This document shows positions 1-47,747 of a DNA stretch of 47,747 nucleotides, in pieces (positions within the stretch are counted from its first letter, which is position 1; every line of letters starts with the position of its first letter). The translations under genes and the position numbers were made by a program. Source of the stretch: Octopus bimaculoides (taxonomy: Eukaryota); contig NC_069008.1 of assembly GCF_001194135.2 (NCBI RefSeq), positions 16,438,517-16,486,263 of the forward strand. Direction: 5' to 3'. Below the pieces are notes generated by a model. The model did not search any database. It was not told the DNA's origin and saw nothing but the letters and a program-made list of their open reading frames with translations.

Positions 1-659
1 GGCTGATAACTGATGAGTATGTGGCGACCTTCTGTGTCTGTTTTCCATTTGTTTGTGTATTTGTTATGTTTTTTTTTTTTTTACTTATATATATATATAC
101 ACACACAGACAAACAGACACTACCATTTTTGAAAGACATTTCCTGATACAAAATAATGTTATTTGATGCATTTAACCCATAAAGCGCTGGGACTTACACT
201 TGCATAGCATGGACTGCTGAGCACATTTTTATGAAAATGAGACTACAATGCACGCATAAAAAACAAAAAAATAGTTAAAATATCTTCTTAGTATATAATG
301 GTGGCAAGTTTTACATCATCTGAAAAGTCATTAGTTGAGCTATTAGTCCTCTTTCATTCTGGGAGGTATTGGAGTGTTTAATTGACTCCAACAAACGCCC
401 ATAAATTAAATGCATCTATCTGGGCCACAATCAGTAGTCACCCATGCATACCAGCCTCCCCTCACTACACCACAGATGTTATCCAAGGGAAAGGCAAAGG
501 GGCCGATACAGCTTGGCACCAGTGACGTCGCAACTCATTTCTACAGCTGAGTGAACTGGAGCAAAATGAAAATAAAGTGTCTTGCTCAAGAACAGAACAC
601 ACAGCCCGCTCTGGGATTCGAACTCACTACGTATTGATTGTGAACCCAATGATCTAACC

Positions 660-1615
660 CAGGGATGGCCAATTTTTTGTCAACTGGGGGCCACATCGTA
701 CCATTCCAAGTGGGCGAGGGCCACATGATAAAACACATATGCAGGAAATATTATTTGCCTTCTTTACACTGATTTTTTTCGCAGTTCTTCTTTATTTTAT
801 TTGTCTTGGTATGAAAGTTTACGTTTGGCTGACATCTGCCTCACACATGCGAAGAGATGGGCATCCCAACCTGCCCAGGGAGTATGTGCGGCCGCCTTCA
901 GGTCTGACCTGATTGGAAACAGCTGGGTGACACGGCCGGGAGGGATTTCTGAGGAGTGCTACTTGGGTTTAATCAAGATGTGCTCCAACACGTTTCCCAC
1001 TCGACAGTGCCTGACCCGTGTAGGCCGAGGCGATAACACCCGCCAGTGTTGCGGCAGCGCGTCTGAAACAATGTGCCACATCGGTAACCAGTGCCTGTGC
1101 CTAAAAACACAGAAGCTGGCCAGGCGCACACAAATATGCTGGCTGGTGGCTAGGGAGACCGAGTGTTACGGTTGAGTAGTCAGCTGGGAGCCGGTCTACC
1201 GCATATGTGGGACCAGGCTTATTCCTGACCTGGTATTTTGTAGTCCCAACAAAGTGGTACTATTGGATGTTACGGTTCATTATGAGCAAGGCATGGTGCT
1301 GTACGATGCAGCCTGTGAGAAAGCACAGAAATACCAGCCACTGATCCCTCTCCTCAGTGGAGAGCTAATGATAATAATGATGATTTCCAGTGTAAATAAA
1401 TTACAGTTTAACGTATTGAGGTCAAAAAAGCAGAAAATTCATTGATATTTTATTAAAGAACATATTTCATTATCTGTGTCAATGAGATTTTTGTATATTC
1501 ACATTTTTTACCATATTTTCGATATTAGGCAGAATTTGAGATGTCGCTACTCTTAGGTTATACTGCAAATTAGTAACTTAGAAACTTGTCAAGGGCCACA
1601 GGTTACCCCTGCATG
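660..1615. mobile_element. hAT-like non-autonomous DNA transposon (MITE)
   Basis: Ends are cagggatggccaa... and ...gggccacaggttacccctg(catg), i.e. imperfect CAGGG/CCCTG TIRs with subterminal gggccaca motifs. Flanked by a near-perfect 8-bp duplication atctaacc (652-659) / ctctaacc (1616-1623). Confidence 0.6.
801..1345 (+). pseudogene. R2-like (RLE-clade) non-LTR retrotransposon C-terminal fragment: CCHC knuckle plus restriction-like endonuclease
   Basis: One frame with a single stop (1173-1175): ...NTFPTRQCLTR...RQCCGSASETMCHIGNQC...G*VVSWEP...LIPDLVF...VLLDVTVHYE...EKAQKYQPL. These match the CCHC, PD..D and K..KY motifs of RLE-type LINEs. Confidence 0.8.
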
Positions 1616-1735
1616 CTCTAACCACTGAGCTATGCATGCACGTGCACTCATATATATATATAAAATATATAGACACATGCACGTGCACTCGTATATATAA
1701 AATATATACACTCACATGATCAATGGGCTTTCCAT

Positions 1736-1975
1736 ACAATTATTTCTTTATTGCCCACAAGGGGCTAAACATAGAGGGGGACAAACAAGGACAGACAGAG
1801 GGATTAAGTCGATTAGATCGACCCCAGTGCTTAACTGGTACTTAATTTATCGACCCCGAAAGGATGAAAGGCAAAGTCGACCTCGGCGGAATTTGAACTC
1901 AGAACGTAGCGGCAGACGAAATACCGCTAAGCATTTCGCCCGGGGTGCTAACGTTTCCGCCAGCTCGGCGCCCAA
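1736..1975 (-). mobile_element. tRNA-head SINE (family 'B')
   Basis: The reverse complement matches the + strand copy at 21543-21739 (cgggcgaaatgcttagcggtatttcgtctgcc...gagttcaaattccgccgaggtcgactttgcc...agccccttgtggg). Confidence 0.85.
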
Positions 1976-2194
1976 TTTCTGTCAACCAAATTCACTGACA
2001 GTGCTTCAGTAGAAGACACTTGCTCAAGGTACCATGTAGTAGGACTGAACCAGGAACCCTGTGGTTGCAAAGTGAACTTCTTAACCGCACAGCCATGCCT
2101 CAATAATCACTAAATATCGAATCTTCTTATTAGTCCCAGGGTCCAACCCTATCCTTGCAGCCTTCATTCACCCAGTATTTATATTCCATTTCAG

Positions 2195-2236
2195 TTGCCC
2201 TTATCTTTACTCAGAACTGCTGTCAACCACCCAATG
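2195..2236 (+). CDS. LSM4: LSm4 coding exon (LPLSLLRTAVNHPM), 42 nt
   Basis: ttcag|TTGCCC...CCAATG|gtatgt. The peptide matches the LSm4 N-terminus (M)LPLSLLKTAQNHPM. It is too short to appear in the ORF track. Confidence 0.9.
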
Positions 2237-2428
2237 GTATGTTAACCTTTTTTTTCTTCTTTATATACTCTTTTTACTCTTTTTTACTTGTTTCAGTCAT
2301 TTGACTGCTGCCACCAGAAAACAAAGAATGTTATTTACCCAGGAGTTCTTATGTAATTTCACTATCAACATAAGTGATAGAATTTATCTCCCTTCATAAA
2401 AGTGGTAAATTTTGTATTTTCGATTTTT

Positions 2429-2467
<39 letters not shown>

Positions 2468-2476
2468 TACACTCTC

Positions 2477-2640
2477 GGAGTGGTTGGCATTAGGAAGGGC
2501 ATCCAGCTGTAGAAACTCTGCCAAATCAGATTGGAGCCTGGTGTTGCCATCCGGTTTCACTAGTCCTCAGTCAAATCGTCCAACCCATGCTAGCATGGAA
2601 AGCGGACGTTAAACGATGATGATGATGATGATGATGATTA
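2477..2640 (+). mobile_element. SINE with (GAT)n tail (family 'A'), 3' part
   Basis: ggcattaggaagggcatccagctgtagaaac...ccaacccatgctagcatggaaagcggacgttaaacgatgatgat. Copies occur at 4465, 5008, 6375, 14335, 14680, 36440 and 45960. Confidence 0.85.
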
Positions 2641-3531
2641 TTATTGATTGAGAGAGCAGTGCATGCCATCAAAGTGACACTNNNNNNNNNNNNNNNNNNN
2701 NNNNNNNNNNNNNNNNNNNNNNNNNNNNNNNNNNNNNNNNNNNNNNNNNNNNNNNNNNNNNNNNNNNNNNNNNNNNNNNNNNNNNNNNNNNNNNNNNNNN
2801 NNNNNNNNNNNNNNNNNNNNNNNNNNNNNNNNNNNNNNNNNNNNNNNNNNNNNNNNNNNNNNNNNNNNNNNNNNNNNNNNNNNNNNNNNNNNNNNNNNNN
2901 NNNNNNNNNNNNNNNNNNNNNNNNNNNNNNNNNNNNNNNNNNNNNNNNNNNNNNNNNNNNNNNNNNNNNNNNNNNNNNNNNNNNNNNNNNNNNNNNNNNN
3001 NNTTCCTCTCAACACATGGCTATGATGCTCCCCCACGACTTCTGCTCGTGATCAGAGATGCACATATCGTCAGCCACCAAAGGACATGCTCAACTGGTTA
3101 AGGTCAAACAACTGACAATCAAATCTGTGGTATTGAGCAGAATATTTGCTGTAGGCCATCTTTTTATACCAAGACAAAACAATGTACATAACACTTCCAA
3201 TCAGTTAAGATCAGAAGCCATGAGAGCCACTGCCTGGTACTGCATCCGGGCATTTATTATTATTATTATTATTATTTATTTATTTTTTTTTTGTTATTGT
3301 GAATTCAAAATTGATTTCCCAATTGAAGAGTAAATTGAATTTCGAATAACATTTCTATACATCATATTTTGCTTCTTTTTCACCAGGCAACGCTGGGTAC
3401 CTCTGCTAGTATATGTCTAAAATAATCGAACATTGTGCATCTCTGTCTCTGAAATAACCTGACATTTTGTATCTATAATCCCACTGTTCTGCATCAATGT
3501 CCAAAATATCCCAATGTTTTGTCTGTTTCAG

Positions 3532-3630
3532 CTGGTGGAGTTGAAGAATGGTGAGACATACAACGGGCATTTGGTCAGTTGTGACAACTGGATGAATATC
3601 AACCTACGAGAGGTTATCTGCACATCCCGG
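3532..3630 (+). CDS. LSM4: LSm4 coding exon ([33 protein letters not shown]), 99 nt, Sm1 motif
   Basis: tttcag|CTGGTG...TCCCGG|gtgagt. Essentially identical to the metazoan LSm4 peptide. Confidence 0.97.
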
Positions 3631-3829
3631 GTGAGTGATTTGTGTGGTGGCAGCGATGGTGGTAGTGGTGGCAACAGCAGTGGTTGTAGGGGTGATAGTA
3701 GCATTAGTAATGGTGGTGGTATGTTCTTAGCAGAGTAATCCATGCGGTAAAAATCCATAATGTGTGTAAATTAGTAAAACCGTTAGTCACTCAACTTAAC
3801 GAACCTATCACAACAAACATATCTTTTAC

Positions 3830-4330
3830 TTATTTCAGTCATTAGACTGTGGCCATGCCGGAGCACCTCCTTAGAGAATTATTGTAATCAAATGAATTAA
3901 CTCTAGTACTTACTTTTTCTTAAAGTTTGGTACTTATTCTATTGATATTGTTTGCTGAACCACTAAGTTATGGGGATGAAAATAGATCAACACTGGTTGT
4001 CAAGTGGTGCTGGAAGACAAACACCGATATACACATATACTCTCTCTATCATGCACACACATACAACGAGATTCTTTCAGTTTCCATCTACCAAATTCAC
4101 CCGCAAGGCTTTGGTTGGTCCGAGGTGCCACACAGTGGGACTGAACCCAGAACTATAGGTTTGCAAGAAAACGTCTTGCCACACCCACACACATGTCTGA
4201 CAGGCTTGTGAGTAGTTTCTAGCTAAGAAATTTTATTTATGAGGCTATAGTGCAAGACAGTTAGCCAAGGTGCCACACGGTGGGACTGAACCCAAATCCA
4301 TGTAATCGCTAAGCAAACATGTTAACCGCA
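3830..4330 (-). mobile_element. tRNA-head SINE (family 'C') plus a second partial head
   Basis: The reverse complement has ggttcagtcccactgtgtggcacc...accaaagccttg...gtagatggaaactgaaaga...tgctccggcatggccacagtc. It is homologous to 30494-30810. Confidence 0.75.
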
Positions 4331-4464
4331 CAACCACCTCTGCACCTGAATCATGGAAACCTTTCATATTGATCTGGGAACAGCTGTTTCATTGATACAA
4401 GCATGACTGGTTAAAGAAGTTCACTTCTGGATTGCATAGCTTAGGGGTCACTCACATCATCATT

Positions 4465-4810
4465 TAATGTTTTCCATGCTGGCGTGGGTTGGACGGTTTG
4501 ACTGAGAGTTGATAAGCTGGGAAGCTGCACCAGGTTTCAATCTGATTTGACATGGTTCCTACAGCTGGATGCTCTTCCTGACACCAACCACTCCAGGAGT
4601 GTAGTGGGTGCTTTTTATGTGCCACCAGCACAGGGGCAAGTGGCACAGCACCTGCGTCGGCCACAACTATGATCTCACTTAGCTTGACAGGTTTTCTCAA
4701 GTACAGTATATTGCCAAAGGTCTCAGTCACTTGTCACCGCCTTTGTGAGGCCCCAAGTCTGAAGGGCACTTTTTACGTGTCAGCATAGGTGCCAGGTACA
4801 CTACACTGGC
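4465..4810 (-). mobile_element. SINE family 'A'
   Basis: tttccatgctggcgtgggttggacgg...ctacagctggatgctcttcctgacaccaaccactcc is the reverse complement of the family A core. Confidence 0.8.
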
Positions 4811-5007
4811 ACCAACCACAACTACATGGTGGACATTAATACCTGATGTCTTTTGTTATGGTCACAACTTGATCAATGCTTTGTCAGTAAAATTTTGTAA
4901 ACAGCAACTGGAATATTTTATATTCCTCGTTGAGACTGAACCCAGAGCCATGTGGTTGGGAAGCAAGCTTCTTACCTCACAGTCACTCCTGCGCTAAATA
5001 TATATAG

Positions 5008-5300
5008 GTGTATGGGTCCAGCACAGAGCCCCTACAGGCCAATTCTGCTGAAGACCTATCCTCCACAGCAGAAGTGTTAAGGCCGCATCCCCTGGTGAAG
5101 AGGATTGGCCGGTAGGGGTCTTATACTGGGGCCATGTAAAAGCTCCCAGCACACTGTAAAGGGGTTAGCATTAAGAAGGACATCCAGTTGTAGAAACCAT
5201 GACAAATGAGACTGGACCCTGGTGCAGCTCTCTGGCTTACTAGTTCCAATCAAGCCATCTAACCCATGCCAGCATGGACAACGGATGTTAAATGATGATG
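5008..5300 (+). mobile_element. SINE family 'A' ending just upstream of the LSm4 acceptor
   Basis: cattaagaaggacatccagttgtagaaacc...aacccatgccagcatggacaacggatgttaaatgatgatgat. Confidence 0.75.
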
Positions 5301-5332
5301 ATCTATCTGTGTGTTTGTTTGTTTGTTTGTAG

Positions 5333-5507
5333 GATGGTGATCGATTTTGGCGAATGCCCGAGTGTTACATTCGAGGAAGTACAATTAAGTATCTTCGCAT
5401 CCCTGATGAGGTCATCGATATGGTGAAAGAAGAGGTCATACTGAAGAGCAAAGGTCGTGGTGACATGAAAGGGCGTGGTGGTCCACAGCGAGGTCGTGGT
5501 GGACGAG
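5333..5507 (+). CDS. LSM4: LSm4 coding exon ([58 protein letters not shown]), Sm2 motif plus start of the RG-rich tail
   Basis: tttgtag|GATGGT...CGAG|gtaagt. The peptide is diagnostic of LSm4, and the phase-1 donor implies a further exon. Confidence 0.97.
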
Positions 5508-6374
5508 GTAAGTTCTCAGTGTGTCACTGTGTTGTTGATCGTCGTTAAGTTATAATGCAATCACCAGGAATGTGGACATACAGAAAAAAATCTTATTCTT
5601 CAAGTTTATGTATTTATTGGGGGTTTGTAAGTTATTCAAAAGATACAGTTTTTCAAGAGAACACCCTAAACATTTTTGAGACCCATTAATATAGGGTCTG
5701 GATTTAGAGAGGATTTTCCATTTGATATTGAGACTAATCCCTTCTTTAAGTTTCTAGAATAACCCATTTGTGCCGAAATTTTTCTAGTGAATGGAATTGC
5801 CTGAAAATTCACGGATGCTATTATTTTGACCTGAATAACAACTAAGAAATATTTCATTTAAATCAGTTTGATACAAACTGCATACGTGTTAAGAACATGT
5901 TTCATTCTTTGATACAGATCATACACAAATCACAATTTGTATCAAGTATTTGTTTTATACCCTTATAAATTATCAGTTTAAACGGACGATCAACATGAAT
6001 GGGTTAAAGCCAAAAGGGTTGTTCAATGTCTTAAAATTCAAAAGATGGTTATTATATCTAGAATTAAATTTTACTTCCATGGCTCTGATATAAAGCTTGA
6101 TATCGGTACAACCATTGTCGTAGTTCACTGAAATCTATGCTTCATAAACAACAGAAGATATATTGTGCTCCTGTCCTAGAGAACATTTAGATTTGTCTCT
6201 ATTTGTACATCCAGGGCAGGCTTCAGCCGTCCAACATTTATTGTGTCTGTTAAAGATTTTAGTGTAGCTATGGGTTCCAGGGGAGTGGAAATCTAAGTGT
6301 AAAAATCTTCTACCTTCATTTGTCCTAACCTTAATCTCTTAAAATATTATCCCATATATTTTTGTTCAGAGACA

Positions 6375-6720
6375 TCATCATCATACGTCCGTTTTTCCAT
6401 GCTGGCATGGGTTGGACGGTTTGATTGGGAACTGGCAAGCCAGGAGGCTGCACCAGGCTCCAATCTGATCTGGCAAGGTTTCTACAGCTGGATGCCCTTC
6501 CTGACGCCAACCACTCCAAGAGTGTAGTGGGTGCTTTTTACGTGCTACCAGCATGGGAGCCAGTCAGGCAGCACTGGCATTGGCCATGTTCAGTTTGTGC
6601 TCTGTGTGTGCCACTGGCACGGAGAACCAATCAGGTAGCATTGGCATCAGCCACATTTCGGGTGGTGCTTTTAATGTCGCCAGCACAGGGAGCCAGTCAA
6701 GCACCTATGCATGAATGATA
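6375..6720 (-). mobile_element. SINE family 'A'
   Basis: catcatcatcatacgtccgtttttccatgctggcatgggttggacgg...ctacagctggatgcccttcctgacgccaaccactcc. Confidence 0.85.
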
Positions 6721-7415
6721 CTTNNNNNNNNNNNNNNNNNNNNNNNNNNNNNNNNNNNNNNNNNNNNNNNNNNNNNNNNNNNNNNNNNNNNNNNNNNNNN
6801 NNNNNNNNNNNNNNNNNNNNNNNTTCGAGCCTACGCTCTTCAGCAGAAAGGAACACAGAAAGAAACAAGGAGAAAAACAAATATAAATGTAGTGGTCAGC
6901 GATCTATGTGTATGTGTATGTGTGTTGTACACATTTTACATAATACAAGGGGTTCAAAAAGTCTCTCTACAGTGCACCCCCCACCAAGATGTACTTCAAA
7001 ACGTGTGCAGTAGAGTCAACTTATGTGCTGAACATGAAGGACAACACCTCTTATAAAGATTTTAAAAGTCTTGTAAAGTCCAATATATTCTTTCATTGTC
7101 TTTATACCAGCTTAGGGTTTTTGGCACCAGACCTGTCTTGCGTGAGTTAATTTGTGTTGACTATAATTTTTATTTTTGTTGTGCTATTAATATTGTTGTT
7201 CATTGCGTTTGCTGGTTTCCTGTAAGGGAAACATTGTTTTAAAACTGTCTGGCATTTAGTTGTGTACGGTGACCCTCCTCCACGAGGGGGGGGGGGAGGA
7301 AATATATGCAATTATTACAATTTTGAACTTTGAACTGTGGTTTTGAAAGAAAAAAAAATATATATTTGTTTAATTTTTGCGTTGATGCAAAATATGTCTT
7401 TTTCAGAAGAAATTG

Positions 7416-7461
<46 letters not shown>

Positions 7462-7463
<2 letters not shown>

Positions 7464-8233
7464 ATTTTGCCGCCGCTGTAGGCGGACAAGAACATATTGC
7501 TGTAAATATGGAAAAAATAAAGAAGTATTTTGAAATAATATCGGAAGAAAATGGGGAGAGTAAGGTTTCGTCTCCCAGCGAGGTGATTAACAATATTAAG
7601 GAACGCACTATTTCGCATAAAACATACAACACAGAGAGGAAAGCATTCGAATTTTTGGAAGAAAGTACAGTGGAAAAGTGCCTCGGGCATATTATGAAAG
7701 AAGTGAAGTATTTGGCCAGTGGCACCAAATACGCAACAGTGGAAGTCAGGTTCGAATCAATTGAGAGAGCAAGGAATCTCTCGACCCAAACCGTAACAAG
7801 TGGCAAAATAATGTTGTTGCCACTTTATCTGGGACGGAGGACGTCCCGGATAAAGATTCAATATATACCGCCAGAGGTAGATGTAGACTGTATTATTGCT
7901 ACACTACCATACAAGAGAGAGGATAAAAGCAACATAATCCAAGTAATGAGAAATGGCCAAACAAACTGGAAAGGGCAGACCCTTGAGATATTGGTGCAGG
8001 CTTCCAGCCTCCACCTAGAAGAACTACCCGAGTTCATAAATATTAACGACAAAATCATCCCAATTCACGTTGAAGGACGTAAACCCAGGGGCTTCTATTG
8101 CGGAAAGAAGGGGCACCCAAGGTTCAAATGCCTGAAAAAGAAGAAGGAAACTGAGGAACTAAATATAGAAGTGGAACCACAGGTTGAAGAGACAGTCACA
8201 CCACCAGTGACCACAGTGGCAGCATCGATGTGA
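7462..8233 (+). pseudogene. Non-LTR retrotransposon ORF1-like (Tx1/L1-type, RRM-like region plus zinc knuckle)
   Basis: Open frame ...RIKIQYIPPEVD...IPIHVEGRKPRGFYCGKKGHPRFKC, a CX2CX4HX4C knuckle with the first C changed to G. It is homologous to 11440-12056. It is preceded by a 42-nt A run, and no ORF2 follows. Confidence 0.65.
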
Positions 8234-8579
8234 ACAATAAAGATGGTGACAGATGTCCTTGCATCTGGCATGCATCACACACAGCCAGAAAATAGTTTAT
8301 AACAGAATAGCATTGATGTCAGTGCTAGGAACAACATGGTGGCACAAACGTCTACATCTGGCCCTGACCAACAATATACTGATGTATTTCAATTACTGGA
8401 TCACACTAGCATCGGTCCCAATGTGAACAATAAAGATGGTGACACATGCCCCTGCATCTGTCATGCTACACACACAGTCAGAAAATAGTTTACAACAGAA
8501 TAGCATTGATGTCAGTGCTAGGAACAACATGGTGGCACAGACGTCTACATCTGGCCCTGACCAACAATATATTGATGTA
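8225..8579 (+). repeat. Ankyrin-repeat-derived cassette, copy 1
   Basis: Units of about 95-100 nt read, across frameshifts, ...QNSIDVSARNN / LHLA / TDVFQLLDHTSIGPNVNNKDGDT. The cassette is cut at a TA by a mariner end. Confidence 0.65.
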
Positions 8580-8890
8580 TTAGGTTGTCAAGAAAGTTCT
8601 TGCGGAATTTTAAATTTTGGTTTTAAATGATGTATTTTCAAATTAATTTTCGTTAAATTCCTTTGACTTTAAATATCATTTTAAAGCCCGTTTTTCACTC
8701 TATCTAATCATGTTACTTTTTCTACTTTTTGAATAATTAGGCCATTTTTTTCCAGAACATTGAATACAACATGGACAAAAAGCAAATACGCACAATTTTC
8801 TTATTTCAGTTCAAATTAGGCTGAAAAGCTGTTGAAACAGCTCGCGATATCAACGATGCGTTTGGCCCAGGAACCACTAATGAACGTACA
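8580..8890 (+). mobile_element. Mariner 5' end: TIR plus Hsmar1/Mos1-like transposase N-terminus
   Basis: TA|ttaggttgtcaagaaagttcttgcgg is TIR-like. ATG 8771 gives MDKKQIRTIFLFQFKLG*KAVETARDINDAFGPGTTNERT, closely resembling the Hsmar1 N-terminus. Confidence 0.85.
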
Positions 8891-9100
8891 GATCACTCTT
8901 GATTTCTTTTTATTTGGCCATATCAAGGATGCTGTGTTTGCGAAGAACCCACACACACTTGATGAACTGTGTACGGATATTACTAATACTGTCCAAAATA
9001 TCCCACGAAAAGTTTTGATTAATGTGTTCCAGAACAAACGTTGTGTTGGCTAATGTCTACAACATGGTGGCCAATAATTTCAACACCTTTTGCAACCACT
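8891..9100 (+). pseudogene. C-terminal fragment of a different Tc1/mariner transposase
   Basis: ITLDFFLFGHIKDAVFAKNPHTLDELCTDITNTVQNIPRKVLINVFQNKRCVG*CLQHGGQ*FQHLL resembles the 'LDFFLWGYLK..VY...P.TL.EL...G.hFEhLL' C-termini. Confidence 0.7.
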
Positions 9101-10079
9101 TTGATGTTGTGACTTTTAAATGAGAATTTTAATAAAAGTAGGTTTGTCCATAACATTGCACATTCTTTATAACTATTAATAATCGTATTGCATTAAGCAA
9201 CAACACCACCAAGACCACTATTGGCTTGGATCTAATCTTTTGCTTTTCTCCAAATAGCAACCGAAAGAATTCTTCTCTTCCCAGCTCACAACAAGCCAGT
9301 GTTTTTTAGCTTCCTATTTCTTTCTCCCATTGACTACCACTACTTTCCAATTAGAAAGAAAGAAAAAAACTTTTTGTTGAAACACAGAAATCAGTTTTCA
9401 GAGATGATCTTTCTGAGTCACACTCAGTCAAGTCTATGACTACACTCAATGAGGGTACCATTCCTCAGCAGAGTTCAAGAAAGGTAATATTTCACTAAGT
9501 CCTTCAAACATGAAAAGCATTTTCTGTAAATGTGGCAGAATTGCAACCAACGAAAAATTAATTAAAATTACAACGACAAGCCCATTTGGTAGCAGAAACT
9601 CCTACATCATTTATAGTAGCTTGCACCTGATGTTGGAATGGTGGGGTACTGCAACAATTTGTTCAAGATGTTTGACAACAACTTTCTTTTTTCAACTGGC
9701 AGAAATGGGGCACAACACGTTTAGAAGAGACTTACAGGCTGTCTATTCGCCTGTGAAGCATTTTCACCATGTCTTCAGACAAATTTTGGATCTATTTTTT
9801 TTTTTTTAGCTGCTAGGGTTAATTTCTGTTCGAACTGACGTCATATTCAGTGTAATAATACACTTTTATAGGTTAATGAATGCCATGAAAATCATTTTCG
9901 CCATAAATCAATAAATAAAGAGTTATTAGCAACTAAAGTTTGAGAATTTTGGGTAATTTTAGCCAATTGTAACCCACAGACACATGAGAACTCTTTTTGT
10001 CTGCAAGAAAGCAAGTGCTGACAAATATATTAAAACCACTTTTTGATGCTGTGTTCTGTTGGAAATTTTACTGTTGGAT

Positions 10080-10710
10080 TATGGCAGGAAGCTCTGGTAA
10101 CCCCACCTCTATGATGGAAACACAAAGAACAGAGGAGGATAGTATGTTGTATGTACAAGAAAAGGGAGTTATACTCAAAGAAAATTATGTAAAAGGAAGA
10201 AGCATGTTGTGAACAGGTGATGCTTGAGCCAAGAAGGCAAGACCTCTGGTCTGAAGGTGGGACTCTTCTTCTTAGGGCTGTAGTGCTTTTCCTTTACTCA
10301 TTGGTTAAGGAATTGTCTTCAGTCCGGTTTTGTATAGAAGAACTCAGGATGAAATGTAGCACAGCCATTGATCATAGCAACTATGTTAGAGAAATATGTG
10401 TGGAGGACTTAGTCATTGAATTCTTGGTGGTGGTCCTGAGAAGATTGGAAACCGTTGAAACAGTCTTCTCAAGATGTAAGTACAACTGACGAAGGATCCT
10501 ACCTGGGCTCTCGGAGGAGTGTGTCGCGAGACCAGACAGGTTTTTCTGTATGTAGTGCCATGTCAGAATCATGATACACTGGAAGAATGCATACGTCACT
10601 CAATTCGAACCAACTTTCAGCAATTTGTGGAAGGTGTACTTTCACATTCCTGAAATTGATGGTTACAATTTGGAGCATAGAACGGTGAACCACAGTGTTG
10701 GCTTTGTCAA
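10080..10710 (+). pseudogene. Merlin (IS1016/IS1595-related, ISXO2-like) transposase relic, lineage 1
   Basis: Across frameshifts: TEEDSMLYVQEKG...CCEQVML...STAIDHSNYVREIC...GGPEKI..ETVFSRCKYN*R...WALGGVCRETRQVFLYVVP...SNLWKVY...EHRTVNHSVGFV. Confidence 0.8.
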
Positions 10711-11439
10711 TTCAAAGATCATATTAATGCTTAAATGCTTGTTTTCTAAGCATATCTATTTTGTAACATGTTGCTTACTGCATGAAATGCATATTGAATG
10801 CTTAAAACTAAAAAATATGTTTTGTTCAACAAAAAGTTTCTTTTTTTTTTTAAATATTTAATTCGTAATGTGCTGTTTATCACATTAAATGCTGGAAACT
10901 ACAAAAGAAGTGTTGTTTACTCGTTTTCCACATGCAGAATACAAACAGACAACACATGCTATTTTCAGGATGTTGACAAAATGTGCAGTCACGCATAAAT
11001 CAATAGCTTCCAAATCCGGTTTCCTATTTGGGTGAAAATGATCAAACTTTAAAAAAAAAAAACATTTTCCTGGAAAAAAAATGAAAGAACTCTAGCAATT
11101 TCAGTTTAGAAGACAACATTAATGTGCCAAATTTTAAAATTTTCAATAAAATTCTTGAAACCCTGGCAGCCAAACAGAAAAGATCCCAAAATTTTACTAA
11201 ATACACTAATCATTAGCCATTCATATAGGTGTAGAGACCTCATATGGCCCTGCCTGCCTGAGATTCGAAATTGAATCTAGAAATTCTCCCTAGCCATACA
11301 ACCTAATGTCCTGTCAAAAGGGAACGCTGATTAATGCATTTTCCATTTGACCCACGACATTACTAGATCATAGAATTTTTAGGTAAACAAGTGTGACATG
11401 TTGAAAGTCGGATTACCCCAGCGAAATACTCAACAGAAC

Positions 11440-12056
11440 GAAAGAATATCCAATTGTGTACAAAACATAACAGTGAAAAAAAACCCAAAACATTTTGTAC
11501 ATTTGGAAGAAAGCACAATAGGAAAGTACCTTGAGCCAGTATTACGCCAGATAAAATACCTTATCAGAGATACAAAATTTCCAGGGTTAGGGTAGAGGGG
11601 ATCCCACCCGAAATAAATGTGGCTGCTATACTTCTGGGTGACGAAGAGGAAATAGCCGTTCTCCAAACCATGCAAACAGAAACAACCAATTGGACAAACA
11701 TTGGATTTAATAATACAAAGTTCAATGGAAATCCTAGAAAAAATGGTGGAAACAATAACCCAGTTGGAGATGCGGTGTTGAGAGTCAGGGTGGAGGGTAG
11801 AATCCCTCGATGTTTCAAGTGTGGCCAAAAGGGGCACATTAGAGTGGACTGCCCTTCACCGACTGCAGGAAATCAGAAAGAAGTCAGTAAAGAACTAGAG
11901 GAAGAGGTACAAATAAACAACAACGAACTTTGGAAAGNNNNNNNNNNGAACGGGACCCCCCCCCCCATCAATACCTTCTCAGCCCCAGCCTCTTCCCCGC
12001 AGACACCAAACCCATTGGGTAAAAGTGGGGGAAAAAAAAAGAAAAGGCACTGACAC
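11440..12056 (+). pseudogene. Second Tx1/L1-type ORF1-like relic with an intact zinc knuckle
   Basis: HLEESTIGKYL...IKYLIRDTKF / RVRVEGIPPEINV...RVRVEGRIPRCFKCGQKGHIRVDC. It is homologous to 7462-8233 with an internal deletion and a frameshift. Confidence 0.7.
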
Positions 12057-12454
12057 ACAGGAACCCACAAACTGACCCACTCTCCCCCACTGAATGTTGT
12101 TTTGCATGCATGAGGTTTGAAGGCGTAGATATAGAACTAATCAACAAAACAGCGAAATGGAAGAACACAAGGTTCGTTAATATGGAAGGAAAGCCAAATA
12201 TTGAGGGGTGGCCACAAATGTGTTTTGGTGTCAGAGAGGCAAAAGAATGAGATAGAAAAGCATAAAGGTGGGTCCAAGTGGTTGGAGAGTGAACTTTGAT
12301 ATGAAAGGGTTGCCGGAAAATGGGGAGTATGAGGAACTTGTAAGGGAAATATGGAGTGGATATTTTGGAAGGGATGGAATTCAAAGGAAAAAGGAAGTGA
12401 AGCTACACAGAGGTGGGCCGAGTAGCTTTATTTCCATACGCCGTCCTGTGAATC

Positions 12455-12660
12455 ACTAACATCAATGTCGAGCACAATAAATATGGTGACACAAAACATT
12501 ATACGTGAATTTGATTGGGGAGATGCAGGCTAGTTAAACAACTGCTGTCTAAACCAGATGTCAATGTGAGGAATACGAAGAAAGAGGAGACACACCTGTA
12601 CACCAGGCCTTGGTTATGAATCCACAGGTGTGTAACGCAGTAACACTGATATCAATGAGT
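12455..12660 (+). pseudogene. Divergent ankyrin-repeat fragment
   Basis: TNINVEHNKYGDT...LVKQLLSKPDVNVRNTKK / RGDTPVHQALV is a near-canonical ankyrin G-x-T-P-x-H motif. Confidence 0.65.
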
Positions 12661-13319
12661 AATGATATACAGGGTGGCCCAAAACTTTGCACCCGACCTT
12701 TAGCCTGAATACACAGACATAGTTCAACTACTGTAAAATACTCGCATCAAGAACAATATGTATAATAGCAGAAACCTCTCTTAAGGATTGTTACCATGTA
12801 AGAGAGCTCAAGTCCACGGTTGGAGTCATGTTGGGGAGATGCAACCATGCCAAATTCATCTCTCCACTCTGGACAAAATAAAAGTAACCCCACCCTCCCA
12901 AGAAGAAATGTTGGCAGTGGGAGACCTCGCTGAAACTTGGGCAACACAACGAGGTTGCTTTGGGAGCATAGACTCCGCTGTGTTTATGGGTACTAACATA
13001 TAGTGCCAAGCCTGTGTCTGGCAGGTGCTATCCTGTTCATTTCTTGGCCAATGCATTTGGAAAGGACCAAGCAGATCCTATCTGGCTCCGTTGGTGTTAT
13101 CTTAGGAATGCATGGCAGCTGCACATTGATGCAACTTTGCTGAGTAGGGGCACTTATGCAAACATTGAAGCTGTATAACAAGGTCTTCACCCGGGAGAAT
13201 CTTTTGAGTGTAAGCTTCCCCAACCTCGCCCAGAGGTCGACCTCGTGCTTCTGGCTGCCCTTCTCATACGATTGTTCACCCTGGATGAAGAGAACTCAAT
13301 GGCACAAGAATCCAGCTTC

Positions 13320-14230
13320 GATTAGGAATACACAGATGCATTTCAATTACTGGATCACACTAGCATCGATCCCAATGTGAGGAATAAAGATGGTGATACA
13401 CACCACTACATCTGGCCAGCATTATGGATACCCAGATAAAATTACAAACATTACAACATAAATCACAAGTTCACAAGTCTAAAATAAAATGGAATGAAAA
13501 TTTGAGGAATAAAGATGGTAACACATGTCCCTGCATATGGCATGCATCACACGTGCCCAGAAATAGTTGAAGAGCTATAACAGAATAGCATTGATGTCAG
13601 TGTGAGGAATAATAAAGATGGTGACAGATGTCCTTGCATCTGGCATGCATCACACACAGCCAGAAAATAGTTTATAACAGAATAGCATTGATGTCAGTGC
13701 TCGGAACAACATGGTGGCACAAACGTTTACATCTGGCCCTGACCAACAATATACTGATGTATTTCAATTACTGGATCACACTAGCATCAATCCCAATGTG
13801 AACAATAAAGATAGTGACACATGTCACTGCATCTGGTATAACCAGACATGTCCCAATGTGAAGAATAAAGATGGTGGCACAGACCACTACATCTGGCTTG
13901 CAAAATGGATATCCAGACATAGTAAAAGAGCTTTCAGTTCCAAACAGAAAAGATATATCTCCAGAGGGAACCACAGCCTCAACAAAGTACATCACATCAA
14001 GTTAGGGAGTCTAAAATATGTTCCCCAACTGATGTATTTCAATTACTGGATCACACTAGCATCGATCCCAATGCAAGGAATAAACAAGGTGACACACACC
14101 ACTACATCTGGCCAGCAAAATGGATATCCAGACATAGTTGAAGAGCCCTCAGTAAAACACTGAAAAGTTGGATTTCCAGATAGAATTACAAACATTACAA
14201 TGTAAATCACAAGTTTGCAAGTCTAAAATA
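13320..14230 (+). repeat. Ankyrin-repeat-derived cassette, largest copy
   Basis: Repeated aataaagatggtg...catctggc units. atggtg(13711) to atagtg(13811) spans 100 nt. Translates piecewise as DVFQLLDHTSINPNVNNKD, PLHLA and NGYPDIVEE. Confidence 0.7.
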
Positions 14231-14334
14231 AAACGGTACTTAATGATGGTCTATAGATTTTACCCCTAGCCGAGCATTTATTTGAAGTTTTAACCAAACC
14301 ATTAATCAAGGTATTGATTCAGAATGTTTTTATG

Positions 14335-14480
14335 GTGTTAGGAAGGGCATCCAGCTGTAGAAACTCTGCCAGATCAGATTGGAGCCTGGTGTAGCCATCT
14401 GGTTTCACCAGTCCTCAGTCAAACCGTCCAACCCATGCTAGCATGGAAAGCGGACGTTAAGCTATGATGATGATGATGAA
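14335..14480 (+). mobile_element. SINE family 'A' 3' part (an inverted partial copy follows at 14680-14765)
   Basis: ttaggaagggcatccagctgtagaaactctgcc...gcggacgttaagctatgatgatgatg. Confidence 0.85.
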
Positions 14481-14767
14481 CCTGCAACCAAATTGTTTTC
14501 CTCATTCCTCTTTCTTCAAAAATTTAACTGTTCCTGACCCCTTTTTTTTTTGTGCTTTTCTGTTTGTTTGAATTCTTGAACTTTTTATTACCGTTTTAAC
14601 ATTCTCGGAAGATGGATTACTCCGGACTACAAAGGGCAAAAAATGTAACTGACAAAAATTTTGTTAATTATTATCATCATCATCATCGTCGTTTAACGTC
14701 CGCTTTCCATGCTAGCATGGGTTGGACGATTTGACCGAGGACTGGTGCAACCGGATGGCTACACCAG

Positions 14768-15300
14768 AATTATCTGAACGAAAATCAACTTATTGCTAAT
14801 CAGAAACAGTGTACATGCGGGAATGATATGGATATAAGGCCCTTGCGGCGTGCAACAGGCAGGATCCAATGGCGATGCAGAAACTGCTGGGTAAGAGTCT
14901 CCATCTGAAAGAACACATTTTTGGAAATGAGTAAACTTTCTGTTTTTATTAAATATTGCATCTTATTTTCGACTTCATTTTCGAAATGCCGGTAATTAGT
15001 TCTATGTGTGTGAACAATTTAAGTAAAGTCATAGCAATACAATGGTATGAATATTACTGTGAAATCTGTTTGCAGAAGCTAATGAAAGACACAAAGTGAT
15101 TGGGTGGCCCGAATCATGTCGTAGTAGATGAAAGTTTGAGGTTTCATAATAAAAATGAAGTAGAGCACGGTGCAGTTGTTCTGGGTTGTTTGTTTCTATG
15201 ACAACAGCCATAAAAAAGGTTATTTGCAACACATTCAAGATGGAAAAGCAGAGCCTCTGGAGACATTCATCATAGAAAACAGAAGCAGGCTCTGCAATAT
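14768..15300 (+). pseudogene. Merlin transposase relic, lineage 2 (keeps the N-terminal Zn ribbon)
   Basis: NQKQCTCGNDM...WRCRNCWVRVSI*KNTFLEMSKLS / ILHLIFDFIFE...AIQWYEYYCEIC...LGGPNHVVVDESL / WVVCFYDNSHKKGYLQHIQDGKAEPLETFIIEN. Confidence 0.8.
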
Positions 15301-15539
15301 TTACAGACCAGGAGGGTGGTTACCAGAAGACCTGGCTCCATCCATGGAACTGTCGGCCAATCTCAGAATTTTGTGGACCCAGAAAGTAGCGTATGTACAA
15401 ATAGAGTAGAGTTAAAAGACTAACGTCTTTCCTTAATTCTACAGACTGTCGTCTTCTCCATTCGTCTGCAGTATTTCCTGCCTTCTTTCTGTCAGCACAA
15501 ACATTTATTTCTCTTCCCAAGAGAACAGCGTTGTCCTAT

Positions 15540-15725
15540 GTTTCACTTTTTCGCCATAATGTTTCAAGACATTAAGCCTGAAGGCGACTTAAGCCAGACG
15601 AAAATTGCACACATTCAACATGGGGAACCAACAACAAACAAAATCCTAAAGAAGCTAGCTGAGAATTACCAATCTGACAACGCTCAGCAATTTTAAAGAA
15701 ATATTGCACACAATTTGTCATAGAA
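15540..15725 (+). pseudogene. Possible MULE/Mutator-like transposase C-terminal scrap
   Basis: FFAIMFQDIKPEGDLSQTKIAHIQHGE...LKKLAENYQSDNAQQF*RNIAHNLS* resembles the '...L..IAHNL' C-termini of animal MULE-type transposases. This is a short match recognised by eye. Confidence 0.45.
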
Positions 15726-15879
15726 TTTCCTTCGATTATACGGTATTAAACTTATCTTATCTACACTATAAATATTAACTTTACCTGAGCGTTTGTTTCG
15801 TAGAATGACCAAGAAGAGGTTCAATTCTCACATCCAAACTGAAAAGGTAGTTGTAAATAAGACTATGAATAGTATGACT

Positions 15880-16325
15880 ATCAGAGAAGTAAGAAATATG
15901 GTCACCCACAGCAATATCTGTGGCTTTGGGCATCAAGACAGGACTTGGTTAAAAGTGCTACAACAAACCAGCATTCATGAAAATTTGAGGAATAAAGTTG
16001 GTGACACATGTCCCTGCATCTGCCATGCATCACACATGCCCAGAAATAGTTGAAGAGCTACAACAAAATAGCATTGACGTCAGTGCGAGGAATAATAAAG
16101 ATAGTGACACATGTCACTGCATCTGGTAGAACCAGACATGTCCCAATGCGAAGAATAAAGATGGTGGCACAGACCACTACATCTGGCTCGCAAAATGGAT
16201 ATCCAGACATAGTAAAAGAGCTTTCAGTAAAAGACTGAAAATTTCATCCAATATTTGCTGAGGTCAGCAGACATAGTTAAATAGCTACAACATGCGAATA
16301 GGAAATATGGTCGCCCATGCCAACA
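15880..16325 (+). repeat. Ankyrin-repeat-derived cassette
   Basis: Same units as 13320-14230 (…QNGYPDIVKELSVKD), running up to the Merlin junction. Confidence 0.65.
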
Positions 16326-16935
16326 AGTCAAAGTTGTCATTGCAGAAAATATTTCACAGCGTCTTTCATTTCGTGTTTGAGGCACCTATATCTACTTCGG
16401 CTTTATATTCCGGAGTAGATAATAAAACTGCGATCCAGTGGTATGAGTTATGTCGAAAAGTGTGTTCGGGGAAGATGCTTCGAGACAAAGCTTCGCTCAG
16501 TGGTCCAAGTCATGAGGTGGAAAAAGAGGAGAGTTTGTACTTTAAAAGGAAGAGCCACGTAGAGAGAATAGGCCATCAAACGTGGGTTGTCGGGTGCTAT
16601 GACCCCACTGTGAAAAAAGGGTTCCTTCAACGTGTACCCGATAGAAGCGCAGCAACACTTGAAGCAGTTATAATTGAAAATGTGTTACCGGGTACTATAG
16701 TACATACTGACAAATGGGGCAGCTATAGGAATCCACAACAGAGTTAACCACTCAACGAATTTCATCGACCCTGAAACTGGCGCTTGCACGAATCACATGG
16801 AGGCCTATTGGTCCCAAATTAAAAGACGGCTGAAGTATGTGACTGGATCAACGGGCGACATGAAATGGTCCTGCGTCGATGAGTCAATGTATCGAGAAAT
16901 GCATGGATTTACTGTGAAAAAAAACTTTGAGAATG
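16326..16935 (+). pseudogene. Merlin transposase relic, lineage 3 copy a (5'-truncated, 20-nt deletion)
   Basis: Nearly identical to 20211-20872 but lacks ctgggttacatacacaaaac, which causes a frameshift after RNPQQ. The 3' end is replaced by ankyrin repeats. Confidence 0.9.
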
Positions 16936-17345
16936 TGCGAGGAATAATAAAGATGGTGACACATGCCCCTGCATCTGGCATGCTACACACACAGCCAGAA
17001 AATAGTTTATAACAGAATAGCATTGATGTCAGGGCTAGGAACAACATGGTGACACAAACGTCTACATCTGGCATGTATCACCAATATACTGATGCATTTC
17101 AATTACTGGATCACACTAGCATCAATCCCAATGTGAAGAATAAAGATGGTGACATGTCACTGCATCTGGTATGCATCTCGCATAACCAGACATGTCTGAA
17201 TGTGAAGAATAAAGATGGTGGCACAGACCACTACATCTGGCTCGCAAAATGGATATCCAGACATAGTAAAAGAGCTTTCAGTAAAAGACTGAAAATTTCA
17301 TCCAATATTTGCTCAGGTCAGTAGACATAGTTAAGAAGCTACACA
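16936..17345 (+). repeat. Ankyrin-repeat-derived cassette
   Basis: Same aataaagatggtgacacat...catctggc units as the other copies. Confidence 0.65.
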
Positions 17346-18136
17346 ATGATTTTATAAAAAAATTTTTAATTACTGTAATCTTTATATCGATTTTAAGCTA
17401 CTTCACCTTTGTTTGTCTATCCTTGTTCGTCCCCTCTTTGTAACGCCTATAAATGGCGAATTTTTAATGAAATAAAGTAGCTTGCTTCATTTGTATAATA
17501 ATTATTTGTGCAGCATTGTTTCCAGAGTTGGGGGTGTATCTGCCCGAAGATTTTTGGAAGCTATTTTGGATTGTATCTGTTGGCCTGGAGTACCTGCTGG
17601 GTGAAAATTGTTGTCTTTGCTGTGGAACTGGTTTTTTTACCTCTCTTTCTATTTACTAATTTTATTTTTGAACTGTCTTAATATTTTTTTTCTCATCAGC
17701 TGTGTCTTCAGCTGATTTTTGTGACCTTTTTGTTGAACTCTATAACATGGCAAAAAGAAACAACGAAACCGCTGCCTTGGAGTGGGAGGTTGTCCCACCC
17801 AAGCAGGGACTAGCAGAGACAGAGAAGAGGACAGTGGTCTTGTGGACCTATTCTAGAGAATGTTAGAGCTCAAGAAAGGACAAAAATTCCATTGGAAACA
17901 ATTCAAACTTACTGCGAGTCCATACCATAAACATTATTAAANNNNNNNNNNAAAAAAAAAAAAAAAAGGAGTGATTTTCATTTGATGCAGAAAGAAAGTT
18001 GCTGACATGAGAGAGGAATGAATCCCAGACGTGTGTGTGTGTGTGTGAATGTATGTATTTCAAAGAGGAATACTCAGCCACTTACACATAAATTTCACTG
18101 TGTAGCTAATTCAATAGATTACACCACTGAATGCTC

Positions 18137-18375
18137 ATAGTTTTAATTCGAGGAATCCCCTTAATTCCGCCAGATCTTCCTTTTAATTTCAAAAGATATC
18201 AGTTTCTAGCAACATCACTAAGTCCCAAGAACAATGATTGAAAGTAACTGGGCTTCATCTGATGGAACACTGCTTTTCTCACAGCTAGCTCTATGTTGGT
18301 TGCTCAAGGGTTGGGTATAGAAATAAGCTATCTGAGCCGACCCAGAATGGAAAGACCAAAAATGTTCCCTTTCAA
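18137..18375 (+). pseudogene. Helitron RepHel (Pif1-like helicase) C-terminal fragment
   Basis: IVLIRGIPLIPPDLPFNFKRYQF / KSQEQ*LKVTGLHLMEHCFSHS*LYVGCSRVG matches the Helitron motif IPRIPL..DLPF.FKRLQFP...KSQGQ.L...GL.L...CFSHGQLYVA.SRVG. Confidence 0.8.
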
Positions 18376-18504
18376 TCATTTATTGTTGGTCACGTGATAT
18401 GTCACAAAATGATATTATGTATAAATTGTTCTATAAAAAGTAGAACTACGATCATAGATAGAAGTAATTTCTGCTGAGAAATACGTGATGTTTGACTCAA
18501 ACAA

Positions 18505-18830
18505 AATCCAGTGCAAATCGGCGGCATTGATGCTAACGGACAACCTGTAGTTGTGGAGATGGATGAGAGTAAATATCACCGTGGTGAGTGGGTGCCCTGG
18601 CCATTGGGTCCTCGGCGGAATAGAGAAAGCGTTTCTAAGAAATGTTTCTCAGTGGAAGTACTTGAGTGTTCTGAGCAGACTCTGACAGCATTAATTCAAT
18701 GTTGGATTCTGCCAGGAAGTCTCACAGTGAGTGATGGTTGGCGATCATACCATAATATTGGAATTTTAAACGGTGATGCATACACTCACGAGTTGATTGC
18801 TCATGAAGAACATTTTGTTGATCCTGAGGT
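18505..18830 (+). pseudogene. Merlin transposase relic, lineage 4
   Basis: IGGIDANGQPVVVEMDESKY-HRG...SVEVLECSEQTLTALIQCWILPGSLTVSDGWRSY...YTHELIAHEEHFVDP retains the first two catalytic Asp motifs (DES, SD.W). Confidence 0.85.
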
Positions 18831-19749
18831 GTAAGGCATAGAGGAGCAGAGGCCAGTGGAAAATATGGAAGAAAGAGAGTGGTGAAGAGAAAGAAAAGAC
18901 AAGAAAATGCAGACTCACTACCAAGGAGTCCCATGAAGGAAAGAGAAAGGAAGTGTAGAGGAGACACAAGGTGTACTAGAAGGAGGAAAAGCAAACGAGC
19001 AGAAAAGAAAGGAGATGTCAGCAAAATTAAGCGAGAAAGACGAAGAGAGAAAAACAGAGAGCGATACCAGTAATTAGTACGGGGGAGACAGTAAAAGGAC
19101 AGGACAAAAAGGAAGATAGAAGAGAAATGACAACATCGAATGAGAGAAAAGCAGAGAAGAACGAGATGGAAGTAACAGCAGAAGAGATTAGTGATGGAAA
19201 TTAGAAAGTAACACTGAAGGGAAAACAAGAAAGAACTATGGTACAGTGCAGAAAGAAATGTGGAGATTGAAAAAAAAGATCACGAAAATGAAAAATGTAA
19301 TTAGGGTGAAGTTAGCGCCTAAATTGTACAATGAAGGATTTAAAGCAGTCTTGTTTGTAAAAGAGAAAGGTGAAAAGCTGAAGGAAATGACAGATATCAA
19401 CCTCACAGTTTTGATTTAATGAGTGGCCACCAGTGGTGGCATTTGAGGTCACAGTGGAATATCTGATACAAAGGAAAATAAGTGGAATATTTAAAATTTG
19501 AATTATTAGTGACTCCACAAAAAATTAAAAAAAGATACAAAATAGAATATTGAACCGAAAAGTTAAATGATATATATAAAACAGTAAAATGAAACTGCCT
19601 GCTCGTGGGAAACAGGAAAGTTGTTTCATCTCATTTATTACTTATTCATAATTTCATCCATTATATGTTTCGTGTACCTCACTGTATTGTTTTGTAGTGT
19701 CCCCTCTATATTATGGCCGCAGTGCCGAATAAAGAAATTAGCTATTGTA

Positions 19750-20210
19750 TTACAACAAACTAGCATTGATATGTGAGGAATAAAGATGGTTACATGTGTT
19801 ACTGAGTGTGGCATGCATCAGACATGCCCAGAAATAGTTGAAGAGCTACAACAAAATAGCATTGATGTCAGTGCGAGGAATAATAAAGATAGTGACACAT
19901 GTCAATGCATCTGGCATGCTACACACACAGCCAGAAAATAGTTTATAACAGAATAGCATTGATGTCAGTGCGAGGAATAATAAAGATAGTGACACATGTC
20001 ACTGCATCTGGTATAACCAGACATGTCCCAATGTGAAGAATAAAGATGGTGGCACAGACCACTACATCTGGCTCGCAAAATGGATATCCAGACATAGTAA
20101 AAGATCTTTCAGTAAAAGACTGAAAATTTCATCCAATATTTGCTGAGGTCAGCAGACATAGTTAAATAGCTACAACATGCGAATAGGAAATATGGTCGCC
20201 CATGCCAACA
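19750..20210 (+). repeat. Ankyrin-repeat-derived cassette (duplicated together with the adjacent Merlin)
   Basis: Near-identical to about 15990-16325. Confidence 0.65.
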
Positions 20211-20872
20211 AGTCAAAGTTGTCATTGCAGAAAATATTTCACAGAGTCTTTCATTTCGTGTTCGAGGCACCTATATCTACTTTGGCTTTATATTCCGGAG
20301 TAGATAATAAAACTGCGATCCAGTGGTATGAGTTATGTCGAAAAGTGTGTTCGGGGAAGATGCTTCGAGACAAAGCTTTGCTCAGTGGTCCAAGTCATGA
20401 GGTGGAAAAAGAGGAGAGTTTGTACTTTAAAAGGAAGAGCCACGTAGGGAGAATAGGCCATCAAACGTGGGTTGTCGGGTGCTATGACCCCACTGTGAAA
20501 AAAGGGTTCCTTCAACGTGTACCTGATAGAAGCGCAGCAACACTTGAAGCAGTTATAATTGAATATGTGTTACCGGGTACTATAGTACATACTGACAAAT
20601 GGGGCAGCTATAGGAATCCACAACAGCTGGGTTACATACACAAAACAGTTAACCACTCAACGAATTTCGTCAACCCTGAAACCGGCGCTTGCACGAATCA
20701 CATGGAGGCCTATTGGTCCCAAATTAAAAGACGGCTGAAGTATGTGACTGGATCAACGGGCGACATGAAATGGTCCTGCGTCGATGAGTCAATGTATCGA
20801 GAAATGTATGGATTTACTGTGAAGGAAAACTTTGAGAATTTCGATACATTTCTGACATGTGAAAATTTCTAA
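20211..20872 (+). pseudogene. Merlin transposase, lineage 3 copy b (open frame, 5'-truncated, first catalytic Asp lost)
   Basis: SKLSL...AIQWYELCRKVC...GPSHEVEKEES...WVVGCYD...VPDRSAATL...PGTIVHTDKWGSY...HKTVNHSTNFVNPETGACTNHMEAYWS is a classic ISXO2-like DDE fold, but with EKEES in place of E(I/V)DES. Confidence 0.92.
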
Positions 20873-20994
20873 GACTCTCAACTCTTTTCCTTTGCAAACA
20901 TCTTATCACTTTCAGTAGTAGACTGTAGTGAAACCTCTCTCTTGGGTATTTATTTACAAATGATAACGTAGCGGCTAACATCTAGCTTTCGGTC

Positions 20995-21222
20995 GATTGG
21001 ATTGCTGTGTCCGTCACCCTGATTGGCTCTTATTTGCGCAGCATTTGTCAACAGGGTGCATATCAACCAATCGTGGCCTTCTGTTAATGTCACGTGAGAG
21101 AGAGTTCTCTGCTGTTTTCCTGAGCCCCCTTTTTATCTATAAATAGCCCTGCTTCATCCACGCCAGTTGGCCACGACTTTAGACTTCTCACAGAACACAG
21201 CTCCAGCCAGTTTCCAGCAATG
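20995..21222 (+). promoter_or_regulatory. Pol II-type promoter signature
   Basis: ATTGG at about 20996 and 21024, CCAAT at about 21068, E-box CACGTG at 21091, TATAAATA at 21138, initiator-like CAGT with A at 21165 (27 nt from the TATA), and ATG at 21220. Confidence 0.5.
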
Positions 21223-21542
21223 ACGTCAACACCACCAGCAGAGTACACGTTAACAACAGCAACCGTGGTTCTGTCTCAACACAGTTTGTGTGGATTGTTT
21301 CCACCACGAAGTCAACAGCCAGATACATGCGAGGATCTTCTGCACCAAGTAACCGGTCACAGCATCGACGCTCAACTTTACACACAACATGTGATACCTC
21401 AGCTCTGCTATTTGGCCACGACCTCTTGCGTATGGACATTCTACCTACTGTGTAACTCTTCTATGAACTGGTACTCTCTAATCTTTTTGTTCAGGACTCA
21501 TAGTCTGTTACAGACTTATTCCAGGTTTTGTATTTCTCACTC

Positions 21543-21739
21543 ACACCGGGCGAAATGCTTAGCGGTATTTCGTCTGCCCGCTACGTTCTGAGTTCAAATT
21601 CCGCCGAGGTCGACTTTGCCTATCATCCTTTCGGGGTCGATTAAATAAGTACCAGTTACGCACTGGGGTCGATATAATCGATTTAATCCGTTTGTCTGTC
21701 CCCTCCGTGTGTAGCCCCTTGTGGGTAGTAAAGAAATAA
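21543..21739 (+). mobile_element. SINE family 'B', 5'-truncated
   Basis: ccgggcgaaatgcttagcggtatttcgtctgcc...gagttcaaattccgccgaggtcgactttgcc...agccccttgtgggtagtaaagaaata. Confidence 0.9.
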
Positions 21740-21749
21740 CACACACATA

Positions 21750-22494
21750 TTGTATACATACTGTTGTTCATACGAAGATTTCGAACATAACATACCAGTA
21801 ACTAGAGATGAAGGTAAACTAAAAAACATTATACAATGGAGAAAAGTTCCAACTGAATCATTTCAATTTAACAATAATGTAAAAGTAACAACAACAGAAC
21901 AAGAATTAAATGCAGAAGAATTAATGAGTCTTTACAATACGGGTAGATGGAAAATGTTACGCGCAGATGACACTTGGGAATACACTTGGGTAAATCGTAC
22001 ACCAAGTTGGTTTAATGCATCTGACTTCGATGCACTGGCTGGTCACATTACATACGGAGAAATAGGAAATGATGCAGAAATAGCTTGTGAAATAAATGCA
22101 TTTCAAAACAATACAGAAAAATTGGGTCCCAGAAAAAGTAGCTAACAGAACTACATGGAATGATATGTTAAATGAAACTAAAGTACCAAGTAGATCTATA
22201 TTAACTCAAATGCCAATTAATCCTTCAAATCCACCTCCTATAGCAGCACTAGATCCAATACCTTTATTAGACGCAAAAAACAACGCAGCAAAAGTAAACT
22301 TCTTATCAATAGACTATTTTAGTGAAATAGACTTTGAAAAACCAAGCGGTTCACCACAATTTACTGGTTACTTACCAAGAATTCCTGCAGCAACTAAAAC
22401 ATGTCCACTTAATCCCGAAAATAAAATGAATTTATGTCAATGGCCACAAGGTCTTAGAACATACCCCAGCACTACTTTTCCTGCAATGCGTTAA
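21750..22494 (+). pseudogene. Parvovirus-like capsid (VP) C-terminal two-thirds, one frameshift near 22135
   Basis: WKMLRADDTWEYTW resembles the parvoviral '(M/L)RTGD..f.w' motif. PPPIAALDPIPLLDAKNNAAKVNFLSIDYFSEIDFE resembles the terminal jelly-roll strands of small invertebrate parvovirus capsids. The two ORFs are joined across an A5 run. Confidence 0.55.
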
Positions 22495-23801
22495 TATTAT
22501 ATTTTATTCTATTACAGCAAAATCAAGAACATTTATATACAGCTATATATCCATGGTTATCATCAGAACAATTTCATTGGCATTCAGATCTAGAATTACC
22601 TACAGACAACATTTCTGAAATACATACAAACGAAAACGATATAAATCAAGACGATGCAGACGTACGCAATGCAAAAAGATTATTACGATTCATAAACAAC
22701 AGACAAGCAATTGTCATTTTTCATAGAGCTGAAGATATGATGGACAGAAACAAATACTGGAATACAATAAACCACTTCCATATCCTATGGAAATGCAAAT
22801 CAGAGAGAAGTTCAGCAAATGACAGTACTTGGCAAAAAATTACACAAGAATACTGGAAAGCAACTGGATACACATAAAATACCAAACACACAAAGAGTAA
22901 AATTTCCAGCTGCATTAGCAAACTACTTTTGCAAACCTCCAAAAGTTTTCTTATTAAAAACATTATGTCCAGCAATTCAAGAGTTAAATATATGGTGTAA
23001 TGAAGAATATTCATACACAGATAAAACTTCCACTATACAACAACCATCTATCTCTTTCGAACAACCAACTTTCGTCAATTCCAATGGGAAATCAATGAAA
23101 CTCTCCAGCTACATCAAATACTTATATGGCTCAAAAAGAATATGCTAATTTCGAAGAAATGAAACAATGAAAATTTTTTAGGTGCTCTAGCTCATCCAAT
23201 GTTTGATACCATAGCTAAAAAAGTTGCAGAAGCTTCAAAAATGGAAACTTTAGCCACATGTTTCATTAAAAAATATCAAAACATGAAATGGAACAAATTT
23301 CATATTCATCAGTACCATACAGTATCAACTAGTCTCCGTATTTTCGAAAACCTTCTAAAAATTCAAACCATAGATATCAGTAATTTCGTCAACAACATAT
23401 GGAATATTTTAGCTCAAAAAATTCCGAAAATAAATACTTTCGCACTAGAAGGTGTACCAAGTTCCGGAAAAAGTTACATAGCAAGAAGTAACTCTGCAAT
23501 GTTCAGATATTCAGAAACAATACAAGGAACATCAAGTTTCCCTTCCCAAGACATGTATGAAACAGAACTTTGCCTTTTCGAAGAACCAAACACGACACTC
23601 AAAACTCTTCAAACATTCAAGTTAACAGAAGGAGCCGACACTGCTGTCGCTGTAAAGTTTAAACCTAGTGTTACAATAAAAAGAACACCAATAATAATTA
23701 CCAGTAATTATCCTTTCGATACTTTAGCACCAACTGACGAAAAAGAAGCTTTCAAACAACGTATTGTTTATATTGCCGCATGCACACACACACACAGCTG
23801 A
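22440..23801 (+). pseudogene. Parvovirus NS1-like replication protein: HUH endonuclease plus SF3 helicase (about 450 codons, 1 stop and about 3 frameshifts)
   Basis: HUH motif HFHILW at 22773-22790; catalytic YxxK-type NYFCKPPK at 22921-22944; Walker A GVPSSGKS at 23451-23474; Walker B LCLFEEP; B' motif EG..TAVAVKFK; motif C PIIITSN; FKQR. Confidence 0.9.
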
Positions 23802-24113
23802 CTACCTAATAAACTCACTCTCTATATATAACTAACAGTTGTCTCACTCTCTCTTATCCTGCAGGCACTTGTTCGCATCTCACATGCGAGCCCTCTTATG
23901 TTATATTATAGGTTTTGTGTCGACCGTGCGACTCATTTGAATAAAAAAAAAAAATCAAAGGACCTGTACATGTAGAGTAGATGAGCTAGCAGAGAAGTCA
24001 AGGAAATATACCAAGACAGAAGATCAGATGAGAGAGATAAAGTATGGTGAATGTAGTAGAGTAGTGGTTCCCAACCTGGGGTCCACGAGCTAAATTCAAA
24101 ATTTCATACATAC

Positions 24114-24116
<3 letters not shown>

Positions 24117-24161
<45 letters not shown>

Positions 24162-24305
24162 ATATATATATATATGTAATCAATATGTGTATACAAGTAT
24201 ATATGTGTGTGTATGTATATATATATGTATGTATATATACATGTATGTGTATGTATATATATATGTAATCAATATATGTGTATACAAGTATATATATGTG
24301 TATAT
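24117..24305. repeat. (TG)n/(TA)n compound microsatellite
   Basis: Seen directly in the sequence. Confidence 0.95.
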
Positions 24306-24519
24306 ATAATGCGAGAGAGTTAGGGGTTGAGGGTTCAACCCACTAAGGGATAGTACCTATCCAATATACTGCCGAGAGGGTACTCTACACTAGTGTAGCA
24401 ATAATAAGGACATGCAAAATAAAAGGGGTCCGTGGGGAAATTCATCGAAATAAAATGTTTGGGAACCACTCTGAAAAGGTTGAGAACCAGTGGTAGAGAA
24501 AGGTTTATAAACATTGGTC

Positions 24520-24730
24520 TCAAATTTTGGCACAAGGCCAGCAATTGAAGGGGGGGGGGACAAGGGGTGAAGTGGATTACATTGACCCCAGTGCTCAACT
24601 GGCACTCATCTTATCACTACCCCACCACCTGAAATGATGAAAAATGAAGTCAACTTTAGCAGGGCTTGAACTCAGAACATAACAGACAAACTGCTGCTAA
24701 GCATTTTGCCTGGCATGCTAACAATTCTGA
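24520..24730 (-). mobile_element. Diverged SINE family 'B'-like copy
   Basis: attacattgaccccagtgctcaactggcac...gaagtcaactttagcagggcttgaactcagaac...gctaagcattttgcctggcatgctaac. Confidence 0.65.
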
Positions 24731-24814
24731 GGTTTCTGAAAATTAATTAATGTCCATCACAATTCTAATTAATGTGGACATTTGTTTATAGTGAATATTT
24801 ATGTGAGTTAGCAG

Positions 24815-25050
24815 TCGTCCCTGCATACCAGCCTTCCCTCTTCAGGCCACTAGTGCTATCCAAGGGAGAGGCAAAGGGGCCGATACAGCTTGGCACCAGT
24901 GACGTCACAACTCATTTCTACAGCTGGGTTAACTGGAGCAACATGAAATAAAGTGTCTTGCTCAAGAACACAAGACACAGCCTGGTCCGGGAATCGAACT
25001 CACTACCTCTTGATTGTGAGTCTTCATACTTTTATCACTAAGCCATGTGC
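24815..25050 (-). mobile_element. SINE family 'E'
   Basis: High identity to 431-658 (caaaggggccgatacagcttggcaccagtgacgtc...aaagtgtcttgctcaagaac). Confidence 0.85.
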
Positions 25051-25134
25051 CTCCATCACAAAAACATTAACCCTATAGCACTCAGTCATAGCAAATCAGT
25101 CAGATCCAGTCTTTTAAACCTACTGCATGATGTC

Positions 25135-25170
<36 letters not shown>

Positions 25171-25511
25171 NNNNNNNNNNAAAAAAAAAAAAAAAAGAAA
25201 AAAGAAAAAAAAAACCACACACACACACATCAAAATTTTCAAGTTAAGAGATAATGCATAATTAATTGAAAACGTGCATAAATAAGCATTACATGTAACA
25301 GAATACTCCGAATGCCACAGGGTTAAATGTATACATGAAGACCTCCTCGGAATAGGTACCCATTCTGAAATTCACTAAAGTTTATCTCACACATGTGAAT
25401 ATATCAATAGTTTTTTATCTCTGATATTCCCACAAATATTTACCTGTATTGCCTGGTTGTTTTTGTTTGTAAATTACTTTCTTCTCAGGTTATTAAATTA
25501 CACAAGAAGAT

Positions 25512-27254
25512 TCAATTGTCTCCTATTTCAGGCGTTTCGCAATGAATAGGCTTCCCCCCAGTGTGTATCCGCCTGTGCCTTTTTAAGTGACTGTTTGTGA
25601 TAAATGCTTTCCCACAAATTTCACAGCAATAAAGTTTTTCTCCGGTGTGTATTTTTCTGTGAGTCGTTAAAGAACTGTTGTAGACAAAAGATTTACCACA
25701 GATTTCACAATGACATGATTTTTCTCCACTGTGACTTATCATATGCGTTGTTAAATAACTTCTAGACACAAAGGATTTACCACACACTTCGCAGTGGAAT
25801 GGCTTCTGTCCAGTGTGTATTCTCATGTGTCTAGTTAAGACACTATTATCAACAAATGACTTTCTACAAATATCACAATGGAATGGTTTCTCTCCAGTGT
25901 GGCTACGTTTGTGAACTAAAAGATGAGAATTGTTAACAAACGGCTTCCCGCATATTTCACAGTGGAACCGTCTCTCTCCAGTGTGTTTCATCTTATGTGT
26001 CTTTAGGAGACCATTGGTGACAAAGGACTGACCACACACTTCACAATGGAAAGGTTTTTCTCCAGTGTGAATTCTCTTGTGCGTAGTTAGATAACTGTTC
26101 GTGATAAACGATTTCCCACATATCTCACAGTGATAGGGTTTTTCTCCAGTGTGGCTACGTTTGTGAACTTCAAGATGTGGATTATTACGGAACGATTTAC
26201 CACAGATCTGACAGTGAAATGGTCTCTCTTCAGAGTGGATTCTTCTGTGTTTTGTTAAGACGCTTTTATTGACAAAATACTTGCCGCATATTTCACAACA
26301 AAAAGGTTTCAATCCGGTGTGTAGCAGTTTATGTTTTGTCAACTCACTGTTAGAAATGAACGATCTTGCACATAAGTCGCAATGGAATGGTCTTTCTCCA
26401 GTGTGACGACGTATGTGAATGACCAGATATGAATTGTTAACAAATGATTTCTCACATATTTCACAATAAAATAGTTTTTCTCCGGTGTGTGTTATATTGT
26501 GAACAACGAGACTAGATTTATCACAGAATGATTTTCCACATATTTCACAGTGGAATGGCCTTATTCCACTGTGTATTCTTGTATGTTTTGTCAAGTCACT
26601 TTTACAAATGAAGGCTTTCCCACAATCTTGACAACCAAAGGGTTTTTCCCCTGTATGTATCCTTTTATGCTTTGTTAAATCACAATTAGAAACAAACGAT
26701 TTCCCGCACACATCACAATGATAGGGTCTCTCTCCAGTGTGGATTCTTTTGTGAACAATGAGACTAGAATTAACAGAGAAAAATTTGCCACAAATTTCAC
26801 AGTAAAATGGCTTTTCTCCAGTGTGAACTCTTTTGTGTGCTGTTAAGTTACTGTTGGACACGAAACTCTTCCCACACTGTTCACAGTGGAAGGGTTTATC
26901 TCCAGAATGTACCCTTGTGTGTGTTTTTAAGTGACTACTGCTGAGAAAAGATTTCCCACATATCTCGCAATGATGAGGTCTTTCTCCTGTGTGGATTCTT
27001 TGGTGATTTCTTAAATAGCTAAAATACACAAAATACTTCCCACATACATCACAGTGAAATAGTTTTTTCTTACTGTGTATTTCTTTGTGTAAGATGACTT
27101 CGTATTCTGTAGAGAATGTCTTCCTACAAATCTCGCAGCGATATTCAGGAACACTTCCGTTTTCAGCTTTCTCATTTTCGTCTGTTTCTCTAACTGTATC
27201 TACATTGTTAATAACAGTTGCGTTACAAGTGTCCAAGTGATTAACGTTCTCCAT
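25512..27254 (-). CDS. C2H2 zinc-finger protein, 19 tandem fingers, no recognisable effector domain
   Basis: Intact 580-aa ORF with 19 CX2CX12HX3H units and TGEKP-type linkers. There is a short acidic N-terminus, and the final finger is truncated. Confidence 0.93.
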   Translation of the reverse strand: MENVNHLDTCNATVINNVDTVRETDENEKAENGSVPEYRCEICRKTFSTEYEVILHKEIHSKKKLFHCDVCGKYFVYFSYLRNHQRIHTGERPHHCEICGKSFLSSSHLKTHTRVHSGDKPFHCEQCGKSFVSNSNLTAHKRVHTGEKPFYCEICGKFFSVNSSLIVHKRIHTGERPYHCDVCGKSFVSNCDLTKHKRIHTGEKPFGCQDCGKAFICKSDLTKHTRIHSGIRPFHCEICGKSFCDKSSLVVHNITHTGEKLFYCEICEKSFVNNSYLVIHIRRHTGERPFHCDLCARSFISNSELTKHKLLHTGLKPFCCEICGKYFVNKSVLTKHRRIHSEERPFHCQICGKSFRNNPHLEVHKRSHTGEKPYHCEICGKSFITNSYLTTHKRIHTGEKPFHCEVCGQSFVTNGLLKTHKMKHTGERRFHCEICGKPFVNNSHLLVHKRSHTGEKPFHCDICRKSFVDNSVLTRHMRIHTGQKPFHCEVCGKSFVSRSYLTTHMISHSGEKSCHCEICGKSFVYNSSLTTHRKIHTGEKLYCCEICGKAFITNSHLKRHRRIHTGGKPIHCETPEIGDN

Positions 27255-29299
27255 GTTAATTCTTGAGCAATAACTTAAAAAGCTGACAAATGTCCGAGTT
27301 AATCTATTATCAGTTTCTTGTCTCAGATGTCATCGACTTCTCTTTACATCTGCAGAAAAATATTCAATGACGATACAGTTTTCGACTCACCAGTAGAAAG
27401 TCTGCTATTGACTGGGTCTTCTCCAAGTGGGCCACATTATGGAGATTCATATCATCATTAGTATCTTCTCTTAGATATCATGGGATTTGCAGAAAAATAT
27501 TCATTGCTGATATATTTTCTACTTACCACAAGAATACCTTTGACTGACAGGCTGGTTCCACCCGCAATTAACATTCATATTGAAAAATATAATTAACGGA
27601 AACTATGTAGGCAAAAACAACAAGGAGCTTCAATGAAGATTTGCAGACGTCCTGATGAAGTCAAGGTTTGTCCACCACAGGCAGATGTGGACCACTCAGC
27701 ATAACTGCAAAGAAAGGAAAGATACAAGAGATGAAGGGGTAAGACCAATATCACAGTGTGTGTGTGTGGTTCAAAATTGCACAAAACAACAAACGACAGA
27801 GACAGATAAGGGAACAGCAAACAAGGGGCATTAGTNNNNNNNNNNNNNNNNNNNNNNNNNNNNNNNNNNNNNNNNNNNNNNNNNNNNNNNNNNNNNNNNN
27901 NNNNNNNNNNNNNNNNNNNNNNNNNNNNNNNNNNNNNNNNNNNNNNNNNNNNNNNNNNNNNNNNNNNNNNNNNNNNNNNNNNNNNNNNNNNNNNNNNNNN
28001 NNNNNNNNNNNNNNNNNNNNNNNNNNNNNNNNNNNNNNNNNNNNNNNNNNNNNNNNNNNNNNNNNNNNNNNNNNNNNNNNNNNNNNNNNNNNNNNNNNNN
28101 NNNNNNNNNNNNNNNNNNNNNNNNNNNNNNNNNNNNNNNNNNNNNNNNNNNNNNNNNNNNNNNNNNNNNNNNNNNNNNNNNNNNNNNNNNNNNNNNNNNN
28201 NNNNNNNNNNNNNNNNNNNNNNNNNNNNNNNNNNNNNNNNNNNNNNNNNNNNNNNNNNNNNNNNNNNNNNNNNNNNNNNNNNNNNNNNNNNNNNNNNNNN
28301 NNNNNNNNNNNNNNNNNNNNNNNNNNNNNNNNNNNNNNNNGGACGCGAGTACCCTTATACTCTGTGTTTTCAAACGCATGGATATAGGTGTCAAATTTGT
28401 TCCAATAACTTTCGAGTAATAGATAGATAGATAGAGAGACAGACAGACAGACATATAGCACGCTCCGGCCAGTCATGGTATTAGCTGTCAGTAGCCAAAG
28501 AATCGACAGGCCAGCAACAGGCAGGCAGACAGGCAGATACTTCACTAGCAGCGAGCACTTTCACTTCTGACAGCTAATAGCATGACAGTGCCAAATAATT
28601 TTCAGAATCGGAATCTCCATAGCCTAAAACGTGGGATTCCGTAAAAAAAAAAAAAAAATTTTTATATACATATTATGGGGGGAAAGGTCCCGTTTACATA
28701 TATTGTCCATCTGAACCCATACTAGACATCAGCTGATAGGTATGTTATAAAAAAATTTCATTAAAACATCAATTTTTCTGTAGAAGTTTACGAAGAAAAT
28801 AAGTCGGAACAGTAAAGCGCGTGTAGTTTTTTTGCCACCAAAAATGTAATAGTATATATTACCTTGCTGAAACGTACTTAGCGATCTGTTAGTTAAATAG
28901 TAGCTTATATATATATATATATATATATATAATACAAAGAATATATATGCATGTATACACACATATATGTACATACTTACATCTACATGTGTATATAGAT
29001 GCATATCAGGGTACAGGACGTTAAATATATATAAATGCAATCGTTGGACATGGCTGGTCATTAGGTTACATAGTCGACACGTGAACAACACTGCCCAGAT
29101 ATTTAACGCTCTCTGCTAATGGAGATAGGAATACTTATTTCAGTCAAAGTTGTGAAAGAAAGTCCCGGAACGAAATACTTCCAAGCGAGATGAAGTTATC
29201 TCCCTTCGACGGATATTTATCTATTTATGCGTTTCAGCCAAGTGGCTGCGGTCATGCTGGAGCACCGCCATAAATTTCCGTCTTTATGCTGTGCTCTCT

Positions 29300-29510
29300 T
29301 CACGTTCCTTGCATGGCTCCTCTCCTCCACCTGATATAGTCCAATAGAGAGTTTTCATGGCACATCTGGTGTATAAGAGAATTTGACATCGCTGCCCTAA
29401 ACTGTGTCTCATTTCGAGCCATTGGTTCGTCTGGTATCGTGGAGAGGAAAGCGTCGAGTTTTGTCTCGAAGACCTCTATATCCATGTCTTGCAGGTCTCA
29501 ATTGTTTTGG
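29300..29510 (-). pseudogene. CR1/L2-group LINE 3' end
   Basis: DIEVFETKLDAFLSTIPDEP...FRAAMSNSLIHQ resembles the 'FK..LD.FL..IPDEP...AA.SNSL' ORF2 C-termini. Confidence 0.55.
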
Positions 29511-30493
29511 CAGGGCATATATATATATATATATATANNNNNNNNNNNNNNNNNNNNNNNNNNNNNNNNNNNNNNNNNNNNNNNNNNNNNNNNNNNNNNN
29601 NNNNNNNNNNNNNNNNNNNNNNNNNNNNNNNNNNNNNNNNNNNNNNNNNNNNNNNNNNNNNNNNNNNNNNNNNNNNNNNNNNNNNNNNNNNNNNNNNNNN
29701 NNNNNNNNNNNNNNNNNNNNNNNNNNNNNNNNNNNNNNNNNNNNNNNNNNNNNNNNNNNNNNNNNNNNNNNNNNNNNNNNNNNNNNNNNNNNNNNNNNNN
29801 NNNNNNNNNNNNNNNNNNNNNNNNNNNNNNNNNNNNNNNNNNNNNNNNNNNNNNNNNNNNNNNNNNNNNNNNNNNNNNNNNNNNNNNNNNNNNNNNNNNN
29901 NNNNNNNNNNNNNNNNNNNNNNNNNNNNNNNNNNNNNNNNNNNNNNNNNNNNNNNNNNNNNNNNNNNNNNNNNNNNNNNNNNNNNNNNNNNNNNNNNNNN
30001 NNNNNNNNNNNNNNNNNNNNNNNNNNNNNNNNNNNNNNNNNNNNNNNNNNNNNNNNNNNNNNNNNNNNNNNNNNNNNNNNNNNNNNNNNNNNNNNNNNNN
30101 NNNNNNNNNNNNNNNNNNNNNNNNNNNNNNNNNNNNNNNNNNNNNNNNNNNNNNNNNNNNNNNNNNNNNNNNNNNNNNNNNNNNNNNNNNNNNNNNNNNN
30201 NNNNNNNNNNNNNNNNNNNNNNNNNNNNNNNNNNNNNNNNNNNNNNNNNNNNNNNNNNNNNNNNNNNNNNNNNNNNNNNNNNNNNNNNNNNNNNNNNNNN
30301 NNNNNNNNNNNNNNNNNNNNNNNNNNNNNNNNNNNNNNNNNNNNNNNNNNNNNNNNNNNNNNNNNNNNNNNNNNNNNNNNNNNNNNNNNNNNNNNNNNNN
30401 NNNNNNNNNNNNNNNNNNNNNNNNNNNNNNNNNNNNNNNNNNNNNNNNNNNNNNNNNNNNNNNNNNNNNNNNNNNNNNNNNNNNNNNNNNNNN

Positions 30494-30655
30494 NTGACTG
30501 CGGCCATGCTGGAGCACCGCCTTTAGTCGAGCAAATAGACCCCAAGACATTCTTTGGAAGCGTAGTACTTATTCTATCGGTCTCTTTTGCCGAACCGCTA
30601 GGTAACGGGGACGTAAACACACGCGCATCGGTTGTCAAGCGATGTTGGGGGAGAA

Positions 30656-30690
<35 letters not shown>

Positions 30691-30810
30691 AAAAGACGGG
30701 CTTCTTTCAGTTTCCGTCTACCAAATCCTCTCATATGGTTTTGGTCGGCCCGAGGCTATAGTAGAAGGCACTTGCCCAAAGCGCCAGGCAGTGGGAATGA
30801 ACCCGGAACA
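30494..30810 (-). mobile_element. SINE family 'C'
   Basis: tgactgcggccatgctggagcaccgcc...tctatcggtctcttttgccgaaccgcta...tttcagtttccgtctacc...ggcagtgggaatgaacccggaac. Confidence 0.85.
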
Positions 30811-33054
30811 ATCCTACATACATAATTTTTCATTTCTCTCATAGATACATTGTTTTACATAGAGCAATGGTTCTACTGCGACACAAAGTTTCTATGTCAA
30901 AGAGACTGGAAAAACCAGTGACATAATTTGGTCTAATTATGCATTTACTTTCTTCAATTACAAACGAAAAACAAAAAAAAAGGTTAATATTGTTTTCTAC
31001 ATTTTAAATTACTGAAATTGTAGTTTGTTATTGAGACACTTCTTCCAAAATTCTGACTTGGTTTTCCATACATCAACCAGTGGTGCTTGATTGGCGAAAG
31101 TAAAGAACACGTACACCCGGTGTTTAGGGTTAGGAATTTTGTTATGCCGAAAACGGGTGGTGTACGTATTCTTTACTTCCGCCATTTGATTTTTTTGTTT
31201 AAAAGGCCCGAATTTAGTTTTAAACATACATAGGAATTCTTGTGAATACATTTTCTACAACAAAACAAATTGTGATTTAAAGGTGAAGTTTAGAATCAAG
31301 ACGATTGGGACTTTTTTCCAACTATATTTTGATGCACCGTTTCAGAGCCTTTAGGGGTTAAACACATGACCACATACACTCCATATTCTTGTAGAATATA
31401 TTACCCTATATTTATAAAAGGATTCTCCCATCATTTTTAAACCAAGAAATTGGCCAAAATCGGTTGGGAAGTTGAAAAAAAAAAAAAAAANNNNNNNNNN
31501 NNNNNNNNNNNNNNNNNNNNNNNNNNNNNNNNNNNNNNNNNNNNNNNNNNNNNNNNNNNNNNNNNNNNNNNNNNNNNNNNNNNNNNNNNNNNNNNNNNNN
31601 NNNNNNNNNNNNNNNNNNNNNNNNNNNNNNNNNNNNNNNNNNNNNNNNNNNNNNNNNNNNNNNNNNNNNNNNNNNNNNNNNNNNNNNNNNNNNNNNNNNN
31701 NNNNNNNNNNNNNNNNNNNNNNNNNNNNNNNNNNNNNNNNNNNNNNNNNNNNNNNNNNNNNNNNNNNNNNNNNNNNNNNNNNNNNNNNNNNNNNNNNNNN
31801 NNNNNNNNNNNNNNNNNNNNNNNNNNNNNNNNNNNNNNNNNNNNNNNNNNNNNNNNNNNNNNNNNNNNNNNNNNNNNNNNNNNNNNNNNNNNNNNNNNNN
31901 NNNNNNNNNNNNNNNNNNNNNNNNNNNNNNNNNNNNNNNNNNNNNNNNNNNNNNNNNNNNNNNNNNNNNNNNNNNNNNNNNNNNNNNNNNNNNNNNNNNN
32001 NNNNNNNNNNNNNNNNNNNNNNNNNNNNNNNNNNNNNNNNNNNNNNNNNNNNNNNNNNNNNNNNNNNNNNNNNNNNNNNNNNNNNNNNNNNNNNNNNNNN
32101 NNNNNNNNNNNNNNNNAAAAAAACATACCTATTTCATCGTATATTTCATGATTAAAATGTAATTTTTTCCGTTTTTCCCCTCTATTTTTATTTCTTTGTG
32201 TGCGTGTGTTCATACCTTCACAATAGTAATGACATTCATTTAAAATACAGAAATATTAATTAAATACATCTTTTACAAAATACATCAAAATTTCTGGTCT
32301 TCTTTTCTTTCCATATAAAAAAAGATGGCTTAATGTGTGGTAATTTCAATTTATGCAGGTGCGGTCTGTAAACGTCTGTGTGTTCACACATGCCTAACTG
32401 TGCGGATGTACATGTGTGTGTGTATGATGGTAAATTAATGTATGTATATTTCATATGTGTGTGTGTGTGTGTGTACGCGTCCATACAATTATGAGTGTAT
32501 ACGTGTGCATTTATGCGAACGAGAAGTCAGAATATTTTATTCAGATATCGGGATTATTTAGCACAAACAATTAAAAAAAAACAAACAAACATATTTCATG
32601 GTGAGATAAATATTCCAAATAAATACATACTTTTGGTTTGGATGTTGAACTGATAAGAGCAGAAGGGCAAGTGAAGGAGTTATTCGTTCATTTAGTCGGC
32701 AATTAAAATCCATTTTTTTTTTCCTTGATAGAGGACAAAGGAACCTACGACCTGTCTGTCTGGCGCATGAAATGAAATGAATGCTTATGCCGCCGTAGCG
32801 GAGGTAGTAGTGGTAGAACGCCGATCTCAAGTAGGTCACACACCCACAGACGATGATATGCACAGTAAATTCAGGCCTAAATATACAATTAGAGTTGCTC
32901 TGTAAGATAAAGTGATCGGTGTAGTTGGCAGTTTTCCCTCGCCTACAAAAACACCGGTAACGAGGGCTAATAATCGTTTTTTTTTTGGCGCAAATGTTGG
33001 ATGGTTAATGTTTTGAGGGTTGGGAAGCGACAGTGATCTAGTCAATTACAACAA

Positions 33055-34150
33055 GTTTACCCTTATTTTATCGACTCCGAAATGACAGAAGACAAAGTCG
33101 AACTCAGAATGTGAAAAGAGACGAAATACTGCCATGTATTTTTATCTGGCCGGCTAACGATTCTGCCACCTCGCTGCCTTCATAATAATAATTCTTTTTA
33201 AAAACACTAAGCCTAAAATTTTCAAGGAAGTGGATTAATCGATTATACCAACCTCAGTGCCCAATTGGTACTCACTGTNNNNNNNNNNNNNNNNNNNNNN
33301 NNNNNNNNNNNNNNNNNNNNNNATCGATTACATCGACTCTAGTATTTGATTGGTAATTATTTATGGATACCTGCAGAAGTATGCCCTCCCCACCAAAAAC
33401 TTATGTAATGTGTACACGCCCAGCGTTTCTTTTTCCACCCTATATTACGATATAATCGTAATCTGCACTATGTGAGATGTATTTGAAGGAAATTTTATTA
33501 AAAAATAAGGATCTCTATCGCAAACAGCAGGAAGTTTCTTCAGCTGAATACACGTCGTTGATTGGTTAAAATTACCGAAATATGACAACTTTAACACGAA
33601 ATTTTGTTGAAAGTAAACCGTGTTCAGCGTGAGAAATTACACCAGTATACGAAGTTCCAAACTGTTTCTGTAAGCCAAATTGAAGAGATACAAAAAATAA
33701 ACCATTTTTCTGGAATTTATGGGGAAACAAATTACCCCTAATGAATGAAAAGTAAAGTCAACTGCTGAGAAATTCTAATTCAGGACATAAACACATAAAA
33801 TGCCGCTAAGCATTTTGCCCGGCGTTGTAACAACTCTGCAGCTCACTGCATTAGTTGGAGAAAATAATCCTTTCAGGAATAAAGCCTAAGAAAGTGTTTC
33901 GTTAAGAAAACAAGTGTTGCCCGTCAAATCGCAAAGATCCATCCTTTCCACTGTAGGTACACGTCCTGGAATTCTAGGGAAGAGGGCTAGTTGATTTCAT
34001 CGATCCCAGAACATCATTCGTATTTATCAATCCCGAAAAGATGAAAATCAAGGTCAACCTCGGCGGAATTTGAACTCAGCACGTAAAGTCAGACAAACAT
34101 TGTTAAGCGTTTTGTACGGATTGTTAACAACTCTGCCAGGTCGCCGCCTT
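33055..34150 (-). mobile_element. Cluster of diverged family 'B' SINE fragments (about 33055-33180, 33730-33850, 33990-34150)
   Basis: Recurrent gtcaacctcggcggaatttgaactcag / gctaagcattttgcccggcg / ctctgccagg motifs. Confidence 0.65.
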
Positions 34151-35809
34151 AATGGAAGTTATATGATCAAATTGATCAGGCGACTTGTCCCGTCCAGTAT
34201 AACTCTTCCACGTCAAACGACGCAGCATTAGTTTTTCGCTATCGGAAATATTTAATCCGAGCACGCCCTGACTACAGACGATACAAGAGTTCATTAACTG
34301 AACCTGGTCGCTGACATTTTGTTGTCTGTTCATCTGCTCAGCATCTAGTTATATTCATCATTGATTCAATATGTTTCATCTCCCGAAATAATCCACACAA
34401 ATTCATCCGACTGACACTGCATTGGGCGGCACAGAACTATAGTGGAAGACAATTGCCCAAGGTACTGTTTGCACTATGGGACCGAACCTGAATCGACATA
34501 GTTGCAAAATAAGTTTCCACCCTAAATCAGTAGTTCTCATCCGAGGTGTGTGTGTGTGTGTGGGGGGGGTCCATACAAGATTTTGTTATAATTCATGTAC
34601 AATTATTTGCCTCTGTTCTTACGGTTCACAATATATCTTAACAACTTTTTCAAATAATTCCTTGGAGTGGCATTGCCGTGCAGAATGACCAACAACACGC
34701 ACTGCAAAAAAACCATCCCCACTTCGTGTGACCCATTTCTCAGGGTCACAGGAAAAAAAGTCACAATTTATGGGATCCGGACAAAACCCCACTAGAACGA
34801 AACTCACCTGGGACAACCTCCCCGCCGCGCCCAACAAAACCCCTGTGACTTTTTTTTTTTACCTGGATTCTTTTTCAGACGGGTTGCTCTTATTCCGAAG
34901 TTTGTGGAGGGAAATCACGATGCTGGGGCACAATATTTCGTCCTCTCCTCTTTCTTTTTATAAGATGTTATGGTGTTGTTCATGGAAGATTTGCCTGCTA
35001 TTTCTAGCAAGTCATGAGACTACCTAACGGCTTCATGTGTGCCGGTCGCCATCGAAATCGTCCATCGTCAGTAACTATAATATCAATATATAATATGGTT
35101 TCTATTGCCTTAAATTAATAAATTTAAGTGCTTGTAACTTTTTTATTTCTAGAAAAAAAAATTAACATAATCTTTTCTGTCGTCAACAAGAACTTCAAAA
35201 CTACATTTTTTGAGAATAATCTGGTGAAAATCTAAAAAAAAAACTTCCAAATAGTTGAAGAAATTTAGCAAGGTTATCACCGACATCAAGAAATTCTTTT
35301 TGTATTTAGAGTAAACCATCAGCTGACGTGGTTGTTACGTTCCAAACCTCACCCACGACAGGTGAAAATCCAAAGTAGAAACACTACAGTACTTTATATT
35401 TATTTTTCGTATGTGTATTTCGTGTGCAAGATTCTTGATGTGGATACGTGTGTTGAAAGAAATACAATTAAACCTTGGGAGAGGCATTATGCCGGTAATA
35501 AACACACGCACTGGTTCAGCCCTTTATTAATTTATATAGTTTTTTGTTAAATTATATCATTGCACTCTTGCAATCTCTTCAGTAACTTGTCTCTCCCAAG
35601 GTTTAATTTTATATTTATTATTATCATTATTTGTGTAGATTTATTTTATTATAAATCGACGTAGGCTTAAATAATAAACGGCGATATGGCGAGAGATTAC
35701 TGTAATTTCCAGTTTGGGTGACAATTTGTTGATTTAGATTTTGTTTGTTTGACGAAAGTTTGTAAGGAATGTTAATTGTCGAGGGCGATAATTATATTGA
35801 ACGAGAGAG

Positions 35810-36200
35810 GGGGGGAGGAGAATAGTAATTACGCTATGAAAGAGGTGGGTAGGAGAAGAGGAGAAACGGCGCTAAGATAGAGCGAGAGAGATGGAGGGAG
35901 GGTAGCAGATGCAGTAAAAAAAAAAGAGGAGGAAAGACGGAGAGGAGTAGTAAGAGGACTATGAAAGAGTAGAGAAAGGAAGAGAGTTGTAAAAACACTA
36001 TGAAGAAGGGAGGGGAGGGGGAGCAGAAACAGCGCTTTGAAAGATGGTGCAAGGTGGAGGAGTGTAGCATTAACGCTACGAAAGAGGTGGAGAGAGAGAG
36101 TAATAACTATGAAAAAAGAAGAGAGGTGGTGGGGAGTGGTAACAGTGACATGAAAGAGGGGGAGAGACAAAGGAGTTAGTAACAAGGCTTTGAAAGGGAA
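35810..36200. repeat. Purine-rich degenerate minisatellite/low-complexity tract
   Basis: Recurrent gaaagaggtgg / ggagaaac(g/a)gcgct / actatgaa units. Confidence 0.6.
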
Positions 36201-36439
36201 GAAGAGAGGAAGTTTAGGAATGTCGTTGTCAAACTAGACGAGAAAACGAATAACAACGTTTGTTGCAATGAGGTGAACATTTGTGTCATCCTTGAAGGAC
36301 GACTAATGATTTGTGCTGTGACTCTTTTTCATGGGAGAGTTGCAGGTTTGTTTAAAATCTCCAGCAGTTGTAAGTTCAGGCGGAACTTTTCACTGCTTTC
36401 AATTTGTTTGTTTAGGCGATTTGAAACTTTTGTACGTCA

Positions 36440-36710
36440 GACATCATCATCATCGTTTAACGTCCGCTTTCCATGCTAGCATGGGTTGGACGATTTGACT
36501 GAGGACTGGTTAAACCGGATGGCTACACCAGGCTCCAATCTGATTTGGCAGAGTTTCTACAGCTGGATGCCCTTCCTAACGCCAACCACTCTGAGAATGT
36601 AGTGGGTGCTTTTACGTGTCACCCGCACAAAGGCCAGTCAGGCGGTACTGGCAACGGCCACTCTCAAAATGGTGCATTTTATGTGCCACCCGCACAAGAG
36701 CCAGTCCAGG
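36440..36710 (-). mobile_element. SINE family 'A'
   Basis: catcatcatcatcgtttaacgtccgctttccatgctagcatgggttggacg...ctacagctggatgcccttcctaacgcc. Confidence 0.9.
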
Positions 36711-37289
36711 NNNNNNNNNNNNNNNNNNNNNNNNNNNNNNNNNNNNNNNNNNNNNNNNNNNNNNNNNNNNNNNNNNNNNNNNNNNNNNNNNNNNNNNNNN
36801 NNNNNNNNNNNNNNNNNNNNNNNNNNNNNNNNNNNNNNNNNNNNNNNNNNNNNNNNNNNNNNNNNNNNNNNNNNNNNNNNNNNNNNNNNNNNNNNNNNNN
36901 NNNNNNNNNNNNNNNNNNNNNNNNNNNNNNNNNNNNNNNNNNNNNNNNNNNNNNNNNNNNNNNNNNNNNNNNNNNNNNNNNNNNNNNNNNNNNNNNNNNN
37001 NNNNNNNNNNNNNNNNNNNNNNNNNNNNNNNNNNNNNNNNNNNNNNNNNNNNNNNNNNNNNNNNNNNNTGACCATCTCGTGTATCTACACCTTAGCACAA
37101 TCATGGTGTCTGATGTGGCTTTTTTAAAGCAATGTTCTGAAAATACACGCATATAGATTGCACCTCTGATTTGGACAACTAAGACCTGCAGATAAGTTCT
37201 GATCTTTCTGGATCTTAACATGTTTTTTGGGGCCTCCATTAGATTTGCAAACCTTCTGGCATACACTGCATTGAAAGGTGTGCACAGAC

Positions 37290-37860
37290 ATTTAGGCAGA
37301 ATAGTTGGTGGAGGTTCATTTTCCATACGTTCGCAGATGAGATTTGAGGCTAGAAAAAGACAGGCATGGCGTGTCACAGACTGTGCACACAAAAAGGTCG
37401 TTATCATTCACCTTCTCAATCGTCGCATTCTTCCTTAGATCTCTTTTGAGTCTTGTGTTATTCTGGCCTCTCCAAATGCTTTTACTCCAATCCATACCTT
37501 TGTTCGCCATCCACCTTGATCTGAAGCAAGGGTTTCTATATCATCTGGAACCATTCCAAGTGACTTTATAGTACTCCTTATGCCGTCCTTAAACCTTATT
37601 TTTAGGTTTACACCGATAGAGTTTCTCCTCTGCAAGCTAACTATAGAACAGCTGTTTTGGCATGCCATTCGAACAATTTGGCCACTCCATCTCAATTGGT
37701 TCCTCAAAATCATAGCTTTAACTGAGGTGATGCCTGCAGATGCAAGGACATCTGTGTTTGCAGCAAAAGAACTCCATTTAATTTTTTAAATGCGATGAAG
37801 GCATTTTTGATGGAATTGTTCTATCAGTTTAAAATGTCCCCTTCATCGGACAGTTTTCTT
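37290..37860 (-). pseudogene. RTE/BovB-type LINE ORF 3' part
   Basis: IEQFHQKCLHRI...NTDVL...NQLRWSGQIVRM...RFKD...LASDQGGWR...FVCTVCDTPCLSFSSLKSHLR shows the RTE 'QLRW.GHV.RM' motif and the terminal C2H2-like finger. Confidence 0.8.
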
Positions 37861-37936
37861 AAAACTGTCAGATGAACGAGAACGTGAAACTCTGAGTAAC
37901 AGCTTTTTGTTACATTTCTGATGCTTTTAAATAAAG

Positions 37937-37968
<32 letters not shown>

Positions 37969-38709
37969 AAAAACAAATGATAAATGAGTATATGCATATA
38001 TACGTACAGGTATGTGCATACCTATGTCTACCTGTATATATAGGTGCATATCTGGGTACAGGACATTGCAAACAAAACGTAGACAAGAAAATAATAATAA
38101 CCAGAGTACAGAAAACACACAAGCCACATAGAGAACATTTTCCTTCATCAGCTACCCCCGTTTTAACACTGGCGTTTCGAAGAGTTAGGCAAGACGCATC
38201 GTTAAAACGGCTCTTCCCATGGACTGCAAATTAAATTTGTATACACAAATTAAACCTGTGCCATGGAGGAATGTAGTGGCGGACAAAAAACAAGACAGGA
38301 AAACAAACGGAAAAGGCTGTGCGGCCAGACGTGAAAAATTATATATATAGAGAGAGAGAAAGCTGGGTAGATGCTACATCTTCAGTCACAGGTGAATACA
38401 TATGTGGTTATATGAGATATTTTTTATTTATGGTTACATAAGACAAAGATTTTTAGAACCAAATTTGACAGTATAAACTGGAGTAAAACTGGATATAAAC
38501 AGAACAACATATCTCTGTATGTTGTAAGAGGTTACAAACATAGAATGTACTAAGAAAATAGTACCTGAAAAAAGAACGATTCTGAGTGTGATTAACGTGA
38601 AGGATTTACAGATTACTGTTAAGGCCAGAGGGCTAAGTTGTGATTTATCTGGAAAAAGATGTTAAATAGTTGGTTGTAAAGAGGTGCAATGAATTTGATA
38701 ATGACATAG

Positions 38710-39405
38710 TCACACTTTTGTATGGATAGACATATGTTTAGCTAAGTGACTGTTTTGAGAGAATGATTTACCACAGATATCACAGCGAAATGGCTTCTCC
38801 CCCGAATGAATACGTCTGTGTACAGTTAAGGCAGTTCCCCGAGAGAATGATTTGCCACAGACATCACAGTGAAATGGTTTCTCCCCTGTATGAATACGTC
38901 TATGTATCGTTAGATAGCTACTTCCAGAGAATGAATTACCACAAACATCACAGCGAAATGGCTTCTCTCCTGTATGAATACATTTGTGTACAGTTAAGCC
39001 AGTTATTTGAGAGAATGAATTACCACAAATATCACAGTGAAATGGCTTCTCTCCTGTATGAACACGTTTGTGTATAGTTAAGGCAGTTCCCTGAGATAAT
39101 GATTTGCCACAGATATCACAATGAAATGGCTTCTCTCCCGTATGAATACGTTTGTGTATAGTTAAGCCACCTACCTGGGAGAATGATTTGCCACAGATAT
39201 CACAGTGAAATGGTTTCTCACCTGTATGAATACGTTTGTGAACAGCTAAATGGCTATTCCGAGGGAAAGATTTACCACAGATACCACAATGAAATGGCTT
39301 CTCTCCTGTGTGAATACGTTTGTGCTTAGTTAAGTTACCATTTAGGGAGAATGATCTACCACAGATATCACAGTGATATGTTGATTGTGGTTTCTTTTGT
39401 GACAT
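38710..39405 (-). CDS. C2H2 zinc-finger protein, 8 fingers (MSQKKPQST...HTKV)
   Basis: Intact 231-aa ORF. Putative non-coding first exon ends at 40652 (donor GTAGGT), with an acceptor at 39811. Confidence 0.92.
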
Positions 39406-40589
39406 CTCTTCAGAATAAGAATATATTCTTCAACTATCTTAAATAATCAATTTATCCATTATCTTACTTCAATCAACACAACATATGTGGATACAGTTTT
39501 TGTTCTTGTCCTACAGATTATTCCTAATAAATACTGCTATTGCTCTCTTTCCATCAACAGGAATCCTTCTTAATGTCTGAAAATATTCTCAGATACAATT
39601 TAAAATTATCCAAGTTCAACTTCATTACAAAAGAATCTTGTAGACATTCCAAATATTTCACAAGAGAAATGTTGCTATCAATCTCAGTTGAGAAGAAATA
39701 TTTCACTGGAATTCTGTACAATATTTTCTGTCAGTCTTTAAAAGGTGATGAATATTGATGATGTTATCTGATGGAAATGATGCTTTGATGCCAATGTCAT
39801 GTGATATTGTCTGAAATAAAAGAGAGAAACAACAGTCTAAGATAGAGAGGACACTTTGAAAAAGACAGATTAAAAACAGTTGATCACTACTAACACCAAC
39901 ATCACCACTATGTTGGTTTGGGAATGCCTATGTGATTCTAAAGACTGTGTCTCTCAAAACATGTGTATGAGCATATATATATGTGTGGGTGTAAATATAT
40001 ATGTATGTATACTAGTGGGCCCCCCCAGCTCAAAATGTATTTATTTATAAGGCACATATTGTAAAAGAAGTGATGTTCCAATAGTAGATCAATGTTAAAG
40101 CGTTTTGCAGATAGGATGAATTTGTAGCAACTGGAAAATGCATTTTGGCATAAACAGTGAGAGAAATTGAGGTTGTATTGTGGAGAACTTTTGACCCCAT
40201 CACCATTGGGGCTATTGACAGTAGTTTATCTGGATGGATACTATTTTAGAGGCTATCAGCAGGTGAGGCCATAGTCATAAAATACACTGCTACAGATTGT
40301 CCAATGAATTTGACAGGAAGTAATGTATATAACAGAATTTCGCAACACCAGTGGGTGTTTTTCTATAAATGAGAATGGCTGAAATGTGCTTATCTGTAAG
40401 AATGAAGGAACCCCACATCCCGATTTTCTGAAAAAGAGAGTATTGTATGTGTGTGGATAACCATGTGTGTGAATGACAGTATGTGTGTGAGTGAGTCAGT
40501 CTTGAACATCAAAGCGTGTGTGGTGTATCAAAACAAAACAAAAAAAAAATCTTTTTACGGATGCCAAATTACTGCATCGTTGAAGGTAA

Positions 40590-41900
40590 ACGACAATTCT
40601 ATTATTTACATAAATTTAAATAATAATTTAAATAAATCTTTGTCAACCTACCGTTCCTCCAATAGAGTCATCCAGCGCCCGATTGACAATTATTTCGAAC
40701 TCTGTATGAAGTTGTTCCCCTTTATGCATCATGTTGTTCCTCAATCCCCCGCGAGAGGGAGAAACAGGGTATATTCGATGGAAACCAAAAGTCTCCAGGG
40801 AGTCTGCAATGAGAGTGTTGAGTGGCGCTCCTTCAGCCAGTTTCCATGCCAACAGCATCGTTCTGACCTCTTCCTGCTGCCAGCATTTCTGGGATTTGAA
40901 ACGGTTACCAACACTAACGTAGCTCGCCGTACGAAGATCCATCGGTCAAACTAAAGGGTAAAGGGTTTGACCCTGTGGGAAATAAAAAAAATAAATTAGT
41001 CTAATAGGTGTAAAACAGCTTGTTGCGAACGAATATGAAGAAAAAAACGCGCGCTTGCGAATGGGGTGGGGTGGGGGAGAGGCTTCGGAAAATTCGCATC
41101 CTGAATGTTCCGAGACGCCTCATCGGAGCCAAGAAATAAAAAAAAAAATAGTGTAATAGATGTAAAACAACTTGCTCTGAACGAATATGAAAACAAAAAG
41201 AAAAAAAAAAACGCGCGCTCGCGAACGGAGGGGAGGGGCATCAGAACATTCACNNNNNNNNNNGAACGAATATGAAGGGAAAAAATAAGCGCTCGCGAAC
41301 GGGGTGGGTGGGGAGAAGGCTCGGAACATTCACATCATCACACATCACACACACACACAGAAATGGTTGTTTCACTGCAACATTTAAATCTATTACACTA
41401 TTTTTCTTTTGTTTCTTGGCTCCGATATGTAACGAGGTGAATGTTCAGAGGCCTCTCCTCACCCCACCTCGTTCGCGAGCGCCCGTTTTTTTTTTCTTCA
41501 TATTCGTTCGCAGCAAGTTGTTTTACACCTATTACACTAATTTATTTTTTTTATTTCCCACCGGGTCAAACCCTTTAGTTTCACCGATGGATCTTCGCAA
41601 GAGAGGGGAAGAAGATAGAGAGGGAGGAAGAAGTAGATAGATACCTTTTTCATTTTCAATTAGTGCTTTTAACAAGTTTTAATTAGCAACACTGTTTCTC
41701 CCTCTATCGGAGAATTAAAGAAATACATAACATATAAAGGGGAACAACTTCATACCGACTACAACGTACATCAATTAATGACTTCGATAGAATTGGTAAT
41801 CGGACACTCACTGACTCTAGTTAGCGATCGGTGAGTCGACAAAGATTTACTTGAATAATATTAAATCTGTAATAACGTTCGTTTGTAAATAATAGAATTG
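40590..41900. promoter_or_regulatory. Putative bidirectional promoter/first-exon region of the head-to-head ZNF pair, itself an imperfect inverted repeat
   Basis: 40931-41070 is the reverse complement of about 41460-41597, and 40590-40730 of about 41730-41900. Outward-facing splice donors lie at 40651 (-) and 41831 (+). The region is locally CpG-rich. Confidence 0.65.
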
Positions 41901-44148
41901 TTATTATTATGTGAACCCGTCAACGATACAGTAATCCTATACAAGTGAAAACACATAGAAAGATCGGAACAAAGATATTTGCTCCTGAAAGTCGTCGTTT
42001 TGCTGTCTTTTACCTCCAGGATAATTCTTCCAAACTGAACTGTTGATCTCTTATTTTCGAAAAGACACAATCCATTGTTACATGTGAAACGAGAAAAGGA
42101 GTCAGATTATTTTATACACCGGTTATTATCGTTTTTACTGCTCAAAATGTCAAATTCTTGTTAATAGGGCACTATTAGTCTATGTATAAAATATCTGTCT
42201 GTCTGTGAATGGTGAAGTCGTGATCGGAAACGAGGGAGAAAGTGACATGAAGCGGGAGAANNNNNNNNNNNNNNNNNNNNNNNNNNNNNNNNNNNNNNNN
42301 NNNNNNNNNNNNNNNNNNNNNNNNNNNNNNNNNNNNNNNNNNNNNNNNNNNNNNNNNNNNNNNNNNNNNNNNNNNNNNNNNNNNNNNNNNNNNNNNNNNN
42401 NNNNNNNNNNNNNNNNNNNNNNNNNNNNNNNNNNNNNNNNNNNNNNNNNNNNNNNNNNNNNNNNNNNNNNNNNNNNNNNNNNNNNNNNNNNNNNNNNNNN
42501 NNNNNNNNNNNNNNNNNNNNNNNNNNNNNNNNNNNNNNNNNNNNNNNNNNNNNNNNNNNNNNNNNNNNNNNNNNNNNNNNNNNNNNNNNNNNNNNNNNNN
42601 NNNNNNNNNNNNNNNNNNNNNNNNNNNNNNNNNNNNNNNNNNNNNNNNNNNNNNNNNNNNNNNNNNNNNNNNNNNNNNNNNNNNNNNNNNNNNNNNNNNN
42701 NNNNNNNNNNNNNNNNNNNNNNNNNNNNNNNNNNNNNNNNNNNNNNNNNNNNNNNNNNNNNNNNNNNNNNNNNNNNNNNNNNNNNNNNNNNNNNNNNNNN
42801 NNNNNNNNNNNNNNNNNNNNNNNNNNNNNNNNNNNNNNNNNNNNNNNNNNNNNNNNNNNNNNNNNNNNNNNNNNNNNNNNNNNNNNNNNNNNNNNNNNNN
42901 NNNNNNNNNNNNNNNNNNNNNNNNNNNNNNNNNNNNNNNNNNNNNNNNNNNNNNNNNNNNNNNNNNNNNNNNNNNNNNNNNNNNNNNNNCTGAAGTCTGA
43001 AATGTTAGGAAATACTTTTCCTCTAGGTTCTGCAGCCTCAATCTAAAAGTATTTTATTTTTGTCATTTCTTCCATGGCACTATCCTTCTATCTGAGTATT
43101 TCACCATATAACAGTAATGACTCACCATATCAAAGTTCACCTATGGCCGTTTATTTTTTAAGCTTACGTCAGTGCCTCTGTGGTGGTGTTTTGCATTTAT
43201 AATAAAATAAAAATATACAAGTTATAAAAATAATAAAAAAGAAGTATACAGCACAGTACTGTTTCTACTTCACGGATTTTCACCTATCACAGAACATAAC
43301 ACTCACGATAGTCAAGGGGTTACTGTACCTACTCAAATGCCTCCAACTCCCAATGTTGTTTCTTCATAATTCTTTACAAAATCCTTTTAGATCATGTATT
43401 GGGTTGGTGCATAATTATTGCGGCTTTTTTTCAACAAATTTTGAAATATTGAATTACTATTTAGCAACTTTTATTGTAAGGAAAATGGACATTACGATAT
43501 ATGCCAAAATGTGCCATATGAATATGTTTGAGCAAGGAAGCTCGCTAGTATATATACATATATATATATATATGCCCACACAAGGGGTATTTTTGAGAGG
43601 CACAGTCTTTGAAATCACATTGGCATTCCATAACCAACATAGTGGTGATGTTGGTGTTAGTAGTGATCCATTGTTTTTAATCTCTTTTTCTCAAAGTGTC
43701 CTCTATATCTTATATTGTTATTTTTCTCTTTTGTTTCAGACAATATCACATGACATTGGCATCAAAGCATTGTCTCCATCAGATAACATCATTAATATTC
43801 ATCACCTTTTAAAGACTGAAAGAAAATATTGTACAGAAGAGATTTAAGAACTCCAGAGAATTCCAGTGAAATATTTCTTCTCAACTGAGATTGATAGCAA
43901 TGTTTGGAATGTCTACAAGATTATTTTGTACTGAAGTTAAACTTGGATAATTATTGAAAGGAATCCCAGAGTCTTTTTGGATATCAAAAAGGATTACAGT
44001 TGATGGAAAGAGAGCAATAGCAATATTTGTTTGGAATAAGTTGTAGAACAAGAACAAAAATTATATCTACATATGTTTGGGTGATTGAAATAAAATAATT
44101 GACAGGACTATTTAAGTTAGTTGAAGAATATATTCTTATTCTGAAGAG

Positions 44149-45180
44149 ATGTCACAAAAGAAACCACAATCAACATATCAGTGTGATATCTGTGAAAAGA
44201 CTTTCACTCAGAAATGTAATTTAACCACTCACAGGCGTATTCACACAGGAGAGAAGCCATTTCACTGTGATATCTGTGGTAAATCATTCCCTCGAAATAG
44301 CCATTTAGCTGTTCACAAACATATTCATACAGGGGAGAAGCCATTTCACTGTGATGTTTGTGGCAAATCATTCTCACAGGTAACTGCCTTAACTGTACAC
44401 AAACGTATTCATACAGGAGAGAAGCCATTTCGTTGTGATATCTGTGGCAAATCATTCTCTTACAGTAGTGACTTAACAGTACACAAACGTGTTCATACAG
44501 GGGAAAAGCCATTTCGCTGTGATGTTTGTGGTAATTCATTCTCTGGAAGTAGCTATTTAACAGTACATAAACGTATTCATGCAAGAGAGAAGCCATTTCA
44601 CTGTGATATTTGTGGTAAATCATTCTCTTTTAATAATGGCTTCATTAATCATAGTCGTATTCATACAGGAGAAAAACCATTTCGCTGTGATATCTGTGGC
44701 AGATCTTTTTCCCTAAGTAGCAGCTTAACTACTCACAATCGTATTCACACAGGAGAGAGGCCATTTCACTGTGATATTTGTGGTAAATCATTCTCTGCAA
44801 ACAGTACCTTCATTACACACAAGCGTATTCATACTGGAGAGAAACCATTTCGGTGTGATATCTGTGGTAAATCATTCCCTTACAATACTAGCTTAATTGA
44901 TCACAAACGTATTCATACAGGAGAAAAGCCATTTAACTGTGATATCTGTGGTAAATCATTCTCCTACAGACATGTCTTGGTTAATCACAAACGTATTCAT
45001 ACAGGAGAGAAGCCATTTCGATGTGATATCTGTGGTAGATCATTCTCTCAAAGTTTCCAAATAATTCATCACAAGCGTATTCATACTGGAGAGAAGCCAT
45101 TTCGCTGTGATATCTGTGGTAAATCATTCTCTCAAAACTCTAACTTAACTAAACACATGTCTATCCATACAAAAGTGTGA
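44149..45180 (+). CDS. C2H2 zinc-finger protein, 12 fingers (MSQKKPQST...HTKV)
   Basis: Intact 343-aa ORF and paralog of 38710-39405. Acceptor tttgtttcag at 43739 and donor gtgagt at 41831. Confidence 0.93.
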
Positions 45181-45548
45181 CTATGTTAGTGTCAGAAATC
45201 ATTGCAACAATTTAACATCTTTTCTCAAATAAATCACAAGTTATCCCTGTGGTCTTAACAGTAATTTGCACAGCCTTTACTTTGATCGTACTCATCATGG
45301 TTCGTTTCTTTTTTTGAGGTACTATTTTCTGACCACATTCCTCTATTTGTAGCCCTTTTAAAAGCCTCTTAAAACATACAGAGATATGATGTTCTGTTTA
45401 TATCCAGTTTTATTCCAGTTTATACTGTCAAAATTGGTTCTAAAAGTCTTTGTGTCATGTAACCATAAATAAAAATATCTTCTATAACCATAAACGTATT
45501 CCCTTTTTACTATTATGTATATTTGTTTTTGCTTTACAGGACTCCAGT

Positions 45549-45900
45549 GGAGGTGCAATGGCCCAGTGGTTAGGGCAGTGGACTTGCGGTCGTAGGATCG
45601 CAGTTTCGATTCCCAGACCTGGCATTGTGAGTGTTTATTGAGCAAAAACACCTAAAGCTCTACGAGGCTCCGGCAGGGGATGGTGGCGAACCCTGCTGTA
45701 CTCTTTCACCACAACTTTCTCTCATTCTTACTTCCTGTTTCTGTTGTGCCTGTAATTCAAAGGGTCAGCCTTGTCACACTCTGTGTCACGCTGAATATCC
45801 CCCGAGAACTACGTTAAGGGTACACGTGTCTGTGGAGTGCTCAGCCACTTGCACGTTAATTTCATGAGCAGGCTGTTCCGTTGATTGGAGTGTCAACAAT
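45549..45900 (+). mobile_element. tRNA-derived SINE (family 'D')
   Basis: A box ggcccagtggttagg and B box gtttcgattccc, followed by a non-tRNA body nearly identical to 47439-47747. Confidence 0.9.
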
Positions 45901-46014
45901 AAAGGTGTGTACGACAATAGAAATAACAATCTGCTAGAGCGATGCTGGCAGAGAAAAGAGTTAGTCAAATCGTCCAACCCATGCTAGCATGGAAAGCGGA
46001 CGTTAAACGATGGT

Positions 46015-46290
46015 GCAAAGTCCCTTCCAGACCTAGAGTTATGTGGTGGTGGAAAAGTACTGTAGATAAAGCCATTAGAGCAAAGAAACAGGCCTGGAAG
46101 GGTGGGGGTAGCTGGGAACTGTACCAGGTAGCCAAAAGGGAGGCTGGGCAGCAGGTATACATAGCCAAGGGCAAGGCAGAAAAGAAGTTTGCCAATGTCC
46201 AGTGACGCGAAGACCAAAGAACTGAATTGTTTCAGATTGCAAGACAGTGTCTGAGAGAAAATTGTAATGTCAGGGAGACAAACTCGTTTA
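46015..46290 (+). pseudogene. RTE-type LINE ORF fragment (EN-RT linker)
   Basis: RPRVMWWWKSTVDKAIRAKKQAWK...YQVAKREAGQQVYIAK...LFQIARQ resembles the RTE 'TWWWN..V..AI..KK.A.K' motif. Confidence 0.7.
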
Positions 46291-46955
46291 ACTCCATGTT
46301 TGATGTTCAAGGTTTTTCTGTGTCTCTACGTTCAAATCATTGCCCGAGTTAATTAGGTCATCAAGTACACACTGAAAGGAAATTACCGATATTTCATGGA
46401 TAGTTATAATGGGTAAATATATTGGAACATCCGAGGCAGTTGCATCCATTTAAGGAGTATCAGTTTAGAAAACAGGTGCTGGAAAGAAATAAAAATAAAT
46501 AAAAGCAATTCCACTTTCTCACAGTAGGCGAAATCTCAGAAGGGGAGATGTGATGAGAGTTACAACACCCCCTTGTGAGAGATAGACTGGTCTGAATAAA
46601 GAGTAATGATCCAAGTGAGTTTAGAGTTTGGAGTTGAGTGAAGAAGTCGGACGGTGTTAGTTAGGTTATTACACAAAGAATAGTGATGGTTGGTTTGTAA
46701 AGAGATTTGTTACATTGTTGTGACTGTTGTCTGGTTATCTTACATTACAACAAAGATGAAGACATTTAGAAGCAATTTAGACTATATAGACTGGAATAAA
46801 ACTAGACATAAACAGAACATCATATCTGTATATTGTAAGAGGCTAAAAAAAGGGCTAGAATGCTGTCATTAGGAGTATGATTAAAATGAAGGTTTTACAC
46901 ATTACTGTAAAGGGCTGGTTGTTGATAGATGCAATGAACTTTGAGAATGACAGAG

Positions 46956-47747
<792 letters not shown>

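What the first reader, a model, noticed from the sequence alone, without database searches (positions are those of the whole stretch)
7300..24000. About 17 kb of unrelated TE and viral coding relics all on one strand, a flamenco-like uni-strand piRNA cluster candidate
Seen: two Tx1-like ORF1s, two Tc1/mariner pieces, five Merlin relics (four lineages), MULE-like and Helitron scraps, ankyrin cassettes and the parvoviral EVE are all encoded on +. I found no minus-strand coding relic in this interval, whereas LINE relics at 29.3 and 37.3 kb are on minus. Established: uni-strand piRNA clusters accumulate short, co-oriented TE fragments and EVEs antisense to their transcription. Inference: this block may be a host anti-TE/antiviral memory locus transcribed leftward. 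Caveat: recognition by eye is biased toward the displayed strand.
Basis: partly seen in the sequence, partly recalled or inferred. Interest (0 to 1): 0.75.

Follow-up and report, generated by a model that had tools for sequence, protein, structure and literature searches.

The report
One-strand nest of dead octopus transposons
A 16.7-kb stretch of an Octopus bimaculoides chromosome holds about ten dead mobile-element genes and one virus-derived helicase gene that all point the same way; this is real, but partly due to local duplication, and it cannot be shown from sequence alone to be a small-RNA defence locus.

Summary
The window is Octopus bimaculoides chromosome CM046628.1, 16,438,517-16,486,263, in the same orientation as the record. 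The block lies just downstream of a minus-strand C2H2 zinc-finger gene.

An equal-handed scan of both strands confirms the core observation. Every coding relic I could recognise at 7.3-24 kb is on the + strand:
- five Merlin (IS1595-type DDE) relics of four lineages;
- two RRM-RRM-CCHC ORF1-like genes plus one scrap;
- one mariner HTH stub;
- one NS1/Rep-type SF3 helicase.

The minus strand gave only noise.

Several details failed. The 'ankyrin cassettes' have no significant ankyrin similarity; they are a local direct DNA repeat. The MULE and Helitron scraps, the second mariner piece and the minus-strand LINE relics in the flank could not be verified. Two Merlin copies are a 93% direct duplication, so the relics are not all independent.

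Roughly nine independent co-oriented events give P of about 0.004 for this window. That is unremarkable across a 2.7-Gb repeat-rich genome. The A>T skew is confined to the recognised relics, so there is no block-wide strand signature.

The piRNA-cluster reading needs small-RNA or stranded transcript data and cannot be judged here. My estimates: an ordinary TE/EVE nest about 0.5, a uni-strand piRNA source about 0.25.

The parts
7300..24000 (+). The block: a nest of mobile-element coding relics and one viral helicase relic. All recognisable ones are sense on +. It corresponds to CM046628.1:16,445,816-16,462,516.
7420..7461 (+). A run of 42 A immediately upstream of ORF1-like gene 1.
7463..8230 (+). 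ORF1-like gene 1. The predicted fold is two tandem RRM domains followed by a CCHC knuckle. It has a 299-codon stop-free frame. It belongs to a multicopy octopod family.
   Evidence: AlphaFold2 model with pLDDT 90. Foldseek hits to tandem-RRM proteins.
8228..8581 (.). Cassette repeat copy 1 (193-bp unit, 1.8 copies).
   Evidence: No Ank hit.
8777..8890 (+). Mariner-type HTH_48 stub. A possible transposase C-terminal end up to about 9050 rests on reading by eye only.
   Evidence: E 4.5e-7. One search found no PDB support for the C-terminal piece.
10319..10717 (+). Merlin relic D, a distant lineage. It is broken by at least 2 frame changes and at least 2 stops.
11437..12260 (+). ORF1-like gene 2, with a CCHC knuckle. 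It is 31% identical to gene 1. It is broken by several frame changes and stops, and it holds the assembly gap 11938-11947.
13327..14230 (.). Cassette repeat copy 2, direct relative to all other copies.
14333..14767 (.). MITE-like element with inverted arms (14333-14479 and 14665-14767). The same family occurs in both orientations in the flanks.
14768..15579 (+). Merlin relic B, a separate lineage about 30-40% identical in protein to lineage A. It is broken by at least 3 frame changes and several stops.
15953..16289 (.). Cassette repeat copy 3, part of the duplicated unit.
16136..17021 (+). Merlin relic A1. It has 1 frame change and is cut short at its 3' side by a cassette.
16935..17343 (.). 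Cassette repeat copy 4.
17747..17857 (+). ORF1-like scrap of 37 aa, matching the N-terminal end of one relative.
17942..17951 (.). Assembly gap 2. Nothing bridges it except a gene model that treats it as intron.
18298..18864 (+). Merlin relic C, a separate lineage. It has no frame change and up to 2 stops.
18864..19750 (.). Purine-rich low-complexity tract on +. It explains the 185-aa minus-strand open frame as a compositional artefact.
19751..20174 (.). Cassette repeat copy 5.
20012..20869 (+). Merlin relic A2. It has a 231-codon open frame with no internal break. It lacks about 50-70 N-terminal residues found in relatives. It is the 93% direct duplicate of A1.
21542..21739 (.). Interspersed repeat copy, inverted relative to its four copies in the flanks.
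21740..23798 (+). Candidate full extent of the viral relic. It is a series of overlapping + open frames in more than one frame. Only the last part is verified. If the part just upstream of the helicase is the NS1 N-terminal region, the gene carries at least 2 frame changes.
   Evidence: No Pfam or PDB hit for the upstream frames. The HUH-like and Y-x-x-K motifs were seen by eye only.
23163..23798 (+). NS1/Rep-type SF3 helicase domain. It is a 212-codon stop-free frame with Walker A, Walker B and motif C readable.
   Evidence: Parvo_NS1 1.3e-10, PPV_E1_C 7.1e-11. (AAV Rep40/68, E1, NS1). (annotated 189-aa gene model 23199-25496).
25512..27254 (-). Neighbour: an intact 580-aa C2H2 zinc-finger gene. 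Its 3' end faces the block, so it is the only annotated possible source of minus-strand transcription into the block.

Best explanation
The block is an intergenic nest of dead mobile-element genes plus one endogenous viral helicase relic. It lies in a repeat-rich C2H2 zinc-finger gene neighbourhood of Octopus bimaculoides.

SHOWN.
- Identity and + orientation of four Merlin lineages (five copies), three RRM-RRM-CCHC ORF1-like relics, one mariner HTH stub and one NS1/Rep-type SF3 helicase.
- No recognisable minus-strand relic.
- A local repeat ('cassette') present five times, always direct.
- A 1-kb cassette-plus-Merlin unit duplicated in direct orientation at 93% identity.

INFERRED.
- The uniform orientation arose from chance among roughly six to nine independent insertions, reinforced by tandem-type (direct) local duplication.
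- The relics are decaying neutrally. Most carry stops and frame changes.
- The block needs no dedicated function.

It may still feed small-RNA production, as many TE-rich regions do. Nothing in the sequence requires that.
For: - Identities and strands.
- Direct-only internal repeats within the block, with a single inverted pair from a MITE.
- Decay: all relics except Merlin A2, ORF1-like 1 and the helicase domain have frame changes and/or stops.
- No block-wide compositional asymmetry. AT skew is 0.181 in recognised relics and 0.002 in the 6.3 kb of unassigned sequence.
- Non-coding repeats occur in both orientations.
- No gene is annotated across window 15.5-23.2 kb in the chromosome-level record.
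- Window-level P is about 0.004 for 9 of 9. At about 57,000 windows of this size per genome, that is an expected occurrence (inference).
Against: - Nine of nine co-oriented relics is still unlikely for a single window.
- Four distinct Merlin lineages within 10.5 kb is an unexplained concentration.
- Three relics keep long open frames: the helicase (212 codons), Merlin A2 (231) and ORF1-like 1 (299). These are either young or not fully neutral.
- The block's position immediately downstream of a minus-strand gene fits a read-through transcript that would be antisense to every relic.
- Recognition is limited to families with Pfam models or fetched relatives, so minus-strand relics of unmodelled families could be missed.
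Confidence: 0.5

Rival explanations
1. Uni-strand piRNA source locus. A long minus-strand precursor starts at, or reads through from, the C2H2 zinc-finger gene at 25512-27254. It runs leftward through the block. Being antisense to every relic, it is processed into piRNAs against Merlin, mariner and LINE-like elements and against a parvo-like virus.
For: - All recognisable relics are sense on +, and so antisense to a leftward transcript.
- The relics are fragments of several unrelated families plus an EVE, as in known clusters.
- The only annotated minus-strand gene abuts the block on its upstream side for leftward transcription.
- Molluscs, including O. bimaculoides, have abundant somatic and germline piRNA loci: about 5,700 small-RNA loci on this assembly (PMC12479628; PMC6128900).
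Against: - No small-RNA or transcript evidence is available here.
- The block is short (16.7 kb) and ends at the left without any marker.
- There is no strand asymmetry in the unassigned sequence.
- Part of the co-orientation is duplication.
- Non-coding repeats are not co-oriented.
- Gene models in two annotations run on +, not -. They may be purely ab initio.
- The prior that any one TE-rich block is a uni-strand cluster is a few per cent.
Confidence: 0.25
2. An orientation filter imposed by a host transcription unit, without piRNA production. The block lies inside a long 3' extension of the minus-strand zinc-finger gene, or inside an unannotated minus-strand gene. Insertions in sense to that transcript were removed by selection because they bring splice and polyadenylation signals. 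Only antisense (+) insertions persisted.
For: - The minus-strand gene lies directly to the right, with its 3' end facing the block.
- Antisense bias of TEs inside transcription units is well established in animals (own knowledge).
- Co-orientation of independent lineages.
Against: - No minus-strand exon or gene model spans the block.
- No zinc-finger or other host domain was found on the minus strand of the block.
- Known intronic antisense bias is modest, roughly 55-65%, and would rarely give nine of nine (own knowledge).
- A 17-kb 3' extension would be unusual.
Confidence: 0.12
3. A plus-strand transcription unit or co-opted genes. Some relics (the helicase frame, Merlin A2, ORF1-like 1) are expressed from + as host genes or chimeric transcripts, and this keeps their frames open.
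For: - A 189-aa gene model with Parvo_NS1 domains at 23199-25496 on +.
- A UniRef O. bimaculoides model of 353 aa, spliced over 16292-18831 on +.
- Long open frames with the helicase motifs readable.
Against: - The 353-aa model joins two different Merlin lineages and a cassette piece. That looks like an annotation artefact.
- Most relics are broken.
- No expression or conservation data are available here.
Confidence: 0.08
4. Assembly artefact. The three contigs between the gaps are wrongly ordered or oriented, or collapsed repeats create the apparent duplications.
For: - Two 10-N gaps lie inside the block and twelve in the window.
- Continuity across both gaps in the block is unproven.
Against: - Each contig on its own shows only + relics (4, 3 and 2-3). 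Random misorientation would break a uniform pattern, not make one.
- The duplicated copies differ by 7%, so they are not a collapse artefact.
Confidence: 0.03

Closest known systems
flamenco and other uni-strand piRNA clusters of Drosophila (own knowledge; cited as CR99 in PMC12479628)
   Same: TE fragments of several families are packed together and point one way. A single flanking gene or promoter side could drive an antisense transcript.
   Different: - flamenco spans hundreds of kb and is dominated by antisense LTR/ERV fragments. This block is 16.7 kb of DNA-transposon, LINE-ORF1-like and viral relics.
- flamenco has a mapped promoter and precursor, and its small RNAs are demonstrated. None of that is available here.
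EVE-bearing piRNA clusters of Aedes mosquitoes (own knowledge)
   Same: A viral relic is embedded among TE fragments in the same orientation.
   Different: - The mosquito EVEs come mostly from RNA viruses, and piRNAs are mapped to them.
- Here the relic is one SF3 helicase of a small DNA virus type, with no small-RNA data.
Ordinary TE nests in repeat-rich zinc-finger gene neighbourhoods (octopus ZNF expansion; bioRxiv 10.1101/2022.11.29.518450)
   Same: A repeat-rich intergenic stretch between tandem C2H2 genes, with decayed fragments and local duplications.
   Different: Complete co-orientation of all recognisable coding relics is not a general property of such nests.
Merlin superfamily of DNA transposons, related to bacterial IS1016/IS1595 (own knowledge; Pfam PF12762)
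   Same: The DDE_Tnp_IS1595 domain is present. Relatives exist in Octopus, flatworms, nematodes and ticks.
   Different: All five copies here are truncated or broken. No terminal inverted repeats were identified.
Parvoviridae-derived endogenous viral elements (own knowledge)
   Same: An SF3 helicase matches Parvo_NS1 and AAV Rep40/68.
   Different: - The match to papillomavirus E1 helicase is equally strong, so the family assignment is not exclusive.
- No capsid or verified nuclease part was found.
- No relative was found in the viral contig collection.

Membership tests
Uni-strand (flamenco-like) piRNA cluster | Abundant 24-32-nt, 1U-biased small RNAs mapping almost only to one strand. | not testable with these tools
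   No small-RNA data are held here. Libraries on this assembly exist (PMC12479628), but no locus table is held.
Uni-strand (flamenco-like) piRNA cluster | A long single-strand precursor transcript from a promoter at one end. | not testable with these tools
   There is only positional plausibility: the minus-strand zinc-finger gene abuts the right end.
Uni-strand (flamenco-like) piRNA cluster | TE fragments predominantly in one orientation. | tested here: met
   All recognisable coding relics are on + and none on -. Caveats: local duplicates and non-coding repeats in both orientations.
Uni-strand (flamenco-like) piRNA cluster | Extended size (tens to hundreds of kb) and a position conserved between related species. 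| tested here: inconclusive
   The block is 16.7 kb and the co-orientation does not extend into either flank. Synteny could not be examined.
Merlin / IS1595-type DDE transposon | DDE_Tnp_IS1595 transposase domain. | tested here: met
   Pfam E 3.1e-15 and 3.6e-5. Four segments matched. 24 relatives were found.
Merlin / IS1595-type DDE transposon | Terminal inverted repeats and target-site duplication. | not tested
   All copies are truncated and their ends abut other repeats.
   AlphaFold2 model with pLDDT 90. Foldseek best hits are tandem-RRM proteins at E about 1e-4. The CCHC knuckle appears.
   No RVT or endonuclease domain was found on either strand of the block. None was found in ten longer family members either. 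The clade is therefore unassigned.
Tc1/mariner | Mariner HTH DNA-binding domain and DD(D/E) catalytic domain. | tested here: inconclusive
   HTH_48 is present. No catalytic-domain hit was found, and the supposed C-terminal piece is not supported.
Parvoviridae NS1/Rep-derived EVE | SF3 helicase with Walker A, Walker B and motif C. | tested here: met
   Parvo_NS1 1.3e-10. AAV Rep40/68 and NS1 chains. The motifs are readable in the frame.
Parvoviridae NS1/Rep-derived EVE | HUH nuclease domain and capsid gene of parvoviral type. | tested here: inconclusive
   The upstream + frames have no Pfam or PDB match. The HUH-like motif was seen by eye only. The E1 helicase model scores equally well.
Ankyrin repeat | Significant match to the 33-residue ankyrin repeat. 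| tested here: not met
   There is no Ank family hit in any frame and no ankyrin chain in the PDB search. An ankyrin-like reading needs a frame change in every unit.

The most novel reading that the evidence does not exclude
A cephalopod uni-strand small-RNA source that is fed by read-through from a C2H2 zinc-finger gene. It would store, in antisense, fragments of four Merlin lineages, LINE-like ORF1 genes, a mariner and a parvo-like Rep helicase. That would make it a compact flamenco-type 'memory' locus in a mollusc, physically coupled to the zinc-finger repression system.
Probability: 0.2. Interest if true: 0.6.

Novelty: new member of a known kind. Interest (0 to 1): 0.35.

Why it matters
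If small RNAs do come from the minus strand here, this would be a concrete, compact uni-strand cluster in a cephalopod. It would hold a DNA-virus relic and sit next to a zinc-finger gene. Three things would then become testable by description alone:
- whether flamenco-type architecture exists outside arthropods and vertebrates;
- whether such a locus records viral encounters;
- whether the two TE-control systems (piRNA and zinc-finger) are linked in octopus.

If not, the locus is an ordinary TE nest. Its value is then practical: two public gene models here are stitched from dead transposon and viral pieces.

Tried and rejected
- A 4,780-aa package of + segments gave no hit at all. The word filter failed on the packaged query, because single ORFs from it did find relatives later. 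One of three searches was lost this way.
- The Pfam member counts for the flanks were swamped by zinc-finger families and say nothing about TEs there. Targeted flank ORFs gave no TE domain on either strand.
- Look-ups of the Merlin ORF, P0001 and P0002 for gene context on the left side found nothing on record. So gene calls are known only for window 15.5-37.3 kb.
- The viral-contig scan with the helicase found no relative.
- PDB sequence searches of ORF1-like 1, the upstream viral-block frames, a cassette frame and the mariner C-terminal piece gave nothing significant.
- PDB searches of all six frames of the unassigned stretches gave nothing on either strand.
- The Helitron idea was tested through P0150, a chimeric relative that carries Helitron_like_N and PIF1 domains. 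Only its ORF1-like and low-complexity part matches the window. Rejected.
- No tRNA-like SINE heads or Rfam families were found that could have given an orientation tally for non-coding elements.
- Literature searches for cephalopod parvoviral EVEs found nothing.
- A block-wide transcription-type skew was considered and rejected, because the skew is confined to the coding relics.

Full report
WHERE THE WINDOW COMES FROM

The 580-aa open frame at 25512-27254 (-) is recorded in GCA_001194135.2, Octopus bimaculoides chromosome CM046628.1. The fetched locus is the exact reverse complement of window 15512-37254. So the window is co-linear with the record, and window position w equals record position w + 16,438,516. 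The window has 38.7% G+C and twelve N gaps.

The right flank is a cluster of tandem-finger C2H2 genes on both strands. In the record's gene calls for window 15.5-37.3 kb there are only two genes. One is the zinc-finger gene. The other is a 189-aa model with Parvo_NS1/PPV_E1_C domains, spanning 23199-25496 on +.

CHECKING THE OBSERVATION WITHOUT STRAND BIAS

Three kinds of Pfam scan were run:
- all six reading frames of 7201-21200, translated straight through with stops marked X;
- the long open frames of 21.1-23.8 kb on both strands;
- every stop-free segment of at least 36 aa, scanned one by one: 120 on + (alignment A1) and 137 on - (A2).

The plus strand gave:
- DDE_Tnp_IS1595 in four segments (best E 1.5e-16);
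- Parvo_NS1 and PPV_E1_C in one segment (about 1e-10);
- HTH_48 of Mos1 transposase at 8777-8890 (4.5e-7);
- a CCHC knuckle at 11808-11858 (1.6e-5).

The minus strand gave six unrelated families with E between 0.007 and 0.039. That is the number expected by chance from 137 segments at a threshold of 0.05.

I then fetched 24 Merlin-type proteins and 150 relatives of the first ORF1-like gene (profile search), and ran tblastn against the whole window. Inside the block every match is on +:
- Merlin relics at 10319-10717, 14768-15579, 16136-17021, 18298-18864 and 20012-20869;
- ORF1-like relics at 7463-8230, 11437-12260 and 17747-17857.

These two libraries were seeded from + frames. They are therefore sensitive but not unbiased in the choice of family. 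The Pfam scans are the unbiased part.

WHAT THE PIECES ARE

Merlin. The five Merlin relics fall into four lineages.
- The copies at 16.1-17.0 and 20.0-20.9 kb belong together. DNA 15953-16934 and 19841-20839 are 93% identical and direct.
- The other three share only about 28-40% protein identity with that lineage, and match other relatives better.

ORF1-like genes.
- The two larger genes are homologous to each other (31% identity, E 5e-14).
- The family has 403 representatives at E<=0.001. Named members come from O. bimaculoides, O. vulgaris, O. sinensis and Argonauta hians.
- Pfam recognises only the CCHC knuckle.
- An AlphaFold2 model built on 43 sequences has mean pLDDT 90. Its best structural matches are tandem-RRM proteins such as U2AF65, IMP3 RRM12, nucleolin RBD12 and hnRNP A1 UP1.
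- Two RRMs plus a CCHC knuckle is the architecture of one class of LINE ORF1 proteins (own knowledge). This supports 'LINE ORF1-like'.
- No reverse transcriptase or endonuclease lies nearby or in ten longer family members, so 'Tx1' is not established.

Viral relic.
- The viral relic is verified only for the SF3 helicase domain at 23163-23798. It is a 212-codon stop-free frame with Walker A, Walker B and motif C readable. It matches AAV Rep40/68, parvoviral NS1 and papillomavirus E1 chains.
- The E1 and NS1 Pfam models score equally, so 'parvoviral' is the likeliest assignment but not the only one.
- The + frames between 21740 and the helicase have no Pfam or PDB match. An HUH-like motif and a Y-x-x-K motif can be read by eye. 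If that part is the N-terminal half of the same gene, the gene carries at least two frame changes.

- Merlin A2: no internal break, but N-terminally truncated.
- Merlin A1: one frame change, and a truncation.
- Merlin B: at least three frame changes and several stops.
- Merlin C: no frame change and up to two stops.
- Merlin D: at least two frame changes and at least two stops.
- ORF1-like 1: a 299-codon open frame.
- ORF1-like 2: several frame changes and stops, plus an assembly gap.

WHAT DID NOT HOLD UP

The 'ankyrin cassettes' are a DNA repeat at 8228-8581, 13327-14230, 15953-16289, 16935-17343 and 19751-20174. Every copy is direct, at 77-96% identity, with a 193-bp tandem unit in the first copy. 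No frame of any copy reaches significance against the Pfam ankyrin families or against ankyrin structures. An ankyrin-like reading needs a frame change in every unit. They are best called a local repeat of possibly ankyrin-derived origin.

The other unverified items:
- MULE and Helitron scraps and a second Tc1/mariner piece found no support. This includes six-frame searches of the 3.8 kb of unassigned sequence against all PDB chains on both strands, and a test with a chimeric Helitron-bearing relative.
One frame at 37.3 kb looks like a zinc-finger remnant.

With my methods, then, the flanks hold no recognisable TE coding relic on either strand. The contrast between block and flank is 'relics versus none', not 'plus versus minus'.

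THE GAPS

Gap 11938-11947 sits in the tail of ORF1-like gene 2. 87 of 90 protein matches end before it. The three that cross it do so through a K/E-rich low-complexity stretch, and one of them aligns in two frames. Neither continuity nor frame across this gap is established.

Gap 17942-17951 has an ORF1-like scrap on its left and an A16 run starting at its right edge. Nothing bridges it except a gene model that treats it as intron.

Each of the three contigs holds only + relics, so no conclusion depends on reading through a gap. The relative orientation of the contigs does rest on the scaffolding.

IS IT MORE THAN CHANCE?

I counted the duplicate once and left out the cassettes. That leaves about nine separate events: three ORF1-like, one mariner, four Merlin lineages and one helicase. 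All nine on one strand has a two-sided probability of 2 x 0.5^9, about 0.004.

That is notable for one window. A 2.7-Gb genome holds about 57,000 such windows and is about half repeats (own knowledge). Chance alone should therefore produce this pattern many times.

Two independent checks:
- Long open frames are asymmetric: 15 against 8 at 100 aa or more.
- AT skew is +0.116 in the block against +0.006 in the flanks (1-kb bins, Mann-Whitney P = 3e-4). The skew is 0.181 in the recognised relics and 0.002 in the remaining 6.3 kb once the purine-rich tract at 18864-19750 is set aside. So the skew merely restates that A-rich coding strands face one way. There is no separate block-wide signature of the kind that sustained one-strand transcription might leave.

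Inside the block all internal DNA repeats are direct, except one MITE-like inverted pair. This points to tandem-type duplication as one source of co-orientation. Repeats shared with the flanks are not co-oriented.

HOW IT MOST LIKELY WORKS

My best reading (about 0.5) is an ordinary, mostly decaying TE and EVE nest in a zinc-finger gene neighbourhood. Its uniform orientation would come from chance plus direct local duplication.

The only annotated minus-strand gene, the zinc-finger gene at 25512-27254, ends facing the block. Read-through, or a long 3' extension, would yield a transcript antisense to every relic. Processing of that transcript into piRNAs is plausible in a mollusc with abundant piRNA loci. 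I give it about 0.25.

The same transcript without piRNA processing would act as an orientation filter on insertions (about 0.12). Plus-strand co-option of the open frames (about 0.08) and assembly error (about 0.03) complete the list.

One thing remains unexplained under every reading: the concentration of four Merlin lineages in 10.5 kb, each lying close to a cassette copy.

COMPARISON WITH WHAT IS KNOWN

The block shares the one-way packing of mixed TE fragments with flamenco-type clusters, and the embedded viral relic with mosquito EVE clusters. It differs in size and in content: DNA transposons and LINE-like ORF1 rather than LTR elements. It also lacks every functional datum. Membership in that class cannot be claimed, because only one of four defining features could be tested.

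The Merlin relics meet their domain criterion, as does the helicase relic. The ORF1-like genes meet the architectural criterion but not the linkage to ORF2. The ankyrin label fails.

VERDICT

The interpretation cannot be judged from sequence. Interest is moderate to low unless small-RNA mapping, which is feasible with existing public data, shows minus-strand piRNAs.

Noticed in passing
window 2085-2396 (+): A 104-aa open frame matches the CLN6 family (Pfam PF15156, E 3.4e-6, profile positions 106-176 of 280). It may be an exon or a pseudogene fragment of a host gene on the plus strand left of the block. No other CLN6 part was looked for.
   Followed up: no
window 23163-25496 (+): The viral helicase frame is stop-free for 212 codons with Walker A, Walker B and motif C readable. 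The chromosome-level record annotates it as the first exon of a spliced 189-aa gene that ends 16 bases from the stop of the convergent zinc-finger gene. It is either a young insertion or kept open by selection.
   Followed up: partly
window 16292-18831 (+): A UniRef O. bimaculoides protein of 353 aa ('ISXO2-like transposase domain-containing protein', P0002) is a spliced model. It joins Merlin lineage A, a cassette piece and Merlin lineage C across an assembly gap. It is probably an annotation artefact built from dead elements.
   Followed up: partly
window 38394-40061 and 43505-45501: An inverted duplication of about 1.4-1.7 kb at 78-81% identity carries a C2H2 gene and its flank, so two zinc-finger genes face each other. 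A further direct copy lies at 46908-47390.
   Followed up: no
window 7420-7461: A run of 42 A ends two bases before the first residue at which relatives of ORF1-like gene 1 begin to align. It could be the tail of an upstream retroposed element or part of the element's own leader.
   Followed up: no
window 18864-19750: A purine-rich tract (60.6% purine, GC skew +0.23, in the 2-kb bin 18001-20000) reads as K/E/R-rich in the plus frames. It produces a spurious 185-aa open frame on the minus strand.
   Followed up: partly
window 2468-2640, 4455-4663, 5138-5309, 6370-6620, 14333-14767, 36439-36695: A MITE-like repeat family of about 150-250 bp is present in both orientations. The copy inside the block has two inverted arms about 190 bp apart.
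   Followed up: no
window 24117-24308 and 25138-25214: Between the block and the zinc-finger gene lie a compound (TG)n/(TA)n microsatellite and a 77-base tract, 92% A, that contains an assembly gap (25171-25180).
   Followed up: no
window 45547-45878 and 47437-47747: A direct repeat at 89% identity. On the minus strand it matches residues 192-266 of one chimeric relative (P0079), outside that protein's ORF1-like part. It is an unidentified repeat.
   Followed up: no
window 10319-20869: Four different Merlin lineages lie within 10.5 kb, most of them next to a copy of the cassette repeat. The protein search with one of them returned only about ten O. bimaculoides relatives. This local concentration is unexplained.
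   Followed up: partly

Follow-up and report, generated by a model that had tools for sequence, protein, structure and literature searches.

An endogenous parvoviral element in Octopus bimaculoides and its probable origin from a capsid-first parvovirus lineage

Gene order in described parvoviruses and in the octopus element

To our knowledge, all described monosense Parvoviridae place NS before VP while ambisense members carry the two on opposite strands, an order that is universal among them and is no formal demarcation criterion. In ambidensoviruses, an upstream NS3 ORF is spliced out of the terminal-promoter RNA, which makes the downstream NS1 translatable. A 2026 overview recognises monosense and ambisense layouts only and is silent on capsid-first genomes (PMC13426907). 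The crustacean parvoviruses PmMDV (Metallovirinae) and IHHNV / Penaeus stylirostris densovirus (Penbrevirinae) have NS genes upstream of VP and no PLA2 domain (PMC11357303). The closest named NS1 relatives of the element described here are unclassified Parvoviridae sp. from wild-bird cloacal viromes (Turdus hortulorum, Motacilla cinerea and Emberiza spodocephala), a divergent branch that has been described as ‘either monosense or ambisense’ with an organisation like that of other parvoviruses and no mention of a VP-first order (PMC9896142). Our survey of the open-access literature found no description of a VP-first parvovirus organisation and, for cephalopods, no record of either parvoviruses or endogenous parvoviral elements.

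We analysed a window of 47,747 nucleotides from the O. bimaculoides genome (contig NC_069008.1), in which the remnant of a capsid (VP) gene is followed at once, on the same strand, by the remnant of an NS1 gene (Table 1). The usual parvoviral cassette order, with NS upstream of VP or the two on opposite strands, is absent from the window, from the related loci L001/L002 and L005-L007, and from six intact small contigs. We consider it highly probable that window positions 21777-23801 are an endogenous parvoviral element, dead, doubly truncated and about 2 kb long, that covers the VP/NS1 junction inside a viral genome of about 4 kb and comes from a linear, hairpin-ended and natively VP-first parvovirus lineage.

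Table 1 Features of the octopus element and of neighbouring repeats, in window coordinates.
Feature	Position	Strand	Basis or remark
VP remnant	21777-22494	+	native stop at 22492-22494; equals residues 294-536 of the O. vulgaris 536-aa homologue
Pyrimidine-rich tract ending TTACAG	22495-22517	+	predicted 3' splice acceptor for the NS1 exon, right after the VP stop
NS1 remnant	22518-23801	+	endonuclease domain and SF3 helicase core; similarity ends at 23768
HUH endonuclease, motif-bearing part	22542-22944	+	(A)IYPW motif, then HUH, then YxxK
HUH motif HFHILW	22773-22790	+	read from sequence
Catalytic Tyr motif YxxK, ANYFCKPPK	22918-22944	+	read from sequence
SF3 helicase core	23325-23708	+	Pfam, AAV2 Rep40, motifs
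Walker A GVPSSGKS	23451-23474	+	read from sequence
Walker B CLFEEP	23571-23588	+	read from sequence
Motif B'	23655-23672	+	read from sequence
Motif C IIITSN	23691-23708	+	read from sequence
tRNA-derived SINE-like repeat, neighbour outside the element	21542-21739	+	blastn of the region against the window, inverted repeats
Further SINE-like copy	1740-1947	-	blastn within the window
Further SINE-like copy	24562-24713	-	blastn within the window
Further SINE-like copy	~33734-34085		blastn within the window

The VP remnant represents the C-terminal ~45% of a capsid gene and carries one frameshift and no in-frame stop; its 5' truncation has removed the PLA2 domain and the beginning of the jelly roll. 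An intact VP ORF of O. vulgaris (536 aa, L004:11933-13543), which begins with an N-terminal PLA2 domain (Pfam PF08398, 4.6e-13), matches window positions 21777-22491 at 70% identity in tblastn (E 4e-52 and 3e-48), and a frameshift-aware alignment of the remnant gave 74% identity over 234 codons; its VP homologues are the proteins P0004-P0007. A profile built from four intact homologues finds four parvoviral capsids of solved structure, namely 9nek (9e-11), that of PmMDV (6wh3, 4e-9), 9n5l (6.5e-6) and the IHHNV-type 3n7x (2e-5); the segment that produces these matches is situated N-terminal of the VP piece preserved in the window. The window's VP pieces have no match to a capsid family in Pfam, and the first of them has none in a word-indexed homology search. 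The PLA2 domain PF08398 recurs in the VPs of relatives (L008, 2.4e-12; L020, 3.1e-12), and the VP of L010 matches Pfam IHHNV_capsid at 6.6e-5. By sequence and profile similarity, the upstream gene is a parvoviral capsid gene, and the single jelly-roll capsid of the Parvoviridae, often with an N-terminal PLA2, is recognised here on that same evidence. The small monosense crustacean parvoviruses whose capsids the profile matches have genomes of ~4 kb, hairpin ends and hosts among aquatic invertebrates, as the octopus-type lineage probably does too, whereas the octopus-type VP bears a PLA2 domain and the gene order is reversed.

Both hallmarks of a parvoviral replicase are present downstream of the capsid gene, an SF3 helicase of parvoviral type and an N-terminal HUH endonuclease with HUH and Tyr motifs in the same protein. 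The NS1 remnant aligns with residues 1-428 of the 631-residue intact L008 NS1 at 43% identity (frameshift-aware alignment), is 3'-truncated with the last ~200 residues missing, and contains one in-frame stop together with two frameshifts when breaks are counted by frameshift-aware dynamic-programming alignment or three when the frames are read one by one. The helicase piece in the window matches Pfam Parvo_NS1 (1.3e-10), PPV_E1_C (7e-11) and AAV2 Rep40 (2e-5), and the profile of the NS1 clade, compared with the PDB, retrieves AAV2 Rep40 (1e-23), B19V NS1 (6e-22) and, far more weakly, papillomavirus E1 (5e-10). An exhaustive phmmer search returned 805 proteins, the best intact one being P0008 (593 aa, 3e-70), whose counterparts of the HUH and Tyr motifs are NHFHIIW and CNYLVKPPR; both motifs are kept in P0008, L010 and L012. 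The Turdus hortulorum parvoviridae sp. protein (QTE03882.1, P0020) shares 35% identity with the window helicase piece. About 180 residues separate the catalytic Tyr from Walker A, as in parvoviral NS1.

AAV2 Rep68/Rep40 and B19V NS1 likewise combine an HUH endonuclease with an SF3 helicase, at ~16-20% identity, whereas the N-terminal domain of the octopus-type NS1 is not detectable by sequence alone, the only nuclease-family match being a weak one to Rep_OBD (0.004). An AlphaFold model of P0008 (pLDDT 76.8; moderate in the N-domain, at 57-89) matches full-length AAV2 Rep68 over ~445 aligned columns (Foldseek, 3.7e-17), and the best Foldseek matches of the model are NS proteins of the bird-cloaca Parvoviridae, over the full length (5e-29). 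A single-sequence AlphaFold model of the window helicase piece reached a pLDDT of 38 and was discarded. The contig carrying P0008 bears a metagenome-style sample label, and the sample behind L008 goes unmentioned in the supplement of PMC9896142.

The original prediction had placed HUH, YxxK and SF3 motifs downstream of a capsid and judged the Tyr-to-Walker A spacing parvoviral rather than circovirus-like, and both statements hold with the motifs located, the Parvo_NS1 match and the spacing measured. It had drawn the capsid as an ORF pair at 21750-22494; its capsid nature is borne out by the identity to the PLA2-bearing VP and by the profile comparison with solved parvoviral capsids, which had been suggested as a check, while its extent has to be corrected to a start at 21777 and to the C-terminal part of the gene only. 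Two further boundaries are revised, as NS1-homologous coding begins at 22518, after a pyrimidine tract and CAG, and not at a candidate ATG at 22440, and as the element does not run to 23955: NS1 similarity stops at 23768, the frame closes at 23801 and we found no viral sequence at 23802-23955.

The VP-NS1 junction in endogenous relatives and intact genomes

Between the VP stop and the first NS1-homologous codon lie 23 nt on the same strand, an interval kept in every copy. Four further cephalopod-type loci (L001/L002, L005, L006 and L007) share this junction, at 40-70% identity: L001/L002 match window positions 22384-23761 at 68% nucleotide identity in blastn, starting 110 nt inside the VP end; L006 holds the VP region in full, with the start of NS1 immediately after it; and L005 and L007 show 40-49% amino acid identity. 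The window, L001, L002, L006 and L007 form the junction alignment A1. No VP remnants were found upstream of the intact NS1-only copies at L011, and IMG/VR yielded no relatives when scanned with the VP of O. vulgaris, with the helicase piece of the window and with an NS1 alignment.

A VP-first order with both ORFs intact is found in six distinct contigs of 3.5-4.4 kb (L008, L009, L010/L013, L012, L014 and L020), which are metagenomic assemblies. Their upstream ORFs are homologous VPs (profile E 1e-55 to 1e-222), and neither strand holds another ORF large enough for a capsid or any further large ORF. L008 (4017 nt) encodes a VP of 525 aa with PLA2, then NS1; L009 (4083 nt) is likewise VP-first; and L020 (4410 nt) encodes a VP of 632 aa with PLA2. 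At the VP end of L008, nucleotides 1-87 fold into a Y-shaped hairpin (z = -5.2) that is followed by a TATA box and a leader, while AATAAA signals close the contig 3' of NS1. L009 has perfect hairpins at both ends and is the sole contig to show both termini; the right end of L013 is palindromic. Most contigs are without one or both termini, the window copy has neither, and no contig shows terminal direct redundancy. Because the junction recurs in divergent endogenous loci and in intact contigs, it is not a local rearrangement in the octopus, and relatives with the same gene order, which the original prediction had proposed to look for, comprise four cephalopod-type loci and six intact small contigs.

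The most probable of the alternatives is a circular VP-NS1 replicon, CRESS-like or circular and parvo-like, for which gene order would be meaningless. Small, unisense, two-gene genomes (~3.5-4.4 kb) would suit it, as would the lack of one or both termini in most contigs, and one contig, L016, has the permuted order NS1 part / VP part / NS1 part that a circle or a rolling-circle concatemer would be expected to give; L016 therefore indicates that head-to-tail or circular forms exist or can be mis-assembled. CRESS-DNA viruses have circular genomes and a compact Rep with a short nuclease-helicase linker. The hairpins at both ends of L009, the Y-hairpin, TATA box and leader of L008 and its AATAAA signals after NS1 speak against a circle, however, as do the ~180-residue spacing, the absence of terminal direct redundancy from all contigs and a helicase profile that matches parvoviral Rep/NS1 far above all else, and we regard this origin as very unlikely. 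With hairpin ends, such spacing and best matches that are all parvoviral NS1/Rep, membership among the CRESS-DNA viruses was rejected. So was membership in the Bidnaviridae, which combine a protein-primed family-B DNA polymerase with a parvo-like VP and an SF3 helicase without a nuclease domain, since the intact contigs hold no further large ORF and NS1 keeps HUH and Tyr.

Still less probable is an ordinary NS-then-VP parvovirus whose inserted copy at the octopus locus is rearranged, the VP-NS1 boundary being the junction of a head-to-tail concatemer or of a circular episome that has lost its telomeres. Parvoviral DNA, such as that of AAV, is known to pass through head-to-tail concatemers and circular episomes before it integrates, and the permutation of L016 could be read in the same way, but the gap from the VP stop to NS1 is no more than 23 nt and is conserved in every copy, the junction lies in intact contigs of 3.5-4.4 kb with hairpins outside the VP-NS1 block, and except in L016 NS1 stands upstream of VP in no relative closer than the distant L018. 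The least probable reading keeps an ordinary gene order by taking the upstream ORF pair for an accessory non-structural gene like NS3 of the ambisense densoviruses, which likewise directly precedes NS1 in the same orientation and is removed by splicing so that NS1 can be expressed; the missing Pfam capsid match of the window pieces fits this, whereas the 70% identity to the C-terminal part of a PLA2-bearing 536-aa protein, the matches of the family profile to four solved capsids (9e-11 to 2e-5) and the lack of any other capsid-sized ORF on either strand of the intact contigs do not. A linear, hairpin-ended parvovirus lineage with a native VP-first order, neither circle nor concatemer, is in our judgement by far the best explanation, because the junction recurs with intact ORFs and with hairpins outside the VP-NS1 block. 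The original prediction had offered the VP-to-NS1 order as native to an undescribed lineage and no concatemer junction, with which the related loci and intact contigs agree; of its two candidates for the source, a mollusc parvo-like lineage or a circular genome, the termini of L009 and L008 favour a linear parvovirus and not the circle.

Proposed expression of NS1 and meaning of the capsid-first order

The pyrimidine tract and CAG after the VP stop are kept in the A1 copies and in L008, L010, L012 and L014, and in L008, L010 and L012 the NS1 frame has no ATG before HUH. We propose that in a sub-lineage that includes the octopus copies, a single promoter at the VP end would give one pre-mRNA with a short leader exon that carries an ATG and a GTAAGT donor ~20-40 nt before the VP start codon. 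The unspliced RNA would be translated into VP, and splicing of the leader donor to the acceptor past the VP stop would remove the whole VP gene as an intron and place the leader ATG in frame with NS1, which would otherwise have no start codon before HUH. A script check found matching donor and acceptor phases (0+0 in L008, 2+1 in L010/L013), and a leader and donor also lie upstream of VP in the cephalopod copy L006. The predicted donor falls at nt 443|444 of L008 and nt 383|384 of L010, and the predicted acceptor at nt 2063|2064 and nt 1752|1753, respectively. We infer that the VP gene would thus act as an intron of the NS1 mRNA in most members; the splice sites are predictions drawn solely from conserved sequence and from phase. 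The contig of L012 does not reach the leader start, and in L014 the model requires a start codon assembled across the splice. L009 and L020 fall outside the model, their NS1 having its own ATG, and in L006, L007 and P0156 an ATG at the MY..IYPW position could serve as the NS1 start instead. VP and NS1 share a frame with a single stop between them in L010, L012 and L001; a VP-NS1 fusion by stop-codon readthrough was rejected as a general mechanism because the two frames differ in L008 and L014.

By analogy, the proposed expression of NS1 may resemble that of the NS cassette of ambisense densoviruses, with the differences that the ORF to be spliced out here is the capsid gene and that the opposite-strand cassette is absent. 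A further likeness is found in parvoviral genomes of ~6.4 kb, in which a PLA2-bearing ORF stands at the 5' end, ahead of NS1 and in the same orientation, and has a splice donor where it ends; there, however, the PLA2 cassette is separate and VP follows NS1, whereas here PLA2 and jelly roll form one protein that precedes NS1.

Taken further, and tentatively, these genomes may form a deep clade of the Parvoviridae, perhaps of subfamily rank, with inverted cassettes and the capsid gene inside an NS1 intron, so that one terminal promoter and one splice decision would set the ratio of capsid to replicase. In the same tentative reading, the clade would have infected cephalopods repeatedly, as several divergent endogenous lineages occur in single genomes, and O. 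vulgaris may express its intact, amplified capsid genes, which come with CCAAT and TATA boxes of their own. A capsid-first clade would mean that the NS-then-VP layout is no constraint of the parvoviral replication scheme. Its expression logic would differ too, with the capsid as the default unspliced product and a replicase that would need splicing, and the timing of early and late genes in parvoviruses would become open to comparative testing through such a clade. Where annotation pipelines or taxonomic descriptions take NS-then-VP for granted, these genomes may be placed in the wrong orientation or wrongly described.

Chromosomal setting of the octopus copy

The zinc-finger protein encoded in the window maps to CM046628.1, an 18.6-Mb chromosome record of GCA_001194135.2, and the element is surrounded by a SINE-like repeat, microsatellites, a DDE transposase ORF and a C2H2 gene, so that a virus-derived sequence lies in a host chromosome amid host genes and repeats. 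Both of its genes are truncated, VP at the 5' end and NS1 at the 3' end, and coding integrity and genome termini are lost; a leader, PLA2 region, NS1 C-terminus or hairpin was found nowhere else in the whole window. The copy most likely has no function as a protein-coding gene, and it probably arose when a subgenomic stretch of viral DNA was captured in the germ line. It is evidence that parvoviruses have infected a cephalopod lineage, and would offer material for dating as a fossil if orthologous copies can be traced across species. The inverted SINE-like copies at 21546-21692 and 24562-24713 (69% identity) were considered as the ends of a transposon and rejected, because the window contains further copies of the repeat and the viral similarity ends well before reaching either of the two. 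The upstream SINE-like repeat ends 38 nt 5' of the first VP-homologous base (21777).

Capsid and NS1 remnants in the octopus genome

Three-frame translation of window 21000-24300, together with an ORF listing, gave two successive stop-free pieces on the plus strand, followed by further pieces carrying replication-protein motifs. This viral region is embedded in ordinary animal DNA, with microsatellites around it; all comparisons used sequences as found, with frames left unjoined and unrepaired and no consensus built. The ISXO2/IS1595-type DDE domain upstream is of the sort that animals carry as Merlin-type transposases. The zinc-finger protein downstream exactly matches chromosome record CM046628.1 (Octopus bimaculoides, assembly GCA_001194135.2), and the public annotation calls a 189-aa gene with Parvo_NS1 matches on the adjoining viral remnant. 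Two SINE-like copies flank the element in inverted orientation with 69% identity, probably by chance, and about three copies of a tandem ~97-nt unit (85-95% identity) occupy window 19750-20040, just upstream of the transposase ORF.

Features of the window around the viral element, and related contigs with intact VP and NS1 frames
Feature	Position, or source and length	Strand	Description
DDE transposase ORF	20177-20872		ISXO2/IS1595-type (Merlin-like), intact, 231 aa, Pfam 1.4e-16; ~900 nt upstream of element
C2H2 zinc-finger gene	25512-27254	minus	intact, 580 aa, multi-C2H2; immediately downstream of element
tRNA-derived SINE-like repeat family	1740-1947, 21542-21739, 24562-24713, 33734-34085		copies within the window
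L008	ENA metagenome, 4017 nt		525-aa PLA2-bearing VP, then 593-aa NS1
L009	JGI, 4083 nt		VP homologue directly upstream of NS1, same strand
L010/L013	3974 and 4079 nt		VP homologue directly upstream of NS1, same strand
L012	3471 nt		VP homologue directly upstream of NS1, same strand
L014	3876 nt		VP homologue directly upstream of NS1, same strand
L020	4410 nt		632-aa VP with PLA2 directly upstream of NS1, same strand

The window's own upstream pieces gave no Pfam capsid match. The second has homologues, one of them on Octopus vulgaris chromosome OX597817.1 (locus L004), where intact 536-aa ORFs begin with a parvoviral PLA2 domain (PF08398, 4.6e-13) that aligns to AAV VP1u. Residues 294-536 of this protein are 70% identical to window 21777-22491 (E = 4e-52 and 3e-48), and a VP profile of four intact family members matches parvoviral capsids of known structure (9nek, 9e-11; Penaeus monodon metallodensovirus, 4e-9; 9n5l, 6.5e-6; IHHNV-type 3n7x, 2e-5), which bears out the original prediction that the upstream ORF pair is a capsid gene. 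Because the match is confined to those residues, the VP gene is represented in the window by its C-terminal ~45% alone, with one frameshift and zero in-frame stops by frameshift-aware alignment; no additional VP similarity was found elsewhere in the window.

The downstream frames are NS1, as had been proposed from their HUH, YxxK and SF3 motifs. The helicase piece, unaltered, matches Pfam Parvo_NS1 (1.3e-10) and PPV_E1_C (7e-11) as well as AAV2 Rep40, and all NS1 motifs are found: HUH (HFHILW), Tyr (YxxK) and Walker A, B, B' and C. An exhaustive phmmer search matched 805 proteins, the best intact one being P0008 (593 aa, 3e-70, 56% identity), encoded by contig L008. Frameshift-aware alignment places window 22512-23768 on residues 1-428 of 631 of the intact L008 frame, with one in-frame stop and two frameshifts (three by frame-by-frame comparison with the related locus L001); about the last 200 residues are missing. 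An AlphaFold model of P0008 (50-sequence alignment, pLDDT 76.8) matches full-length AAV2 Rep68 (3.7e-17, ~445 columns) and, among viral models, has its best match in the NS proteins of wild-bird viruses listed as unclassified Parvoviridae sp. (5e-29). The octopus element itself is an inert fossil.

Gene order and genome ends

The VP-NS1 junction recurs in endogenous-type relatives. L001/L002 share 68% identity with window 22384-23761, a match that crosses the junction from 110 nt before the end of VP; L006 has the entire VP region with NS1 starting within a few nucleotides after it; and the far more divergent L007 and L005 (40-49% aa identity) also place VP before NS1. In alignment A1, which covers the junctions of the window, L001, L002, L006 and L007, a pyrimidine tract ending TTACAG follows the VP stop in every copy. 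The VP profile matches the upstream ORFs of all the intact contigs (1e-55 to 1e-222). Because the junction is common to endogenous-type relatives and intact small contigs, the order is, judged from these sequences, not a local accident, and it is very probably native to the source lineage; both the observation and the main inference of the original prediction thus proved correct. The permuted contig L016 aside, the close relatives in which both genes were found are VP-first; the more distant L018 has the ordinary NS-first order.

The source had been envisaged as a parvo-like lineage or a circular genome, and the contig ends favour a linear genome. The first 87 nt of L008 fold as a Y-shaped hairpin (DNA fold z = -5.2), after which come tandem 14-mers, a TATA-like box and a leader, and AATAAA signals close the contig downstream of NS1; L009 has perfect hairpins at both ends (arms of 21 nt left and 59 nt right), and L013 a palindrome at its right end. 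These hairpins flank the VP-NS1 block, as would be expected if the parvoviral genome were linear and began with VP. The sole hint of circular or concatemeric DNA is L016 (JACSEB010000851.1, positions 1-2597), which reads NS1 residues 140-554, VP residues 189-421 and NS1 residues 1-182, partly in one open frame, possibly because the genome is defective or head-to-tail, or because it was mis-assembled.

The two perfect tandem 14-mers of L008 (positions 176-203, CAGTCACGTTGCAG), which come after the left hairpin and before the TATA-like box, have ACGTGA motifs nearby, and CACGTGA motifs also lie upstream of VP in L006 and L004. NS1 binding or promoter function is a possible role for these elements.

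Possible expression of NS1 from the second position by splicing

In L008, L010 and L012, the NS1 frame opens a few nucleotides from the VP stop with no ATG until past the HUH motif, and a pyrimidine tract and CAG follow the VP stop. Upstream of VP, a short open frame with an ATG start leads to a GTAAGT donor 20 nt (L008) or 38 nt (L010) before the VP ATG; in L012, whose contig begins 42 nt before the donor, a short open frame reaches a GTAAGT donor 25 nt before the VP ATG and, read in the phase that splicing would need, looks by eye like the L010 leader peptide. Splicing from this donor to the acceptor after the VP stop would remove VP as part of the intron, such that NS1 would be translated in frame from the leader ATG; in L014, the start codon might be assembled across the splice. 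In a scripted check, the predicted sites joined leader ATG and NS1 in frame, with phases 0+0 in L008 and 2+1 in L010/L013; that the phases are lineage-specific and still match argues against coincidence. Cephalopod copy L006 has the leader and donor arrangement too, 21 nt before the VP start, and the window keeps the predicted acceptor (22495-22517) but has lost everything upstream of its VP remnant. We consider it somewhat probable, from these sequence features, that the octopus-type sub-lineage reaches NS1 by splicing out VP. The closest functional analogy would be the ambidensovirus NS cassette, where NS1 is expressed once splicing has removed the NS3 ORF.

Splicing need not be the sole route to NS1, because in L009 the VP stop is overlapped by an ATG for NS1, in L020 a ~140-nt spacer leads to an ATG belonging to NS1 itself, and an ATG stands at the conserved MY..IYPW position in the NS1-only copies of L011 as well as in L006 and L007. 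VP and NS1 share one reading frame with a single stop between them at L010:1736-1741, L012:1403-1408 and L001:~519-527. Stop readthrough as a general mechanism was rejected, as the two frames differ in L008 and L014.

Known parvoviruses and other endogenous copies

Judged by its proteins, the source virus belongs within Parvoviridae. Octopus-type NS1 is closest to unclassified bird-cloaca Parvoviridae sp.; octopus-type VP is closest to capsids of small crustacean parvoviruses, which lack its PLA2 domain (PMC11357303). The VP-NS1 order is the reverse of that in every described monosense parvovirus; recent overviews give parvoviral genomes only as monosense or ambisense (PMC13426907), and the published account of the divergent bird-cloaca genomes makes no mention of a reversed order (PMC9896142). 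In megaparvovirus-like genomes, PLA2 has an ORF of its own upstream of NS1, but the capsid is still downstream (PMC13426907). The element is of value because it points to a lineage of probably linear parvoviruses with VP first, which is present in public metagenomes, apparently without having been remarked on, and has entered cephalopod genomes several times.

Contigs of 117 kb to 1 Mb in ENA assemblies from another organism carry eight intact NS1 genes that are nearly identical to each other (489-535 aa; L011:6001-7608 and the P0011 cluster). They share 42% identity with the helicase piece of the window, have no detectable VP nearby, and may be conserved by the host; one copy adjoins a Ty3/gypsy-type pol. 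In L003:1-650, a related NS1 copy, a mariner/Tc1-like transposase remnant replaces the sequence upstream of the helicase, a transposon insertion into a viral fossil.

The L004 full VP copies have no NS1 downstream. Besides two intact 536-aa VP genes, L004:8700-20441 (168.36 Mb region) holds a broken copy and two partial ones in inverted orientation, ~100% identical to one another. The host side may have amplified them recently, possibly because the capsid gene is expressed or co-opted. These copies sit in ~3-kb segmental repeats within ~125-nt satellite arrays, and in each full copy CCAAT and TATAAA boxes precede the ATG by about 55-70 nt.
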